DNA of 39,934 nucleotides, taken from Dimargaris cristalligena. Lineage: Eukaryota. The translations under genes were made by a program, and so were the position numbers. Every line of letters starts with the position of its first letter. Position 1 is the first letter of the stretch. Location of the stretch: NCBI GenBank assembly GCA_003614675.1, contig ML002345.1, positions 1 through 39,934 of the forward strand, in the 5' to 3' direction. A model generated the notes under the pieces. That model was not told the DNA's origin. It ran no database searches and worked only from the letters and a program-made list of their open reading frames with translations. Shown here piece after piece: positions 1-39,934 of this stretch.

Positions 1-231
1 AGGCCCGGCTGGTAAGGGGATATCAATGATGCTCGGCCTTATTAGGGCCGGGGGGTACAATATGGTGCTATACGGCCTGATATGATGGCGGTCATATCGG
101 TTGGATTAGGGCGGATTAGGAGGGGTGACAGCCCAATTAGGACAAATGTATTAGCTGTTCAACCTATTTCTTCTAGACCACTACCCTCATTAGTTATTGC
201 ACCTTAGTCTTCCGCGTAACTCCCTGGTCCT

Positions 232-239
232 TATATAAA
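232..239 (+). promoter_or_regulatory. Putative TATA box of the FKBP12 gene
   Basis: TATATAAA lies ~170 nt upstream of the ATG at 404 and is followed by a pyrimidine-rich leader. Confidence 0.45.
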
Positions 240-403
240 CTCATCCTTTGCCTTGGTCTCTGCTTTCCGCAATTTCCATGTTCACTCTTGAACAGTTCAT
301 CACCCTTGTCGCTGCTTCCCGCTAGTATTGATAAGTTTCTACCTCACCTCTCGCCCTTCCAAACAGTTCGTCACATTTTGCGACTCGTTCTAGCCAATCT
401 AAC

Positions 404-1026
404 ATGGGTGTCGATATCAAGACCATCGCTGAAGGCTACGGACCCAATCCCAAGCAAGTAAGTTAACCCTGACCGAATTTAGTCGGTGTATTCGGCTATT
501 ATTCTCCAAACCATCGGCTATATATTTAATTTCCACTTAATATACTGTACTATATTCTGCTACCCTGTACGGTCTATATCAACTTCCTTAGGGCCAAACT
601 GTAACTATACATTGTAAGTTCCCCTTATATTATGCCGTTGGTTGGTAGATTCTTTTATCTACCTTTTCCCTCGCATTATTTAGTATGTAACTTTGCCCAA
701 GCTGGCCAAAGTTTATTATCACTAAATGTCAATATGTGATTACATAATTGTTAATGTACTATTCAATGTTGGCCATAGACACCAGTATTCTCCCCAACGG
801 CTCCAAATTCGATAGCTCCCACGATCGTAACTGCCCCTCTAGCTTCGTCGTTGGTCGAGGCAAGGTGATTCGGGGATGGGAAGAGGCGGTCCTCAAGATG
901 AAAAAGGGCGGGAAGGCTTGGCTTACCGTCACCCCCGACTACGGCTTTGGATCTCGGGGCTCCCTCCCTATCATTCCCCCCAACTCCAAGCTCATCTTTG
1001 ATTTTGAGCTGATTGATATTAAATAA
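404..1026 (+). CDS. FPR1: FKBP12-type peptidyl-prolyl cis-trans isomerase (FK506/rapamycin-binding protein family), 107 aa, 3 exons: 404-457, 592-613, 779-1026
   Basis: The spliced translation [43 protein letters not shown]...VIRGWEE...PDYGFG...IPPNSKLIFDFELIDIK aligns over its full length to FKBP12. Introns 458-591 and 614-778 are GTAAGT...TAG and keep the frame (324 nt in total). Confidence 0.93.
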
Positions 1027-1905
1027 GTGATTATTATTTTTATACATATTTTCTAACCACTTGACCCATTTTTAACCATCAGATAGCCCGTAAGTAAGCA
1101 TTTCTCGGGTTGCCCTTGATTTTATTCGTCAATCTCCCTGCTGAATAACACTTCCGGTTATACACTATCTGGTTTAATTTGTTTGAAACGTGCTACAAAA
1201 TGACAATCATTTGTATGGGAGTGGATTTCTTACCAAGAGCCACTGTACGGGGGGGGCGGGGTTTATCATAAAAAGGTGGAAAGCGATGGTCAAAATCAGA
1301 TAATGCATATTGGTCCTGTCATCCCAGACTACTGGGCGACCCCTAACAACTATACGCTACAGACAGGATATGGCAATGAGTTTTATAAAAGTTGTTCATT
1401 AATGCTAGCACTTCTGCATAGCTTATGGTATATGGATGGTTGGTTGTAATGGATAGTGAAATGTGCCCCACCCATTCAATAAGGATTGAAATAAGCATCA
1501 GATCCTAACCCCAAAGATAGACTAGTGAATATCATCGACCCGATACTATACTGTATCTATCCTGCCCCTCTTCCTACGATTTATAGGCATGTGGATTAGG
1601 ATATCGCATAGTCTTCAACATTAATATGTGTTATTACTTTGCTAAATGAGTATGTTACTACAATGGACTCTCCTCCCCAACTGCCCATTAATTTGCAATG
1701 GCCTCCCCAAGCTAAACTATATGACCAAAAAGGCCGTATTAAAAAACGTAGACTGTAATTCCCACCTAAGGCTGCCACCTGGAAGTTAGTATATAGTTTT
1801 CGTCGTACTTTCACTCAGGGGCTGACGGCGTTACAGGTACTTCGGGGGCAATCCCCAGAAAACAATATTTCCAACGATTAGCGAGGCAGCCGTGCCCTAT
1901 TAAAG

Positions 1906-1913
1906 CACGTGAT
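1906..1913. promoter_or_regulatory. E-box / Cbf1-type bHLH site (CACGTGAT) upstream of YAF9
   Basis: The reverse complement ATCACGTG matches RTCACRTG and lies ~150 nt upstream of the YAF9 ATG. This is a motif match only. Confidence 0.25.
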
Positions 1914-2060
1914 CATATGATGCCAGTCTCGTTTACCGCTGTGCCATACTCACTACGAGTTGACATTACATTCTTTCGTTAAGAGGCATTGGCTTGCCAA
2001 CGCTACTGGAGTAGCTATCCCGCTTCTTTTACTATTAATTTTGTGCATTTCATTTATACC

Positions 2061-3225
2061 ATGTCAAGTAAATCGCAAAAGCGAGTTAAGGTGAGCGCAC
2101 TATTACTTGACTGACCTCGCCTATTTCCAACCACCGTAGGACACATGGAACTCGAACCTCATTCCTTTGGCCAAGTCCAAGAATATAACTGAGCATGGGC
2201 GATTAAGCGCGTATGGCAGCCCCCTTCGCCACTACTGTATTCGGGCTATTGCGCCTTGGTCGCGGCACTTTACTAACCTTTCTAACCATGTTTCCCTCGT
2301 CCTTTCACTTGACCGCTATCATTTGCATGTAACTCCCTCTTTTTTGAAAGGGCATTGCCATTGCCCGGCCCATCGTCTATGGCAACATCGCTGCCCCCCT
2401 CGGGAATGAAAGAGCCAGCCAACCGGACCACACTCATCGCTGGACCATGTCGTTACGGGGTGTGAACAACGAGGATATTTCCTATTACGTCAAGAAGGTC
2501 GTATTCAAACTGCACGAAACCTACCCTCAACCCAACCGGGGTAAGTGGCCACCATTTATAAATGGCTTTCAACACTCCCTGATTCGTCAGAAACCCCAAA
2601 CCCCTCTTTGATCCCGCCCCCAAGGATATGCGATTCAGTCTCCCCATGGGTCTAAAGGGCATCACTAATTCCTATTTGATATTAACGAATGTTTATTATT
2701 ATGATCATTATTTCATTTGTGTTGTCATGATGGCCCGTCCAACTTAACCCTACGCAATTAGCTGTGGATAAACCGCCGTTTGAAGTTTCCGAAACCGGTT
2801 GGGGTGAATTCGAAATCGCCATCAAAGTGTATTTCCACAATTTTAGTGGCGAAAAGCCAGTCACCCTCTTCCACCACTTGCGCCTGCACCCCACCGAGGC
2901 CTTACTCAATCCCAATGAAGCCAACAAAGCCATTCTCAACCAACCCGTGGTTGCTTACCATTACGATGAGATTGTGTTCAACGAACCCTTGGAGTCCTTT
3001 TCCCAAATCCTTCTCGATAATCGATCATCGGAATTGGCCCCTAAATCGACTCTAACGACACCCTACAGTTTACAGGCCGAACAGGAGGAATTGGCTAAGC
3101 TGCAAAAAGATAATTACCAGGTAGAACAACTCATTGAGGAGTACCGCGAGCGAATAGCCATGGCTGACAGACAGCTTATTCAGCTTCGCCAAGAAACGGC
3201 CGCCCTAGAAGCGACCCGCAAATAA
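2061..3225 (+). CDS. YAF9: YEATS-domain protein Yaf9/GAS41 (NuA4/SWR1 subunit), 227 aa, 3 exons: 2061-2090, 2351-2540, 2762-3225
   Basis: The spliced translation MSSKSQKRVK-GIAIARPIVYGN...DHTHRWT...[36 protein letters not shown]...FHHLRLHP...YDEIVFNEP carries the YEATS signature and a C-terminal coiled coil. Introns are 2091-2350 (GTGAGC..AAG) and 2541-2761 (GTAAGT..TAG). Confidence 0.95.
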
Positions 3226-3749
3226 TTTTGGTTTGATTCCATATAGTTTCGCTGTCCGCGGGCTTACCTTAAATGGGAAAGCGGGTTATATTTCGATAGC
3301 AACGGATAAGGCCGCCCTGTAAATTTATCATTGTGATTTCCTTTATCCCATCCTTGATTCAAGTTAAGCATGATGTCATTTTCCGAGAATATAAATAACG
3401 TGTATTTTACTAATCTAACCAGACCTGATGACTTTAAATACAAAGGGAATATAATCGGGGCAAATAAACACAGATATGCTAAAACTCACCGTAGCCATTT
3501 GACCCGCCGATGGGTACCCCGCTTTGGCATGCTAAGGCTTCGCCTCGGTATAGTGCATTTTACATTACGTTATAAGAGTAGTACTTTATTATGTGGTGAA
3601 TAAACCTAAGCTAATAAAATAAGTATTTTATTGTTCTTACAGTATTGTTGAAGCGGTTGGGGATGGAGTGATTTATGGATATATTTGTACGATACCTATT
3701 CCACGATTCGGATGGGGATAGGGGTGGCGATGGGTAGAAAGTAAGCAGG

Positions 3750-4265
3750 TTAGCGTTTATTAATGAGCAACTCGTTCTCCTCGGGCGACTCGTTCAACAT
3801 AGGATTAGGGCTGGACGAACCGGCCGCTTGGTTTGACCCCAATCGATCCGTTGGTGGAGCTAGCGATACATTGGTGAGCCCAGCCGACGGGGCCTTGGAC
3901 GGACCGCTATGGTAATGGATAGGGGCCGACGACCCCTCGGCGGGGTATGGGTCCTCGCCGGCCTCCTGGGAATCGGGGAAATAATCAAACTCGAATTCAC
4001 CCCCGTAATCGTCCCCATCGGTGTGGTCCGTCATGTAAAACGTTTCCTCAATGGAGGCGGTTTGGTAGGGCCGCTGGCCGTAGCGACCCCGACGGCGTTG
4101 GCGCCACCACCGGGTAAAGCCCGGACAGCACGAATGGCAAAAGGCGCGCATAATGTCTTGGCCACAGCAGGTATTGATGAAGAAACACCAGAAGAAGGCT
4201 AGGACGAAGACCAGAAAGCACACCACGATAAAAACGACGAACCCGCCGGAGAGTTCTCGAGCCAT
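3750..4265 (-). CDS. Hypothetical single-pass membrane protein, 171 aa (N-terminal TM helix, Cys-rich juxtamembrane region, basic patch, acidic disordered tail)
   Basis: ATG at 4265 in a CACC-ATG-G context. The hydrophobic FVVFIVVCFLVFVLAFFWCFFI is followed by CC..C..CC and RWWRQRRRGR (positive-inside rule), then an acidic/Ser-Pro tail ending at TAA. Confidence 0.75.
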   Translation of the reverse strand: MARELSGGFVVFIVVCFLVFVLAFFWCFFINTCCGQDIMRAFCHSCCPGFTRWWRQRRRGRYGQRPYQTASIEETFYMTDHTDGDDYGGEFEFDYFPDSQEAGEDPYPAEGSSAPIHYHSGPSKAPSAGLTNVSLAPPTDRLGSNQAAGSSSPNPMLNESPEENELLINKR

Positions 4266-5109
4266 GGTGCAACGGTTTTTTGTTTCACGGACCAAAAAAT
4301 AGAGGGAGTAGGGTGGTGTGGTGGTGAGGCTGATGCGACGCGGAAGTCCACTAAATAAGGTAGTCGACGGGGAGAGGCGAAGGGGTCAATTCAATAGAAG
4401 GCTCGCTCAATGGGATTCCTGCCGGTGCGAGAGTCAATAAGGGCGCGGGAGAGTAGGCGGGAGTGAAGGGGATAGTATAGACCAAATTGACTTTCCTAAT
4501 AGCAAACGATAAAGGACTCTATGATAAATAGCGGAGGCAATGCAAGCCAAGCGACGGTGTCTACTGGACAATCTCTTTCCATTCACCAGGCCTGTCGCTA
4601 AAGTGAGCGGGGGTTCATCAGCCGAGCTAGCCGCGGGGCCCAGACTAGCGGGTTGTGCAGCTCACAGACGAGTCTGACTGTGGTACTCCGCCAGAGTGAG
4701 AGAGTTCCTCGATACTGTTCTACCCTTTTCCCAATCCCAGCCGTCGATTGTGACGGCTCTGAGTTGCGGGACTTACGTCTTGAGTAACTAACTGGCTGGT
4801 CCTTTCTATGCTATAGGTTTCAAACCCCATCGCCATACCAGCTGCATACAATTTCCGTCGAGTTCATCCGAGCCGAGCGCTTCTCTTTATTCATTCGCTC
4901 GCTTTATTATTTACCACCACACAGCCGTTGTTTGGAACTGTCTGTCCATTTCCCCACTCACTACCACCAGCAGCCTCATTTCACTCGTACTCGCATTCAT
5001 GCATTTATAAAGAGCCCGAGCCACAACTACCCGGACTCTCCCTATTCCATCCCAGAAATATTTCCCCTCTGTATTCATATAGTCCCCCCCCACCCACCTC
5101 TCATCGACC

Positions 5110-6812
5110 ATGTCTTACGCTGGTCTTCCTCCTCCTCCTCCGCCGCCCCCTCCTCGTGCACGGCGTGGACTCGCCGCATTGCCGCCCCGGCGGCTAAAAG
5201 CCGGGCCCAGCCCAACCCGCAGCCATACCACCGAGTTTCTGGCCCTCCGCACGGCCACCACGAAACGCCTTCTTCTCGAGGAGAATAAACTACGGCAGCG
5301 GCTGGAGAAAATGGACGCTCTCCACAGCCAGCGTCCCTCGTCGTCCCACTCCACCCTACTCAGCTCAGCTGCTTCCATCGGAGGTCTGAGCACGTCGTCG
5401 TCTTCCGTCACGGGCGGAAGACTGGTTTCGCCGTCGGCGGCTAATCTACGCCAGGCCGAGCAGGCCATTGTGAAATGGGAGGCGGACGGCGAAGTCCACG
5501 CGTGCCGGGTATGTCGGGAACCCCTGGGGGGATTACTCCAGCGCAAACACCATTGTCGGTTATGTGGCCAGGTGATTTGTTACCGCCCCCAGTGTTCCTC
5601 GAATCTAACCCTAAGTATGCGGCCGGGGCGGAACGAACCCGCTACGATTCGCGTGTGTAGCCGGTGTACGAGTATCCTGGATCGGCGGGAATTCATCGTG
5701 GTGGCCATTCGGAGTAAAACCCATACCTTGACGGCCTACCAGACCATCGTCCGCTACCGATCAACAATCGATAAGTTATTACCTAAATTCGACGAATTGG
5801 TTCTTAAATTGAGGTTAGTAGCTGCTGCCGAATAGATCACAAACTCTACCCCCCCTCCACATTACCACCATTACCATTACATTTCGATCCGACTATGAAG
5901 TATTTGGTGCATTTTATCATGGAGACTGGGCACCGAATTCCTTTCCGGAAATGCTTTGAAAATACTAGACTAATGTATACCCGCCGGCCTGTATTCCGCG
6001 GTTTTATCGATCATATTCCACATTCCAGTAAGGAAGCCGACTTGACCGAGACCCACATTGACTACCAAGTGGCCGCAAAATTACGCCGGGACCTTTTGGA
6101 GAATCTTAGCCAACTCGATCGGGCCAGTAAACAGGTTCTCAAACTAAAGGCGGACTCCTAAGGCGACCAGCGCCTACATAACGCCATTTACCAGTACTGT
6201 GCCCAATACCTCCAGCAACGCATGTTTTCTTTGTCCCTATTGCCCAAGCTGCTGGGCAGCCAAACCCCGCCCTCGTCTCAACACAGTGTTTCCGGGCGGT
6301 CCAGTCGGGCCACGCTGAATAATGGACCCCCAGATGGACCTCGATCGTCCTCTCGGACGGTTCGAATCAAGGGCTTACAGTCCCCGCCGACGCAGTCATC
6401 GGAACGGTCGTCCCCGCCTACTACCCCCTCTTCGGATTCGCCCAAGGAATATCCTAATGGAGGTGAACTAATCACCGCAGCAGCGACAACTCCAAGCCGT
6501 GCAGGGGAGTCTCCGTCGACCGCGGACGGCTCGGTGGTTTCCGGGTTCCTAAATTTCTTTAGTCTGGGGGGCCTGACCCGGACAACTTCCGTCGGTTCCC
6601 GAAATTCGGCCAGCGTGCGATTGGCGGCCGAAGATCTGGCCCAGGAATTGGATCGCTTGGATGTCCTTCGCGAGCAGCGGTTTTTGGTAGAGGGATTTTT
6701 ACAGGATGCCGTTCAACACCGCCGGCTGGAGGATGCCAAGACATTGCGCGCTAGTTTGGGCGAGTTGGAAGAGGAAATTAACGGTATTGAGGCGGTCATC
6801 CCGACCATTTAA
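5110..6812 (+). CDS. PEP7: Pep7/Vac1/rabenosyn-5-like FYVE-domain Rab effector; exons 5110-5813 and 6029-6812; internal in-frame TAA at 6159-6161
   Basis: FYVE signature WEAD...CRVC...RKHHCRLCGQVIC...RVCSRC, preceded by the RSHTTEFLALR motif. The rabenosyn-type helical region (IDKLLPKF...RLHNAIYQYCAQYLQQRMFSLSLLPK) and the C-terminal Rab-binding motif LREQRFLVEGFLQDAVQHRRLEDAKTLRASLGELEEEI follow. Intron 5814-6028 (GTTAGT..CTAAT..CAG) keeps the frame. Confidence 0.88.
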
Positions 6813-7643
6813 TCCGGCACCCATACTACCTCACTGCCTTTCCCAACTAACCCCCCCCCTGCTTCCAGCTGTTTTTTTTTCTTTAAAATGTGGCGTTCAG
6901 GCAACGAATTACCTCCCGTGATTTTCCTTACATTCAGCCGATGTCTTTTTTAAAAAAACTATTTAATCGGTGGGCCTATTTCATTTATTTTTGCATGTGT
7001 TTCCCTAATGAACTTATGAAACCCTATTCGAGTAATCGACTTCACTCCTTCGAATCATACCAGTCAGCAGCCAATTCCGTTGATTCGGAGTCAGCCTTGA
7101 TATACTAGTAACCAGGGCACCAATAGAGATCCAACTTAATTGCATGAAAAAAGGTGGAGTGGGGAACTAGACAAACCAAACAAGGTGCCGATGGTCGTTA
7201 TTAACAGCTATCCAATGGGACCCCCCGCCTTAGAAAAAGCCACGCCCCGCCATTGCCAGTAGGGTCGGAGTTATAACTAAATTGTATTTCAACTTGTATA
7301 GACACTATGATGGGTAAGAAATATTGAGATTGGAATGGAAGTGGGGAAATGATTGAACCAAAACCCAAGGCGGGGAATGTGGCGGAGGAAGCAAGAGATG
7401 GGTGAGAATATCCGGGAACGAAAAGTACAAGGGAAAGTACGAAAATTTAACCATATCGGCTCATCTGAACCTTCCACACCCTCCCCTTGGTAAGGTGGCT
7501 TAGTAATATCTGATTCAGCAAGTCTGAATTGGGTCGTTCGGCGGTAGAGCATCATCAGTATGTTGCCATCTCGCGTCTCCCGACCCTGAGCCGAACAACC
7601 AAGTCGCCCTCAACAAATGCCCGGGGAGTGTGGCATGATCTAG

Positions 7644-8464
7644 TTATTGCGAATGGGCCTTGGCAATCTCCGCGGCCCGGTCTAGCGCCGACCGGGCATT
7701 CTGGGTGTAGTTATTGGCGGCGCGGTTAATGGAGGCCGAGTGGTGGAGGAAAACCGGTCGCAGGTAGGCCTGGTACAGGTACTCCGCACCACGGGTCTGG
7801 GGCAGGGCAAGCCAAAGCAGAATACTGAGCTTCAGCACATAGTAGAAGGGGATCCAGTAGAGGAGGATGTTGGTGAAATATTCCGCGGTATTGAATAGGC
7901 CAAACACGGTCCAGTAAGTCAACCACTGTGTATCGTCCTCCTTGCCTGGGGTTTCGATGGCATGGAACGAGCACCATGCTGTAGGTTTTGGTATCGGAAG
8001 GTATGTGTATTAAAATAATCAAGTTTAAATAGCCGGAATTAGGCAGTCGCGGATTTACATTATGGTAATGTAGGCTTGGAAAAGGGACCCGGCCTCTTTG
8101 ATATCCCAAGCGCTAGACCTAACGAAAAAGAACAGATTAAAGCTAATGCCAATGGAGAAGTGTGCACCGGAAACGGAGAACCTAGGCTCGACCATTGAGT
8201 TCACCCCGCATGATGTGGGGGAAACTCCGCTGAAGGACCATTGTAGTAAGACTTACCGGGATAGACGAAGCCGACCAGGTTGGTAATTAGTGTACCGGCG
8301 AAGTTGAAAATGACCAACAAGAGGCCGACGGCGCTGGCTCCCGCGGCGATGTACACCTTGGGTACCTTAAAGCGCTGCTCCAGATCGCAGAGGAAGGGGA
8401 TGCTCGACAGCTCACGGTCGGCCTGGGCATAGTACTTGTCGTGGTAGAATTGAACCTTATCCAT
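7644..8464 (-). CDS. YOP1: Yop1/DP1/REEP (TB2/DP1/HVA22 family) ER-shaping protein, 180 aa, 2 exons: 8464-8257, 7978-7644
   Basis: The spliced translation ...LEQRFKVPKVY...[38 protein letters not shown]...WIPFYYVLK...LWLALPQTRGAEYLYQAYLRP is the family signature. Intron 8256-7979 is GTAAGT..CAG. Confidence 0.96.
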
Positions 8465-11400
8465 AGTGACGGTTGGTATGGAAGCGGTGGGAGGGCAGCG
8501 CAGAGTTGAGCTGTGGTGGTGGAAATAATGTGGCAATGTGCAGGGGGTATGAGTCTCGAGAACATATGGGGCAACGTATACCCTCGACCGGGGGCTCGTC
8601 ACAGAATGCCCGAGGTTCGAGGGAGAAGAAGCGGCCCCGGGCTAGGATTGGACCAGCCTAGAGACGGGCTGAAAGAGTCAAATGGCGGGTCTGGCCTCTA
8701 TGGTCAAAGTCGATCACGGCCTTTGGGTTCGGCAAACACATCGGACGCCCAGGTTTCAAAGCAACTTACCGGGTAAAAAGACGAGGGGTAGTGGGAAATT
8801 GCCTTAATGCTGGACCAACAAAAATCAAAGAGTTGAAGGAAACGGATGCAATCGAAGGTAGAGCTGCTGGTGACGAAAATAACCCAGAGGAAGGATACTG
8901 CCGCCTGGGGTATTCCAGCTGGAGGGGTAGGCTATAGGAGAAGTAGAGGAGAGGGCCTTGGCGACCTCAGCGGGCGGATGTGAACTGTGGGGTAAGAACA
9001 ATATAGCCAGCCCAGTGCATAGCGGCGTGAGACAATGGCCGGCCATTCTCAGCTGCCGGAACAATCATCCTTAGGTATCCAACCACTATGGAATATAAGG
9101 CGGAGAGGACCAGCTGAGGCCCCACAATACTGCACCCTTCTATATTGTCCCAATATACGAGATGTTCCTGATAACGAGGATGAGGGCAATAGAGAGAGGG
9201 GATTTTACCGCGCTGAGTTTCCGCAACTATTCGACCGTAGCGGCATAAATTGAGGCAGTGACGCAAATACATAGCCTGATGATTGCTATCTATAGACCGG
9301 CTAAAGCGCATCCCGGATACGTCAGGGTTCCCCGTGCCTCACAGCTCCATCGGATTCCCAGTCAGACCCTGCGTTCCCCGCTAAACTGGCGCGTGAAAGA
9401 CGGTTCCAAAATGAGCTGATTAACAACATTCACTCCCTTAGATATTACAAATGATTAAGGTGAGAAGAAACTCAGCCCTAACGATTAGGCTATCTCGCCC
9501 TGCCCAAATGAGCCCTATACTACCCCAATATCCCTTGCCAACGGACTCCACAATAGCCTGGTCGATACTGACCCGCCCCTCTCCCTCCCTCTTGCGATGT
9601 TCACGAAGGTCGTGCGGATCCGAACGGTTCCTCACTCATTCTTCTAGTTGGTTGATCAGTCAGAGATGCTATTATTAAATTATAAAGATGGAGAACGGGA
9701 AATCGCACTCGGCTTAATAACCTTTATTAACCACCCAATCACACCCCTCCAGCTCCGCTGCCCGCAAAAGCCTTCCAACGGACTATGAAACTCGTGGGTT
9801 GTGTGAATGGGAGAGGAAGTGAAGAGGGGGGGGGATTGGCGGCAGATATGGTCTAACCGCACCTTGGATACCAAGCTCACTATAACCCCCCAATGTCAAA
9901 ATAAAATAAAATTAATTCAATTAATTAAGCCGCGCCAACGACGATGCTTCCACGTTAACCGCGTGCCCAGTACGTCCACATGCGCTGAGTTAGACGATAG
10001 TAACCGTAGCCCAGTCTGGCTGCCCACCCGTGTACCACCTGAGAAACACGTCCAAGTAGTACATTTAATGGCCGGTTTTCCCACCAACATGCCCTAGGGC
10101 GGTCGCTCTTTTACCGACCATCTACCACCAAAAGGGTTTAGCCGAAAGATGTTTCGCCCATGGTGTGTATGGTAGGGTAAATCTCTATAGGCCAACAACC
10201 CCTCATCACATGGAGCAGGGATAGGAGCCGCACACTTGTCTAGGTCGAAGGATTAATACGCCGCCGAATGCTCGTGGGGGTACTTTCCTCATCGCGCGTA
10301 CGTGACGATACAGTATACTTTAACCAATGGTTCAATTCGGAAGACAAAATCTGGTCGCCTGATCTTTTAAGCACAGTCGGGCCGAAAGACTCCTAATTAG
10401 GGGATGCCTTCCCTAACCTTGGGTAACCATTTTTGGCTTCGTTTCGGATGTTTCAGAGTCGTCTACCAAGCGTTGCGGCTCTAGCCCGTTAGGCAACTGC
10501 TACACCAACTCCAACATCCAGCCAATAATCGCATCAGTATTACACCCCCCCCCACTCACACCGCTCTTTTTTTACTTTCAGCAGGTACCAATGGCCCACA
10601 ATAGTAGTAAAGAACCAATAAAAGTACATTTCAACGAAAATTCCAATCAACTACATTCACAGGGGGGAGGAGGGGTTGCCCAAAACCCGGACGGATAGGC
10701 TGAGACTGGCTATCGCGGTTGGTGTAACGCTCCGAGGTGCTCCAGGGTGGCGCCCACCACTTGGGCGCCTGACTTGGCCTGGTTTCTCCGCTCCCATTGC
10801 ATCAAGAGCGGCAGTTTAGGAAGCAGCCTAATTCCCCGCCCCACTCATGCAAGAACGCGGAGTGACAGTCCTGTAGGTATTTCACCTCGACCAAAAATTA
10901 AAGTACAGCGGGCCCCATAGTGTCCCAAAAATGCAGTACTCCCTAAAAACCAAATGCCGGATACTAGTAGGTTTTGTTTTTTTTTGGAGTAGTACAGTTT
11001 TTATTGGATTACACCCTCCAAAAACTGACCATAGCACCAACCCCTCCCAGTGGTATAGAGTCGGGCTTGCAAAAATTTCATTAAACATTGATAGCCTCCG
11101 TTTAGCCATCTCGGCAAATTCAATCAGGTGCAATGCATACACCGCTATATACTTAAATCCTGGCTAAGGACCACCCGCTTACATAGTTAATGGATATGTT
11201 ACTAATAAAAATAAAAAAAGTGCGGTGGATTAAACAGCCATAGTGAAAACCCGATTGGATACACGTAATAGAGGTCTATCCTTCAATACAAGTGGCCAGA
11301 TGAATCCAGCAAGTGACCGTTGGCTGTCATTGCCACCGTTCGGTCGAGTAAACCTGCGTATCTATCCCAATACCCTTGGAATTCCTAAGCCATACTATAG

Positions 11401-14250
11401 CCTATAGTGTCCGTTTCCAATGGAAAGCGGAGTTTAATTTGCCAATTTAAAGTAGCGATAAATTATTGAGCCGCAATTATCCGCCTATGTTGCAGCTGAA
11501 ATGCACGTTCTAAAACGATCCACCCATGCCTCGGGCGGAAGGGGTTTACGGCCGACGAAGATCAGCTGCTATGGCAACTGCCCCTCAAAAAGAAAAATAG
11601 TATATCGCCAGACAAAAATTTATATCTAAGGGCACAGTATAATGGTATTTTAAATGGTAACCATACTGATTGTCCAGCTAAGTGGCTTCCGAAACGGATC
11701 ATGCCAATATTTCGATCGAACCAGACCATACAATACTCAAAGATGATCCTACTCTTGCTGAACACAACCATCGAAATGAAGCTACCTAAAATAATGTATT
11801 GGGCACTAACAAGTTCGGATTAGTTGGAAAATAGTATTATTTTGCTAAACGGTTAGTGAATCACGCCAATATGAGTGTTAGTGGGGATAGTGACTCTCCA
11901 TCTGGGCTGTGGCATGCCAGAGAGAAAATGACGTGGAATCTAGCGAGTAGGTGGGGATTAGGAAGGAGCGATGTACCCGATTTGACAATCCAGGCCCTTC
12001 GTTAGAAGACTGTACACCGACGATCGTCGTAGAGCACACACTGCTTGATTATCTCTAAAAAAACATTACAAGATGGAATGAGGGGGGGGGAGGTCGACGG
12101 AAGTGCGCTACGAATAACAAGGGTGGAGGAGGGATGGGGCTGTTTCCCGATCAATAGTCCGATGATCAGAATTTTAGGGATCGCCTCTTAAGGCACTCTA
12201 TTATTTTTAGCAAGACAGCCACGTCAATCTACCACTGTCTGCCGAGGTTGGCTCACTATGGTCAATGGAAGATATAAAAAAATAAACATGACTGTGGCAA
12301 TGTTAGACAGCGAAGGAAATTGAATACTGGAGTAGTAAGTGTAATGAATGGGAATGCCAAGGGGAAGGGCTGGGTGGATAAACACTTGGGTGAATAAGAC
12401 GGATGCCGGAAATAGTGTTGCTCAGTAATAGTACACCGGCACCCAGTTTGATAATAAAGTGCTCATCGAAGAGTCACTGCCCTAGTGTCCTAAGGTTTGC
12501 GCCGAGTCACTCGTACAGACATAAGTTAGTGTTGGGCTCACTCTGTTTGACCTACCCCACCCAGTTGGGGAATCTATTCCAGCCCCTGGTTTCATTGACT
12601 ACCCTTCCCCACTTTACCCTTTTGAACTTCCCTGGATATCAGCTGAGTTTTTTTTACAGACGGAGGTCACTAAGCCGAATCGAGAATTGGCCAGGGTAGA
12701 CGGGGCCTTGCCTATGGGAGATTTTGAGTTCGGGAAAGTAAAAGTTCAAGGGCGGTGCTCGGGGAGAATACTATGACACTCTGGCCCAAGGCACTAGTAT
12801 AGACTTTCCCCTTTGGAATTGGAGGGAATTTCGAATCCCAACCTGCGACTTGGCCCAGGATACTCTTTGACGGTTCTAGAGAACGTAGGCCCAACTGTTT
12901 CCACATTCATTAATGGGTAAAGGAGTGGCGGATTAACTTTTATTTGACCGCCGCCTCCCATTGATTCACTGGTATAGCACCTGTCTGAGTTTGAACAGCA
13001 ACTTCTTGGGTACAATTGAAATAGAACTATTCCACCTAGTGGGGCAGTCAAAGAGTGTTGGGGCGGAACCCAGTGGAGACAATCTCCTCCCCACTCGTTG
13101 ATAGTCCCTTTGAGTTAAAAGTGTACGCCGCTTCCTGATAGGTCATGTGGCCATTATCTCATGGATGGGGATGGACATCCAATGTCTGTCAGTTTTTGAC
13201 ACTGGTCATTGTCAGCCCCATACATTTCAGTAAAGCAGTTCACTACAGCCCCCGAAAGGAAAACTTAAGGTAAATTTTTTTACAGCGCTTTTGGAGTTTG
13301 GCGGCGTATTTCGGAATATAGGGTGCTCTTTTATTTTAAAATAAAAAACTTAATGCACAGCACAGTACACTATTAACTTGCCAATGTACAAAAGTGAATC
13401 AACGCCAGCCCGATGACCCAAGGCTGGACCAAGTTGGGCAAATGAATCGACATTGATCCGATGCCTGCCGGTCCGACTTGGCCCCGGCGGCACGGGATGA
13501 CAAAAACCCAGCCTGGCTAACGAGTTACCAAAAGTGGACAAGGATACGACAACTTCAGTTGTATATTACAATTTGAATGATGCCTTTTATCGCCACCCCT
13601 GTCGAACCCTTGGCTATATTTTTTTTCATTCATGTATTTCTGTACATGGGTTGGAACAGTCTGAGATAATCCATCGCTTACCATCTTCTTTCAGCGACAT
13701 TTGTTCAGTCCAAGGTCAGTTGAGTTCGGACACCGTTGCCCTTTATAGAAATTACAGGGGAAGTGGTATTCCAAAGTCATACGGTCATGCTACTATATCT
13801 CGCAGTTTAATTGACCTGCTGATGAGGGATAATTTCGATTACTAAAAACAAAAGTGTGGAGGGGGATATGGCGAAGGGGAAGTAGCCTCGAGTCCACCGA
13901 AAACTCATTTGACAGGCATGCGCCGCTACTTTGGGTGAATGAAGAAAGGAAAAAGAAGTAGACACCAAGAAAGGACATGAAGGAGAGTGAACAAAGAGCG
14001 GGCTGGGAAGTGGGGAGGGAGGCATTCACCATTCCACGCCTGGTTGGGCATATATAATTTTTCAAATAGTCGCATCAAACTGGGTGTACAGCGGCCCAAA
14101 AGTGATCTAAAAGCGTAAAACCACCTCGTACAAACGCCGGAAGCCACACTGTCTGTTTCATTTGGGTAACACTCGCAGCGCACGGAGGGACAGCAATTCA
14201 AGTAAGGGGTGATAGGCATGTTAGTTCATAGTAGTTGAGGGCAAGGGGGG

Positions 14251-14277
14251 GAGGAGGAGGAGGAGCAGCAGCAGCAG
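14251..14277. repeat. Compound trinucleotide microsatellite (GAG)5(CAG)4
   Basis: Read directly: gag x5 then cag x4, preceded by a G run. Confidence 0.8.
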
Positions 14278-17200
14278 CCGATGGGTAAGGAATGGGAACA
14301 TGGCAGGAGAGACGAGACTGGCGAAATGGATGAAGTCTAGTCATTGAATCTCTGTGGCGGAGTCCCTCCCTGTCTCCCCCCTCCACGGAAAGAGACCTGT
14401 ATGCATGCCACGTAAGATAACGAGAGGTGTGTAGCGGTGGGCCCCGCTGCTATATTGATTCGAACCTGTGTGCGGAATGAAACCCGCATGGCGGAGACTA
14501 CGGAGAAAGAGAGAGGGAAGCAGAGCTGGTGATGGGCAGTAAAATGTTTGTTTAAGTCAGGGGTAGACTTGGGTAGGCCGCCGTTGATACCACTATGTCG
14601 ATTCGATTGATATCTCTCGTATGGCATGCAGACTGTGTGGAGTTTGGGACACACTCATCATTAAAACTGGTATTATTTTTAAACTTATAACCCGGCTGTG
14701 CAATGCGACGCTGACCGACTTGCCCGTCATTAGGGATTACCAAGTGGGCTGCTGAGCGTAATTCAGAGATGGCCCAAAGGAGGAACATTGACCGGGCTGT
14801 CCATTTTCGATCATTCAAGGGCTAGCAGAATCGGCAACGCCTCCACTGAATGTTCATATCGGGAAGAAGGACTATACAATGGGGCTGATCAGCTTTCCCT
14901 CCATTTCACATTCACCTCCCTAAAACTGCAATATATAGTATAATAATAATGGGCGATTATATGATCAAGTGCAACAGGGATTGACCAGGAGTATCGGCCG
15001 GACTATACCCATTCCCCCACCCTCTGATAAATTTCAGGTAATCTAAAATTTGGGCAACGTAAGCAAATTTGGGACAGGAGTAAGACACAGTGGCGATTAC
15101 TGTTTAGGGCATCTCGTGGGGGCCCAGTCCCTCACTGCCAAGAGTAATAGTGGAATTAATACGAAATGGGGGATGCATCATTCCCCACTTCTAAGCGAGA
15201 AGGAAATGATCACTGACGTTGGCATTGGCATTTGTCAGTGAACCCTAAACCTGGTTGTTTAGGTAGGCCAATCCAAGATTGCCCCCTCCCCCTCCCCCTC
15301 CAAAAAACAAAAAAATACAATTTTCGGTAAATAAACTATACGTTAATACAAAGTTGTCTACTAAGACCATTTTCCGGCCCAACCCCGGGAAACTATAATC
15401 CGGTATCCCATTGCCGGGTGCCGGTTTTCTGCCGAGCTCGATACGGAACATGTTTGCATGATCTGACTGTCTGTTTGACGAGGTTTTGGAAACCCCGGGA
15501 GATGATTCACAGCTATTATCGAGGGCTAATTATAGATCAGTAGAGAACATTAACCACTTCCCATTTCTAATCCACGACTGAAGCACACTACCACTATCCT
15601 TATCAATAATACCACCAAATGGAGTCCAGCATGAATGGGTTTTCGAACTCCCGAGCTGGGCCGGTGGCTTAATGGGGCATGGCTGTATATCATCCCTGTC
15701 AAATGGTCTTTGTATAAAGCTCGCCCTATAGCCATTGGCCCCACGAATATCCCTTTGAAATAACGAATATTGTTGTTGTGTCTAGGGCTATTTTAATGAC
15801 GCGGGCCGATTGGCCATCACTTGATTGATGTCCAACCTGACCTGTCAGTCGAGTGCCTCCCGAGATTGGTCAGCTCATAATGAGCCCTGGCACAAAAACC
15901 TGGCTTCTCCACAACAAAAAAAAAGGGGGGGAGGTAACTTCAAACCTAGTCTCCGCGCCAATGATTAGGAGGGCATCGCCTTTTGACTGTAAGTAAACCA
16001 CATGCTACTTTGAAAATGTCCCGATTTTTTATCATGTATATTCAAACCGGGGCATTTCATGTCAGTTGGGGGTTTTTTTTTGGTAAATATAATAATAGAC
16101 ATTTCCTATTGAAAGGAAGTTGGATGGCTTATCTATTGGATGCGGTTAATTGACGCAGTGGCTGTTTAGAAGCGGAAATGGAGCATTCCCGCTTACTTTC
16201 TCTCACTCCCTCTTCTGTTTTTTTTTCTCCGCCCGCGACCTCTGTTTGTGGTGCATCTATCCGTAAATAACAATAAACGACAACCGAGCGTGCTGTCTTA
16301 CCAATTACCGACATTGCCAGTCACCTACATCCCTCACAAGACCCCCCGCTCCCTCCCAGCTATGCGCCAATATACTTGTGGCTGGATTACTGAAGGGTAT
16401 GACGAGTGTTACCGTGTCGGCTCCCCTCGCCAGCGGAGCATGGGCGAACAGCGGGCGGCGGAATAGGTTTTACTATATAGATACATGGATTCCGAACATA
16501 CATATATAAATATAATATAAGTTCGTTATGTAAACCCCCTTATAGCTAAATATAAAGGAATTGCGGCGATGACTAATAATACACGGACGCCTGCTTGACG
16601 GTTTTTCTGTGTTTAAATCAACCGGGCCCTCGGTCGCAATAAATTGTCTAATTTCGTACTAAAGCGGTAATCGCCAGGGGGGTCAACTGAAGACCTGTGT
16701 AACGCGAATATTGACAGGCTTACGGATAATACAAAAAATAATAATAGTATATATATATATAATAGTAAAGATGGGGAGCGCTAAAGGTGTGCTGGGTGGG
16801 GAAGGTGGGAATTTATGGATCAAGATGAAGGGAAACAGTCCATACCTTCCCAAAAAGCAACGGAAACTGGGCTGGGAGCGTGTACAATAAAGTCCTATCC
16901 ATAGCGCAGGTACAACCGGTGGCGGACCTGCACTACTCTAGCTGACCGACGTCTCAAACCGGCCCACGGAAGTCACTGCGGTAGGTTTGAGACGCCAGTC
17001 AAAATACTTGGGTGCGATTTAGTCAAAATATAGCTTTACATTTGGAATACGTTACCAGTCCGATGCGGAGGAAATGCCAGCGCAATACGGGGTTTAATAA
17101 CAACAGCAAAAGAAAAACCGCTAATAATACAACATCATGTACGGGCCGTGGGTATGGAATTAGGGGGTTCATAAATAACCTCGGGAAAGCTGGGAACCCT

Positions 17201-19573
17201 ATAAAGAGTTCACCACTGCTAGATTGTGCATACCAAAAGCGAGGTATCCGTCCTTGTTTGCAACAATAAATGTGGGATTCCTAACCGATTTCCCGCTAGG
17301 GATATGGTTAAGGTCAAATTGGCAGTAACCGCCGGTTGGTACGCCCCGATTAAAGCCCAATATGTGTATATTGAGCATGTCCCCGCTTTTCTGGGAAAGG
17401 GCCGAGGATAATTCTCCAACGATGGGACGGATTGTGCCAAATCCTTCCCGGCCTGCTTTACAACCACCTCCTCTCCCCTTACCTCGCTAGCCCCGTTCGA
17501 AAGGTCTAGGTTTGGGGCGAGTTGGATGCTGGAAGGGACGCATCCGTAATCCTTAACCCATTAAATGGATACCATCCGCGGGTGCCCATAATAATAGAGA
17601 CCGGAAATGGTCACCGCGTTCTTCCAAAAAATACAACAATGGTCCGCTGGTTGGTACCAGAATCATATGTTCACTCCATATGGGTGAAATTCAAACCAGC
17701 TGTATAAGGTTTTACATAATACGTGTATGGGCGAATATATGTGAGAATAACTTTTGACCAGTAATATTGGCCTCATCCAATGGATTTTTCATGATACAGC
17801 CTAAATGAACTTCTCCCATATGGACCCAGGGAGAGAGAGCGAAAAAGAGGAAATTAAACAACATTGAGGGCAGGAGTAGATGGGCTGTATTCATTTTAAT
17901 TACTTAACACATGTATATATAATGGCGGTATTATTTTTGGTAGATTATAGTAATATGGGGGTGATTAGTTTTATAGGCTGGCCCTCTCTATAGTCTGTAC
18001 TAGGCACAGGACTTGTCGATGGGAGCATTGCTAGAGATCATAGGCGTAGAATGACAGGGGGAAGGGTATATGGTAGTGCAAGCGAACCACAGTGAGGCCA
18101 GTGTACAAGGCTGACGGGATTAGTGTGGAAGGCTTCGTGGTCAACCCACGATGGTGAAGGAAGCCCATCGTCCACCCCACACACTCTTTTTTACCATTAA
18201 TAGAGGGAGAGAGAGAGGGGTATTGGGTAGAGGAGATGTATGGGAGGAGGGGGGAGGGTTTCAAAGGGCAATGGCGTGGAGAGAGGGTGGCAATATGGCT
18301 GACTACCCAGGGTGCAAGGGGCAGAGGAGACCAAAAAGTGAGCCAGGCGAAACGAGGGGAAGGCGCATCAAGCGGCCTCAGCAGTGCAGTCCGTGGCCTA
18401 GCTCCATTTCTTTAAAAAAAATATAGAATATATACTATATATATATTCTATGTATATACATTATGTTTGGTGGCCTACAGTTGCGGCTCCCTGTAGATGT
18501 GTCTATCCACCATTTAAATGCTTCACAATCAGTGACAGGTGCGTTTCTGTTAGCTTATTTTCGATTCACTAAAATCAGCGGCCACCCCCAAAAGGCACTG
18601 AGCTAGAGCAGCCTCATTGGTTAGAACTGGCCGAGGATTCAGGGACAAACAGTGTGAGGCAACCCCCAAGAAAGAGCGGCGCGGCGTAGGCCATTATAAT
18701 AATAGTTCTTGGAGTATGAAAGTGGAGGAGAGAGGAGGAGTCTCTTGACCTTTACAACCCAAGCCGGTTTAGTTGGTGAGGGAGAGAGACTCTCAGTGTG
18801 TGGTTGAGAGTGTCGCTAAAGGAGAGCCAAATTGAGAGCCATGCCAGACCGGTCCAGAGTCCAGGAGAGCCGGAGCCAAAACCGGAGCGGGGTTCCATAT
18901 GGGCTCTGCCGACGCTCCTTTGTCTGGGTTAGCTCTATAGGTCGTGGATTAAACGAGAAGCTGGAACCAGCGTATGGCTTAAATGAAGCGTAAGACGAAT
19001 ATGAAGCAGGGGAAAGGGGAGCAAGCCATTATTCTATTTATTTATTTATTTTAAAAAAAGTAGGGCACCAAGACTGGGTCACAACGCCCAAGGCAAAGGC
19101 GCTAGCTAGCTGAGCATTAGGGTGGGACAGGCAAATGTGCGACAAGTGACCTGGCACACAAAGCTCAGGCTCCTGTGGTTTAGCATGGGCGGCCAGGACG
19201 CGGCGGTTAATAGTGGTAGTGGTTGTGGTGGTGAGCGGGAACGGGAAAGAGGGAAGGGAGAAGAGAACCCTCCCCACTGATACAGGAAGGGAGAGAGGGA
19301 GGAACGGTGGGTGGGTTGGGTGGGGGAAATGACAGACGAGATGGACCGAATGGAGCGGCCCCCCCTTCACTGACACTGTGGCCGGCATTGTCCGATCCAA
19401 ATATAAATATCGACCCCGGCCACCCCCAGTGAACCGTCGCTCATCCAGCAATGCAAGCAATCGCTCTTGGTTAATCCCAGACCCCTTCCTTCCCCTTTCA
19501 CTCGTCTCATCTCCCCCCTTTCCCTTTCCTAACGTCCGCTTCCGCTTTCCCGTGTACCACTTACTCACTCCCT

Positions 19574-19581
19574 TATAAATA
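19574..19581 (+). promoter_or_regulatory. Putative TATA box for the 78-aa microprotein gene
   Basis: TATAAATA lies ~230 nt upstream of the ATG at 19805, within a CT-rich tract. A second ATATAAATAT is at 19401-19410. Confidence 0.45.
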
Positions 19582-19804
19582 CCCTGGGTTGCCCCTCGCC
19601 GAATTGCCCTTTCTAACCTTACCACTTGTCGAGATCACCCTCTCACCCAGTCGTTCATTATCTCTTTCCTCGTCATTCCATTTTTTGCATTGTACTAGTC
19701 TAGTTCGTTTGCCGCTAGCATCCCAAATCCCTTCCTACCCTTGTAAAGCACACCCTTATTACACCAATCTCCCCCATTTGTCCATTTTAAATAATCATAG
19801 CACC

Positions 19805-20041
19805 ATGACGACCCCTCCTTTTGCCTTCGCCGACGCCTCCGACTACTACAACTCGCCCGCTTCCGAACAGCAGTACGGCTACTACAATAATGATGGCGAC
19901 TCTACCGACCGTTGTCAAAGCGGCTACTACCAATACAGCCAGGAAGCCACGCGTATGGCCTACAACGTCGCCGGCGGGTACGGTTATGGTCAGCGTTCGT
20001 GGCAGCCACTAGATACCATCTGCGAGGATTCGTCCGAGTAA
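19805..20041 (+). CDS. Hypothetical 78-aa Tyr/Ser/Gly-rich microprotein with C-terminal LxxIxE motif (LDTICEDSSE)
   Basis: CACC-ATG start, strong bias toward C-ending codons (tac, aac, gac, gcc, tcc), an upstream TATA and CT-rich leader, and a C-terminus shared with 35493-35756. Confidence 0.75.
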   Translation: MTTPPFAFADASDYYNSPASEQQYGYYNNDGDSTDRCQSGYYQYSQEATRMAYNVAGGYGYGQRSWQPLDTICEDSSE

Positions 20042-23000
20042 ACCTCCGCCGCGCGTCCATCCTCACAGTGTGGTCCTCCTGGCCACCTTTGCCTTAATTC
20101 TTGTATCAACTATAACCTCTTTCTCCATACTCCTTCTCCCCCAGTCGGCGCGAGTGTCCCGACCGACCCGAAAACGTGTTAAACGACACCCTCCCCATTC
20201 CCCTTATAGTACACCCACCGCTCGAATCCCTAACCCATGTACCCCGCTGGTTCTCCCCCCCAACCACTCTTCCCCCTTCTTTATTCCGCGCCCTCCTATT
20301 CCAATTTCATTTGGCCTCTCCCCATTCTCTCTCTCTCCCCTCTCGCAACCCTATTCCGTCCGTATATTTAGTGTAGAATCCTATGATAGCTCTCCCATTC
20401 TCTATATCTTATTCTTTTCCATTAGTTTATATTCCACTTCACCGTTCTAATGATTAGATTGTCTATTCCCCCCTCCCTTTTATGTTCTTTGCTGGACTTG
20501 TTCTTATATCCTTTTCCCTAACTCAATATTTTTTTTTGCTTATCCGCCTCCTGGCCGGCTCTTACTCCTTCCCACCTGGGGGCTTTCATTCTGTCTGCAA
20601 ATAACCATGCGGCCACGACTGCACTTAGCTCACTACATGTCTCCTCCTCCCCCTTTGGCTTCTCAGTCAACCCGGGAAGAGGGGAAGGGTATCCTTCTCC
20701 ATCTTAGCTGTGTTCACCTCAGTTTTTAGCGAGTTCATTCTCCACCCTAAAAAACACAGTTGTTTCAATTGTCTTGCCGTTTCCACCTCACTTCCCTCAC
20801 CCATCATTGTATACATCCACACCATCATCCATCATCCCTAATGACCCCTCCCCTTTCACTATCACTTTGGTCCTCTGAGACTCCCCCAACCTGCCCACTG
20901 GTTTCCCTGCTTTTTGACTTGGTTTCCTTTAACACTTCGAATCTTGGAATAAAAATCGATAGCTTTCGCGCCACTATTTAAAACCCACTGCGCACATAGT
21001 TAATGGGTGGTCGCTTGGAGATGTTAAACACAATAGTATATGGTACACAGTAGGTATTTAGTAGGTGATCAGTAAGCTGGAGTATGACTTTCCACCGCCA
21101 AGTTAGCAGAGGTGACAGTAGTTCGCCGGAGGAAGCATTACACTGTGCTCGGAAGAACTGATATAACTTTATTGTCTCTTACTGAGTTCCCTGAAAGAGC
21201 TACCTTGAACAGATTAAACTGAACTTTGCTGATCTCTTAACTTATTCCCCCGGCCTGTTTAAAGAGCGGGGCCGCTATAAGCCCCGTAGGAAGCCCTCAT
21301 TTATCTTTGGCGGATTGATAAGGGCTTACCAGTGTCTCCGTTCAATTAATTGGGATTTTACAGATAAAATCACACCCTACAGGACTTACTTTACCAATGT
21401 GCTCTAGGCCAGTTCTGGTCAACTGTATGTATTTAGTGATGAATTGAACTCAGCTGTCATTGCCATTCAGTTGCCCGGCCGCTGTCAACGCGTCGACATG
21501 ATTGCCTCGCCCCGGTCCATCTCTACCGTTTTCTACGATGTCAATATATCAATGTCAGTATAGTTAATTACACACTTGCGAAACGGATCCCCTGATTGTC
21601 TAGCGACACCTAACCATGCCAGGAGATGTGCACTTCTGGGGCTGGGCGACACTCCCATGGGGATTATCAGCTCTGGTAAGGAGTGTGTGTGGGGTAAGTC
21701 CAGCGCAACGCAGTTAGTTATAGTGAGCCTTCCAAGGTGCAATTATAAAAAGGCGGATCACTTTGGCAATGAAGCTTAAAGCCCTTTTAAGCGATTGTCT
21801 TAGGATGGCCACTCTTTCGACAGATATAGTGAGAGAGAGCGAGAGTGATGTTCGTCGGGGTTCCAAGAATGTTAGCATAATAAAGCGATTCGCCATCATT
21901 TACCGGCCCTGTATACCATTGTTGGGTTGCTCCGATCAGCGCTGAACACTCTATATATCATTATAAATAGGTGTAGAGCCACGGAAGGAAGCCACCTATA
22001 ATAGATGCTACTTGTAAGTGTAGTAGTTTGCGGAGGAATTCGCGGCACTATGACGCCAGTTTTGGTCCAAATTAATAGCATACTTATTGCCCACCCACCG
22101 TCCTCTTCCGATGCCTAGGCGCATTACTCAAAGGAATGGCTAATCCTTTAAAATTCAATCGGCTCACTTCACCATACTCGCCCCTGTACTTAGACAGTGT
22201 TGCTTTATCCATCCATCAGCCGCCCTATGGACAATATGGGAGAAGTTCATCCAAGCTGTATAACGAAAAATCCATTAGATTCGGCCAATATTACTAGTTA
22301 AAAATAAATTTCCCATATATTCTCCCATACACATATAATGCAAACCCTTATATAGCTGGGCTGAATTTCACCCATATAGATAGGAAGCTGGATAAGGGGC
22401 GATTACGGGAAGCATGCTTGTCGCCCCACTTATATTCCCCAATTTAGGCTAGATCACCAGAGCCACGTGAATTTGGCTTGGCTCCGTCGCCTTTAGCCGC
22501 GTCTGGGTCGACTATGCTAATATTATACAAGAATGGCATCCCTTCACTGCTGACAGTGTTCAGTGGAAGGTCAGGATAAACCTGCCGGATAATCTGTCAA
22601 CAATCGGTGAACTATACTATGCCATACTCATTTATTCATACGTATACCGCTAAGGAGGCCGGGAAAACCACGGCACAGAGCCAAGTAATATGCGCAATAC
22701 GCGTGTATATCTATCTACATATCCTTGCGAAGGTAAAATATTGAAGTATACTGCATTGGATAAATAAGGGGCTGCGTATTTTCATTCTTGAATATCCTCA
22801 TATGGATATATTTAGGCCCCAGAGGGTTAAGTAGTGGGTGATTGAATCATATTCGCTATTTTCAGTGGAAGGGGGTTAATTGGTACCTGTGAGAAATCAG
22901 GAAGAGGGTTCACGTTTCCCTCGGCATAGCAACTCCTTTTTCCTCCCTAAAAAAATCCACAATGGTGAGTAACCGCGCAGCGGCCCTTCTTCATCATCTC

Positions 23001-25686
23001 TGGCGAACAGACATATTTATTATTCCAGGACCGCCAGCCGGCCGGAATTTGCGGGTGAAACCAAAAATAAAATAGGCGAATCCTGGCATTATGCTCTATG
23101 AATAGCGGGCATCCGTACTATCTGAAAACGTCAACCAAATACCAATTCAAAAAACCGGCCTGGTCCGTGTTTACGATGTCCCAATAGGGCCATATCAGCG
23201 TGAACGTGGAAGGGCTGTATTTGGTAAAATTTCCGCTCGCCTACCACCTGACGCAAGCAATCCTTAATACCGCTGCGGCGGTGCTTAATGGCGGTGCGAT
23301 TGTGTAATGATGATCCGAATAATGCCCAAGAAATTGCAAAGGGTAAATCCCAAAACAATGATTTACGTTCCGGATGAAGAGGGCCATGCCACAAACTATA
23401 CCTGCCCATGGCGGGGTGCATGAGGAGGGGGGGAGGACCCCACGCTGAGATGGTGTATGCCACATAGTTCTGGTCCTCTTCCAACTTTGACACGCCAGTC
23501 AACCACGCAGCTTGCCAAATCAAGATGGTGCGGAAAGACGAGGTGGATGGGATAACCCCCGCTTGCCATTATGGCGTCTCAGCTCGTGGCAGATGAAGGC
23601 GTTATTTATGGGACGGTTATCTGGACATTTGGCTATGGTAATGCACGCCCCCTGCTCCTGCACTCCGCCATGAAACAGACTGCTGAAACACATGCGCGTT
23701 GTAGCAGGTTTAGCAACCTTTTATTGCATGGTCCCGCTGCAGTAATCGAGCCAAGGCGAGTTTTCATGATACTGGCCCATATGAAAGGATTTATGGGCTT
23801 GACCAAGTTAATTATTGAGCTATAGCGACTTATCGTAGAATGCATTCTCAATTATATTTCCTCCTAAGCCCCGACTCAATCTGTGTGAAGCTTCTCAATG
23901 GCCCGCGGTTTTCCTTTCAAATGATAACATCTCATACATACTCACTCCTCCAGACACGCTTTCACATATACTCTGGCCATTCAGCAGTGGTTGGTATTCC
24001 CATGAATATATCGATGAGGCATGTCGAGTGTCAAATATAACCCACATGTTTGCCCCGTATATTAGGTGTACTGAACGAAAAAGCAGGGGGTGATATCCCG
24101 AATTACAACCCCGGTCCCAGGTAGATATATGTACCCAGCTGCAGCCAACTATGGGCGCGGACCGTTAACCAGGGGATGATAAGGCGAGGAGGAGATGCAT
24201 CCTTAGGTTCCCAGCACCTTAAGCGGTATTTACTGTGAGCAGAGTAAAAAATAGACGAGTGTTCGGTCCAAGGTCGAACTGGGAAAAGGGATTTATAATT
24301 ATTCCATGACCATACCAATGCATAAATTACTCAGCCTTGTAATAGTCATCCGGTCCACGGTAGCGATGTACAGCTTATCGAGTTTCAGCTGCGGAGTAGT
24401 ATTTAAAAATAATATGTATCCATTATAGGGAGATAGCCAAGGAAGTTGGACTGAGGTTGGAAAAAAGGTGCATTAGGACTGCTCCCAGTATATTATAGAA
24501 GGCAGTATTCGGGGATACACCTGTATGAGTCGAGGGAATGGATGAAACATTACTGCAGCGTTAATACTCCTACTGAATACTAATCTAACCACGCAATTAT
24601 ATAACAAGATATAACAGATTAATATACCAATTCAGGTAACGAATGGCCCCTGGGTGGGATTGGAAATGGGAAGCATCCAGACTTTCAACTACAATTCAAG
24701 GTTAGATTCGGGATCCGACTGGGGCTCGGTTTCGTTCCAAATAGATAGGGGAACGAGGTTTCCTATTCAATTTTAAGTACTATTACTAACCATTCGAACA
24801 TCTAGTTTTCTGTAGTAGCGGATTCACATTGAGCGAGGCCAAATGTATACTAATATTGGTCGCTACGCTAAAAATACTTGGCCCTGTATTGAATAATCCC
24901 CACTCGTCCCCGAGCCCGTTTGGAATTACTGGTTTACAATTACACCAGGACTTGGTATTGCACATACAAGCAGTTGCAGGTTATCGTATGCCTACGGAAT
25001 AATAGGCTCTACAGTCAACTTGTTGGTTTGAAGAAGTAGTGTCGGTATTATTCACTATTGGTCATTCATAAAACCAGTCATGGACTACGTTTGAATCGTA
25101 TGTCCCTTCCACCGCCCACCATTTACTCTAAACTTAGGAGGAAATAATTTGCATCACTTTTGTTGCCGCTTCTTATCACCGGCTCCTTTATGCATCCACC
25201 CTGGCTAATACCAGCATTTTTAGGTCTATTCCAGCCCCAGACACGCGGAATACACTAGCCCGACCACCCTGAGTGCTATTACTGACACCCTCGCTTGGGT
25301 TACTGTTCCCCTGGTTGAAGCCACCCTGGTCCGATCTAGATAGGAGCGATGGACTCCATTACCTGTTCTGTTACCAGTCATTTTGGGATGGCAGCAATTG
25401 CCATTGTAATTACACTCTGAAAATTGGTTCCTCTTAGAACTGCCATCGCCCTATAAATAGGATGGCTATCCCGCTATTGAGCACGTTGGAAGCTGGATCT
25501 CTCCCAACTGCGTTCACGTTTCTACTTCTCCTAATCACTTGGCTACTCCATTCCTACTATCGATCATTCAGTCGTCATTCAATAAAGCCAAATGAGGAGA
25601 GACTCCTGATCACTTAGCGGCTTTTATCTCTTATTATGGTTTTCAGTTTTTTTTTCTCTTGCAGACTATTTAGAATCCGTTCCAAC

Positions 25687-25971
25687 ATGATTATACTGGT
25701 AGGATCTCTCGTCTATGAATGGTATCCCTCTTTCTTCTCTTTTTCATCACTTTTATGACCATATAATTTCTGATTATTTTGTTACTAGTCGGTAAGCCAT
25801 TATTCTACTTCTTTCTTAATCTATGTATCTCTTCTTTAGTTAAATATTACGCCGGTGGTGGTAAGTCTTCACACTAACCGAACTCTTTTACTTTCACAGG
25901 CATCTCTGATCACCCCGTACCACTTGCTCCTCAATATGTATACATGTCCCAGTCTTCGTAGGCCAATTTAG
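25687..25971 (+). other. Candidate micro-exon transcript (three short GT-AG introns; 3-nt and 21-nt internal exons)
   Basis: Donor/acceptor pairs are 25699-25788 (GTAGGA..CTGAT..TAG), 25792-25839 (GTAAGC..TAG) and 25861-25899 (GTAAGT..CTAAC..CAG). CTATAAATAG lies upstream at 25451-25460. The reading frame is uncertain. Confidence 0.4.
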
Positions 25972-26086
25972 ATGCGATAATATAGCCAAATAGCCTTCAT
26001 TTGCCTACTAAATTAGTCGTTTTTCGCCCGTTTATACCAAAATTATAAACCATATTACCTTTGACAATTATATCTGAACATGAACG

Positions 26087-26158
26087 TCTTCAATAGTATA
26101 GTGGTAAGTATCTCCGCCTGTCACGCGGAAGACCAGGGTTCAATTCCCTGTTGGAGAG
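26087..26158 (+). tRNA. tRNA-Asp (anticodon GTC), intronless
   Basis: Acceptor stem TCTTCAA/TTGGAGA, D arm TAGTATAGTGGTAAGTA, anticodon arm TCCGC-CTGTCAC-GCGGA, T loop GTTCAATTC, and a downstream TTTTT Pol III terminator. Confidence 0.97.
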
Positions 26159-29100
26159 TCATCTTTTTGTAGTTTTTTGTCATTGAGACTACCAACTATT
26201 GGATTAAATAGTTAGCGCTTGGTGTTTTGCCAGTGGTGTTGGTTTAAAATCATCTAGACAAGTTCAACCAGGCTGTATAACAAAAAAATACGTTGAATGA
26301 GGCAAGTACTACACTGGTTAGAAATTATTATCCTGCATATTTCTCCATGCACGTATCATATAAGACCTTATACAGCCAGGTCGAATTTCACTCATATGAA
26401 ATCGGAATAGATGAGGGTTCGCAAGTGTATGTAGTTTTGGTAAAAAGATACGCGAGCTAGTAGTCAAATAGATTTCTCAGCGGTCTCGAGCTAATAAATA
26501 AATAAATATACATATATATATGGATATTCTTCCCCCAAACCACTGTTCACTATTTCGAGTCCACTATATAGTCCGCTATGTTTTAGGGTTTCTTTTAGGT
26601 AGCGATTGCGTCCGTCCCCCGATTCAGGTGAAACGACAGGGTGGGCTGTCTCAATTGATGGTGAACCCCCTGGCCGATTGAACTACTTTACTTCCCAATG
26701 AGACTCCGGTTATATTCTTATTGCTTTATACATCGCTTAGCGCTATAGTAATTATATCCATAGGTATAGAGCCGTGAACTAGCTTATTTTGATAGAAAAA
26801 ACCTCGATTGTTGGGAAATCTAATCAAATACATAAGAAACCCCAGACACCCGCAAACCACTCACTGGCGAATGTAGCTAAAACTAGCTAACATAACTTAA
26901 CAGCAACGTATCAAACGTACGTTATTGTAACTTCATTAGGCCGGCGCTTATAGGTGAGAGGTAAATATTATATAGCCTGGATGAGATTGGCAGCGCTTAA
27001 CATTCAGTCTTTAATTTTATCAGAAAATAAAATATATGATATTATTAACACTACTTGGGAATATATCTAGGTTGGGAAAGCCGCTAAGTACAGGGGGGCC
27101 GGTTGCCGTGACCTCCACTTATACTACGGCGATATACACCGTTCGCACTCTTGACTCATGGGGTCTATTGCTTCTACATCTGTATACCTCACTGAGGCTA
27201 TTTATTTTTTACGAATTGCGACGGTATTTAATAGTCTTGTTGATGACAAGAGGTGAGCAAGTGGTTTCCAGTTAACATCTGGGTAGTTCTTTTGTACTGA
27301 TTCTCATCCCTATCTTCGTACATTAGCTGGTACAGTAGCACAACAAAATACAATCACATCCATTGGGGTGCGCGGGAAAAGGGCTCTCCTCACGTTTGGG
27401 ATGTCCGACAATTGACTGAAATGAAGAGATGGAAGGGTATTTGGCATGTGACGAGCGCGACTGGTATCATTGATACAGTAGATTGAAGTGCATCACGGTG
27501 ATGCTGTAGAGCCCATAGTTGACGAGCTTCTGTATTTTTTAGCGGTCTTTTACAAAAACTCCACATTGGAATAAATCCAGCATGGGCGGCATCGATAACA
27601 AGTAAGTCGTGCGTGGGTACTTTGTATATTACTGGGGGAGGTAGTGCCTTGGAATACATGTCTACATTTATTTTAACATACGGCCAACCTTAATGGGTAT
27701 TACAACCTTTCCCCCCTTCGCAGGCCACTACGGTTACGGAAACGGCATACCCAGGGGCAGTCGCCGACACTATTATTGGGATAAAGGTGGAAGCTACGGT
27801 ACTCTTCAACAACATCGTGGATTTGGAACATCGGAACACCCGGTTATCGTGATGGCTTGGGGTAAATACCAGAAGAAGAATGAGCACAAAAACACTACTC
27901 CCAGCCCAATTCCCATTTTGTCATCAGGCCATCCGCTCCTCCCACCCACCCTCCCTCCTCTTATTATTTTCTTTATTTTTTAGACCGTGGGCGTGGGACT
28001 CACCACTAGTCCCTGGAAATGGGGCCAAAAGGGTCAGATTACTCGGGTCCGTCGAGTTTATTATCAGGAGTACCGGTGATCCCAAAGTAATTTGAGGTCG
28101 AATCCAGTTCGTTATTGGGTTCGGAATTTGGTATAGCTCAGTTCTCGGTCGACGCAAAGAATGATCCATGGACCCAAACACCGGTATTTTACTGCCAAGA
28201 AATCAGCGACAACAGAAAGCAGTTTAATACAGATTAGTACGACGCGCTCGATTTCCATACCTCATTAAGGTTGATTCAATTATTCCGTGATAAAAGGAGT
28301 ATATAAGAACCTTTCCTAGCCTGAATTGACCGTCCGCATCAACAAATGCAGTAATCCCTGGTCACATCAGCCGGGAGGCTTAACTCAAAAGTTGCATGCT
28401 GGGGTTAGGTGTGGGAACCGGAGAGGCAACAACTCAAAACAGTAGGGTCGGCTTCCAAATTCTGAACGGTTTTTAAGGTGTTGCATGTAGAATATTGGAA
28501 AATATCGGTTCCAGTAATCAGTCGGGACGTATGGTACATATTGGAACAACATTCAAAGAGCGATGAGCTACTGACTATTAATCGGCCATTAAGCGAGACA
28601 CACGGATCATTTTAAAAAAATACCCAAAGCGGGCACCAATGATATTATAGAGTTCGACCAATAAACCTCGCACCCCTACTGTGTAAGCCTCCTAAGTGGT
28701 GTTTTTCGTTATATTAGTTATATATGGAGTGCTGCTATGGTTCGACGCTTACAAATTAAGAATACTTAACCAAAATCAACCGCATTGGGTGACGGTATAT
28801 TGAAGTGGTAAAGCCGATGGCCATAGCCGTTTACAATAGACGTGTAAATGGGGCCAGTTCCCAACCTAGATAATGAGGCGTGGATTTCGATGTTATAATG
28901 TCCACAGCCCGGATACTTCTACTGTGCCAATTCGGTTAAACAAGGGTGTAACATTGCTTAGTCGACCAGTCTAAAAGTGCTTTAGCATCCTGCCTATTGC
29001 ATTCATCCGGGTGTGGTGAGAATACTTGGGAACTAATAAGCTAAAGAAGATCCTCTGGGCTATTTCTCCGATCCCAAGTATACGTGTTGGCGGTTGATTT

Positions 29101-32100
29101 AGTAAATGGGAAGTGGGAAGGGTAGCGCGAATCCCGTCAGCATACGTTAAAATAATCATCACCAGAGGGGTGGGCTGTAGTGGAGCGAATCCGCTTCTTT
29201 AACCCTGACATCATTACACATGGAACTAATGATGCCGGGCACCTGCGATCGAAGTTTACAATGGCAAAGACCTTCATCAACGTCAGAGGCATAGGCCGAT
29301 TCGACTAAATAGGAGAGGGGATGGTGGTGGTATTTCTGGATTGTCGCCTAGGGAAGGGAACACTAGATCAAGTCGGCGGATACATCTCAATATGGGCATT
29401 TAGTAAACCTTTTGAGTCAAGGTGTACATCCAAAAACCTTCGGGTATTCACCGGGCCCTTGTCCTTCCTTGGGACTTCCGCTCCAGCTCTTCCCCACAGT
29501 CTGACTGTTGCACCTCCGGCCTAAGTCTGAAACCAATTTACGTAGGTTTAGATAAGAAAAGGAGGGATCGGTACACCGTATTCGTTGCACTTATTCAATA
29601 ATGCCCTCATCGCTTTCCCGTACAGATTGTCGGAATTCCGCGATTGGGATAGAGGAATTGGCCTGGTGTTCCCGAAGAGGAGTAGTATAAGAGAGTACAA
29701 AAAAAACAAGCAATAGTACGCGTCCCCATATTGGTACGCAGACGAGTCCCTAAACAGATAACATTGAATAAAGATAATGGTGGCCGCTAAATCATTTTTC
29801 CTGCCCACTAGACTGCGTTACCAAAGACCGACTCCCCAAGAAAAGGGGGGTGCTCAAATTAAGTAAACTTAAAGTGCCTGGTCTGATAGGATATATACAA
29901 GCCCAATCATAATAAGGACAGGGGCAACTTCGGTTGCCTATTTGGGCACTCGGCCAGGTCTTCTACTAAGGCTCCGATTGGACTGATCAACGACCGATAA
30001 GCAAGTCTAGCTCCGACTGGAGCCGCACAGGCGCGTGTGTACATGCGAAATTGAACAGGCTCTAGAGATAACCGGCGTAGGGAAATTTGATAATTAGTAG
30101 AACTGATAACACTCTTTCCAGGCGACCTCGGCCTGGTCTAGCTAATCGGCGGTTTATTAGGTGCGAAATTGCCGCCGGAATCGCCGGTGACAATATCCTA
30201 TTGGTGTTTTCCGATAGGGAGTCCGGATTGTTACTATGGCCATCAACGTACGACTTCGGACATAAAGTCCATCCTACTAATACGTAAAAAAATAATACCA
30301 ACTGGCATTCTATTATTCTATAAAACTGTAATGGGCAGTACCACCCAATATAGACTAGTTGTTGAGGTGACGTGCTGCATCACAGTAACCCTGCTGCCCA
30401 AACAATGCCTTGAATTTCTGATGGTTTCGAAAGAAAATACAGCCATCCTACTGGGGAGAATATCGATTCCATATTATCTAAAAATATAGCCTAGAGTGAC
30501 CAGACTTGTGGCTACCAAGTGCCCACTATTGGCCCGGCAGCTCTTTAATAAATCTAGTCGAATTAGTAATCGGTGATGGCTATCGTTTAAATTCGGAATA
30601 TATTATGAGTCTCGCACCCTATTAGTCTATAGGAGCGGCTGCAATAGCCTCCGCTGAAAAACCACAGTATCATTGGCCCGATTATATAGCATGTATTCCA
30701 TTTGGCCGATAAATTAGCGCCATATCTAACCGCGAATTGAAATTGCTGCCCCCACACCCTACATTTTGCCATGTGATAGTAGGCAAAGTGGGGCCATAAT
30801 TACAGTGGGGTAATGGAGCCCAGAAGCAATACAATTCAATGGTATTCAGAATATAGACGGCGAATAACTAGGGAATGGGAATATCACATTTTGTCAGGCA
30901 CACCTATCTACCCGCTAACCCACCCTGACTCGAAGGTTAATAGTCAATTGCCACAGCCTAAGATGCAGGACCCGATGCACAGCTGACATGGCCCGGCTGA
31001 GGAGACGCAGTAGAACACTGCTATTGAGAAAATTGGACAAGTCCAATAACGGCTCTCATCATCAAAACTGCGCAGACTGATTGAGGCCAGGGGTGGGTGG
31101 ACAGGGAGGGGGGCCACTGTACCCCCAGCCGGTTCGATTTCTCCCGAACTTGTAGCGAAGTCCTCCCCCACCCGTTTGGAACACTTGGCCTCATGCGGTT
31201 CACAGCGGCGCATGTTCATGGAAAATGGGCGAGGGGAAAGATGGGGGAAAATATTATGGTAAACAGGAGGAGAGGGGAAGAAGCCACAACAGCCCGTTAA
31301 CCTCCCGGTATAATTTCGTACAGATATATAGGTGGGTGGGGAGGGCTGAGCGGGGCGACAAGACTAGGTAGCCGTAAGTTCCCCCTGCTCGTCTGCACAC
31401 GAAATGGGCGACCACCTAATTGCCAAGCCGTGCACATTGTCGATTGACTTCACTCGCCTGCTGTATGGGGAGTGTGCATGTGCCGGTCTTGTCGAAGCTA
31501 ATGCATAAATGGGACGCGGCGGATTGGCTTGATCACATCCGGCTATTGCTGATATTGTCATACCCATTCCCGACCCGATACACATGCCCAACGAAATGGG
31601 ACGGATAAAGGGTGGTAGAATAGATTAGGAAAGGGAAAGGCCTGGCCCTGTTCATTAAGAAGACATGGTCGTGCGGTCTCTGTACCCGAGCGGCTGCGGT
31701 CGCGGGGTTGCACCAACGGGTCAGAGGTTGACCAGGCGGTGCCGTACCACACGGGTTTTGATTAAAATAAGATTTCGCAGGCCCCAGTAGTTTATTTCTG
31801 CGAGCGTTATTTGCAGGGTTATATCGACACCCTCTCTTTCTTTCGGGGCACGTCTCTTTTCAGTAATAGGGGGACGTACAAGAAGAGTACAAGAAAGGGG
31901 ATAGATAGAGAGGGAGAGGGGGTCAGGAAGGCCTCTGTGCTACTCGATAATGGAGCAGATAGCGATGTTGCACACGTTTGACAGCCCCCAAAAGAAGGCT
32001 TTCCATCTAATGTTGGATGGGCCGGTGGATTGTTTTTCCTCCCTATCTTTTACTATTACCCGAACTACCCGCATAGCAAGGTCAAATGGAGACCGCCGTC

Positions 32101-35100
32101 CCGCCCAACTAAATCCAGTTGCAAAATAGCCGACCGTAATTATAGGCCTAATGGGGGGACCGTTTTAATTTAGCCGTGTAATAAAGTAATAAAAGACAAA
32201 ATTGGGTCGCATCTATTTTTTTTGAGCCGAAACAAGGGGGTGGCAGCTCAGCCAGCCACGGTAAAGATTGGGGCCAACATCTCGTACCTAACTGGCCGCG
32301 AGGAGAGAGCGCTGAATAATAGACTTGGTAGGTTATAGGGTGCAAGGTCTGTGGGTGATACTAGACATGCCTTATACCATTGGCCAGCTCCTTTCAAGGC
32401 ACCGCCGATGGGCCTATCCGCGAAGTACCAGGGCCATGTAATTCTTTTAAATAGAAAATAGTAGAAATCAGCTGAAGGAAAAAAAGGCCAAAAGGGGCGG
32501 GTGACTTATATTACTTTCTTCCATTTCTCTCCAAATGGAGCCGCCCCATTGGAGCCCTGAGGAGAAGCAGTTATTTTTGAATTTAGCGGGTGCTATCGGA
32601 TGACTTATCTATTTGCTTAAGCGCCGTAGATCGGTTCCGAAAGTGTCCCCTTGCCAAAGAAAACGGCAAGAGGAGAAATAATAGTATACTATATCTTTTT
32701 GGTATTTATCTATATACTACCTCTTCCCCCCCCCCTGTCGAACTTACCCACGGCCATGAACCATATTACCCTTCTTAGCCCTCCCACCAATATATGTCGA
32801 CGCCGAGGCTCCAAATTTGACCAGGGAACACAGACCGACGTAAGGGAGAGAGGGGAGAGAGGGCTAAGGGAAATCTCCTGAAGGGAAGGTTACACCTTAA
32901 TTATCGGAGGGACCGGGTGTTTTTCCCTTCTTTCCACATGCTGGCTTGAGCCCTTTGATTTCTTCTAATCAATTACAGGAAACGCCGTACCACGCGCTAG
33001 TCGGGTGAATAGCAGGAATGCTAGTCACTATAGCAGCCCTATTACTATTACTATAATTAATATTATGTATGTTTTTTTTTAGATATAACCTCCACACCCT
33101 ACGCCTTCTCCTATAGGTCAGGCCAAATATAATCCAATATAGACGATGGGTCAATAATGATTGTCGTTGATTTTACATTTCGTCACACCTCCGGTAAGAA
33201 GGCCTCCTCCATAGCTGGGCTTCGTAATATCGGTAACCAGTCGTCGTCACGCTCAGGGTTGGTTCCCCAATATTGACGTAGTCAGATCTCACTCTTTTTA
33301 CCCCTCCTGTTGCGCATTTTCATACATCGGGATGTCGTCGTACACGCTAGATCCCTCCCCCTTGTCGTCCCTTATGATCAAAGCGGCTCCGCTATATCAA
33401 AATGAATAGCGCAGTACCCAATACATGCTTTATCTTATCGCTAGCTTATACGATTGAAGAAGCGAGGCGGGTGGAAAGACGATATTGTGTGGCACAATAG
33501 TTCCTGAAGTCACTCGCTGACAATATTCAACGAAGAAGTTCTGACAAGTATGAAACAACTGAATAGGAATGGGAGGGCTCAAACCGAAGGTAAGGCAGTC
33601 TACCAAAACCGATATTATTATATCTTTTTAAAATAGTAATATATCTTAATACTCTAGGGTATATAGTAATGGTTGGTACAGAAGGGATATACTTGGTGGC
33701 ACTTGAAACTCACCCCCTCTACTCTCATTAACCAACTACCTCTCACCCGAACCCCGATGCACGTTCATCATCCATTGTGCCCAAGCGTTTGAGGCTTCCG
33801 CATGGTCACTTTATCTTTCAGCAGCATAGCTGGGTTAGGGACTTTAGATATGCATGGGGCAGCAGGAAAAGGCTAATATATTAAACACCGCAGGATAAAC
33901 GGGATGCGATTGTTTAACCTATATCGGATGCCGTGACGCGGGAATGAAAATCTAAGGGTAAATAATGAATCGGAGACCTCTGATAACACAAATCTAGCTA
34001 GTACTAAGACTAAGGGTTGATGATGGCGTATATTCCTTGGACTTTATTTTCATCTAATAGTGTTGGTATAGATAGTAGCCGTAGGAGTAGCTGAGCAAAA
34101 ATGACCCAGTTGGGTGGGAACCATTCTCAGTGTGAAGATTAGACCCTATTGGAGGGCACGGCAGCCAAGCAAAAGGGATGATACTATTTCCACATATCCC
34201 CTATCCTTCCCTTCTTTAGTCAAGGGGGGGGGGTTATAGACGCAAGGCGAGAAGAGGGCTGGGGGAGGAGAGAGTCTTACCTGTGCGTGTGACACAGCTG
34301 CCTCATTCAACCAGCCCCCCTTCTCCTCCCGCTTTTCTTATAGTTTAGTGTTTTTATCGCTCCGGCTAAGGGGTACACAGCGGTCGTCCTCTCTCCCTAG
34401 TTTGGGCCGTGGGGAGCCGATAGGAAAGCCAGCAATGGTTAAATGAAGAGCTCTGCTTTCTCGCGTGCCATTGGACCAACGGAGGATCCCAGGTGGGTGG
34501 GGATGGTCCCGTTAGGCAAGGGAAAGGGTGTGGTGAATGGGGAAGTCACGACACCACCGTCATGGGCCGGTTGGTTATTGGTAGCCCTGGGCACGATGGT
34601 GGGTCCTATAAATAGGCCGGCTCCTGCACCTCCTCCAAGGCCTTGACATGCTTCATTGAACAACATCCCCCCTCCGCACACCACCTTTCTATCTATCTCC
34701 GACAAGACCCCCCCCCCCCAATTCCCCCTTAGCACTCTATACTACTCCCTGACTCACTTGACCGCCTGAGTCGTATAATAGTAGTTGTTCCATCTATAAC
34801 ACTCTGATTAAATCAGCACTGAGCCTGATTTTGCAACCCTCGCTGTTCTCTTCAATCGCCACACCCTCACCGCCGCGCTCGCTCGACTGCACCTGTCCGG
34901 CTTGTCCCTGACTTTGATTGACGCTGAGTTTGTCTCCCCGTTCTACCGGTGTCCCATTTGTTTGCCTTATCTCCCAACCCGCGCCCTTCGCCACGCCGCC
35001 TTTTTCATCTAGTGCCAGCGAGCTGTACTTCGGATTGTATTCGTGCTACTCGGCCGTGGCTACTACTGTTGCTGCTTCCCATCCGTTCCTTCTGCACACC

Positions 35101-35345
35101 TGTGTACACCCGAATCATCCCCCCCTTGCTCATCCCTATTCCTTCACTGCGTTTAGTGTGCTAGTATTATCACTCGCGCGCTGTATCTTGCCCCTTTTCT
35201 CCTACTGTATACATCGGAGCTCTACTTTTTTCAATCCGGACGGTGTTTCAAGTGGAACCTCCCTTGACCACATCCCACCTCCCCGCATTGAGTGGACTAT
35301 TCATTGACGAAACTTTGGCTGTTCCTCCACCCACGAACTCGTCCA

Positions 35346-35353
35346 TATAAATA
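35346..35353 (+). promoter_or_regulatory. Putative TATA box for the 87-aa microprotein gene
   Basis: TATAAATA lies ~145 nt upstream of the ATG at 35493. Confidence 0.5.
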
Positions 35354-35492
35354 TTAGTCCAGCTGGCCTATCCCTGATTTCCAGCCGCACTTCAATTTAT
35401 ATAGCTATTACTACTTCTATTAATTGGTATTATTACATTACCCTCTCACCTGCGCCGCACCCTGTCTCTCCTGACCCTCGTTCCTATACACC

Positions 35493-35756
35493 ATGGCGTT
35501 CTATACACCCAAACCCATTTCCACCATCCCCCGCTTCCTGGACCAGTCGTCCCCCTTCTTCCAGCCCTTCACCACCACCAGCGACGACACTGCCTCGTAC
35601 TTTAATGGCGGCGACTCCCACCCGTACGCCTACGTTACCAGCCCCCCGCTTCCGCTAGCGGCCTCCGGATATATCGGTTTTAACCACCACGCCGGTTCCA
35701 TTTCGTCAGGCTCCCAAAACCGACTGGAAACCATCCAAGAGGACCCAGAGGAGTAA
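35493..35756 (+). CDS. Hypothetical 87-aa Ser/Pro/aromatic-rich microprotein with C-terminal LxxIxE motif (LETIQEDPEE)
   Basis: CACC-ATG-G start, bias toward C-ending codons, an upstream TATA, a long CT-rich 3' region, and a C-terminus shared with 19805-20041. Confidence 0.78.
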   Translation: MAFYTPKPISTIPRFLDQSSPFFQPFTTTSDDTASYFNGGDSHPYAYVTSPPLPLAASGYIGFNHHAGSISSGSQNRLETIQEDPEE

Positions 35757-38700
35757 CCACTCCCTTTCCCCCCCAACTCACTGCTCTAAGAGAGCCCGCG
35801 AGGGTACCCCTCCTTCATGCTATCCGAGGGCCAGATGTGCTTCATACTACCACCTCCTTCGTAGTAACGGTTTATTTTTGCAGGGCCGGATTTTGTTCGA
35901 CCTTCATTCCCTACGACCAGGGAAGACGCCTCTCACCGACGCCGGCGTCCGATCTCTCCCCCCCTCTCTATCATCCCCCCGTCCATTTAATAATAGTTTG
36001 AAAATTGGACCATATTTGTATTTTTCCTCCTCCTCTCTTTTCTCCCAACCCAATCTGCCCTCTTCTTTACCATTGCTCTATCAAAACCCACCCTAGACTG
36101 TCAAACCGCCTAAAAATTTGGACGGAGTAAGTGATGGCAGCATGGCCTTCCATACTCAGTATAACCACCACCCCACCTTCCTCTCCATCTATACGGATAA
36201 TACCCACTTTGTTTCATTATTTTTATACTAGTTAGCTTATGCCCCTGCTTCAATTCATTTAGTACACCTTTTACCACCCTCTTTTGCTCTCTCGCTCTGT
36301 CTCCCTTTTCAACTGACTCTCATTCCTTCATTGTATATTTAGAAATATCACTTTATCTCATCCATTCACTCTCCCATATCTGCATCCGGTTTGGCTGTGG
36401 AATTCACCCACCCATACACACACGGCACCTCCTCTTCTTCCGCCCCCCTCCCCTTTATAAAATCAATGCACCGTGCTACTCTCCCTAACACAAGTCCGGT
36501 ATTTTTCCGCCTGCCGGTTGGTTTAGCTTGGGTCGCGCATATTGCACATCACCACCACCTTATCCGCTTTGCACTCAATAAAATTGTCCAGTTGAACATC
36601 TATATCACCTCCGGACATCCTGTGCCCCCCTACACACACATGTACATATATATCCTACATACATGATGTACTTTTTGGTCTGCGGGGAACGCTAGGAAAT
36701 TTCCTCCCAAAATTGGAACTTAACTCCGTTACATACCCGACCCTGGGGCCATGTCATCCTGTTAAATTTAGGTACCACCAGCATTAGATTAGTTTCTGTG
36801 TGGTTTTTTTTTGGGGGGGGGGGAGAGGATTGGGGCTGGTTGGTGGAAAGATTCGGGCCTTCATTGCGCGGACGTAATGAAACAATGGGTAAAATGGGAC
36901 TCAGGGGATATTCCGTTGTTGTAAAAGGTAACCCCCCTTATATTTATCCACCAACCCCATTTGGCCTTGGTGCTTCATCAACTTACTTGCCCAGGGAGAA
37001 TAGTGCCACCCTTCACAGGTTCGAAAACTCGGCTAATCCTGTAATTGGAAGCAATGTTTTTAATGTGCGAAGGCAGGGGGGGGGTGGAGAGGGGCTGATC
37101 CCGTCTATTGGGTAAACAGATAGCAGACAACGTACTGCCTCTTGGCCCAATAAATCAGTTGTAAATGTACAGTTCTATTCTTTACAATTAAACCTCTTCC
37201 GACACGAATATTGTAAGCAACAGCCTTACTTGGTTTGGCCAATTATCCGGCTAATCTATAGCACTATTCAAATCCGGGACTGTTCAGCCATCTTCAAGTA
37301 TAAGTAACTAAATGTTGGAAATGTCCCGGTGTTGCTAGCTAGCTACCTTCACAGCCCCCACTCCTTTAAGCTTTAAATTCAGGTCCAGGCGTGCCATTTG
37401 TGCTCAGCGACCATGGACTTGCGGGAAACGTATCCCTCTCAAGGAGAGCCGGGCGAACGTAGAACTTCCACTCACTCCCACCCTTGCTAATTGTATCTTG
37501 TTTATGCTGTGCCCTACTCACCGGATATTTCCTTATTACTGAATGTGAAGGAAAAAAAGAGATGGCTAGCATCCCTTCACTTTTTCCCGCATGGCGTACC
37601 GGAGCCCAAATTAATATGACCAAATAGGGGGAATAGAATGAGGGAGATGGGAGGGGGCGGCTAAAACTTCTGAAATACAATGAGATTTGTTAAAAATATT
37701 TTAAAAAAATTGTCGGGCGACGGCTAATCCGATAAAATCCTAGTTTCCATACACGCCTACCCACAATCACACTCACGCACAGCCACGCGGCTGGAAGTCG
37801 GTGGAATGTCGTACTGCGAATATCGAAGGTAGGCACATCTTGAGGTTGTTGACTGAATATTTATCAGTGAAACAAAATGTGATTTCGGAAACGGTCGTTG
37901 ATGACCCGTTTATCCAATTCCCTACTGCTTTGCTGATACTCCCGACTCACAGGAAACCCCTTCCCCCTCTCCCCTCTTAAACCCAATGATAAATTTATCA
38001 TTTGGCCCCCTACTGCATCGCTTCCATTTATCTGGGTTAATTTAGACTAATTTGAACCTACCGACCGTAAGGACCAGCGGGATTCCCTAACGGATTATTT
38101 AATCCACCTTGGGTTCACTTTACCCTTAATTCCCGCCCAATATTGAAATGATTAATCCGGATCTAACTATAAGCCAGTAGTATATACACACTTTAGCCTG
38201 TATTTCAGAATGTGAAATATATTGCCGATACGTGGCCAAGTACCTGAATGAAAGTTATTGTCCTGGGAGGCTCTCCTCTCCCCTATCTTACCTCCCCCTG
38301 GCAGGCTATCTCACCCGTATCCACACACTCGCATAACCCCTCTCATTCCCAGACCATGGTGGTAATACAATTCAAATACACGACCCTTACCATGACAGAC
38401 CAGCTGATGCAACGACTCGCTGATTTAGTTGGTTCTAGTGATTTTACTAGTATATATACATATATTCATACACCGGGTATGTGTCTTCCACCCCCAACTT
38501 CCCCCTCCCCCCCCAAAAAAAAAGAAAAACAGATAGCGTGCGGCAAGGATTGCCCGAGGGGACACAATATGAGAGAATAAAGAAGAGTATAGTCGGCTGA
38601 ACGCAACTTAACGTCAAGTGACTCTCTTCCCCATTCTCATATACATTCGCTGACTGTACGTTAGGTCGGCGGTAATATAGTCAGCAGGTGGGTAAATTAT

Positions 38701-39719
38701 TTGCAATGTCCTTATGAACACAAGAACTAACTAGAACACTGGGTGGGTATGCGCTGTCCAGTGTAGGCGAATTCTTTGTGGAAGCGGGCGCAGAGAAGCA
38801 ATAACGGATATTGATGGAAATGATTAGCGAGTCATCTTCCGAAAAAAGTGATCGACGAATATAGGATCCAAGGCCGCCGTACTTTAGTCGAATAAATAGG
38901 CCTAAACAAAACATACAACAGAATTAGAGAGGCGTTATCGACCAGATCCCTTTTCAAGTCCGCTTCCCACCCGGGGGTATACAGGTAGGACGAATCGGGG
39001 GGGAAGGAATTTTTCCTCCACATCTCCAAATTAACGAACAATGCCTTGGCGGTAGCATATCCATGTGTCGGTGTGGGTCTGTGGATTGGGGAGGGGTTTC
39101 AGTAACTTTCTTTAATACTCCCGCTGGATAATGTAGGCATCGTAAGCGTTCACTAGTAAAAGGAGGGAATTTTCCCATTGATTAGCGGGTTGTTGGTTCC
39201 CAGCTGACCTTTGTTTGGTTGGGTGTGACGACGGAGGATTTCTAACCTGGAAACCCGGCAAACAGAAATCGGAAGCACTTGCGCGCTCAAACCTTTTCCA
39301 TCCCTTTCACTAACTCCACTAGACTATACAGAATAATAGCTTATGATTTTCAATTGATATCCTTCTTTAATGTGTAGCTCAAAATGAGTTTGAGTTCTCC
39401 TTACTAATACACAGGGTGATTGGCATTATCCGCTGAAGATCATTTTATGCGTAATTATTGTACAGTAATGTAATATCAACTAAATATTTCCGCAAACTAA
39501 CATTATCTAAACCCGGTGGGTTTTCCAAAGCTAATTACTTTAGTATAAGTGGGTTAATCGCGAAGATCAAAATCTTAATGGGCGGAGCTTGGGCAATGAG
39601 GCTGTAAAGTGGGCACTAAGGAAGCAAAAATTCGTTTCCTGACTACACATAAACAGGGTGGATTACAGGATAAATCTCTCTACCCAATAAAGTAAGGTTA
39701 AAAAGACAAAAAGGAGACT

Positions 39720-39791
39720 CTCCGATACGGGGAATCGAACCCCGGCCGTCGCGGTGAAAGCGCGAAATCCTAACCATTGGACCATATCGGA
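39720..39791 (-). tRNA. tRNA-Glu (anticodon TTC), intronless
   Basis: The reverse complement is TCCGATATGGTCCAATGGTTAGGATTTCGCGCTTTCACCGCGACGGCCGGGGTTCGATTCCCCGTATCGGAG. Acceptor stem TCCGATA/TATCGGA, anticodon arm TCGCG-CTTTCAC-CGCGA, T-run terminator downstream. Confidence 0.97.
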
Positions 39792-39934
39792 ATCTTATTG
39801 TTGTTGTGGTGTGGCAGAGTGACTAATATAATAATAGGCGAGAATGCCTTATTATCAAAAGATATAGTAAAATCGGACTCAAGATAACTGTAGGCAAAAC
39901 TGCCGGTACAGTTCAGAAGAATGAAAAAAGAGTG

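Follow-up and report, generated by a model that had tools for sequence, protein, structure and literature searches.

Two small intronless genes of Dimargaris cristalligena end in a common LxxIxE-type decamer, a putative docking motif for PP2A-B56

Clients of PP2A-B56 are selected by a single pocket that recognises the LxxIxE motif, and artificial LxxIxE peptides are used as blockers of this pocket. The endosulfines, small regulators of another PP2A holoenzyme, carry an FDSGDY core whose serine is phosphorylated by Greatwall. The B56 consensus is given as [LMFI]xx[ILV]xE, with leucine favoured at P1, isoleucine favoured at P4 and glutamate invariant at P6, and D/E or phosphorylated residues at P2, P7, P8 and P9 raise binding (PMC10970375). 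Rts1 of yeast uses the same pocket and motif (bioRxiv 10.1101/2020.05.30.124925; PMC12958826). A basic motif found in B56 clients is the subject of PMC7108865, which has no bearing on the acidic tail described below. BubR1 KKLSPIIEDSREATH binds B56 with a Kd of 2.8 uM, with L, I and E each essential, and in the BubR1 KARD affinity rises when P2 and P8 are acidic or phosphorylated (PMC4930772). The peptide LPTIHEEEEE (LIE1) binds with a Kd of 80 nM independently of phosphorylation and acts as a competitive inhibitor of the B56 pocket (PMC11954910, PMC7327492), and in CIP2A and PME-1 (SLiM VEGIIEEE) an LxxIxE-like stretch fills the pocket and restrains the holoenzyme (PMC10970375).

Here we describe two ORFs from contig ML002345.1 of D. 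cristalligena (assembly GCA_003614675.1), the window being the whole stretch of 39,934 nucleotides that was analysed. Both ORFs are intronless and lie on the + strand within a 30-kb gene-poor stretch of this fungus-like genome (Table 1). A preliminary description had presented them as diverged paralogs from a microprotein family that ends in a PP2A-B56 docking motif, and the coordinates, strand, lengths and C-termini that it gave for both were reproduced.

Table 1. Positions of the two genes, their C-terminal decamers and the surrounding elements in the window
Feature	Position	Strand	Remarks
Pyrimidine-rich block around gene 1	19400-21000 (approx.)	+	62-74% C+T
TATA-like ATATAAATAT	19401-19410	+	404 nt 5' of ATG 1
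TATAAATA, second TATA-like word near gene 1	19574-19581	+	
Microprotein gene 1 (ORF1, P0001)	19805-20041	+	78 aa, pI 4.05
Decamer LDTICEDSSE, LxxIxE-type	20009-20038	+	P1 L, P2 D, P4 I, P6 E, P7 D, S at P8 and P9, P10 E; TAA at 20039-20041
Pyrimidine-rich block around gene 2	34600-36700 (approx.)	+	about 56-71% C+T
TATA-like ATATAAATAT	35345-35354	+	148 nt 5' of ATG 2
Microprotein gene 2 (ORF2, P0002)	35493-35756	+	87 aa, pI 4.64
Decamer LETIQEDPEE, LxxIxE-type	35724-35753	+	P0 R, P1 L, P2 E, P4 I, P6 E, P7 D, P9 E, P10 E; TAA at 35754-35756

Both products are acidic, with aromatic and S/G/P/T/Q/N residues abundant in that of ORF1 and S/P/T/G and aromatic residues abundant in that of ORF2; the S/G/P/T/Q/N share is 46-49% across the two, and a Tyr/Gly-rich composition is common to them. 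AF2 returned mean pLDDT values of 44.5 (ORF1) and 56.9 (ORF2) without stable elements, single-sequence confidence being a weak proxy for disorder, and on such weak proxies the products are predicted to be intrinsically disordered microproteins. A Pfam search with both proteins at E up to 10 returned zero families, and no N-terminal hydrophobic stretch was found in either. Near the tail, each protein has a single arginine (R64 in ORF1, R77 in ORF2).

The feature that joins the two proteins is their last ten residues. The motif starts ten codons before the TAA in both genes, as had been claimed, and the decamers are identical at 6/10 positions (p = 1e-5 in composition-preserving shuffles). Translated in all six frames, the window holds the pattern L[DE]TI.E[DE] exactly twice, in the two ORF tails. 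Within the decamer, Leu (CTA/CTG) and Asp (GAT/GAC) differ synonymously, which suggests that selection acts on the peptide and not on the DNA. The looser pattern L..I.E occurs 20 times in the same translation; matches to short-motif patterns are frequently false positives.

The cores LDTICE and LETIQE fit [LMFI]xx[ILV]xE (PMC10970375) and also match the Rts1 regular expression of bioRxiv 10.1101/2020.05.30.124925. P2 is acidic in both (D in ORF1, E in ORF2), as is P7 (D in both), and together with L at P1, I at P4 and E at P6 this places the tails, as the preliminary description had them, in the LxxIxE class as set out in PMC10970375. In both proteins the motif stands at the extreme C-terminus, in a setting of disorder-typical composition and low pLDDT (both weak proxies), and the basic patch N-terminal of the motif that is seen in some strong B56 clients is absent. 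We infer that the decamer is a near-optimal, phosphorylation-independent putative B56 docking motif, and B56 docking is its best reading, which we put forward tentatively.

The closest competitor to B56 docking is that the microproteins are real and their tail serves another partner, be it as a CK2-phosphorylated tail, as a degron or stability element, or as the ligand of an undescribed reader. The coding evidence given below supports this possibility equally, a CK2-type T..E site is present in each tail (T71 in ORF1, T80 in ORF2), the readers of many conserved short motifs are unknown, and B56 docking is itself a prediction from the motif. We nevertheless regard it as doubtful, if quite possible, for the tails satisfy together every published B56 preference (P1/P2/P4/P6/P7; PMC10970375) and bear a close likeness to validated B56 binders (PMC4930772, PMC11954910), and the one other interaction motif examined, an Atg8-type WxxL, is confined to ORF1 and missing from ORF2.

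Beyond the tail, the remainder of the two proteins had been called weakly similar, a claim that does not hold: in BLASTP the two proteins match at E = 0.43, and once the last ten residues are removed the alignments are near chance, with a shuffle p of 0.33 (local) or 0.045 (semi-global). By these values, the Y[YF]N.GDS and SGY blocks that appear in a MAFFT alignment of the pair are not above chance; within this one pair the decamer is thus set apart from the bodies (p = 1e-5 vs p = 0.33). The flanking DNA has 16 common 9-mers, where random pairs of window segments average 9.1 and have 17 as their 95th percentile, and conserved promoter or UTR blocks between the genes are rejected because this sharing lies within the null. 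With flanks at chance level and synonymous differences in the tail, a recent DNA duplication is unlikely. The tail is the one element that the two clearly have in common; paralogy of the bodies lacks statistical support, and common descent is not proven because the bodies lack significant similarity.

In the search for relatives, a word-indexed search of 5.8 billion proteins matched each ORF to itself alone, and a longer word search for P0001 gave 12 candidates, zero of them at E <= 1. An exhaustive phmmer search with P0002 against 1.84 billion representatives returned itself and P0003, a protein of 5185 aa made of near-identical 280-aa tandem repeats, each of which matches P0002 at 25% identity; we reject it as a relative, since the scores of such repeats add up and the match is an artefact. 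A metagenome scan with the two-protein alignment, its patterns drawn from the N-terminal half of the alignment and not from the tail, yielded 309 pattern stretches, 0 of which were confirmed by tblastn. When the tail was back-translated into a degenerate pattern and used for a scan, 70 loci came up, roughly what chance would give by a coarse estimate (the pattern admitted TGG, in which part of the 70 end), and 0/70 showed either the upstream blocks or a small ORF of similar kind. The ESM Atlas held zero usable matches for P0001 and, for P0002, a best score of 0.75 (Ascomycota cluster), below lead level. A PDB sequence search gave 0 matches for P0001; for P0002 it gave an iota-carbonic anhydrase whose E = 0.0013 combines three repeats, none of the individual stretches passing on its own, and which we set aside as chance. 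An FKBP, YEATS, FYVE/Rabenosyn and HVA22 block occupies 0.7-8.5 kb of the window. The best PDB match of the FKBP exon is wheat FKBP73, and the plant origin to which this might point was rejected: the score is summed over three FKBP domains, and the best single domain, at 65.9 bits, falls below the FKBP12 matches at ~90 bits. In the literature search no paper joining microprotein or filamentous fungi with LxxIxE was found, and four peptide strings from ORF1 and ORF2 were found in no paper. The suggestion of a microprotein family thus fell short, as the protein, metagenome, ESM Atlas and PDB searches found no members beyond ORF1 and ORF2, and, with neither an orthologue nor a third member, the apparent conservation of the motif rests on one pair.

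Upstream of the genes, the elements noted in the preliminary description are in place. CACCATG, its CACC-ATG start, is present at both ORFs, and is not enriched in the window (6 copies vs 4.9 expected; 33/100 shuffles reach 6). The common upstream word ATATAAATAT precedes both genes, and its three copies in the window (the third at 16504) compare with 0.16 expected, a count that 0/100 shuffles reach. A third family member after the copy at 16504 was considered and rejected, a coding-like ORF being absent there. The copy before gene 1 sits where purine-rich sequence abruptly gives way to pyrimidine-rich, and the long CT-rich flanks proposed earlier correspond to pyrimidine-rich + strand blocks around both genes. 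We infer that the block around gene 1 may be a transcription unit with long UTRs and that around gene 2 likewise a transcription unit.

Codon usage sets the pair apart from the other ORFs of the window. A codon score restricted to synonymous choices, for which the training set was no more than 814 codons from five Pfam-verified exons of the same window, ranks ORF1 (0.299) first and ORF2 (0.233) second among 70 ATG-ORFs of at least 60 aa, whereas the remaining 44 ORFs beyond 9.5 kb have a mean of -0.198 (sd 0.116, maximum 0.01). GC3 is 0.705 in ORF1 and 0.747 in ORF2 vs 0.479 +/- 0.058 in the same 44, so that on these two measures the pair lies ~3.7-4.6 sd from them. The full codon score is positive in the ORF frame alone and between ATG and stop alone; among 301 ATG-ORFs of at least 25 aa the pair score 29.7 and 28.3, and the next beyond 9.5 kb scores 8.4. 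Codon scoring found no other coding-like segments near ORF1 or ORF2. Both are apparently real, intronless, stand-alone coding genes and are presumably translated, and they illustrate how small orphan genes in a gene desert may be recognisable by a codon signature and a single conserved short motif.

It is on this evidence that chance ORFs, arising in pyrimidine-rich non-coding transcripts or promoter-like DNA with the tail as a remnant of duplicated DNA, become improbable. Such an origin would accord with the absence of a homologue among the 1.84 billion representatives (P0002) and in the word searches (both), with the 49 ATG-ORFs of at least 70 aa in the window, by which ORF length is uninformative in itself, and with the scarcity of stops in C/T-rich DNA, the reading frame of ORF1 being open for 188 codons and extending 330 nt 5' of its ATG. 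It does not account for the distance of the pair from the 44 other ORFs, nor for a signal seen in one frame alone, with ATG and TAA as its limits, while equally pyrimidine-rich flanks score nothing, and a remnant of duplicated DNA sits poorly with flanks at chance level and a tail that differs synonymously. Dikaritin-type fungal RiPP precursors carry a signal peptide and repeated cores bordered by Kex2 (KR) sites, and tailoring genes adjoin them. That the ORFs are precursors of this RiPP-like kind with tyrosine-rich cores, or last exons or pieces of larger genes, is very hard to credit despite their Tyr/Gly-rich composition and the upstream extension of the ORF1 frame, as the coding score does not rise above background 5' of either ATG, the frame of ORF2 is closed by a stop 18 nt 5' of its ATG and the interval lacks an AG acceptor, a hydrophobic, signal-peptide-like N-terminus, KR sites, KR-flanked repeats and internal repeats are all absent from both, no neighbouring gene scored, Pfam-recognisable neighbours are absent within ~10 kb either side, and a Pfam scan of 33 of the 41 long frames beyond 9.5 kb gave zero matches.

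The reading that we prefer, with a confidence somewhat short of even, is that ORF1 and ORF2 encode real disordered microproteins with TATA-type promoters, whose constant decamer docks the B56 (Rts1-type) subunit of PP2A. P1 Leu, P4 Ile and P6 Glu would insert into the conserved groove of B56 between HEAT repeats 3 and 4, and further affinity would come from the free carboxylate and the acidic side chains at P2 and P7-P10. As nothing but the decamer is conserved, the likeliest role of the microproteins would be to occupy the B56 pocket in a dose-dependent manner. Acting as competitors or decoys, the genes when induced would lessen the dephosphorylation of other LxxIxE clients; alternatively, PP2A-B56 might be recruited to the microproteins' own Ser/Thr-Pro sites or to partners of their aromatic-rich bodies. 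Both the binding to B56 and the choice of an inhibitor or an adaptor role are predictions from sequence. A more specific form of this proposal, which we think unlikely, holds that the microproteins are natural, phosphorylation-independent competitive inhibitors of the B56 pocket, with selection on the tail alone, a disordered, aromatic-rich body that is free to evolve or directs the complex to condensates, and inducible TATA promoters. If true, it would provide a fungal B56 counterpart to the ENSA/Igo inhibitors of B55, global access of clients to PP2A-B56 would be tuned through microprotein dosage from inducible TATA promoters, pocket competition would be a regulatory device used by cells too, and fungal biologists would have an easy means of probing how Rts1-type phosphatases work.

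Among known systems, ENSA/ARPP19/Igo1-2 belong to the same conceptual class of small, disordered, dedicated regulators of a PP2A holoenzyme, but they act on B55, whereas B56 is proposed for ORF1 and ORF2. The YFNGGDS block of ORF2 is, as we take it, faintly reminiscent of the endosulfine core; it has Gly at the Ser position, ORF1 reads YYNNDGDS, and an endosulfine identity is rejected, the Pfam search at E up to 10 having returned no endosulfine family. CIP2A and PME-1 are large, folded proteins with extra contacts and activities, unlike the ORF1 and ORF2 proteins, which have no detectable domain. The BubR1 KARD (LSPIIEDSRE), an LxxIxE client of PP2A-B56 defined by structure, and the ORF1 decamer have 6 positions in common, among them the pocket residues L, I and E, and the PDB sequence search with both ORFs detected no sequence homology to BubR1. 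BubR1 is a large checkpoint protein with an internal motif strengthened by phosphorylation, whereas here the motif lies at the extreme C-terminus of proteins of 78-87 aa, and D/E at P2 of their tails suggests that, unlike in BubR1, a kinase would be unneeded. LIE1 and the 4xLxxIxE inhibitor are man-made constructs derived from a viral motif, whereas the ORFs are natural chromosomal genes that carry 68-77 further residues and have fewer acidic residues after P6, reading D..E or D.EE rather than the EEEE of LIE1. Artificial inhibitor and natural tails nonetheless all read L-x-T-I-x-E-[DE] followed by acidic residues, and the competitive pocket block exerted by LIE1 is the mechanism proposed for the microproteins.

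The two + strand ORFs, ORF1 (protein P0001) and ORF2 (protein P0002), have the positions, lengths and C-termini given in the preliminary description, and its claim that their tails stand equidistant from the stop is borne out, as both begin ten codons ahead of TAA. In a six-frame translation of the whole window the pattern L[DE]TI.E[DE] occurs exactly twice, at these tails; looser patterns are commoner, with four matches to L.TI.E and 20 to L..I.E. Counting from the leucine (P1), the terminal decamers are identical at six of ten residues (L at P1, T at P3, I at P4, E at P6, D at P7 and E at P10) and differ, ORF1 before ORF2, at P2 (D/E), P5 (C/Q), P8 (S/P) and P9 (S/E), a match with p = 1e-5 against random decamers drawn with the two proteins’ own compositions.

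LxxIxE is the docking motif read by the B56 (yeast Rts1) regulatory subunit of PP2A. The excerpted literature gives the motif as [LMFI]xx[ILV]xE, with L preferred at P1, I preferred at P4 and E invariant at P6, and with acidic (D/E) or phosphorylated residues strengthening the interaction when placed at P2, P7, P8 and P9 (PMC10970375). In the excerpts on BubR1, whose KKLSPIIEDSREATH binds B56gamma with a Kd of 2.8 uM, the motif L, I and E are seated in pockets and are each essential, binding becomes 4- to 11-fold tighter when P2 or P8 is phosphorylated, and the authors consider that any LxxIxE within a flexible region may bind (PMC4930772). The competitive B56 inhibitor LPTIHEEEEE is reported to have a Kd of 80 nM without phospho-dependence (PMC11954910, PMC7327492). 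Yeast Rts1 uses the LxxIxE motif (bioRxiv 10.1101/2020.05.30.124925, PMC12958826), and the 12 contact residues are described as fully conserved between Rts1 and human B56gamma (PMC12958826). Measured against the rules in these excerpts, both tails hold every preferred B56 determinant, with no kinase required; ORF2 has Arg immediately before P1, where BubR1 has Lys668. Since the motif lies at a free C-terminus, it is likely to be accessible. That the tails dock to B56 is the favoured but tentative reading, somewhat less likely than not; that they are read by another partner is only a little less probable.

Coding status was assessed with a codon model built from 814 codons of five Pfam-verified exons against a non-coding trinucleotide background. 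Among 70 ATG-ORFs of at least 60 aa, ORF1 ranks first and ORF2 fourth, the intervening ranks being training genes. In both, the score is positive solely in the ORF frame, rises at the ATG and returns to background past the TAA; the flanks are as pyrimidine-rich as the ORFs, yet score at background. With amino-acid composition removed (synonymous-only score), ORF1 (0.299) and ORF2 (0.233) rank first and second of the 70 and the other top scorers are real genes of the window, the other 44 ORFs beyond 9.5 kb having a mean of -0.198 (sd 0.116, maximum 0.01); GC3 is 0.705 and 0.747 versus 0.479 +/- 0.058 in the same 44. Among 301 ATG-ORFs of at least 25 aa the pair score 29.7 and 28.3 (next best beyond 9.5 kb, 8.4), and a maximal-segment scan agrees (37.3 and 32.2; next segment beyond 9.5 kb, 23.7). 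These statistics make it highly probable that both are translated genes and the sole coding-like ORFs of the 30-kb gene-poor stretch. It is unlikely that the ORFs are not genes. Pfam finds no family in P0001 or P0002 at E up to 10, and neither has a predicted fold, which is weak evidence of disorder. The ORF2 ATG is preceded, 18 nt upstream, by an in-frame stop with no AG in between, and the ORF1 frame is open upstream without coding signal there; both appear complete, and fragments or processed-peptide precursors are very improbable.

Coordinates of features in the window
Feature	Position	Strand	Remark
ORF1 (P0001)	19805-20041	+	78 aa, ends QPLDTICEDSSE; tail starts 20009
ORF2 (P0002)	35493-35756	+	87 aa, ends NRLETIQEDPEE; tail starts 35724
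P0002 residues 24-49	35562-35639	+	
ATATAAATAT, TATA-like	19401		upstream of ORF1
ATATAAATAT, TATA-like	35345		upstream of ORF2
ATATAAATAT, third exact copy	16504-16513	+	
Purine-rich segment	19100-19400		34% pyrimidine, + strand
116-aa ORF	19038-19388	-	
171-aa ORF	3750-4265	-	CACCATG start
FKBP exon	first 9 kb		Pfam
YEATS exon	first 9 kb		Pfam
FYVE + Rabenosyn-Rab-binding gene	first 9 kb		Pfam
TB2/DP1/HVA22 gene	first 9 kb		Pfam
FYVE/Rabenosyn-like coding segment	5808-6158		
In-frame TAA	6159-6161		
FYVE/Rabenosyn-like coding segment	6162-6809		holds Rab-binding domain
Gene-poor stretch	9500-39934		~30 kb
~150-nt repeat	17675-17826	+	
~150-nt repeat	22229-22380	-	
~150-nt repeat	26313-26398	-	
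tRNA-Asp	26087-26158	+	
tRNA-Glu	39719-39792	-	

The weak similarity first seen between the protein bodies was not upheld: the pair gives a BLASTP E of 0.43 and, without the last ten residues, a local alignment shuffle p of 0.33 (semi-global, 0.045). Their upstream and downstream DNA shares 9- to 10-mers no more than random segment pairs do. Common to both are size, strand, gene structure, composition and tail, the proteins being acidic (pI 4.05 and 4.64) with 12-14 aromatic residues and 46-49% S/G/P/T/Q/N. The conserved tail Leu and Asp use different codons in the two genes (CTA/CTG and GAT/GAC), so the match between the tails is one preserved in the peptide, not the product of recent DNA copying. 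The tail is either all that survives of an old tandem duplication or a feature that two microproteins came to share; each scenario points to it as the functional element.

The CACCATG starts, upstream ATATAAATAT boxes and CT-rich flanks are present at both genes as first described, each ORF lying within a 1.6-2.1 kb block that is pyrimidine-rich on the + strand. CACCATG is not enriched in the window (6 found versus 4.9 expected); three copies open ORFs of 78-171 aa (ORF1, ORF2 and the 171-aa ORF) and three open ORFs of just 2-7 aa. The 171-aa ORF is membrane-protein-like: its N-terminus carries a hydrophobic segment rich in Cys, and its tail is acidic and aromatic. Its codon scores are gene-like, and it has no Pfam family. 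ATATAAATAT occurs three times versus 0.16 expected in the window, the third copy having no coding-like ORF in the next 1.2 kb downstream. At the ORF1 box the purine-rich segment changes abruptly to 69-73% pyrimidine, a switch that could mark a divergent promoter, but codon scoring shows no coding signature in the 116-aa ORF beside it. Codon bias of ORF1 and ORF2 exceeds that of neighbouring housekeeping genes and, from general knowledge of fungal promoters, TATA-type promoters with high codon bias suggest strongly regulated, highly expressed genes.

The window's gene content is eukaryotic. Ordinary genes are confined to the first 9 kb, beside whose normal density the remaining stretch is unusually gene-poor. 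Of 64 stop-to-stop frames of at least 90 aa, 48 went into the Pfam scan and five of these have a family; beyond 9.5 kb none of the 33 frames scanned (of 41 long frames) has one, six more lying outside the scan and two, which hold the ORFs, being scanned as P0001 and P0002. Besides ORF1 and ORF2, the tRNA genes are the only recognised features there. The ~150-nt repeat (copies 77-83% alike, terminal inverted repeats of ~17-18 nt, CCATATGGG.GAA.TTC) looks like a MITE, and two inverted copies flank ORF1 on either side, 4.4 kb apart. The TAA between the same-frame FYVE/Rabenosyn-like segments could lie inside a very short intron or be a sign of a disrupted gene. A plant match of the FKBP exon is an artefact of a score summed over several domains.

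No relatives of ORF1 or ORF2 were found in protein libraries, including, for P0002, one of 1.84 billion representatives, or in contigs of metagenomes, prokaryote genomes and viruses (fungal genome assemblies not being among them), which is weak evidence of absence; by our estimate an 80-aa protein needs roughly at least 45% identity for significance in the 1.84 billion library. Small ORFs are frequently missing from annotation. The nearest cluster in the Atlas search, from Ascomycota, lies below threshold. P0002 residues 24-49 resemble PF...T..[DE][DE]..SYF.GGD....YV of diatom iota-carbonic anhydrase (PDB 7c5x), a match judged to be chance, as the motif is repeated three times and E reaches 0.0013 only by summing.

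The gene-like ORFs, their unique shared tail and its fit to published rules are a solid observation; the functional claim draws solely on the pattern of the sequence, as seen in one genome. If the tail docks to B56, it would insert in the HEAT3-4 groove, and the microproteins would most likely be dosage-dependent competitors occupying the B56 pocket, because nothing besides the tail is conserved; they might alternatively be self-recruiting substrates or adaptors. Both proteins have Ser/Thr-Pro sites close to the N-terminus. The literature searched holds no natural microprotein with an optimal LxxIxE tail as its sole conserved element. Precedents exist for LxxIxE clients, for B56 binders that mimic substrates and for small disordered inhibitors of PP2A-B55, the sister holoenzyme of PP2A-B56.
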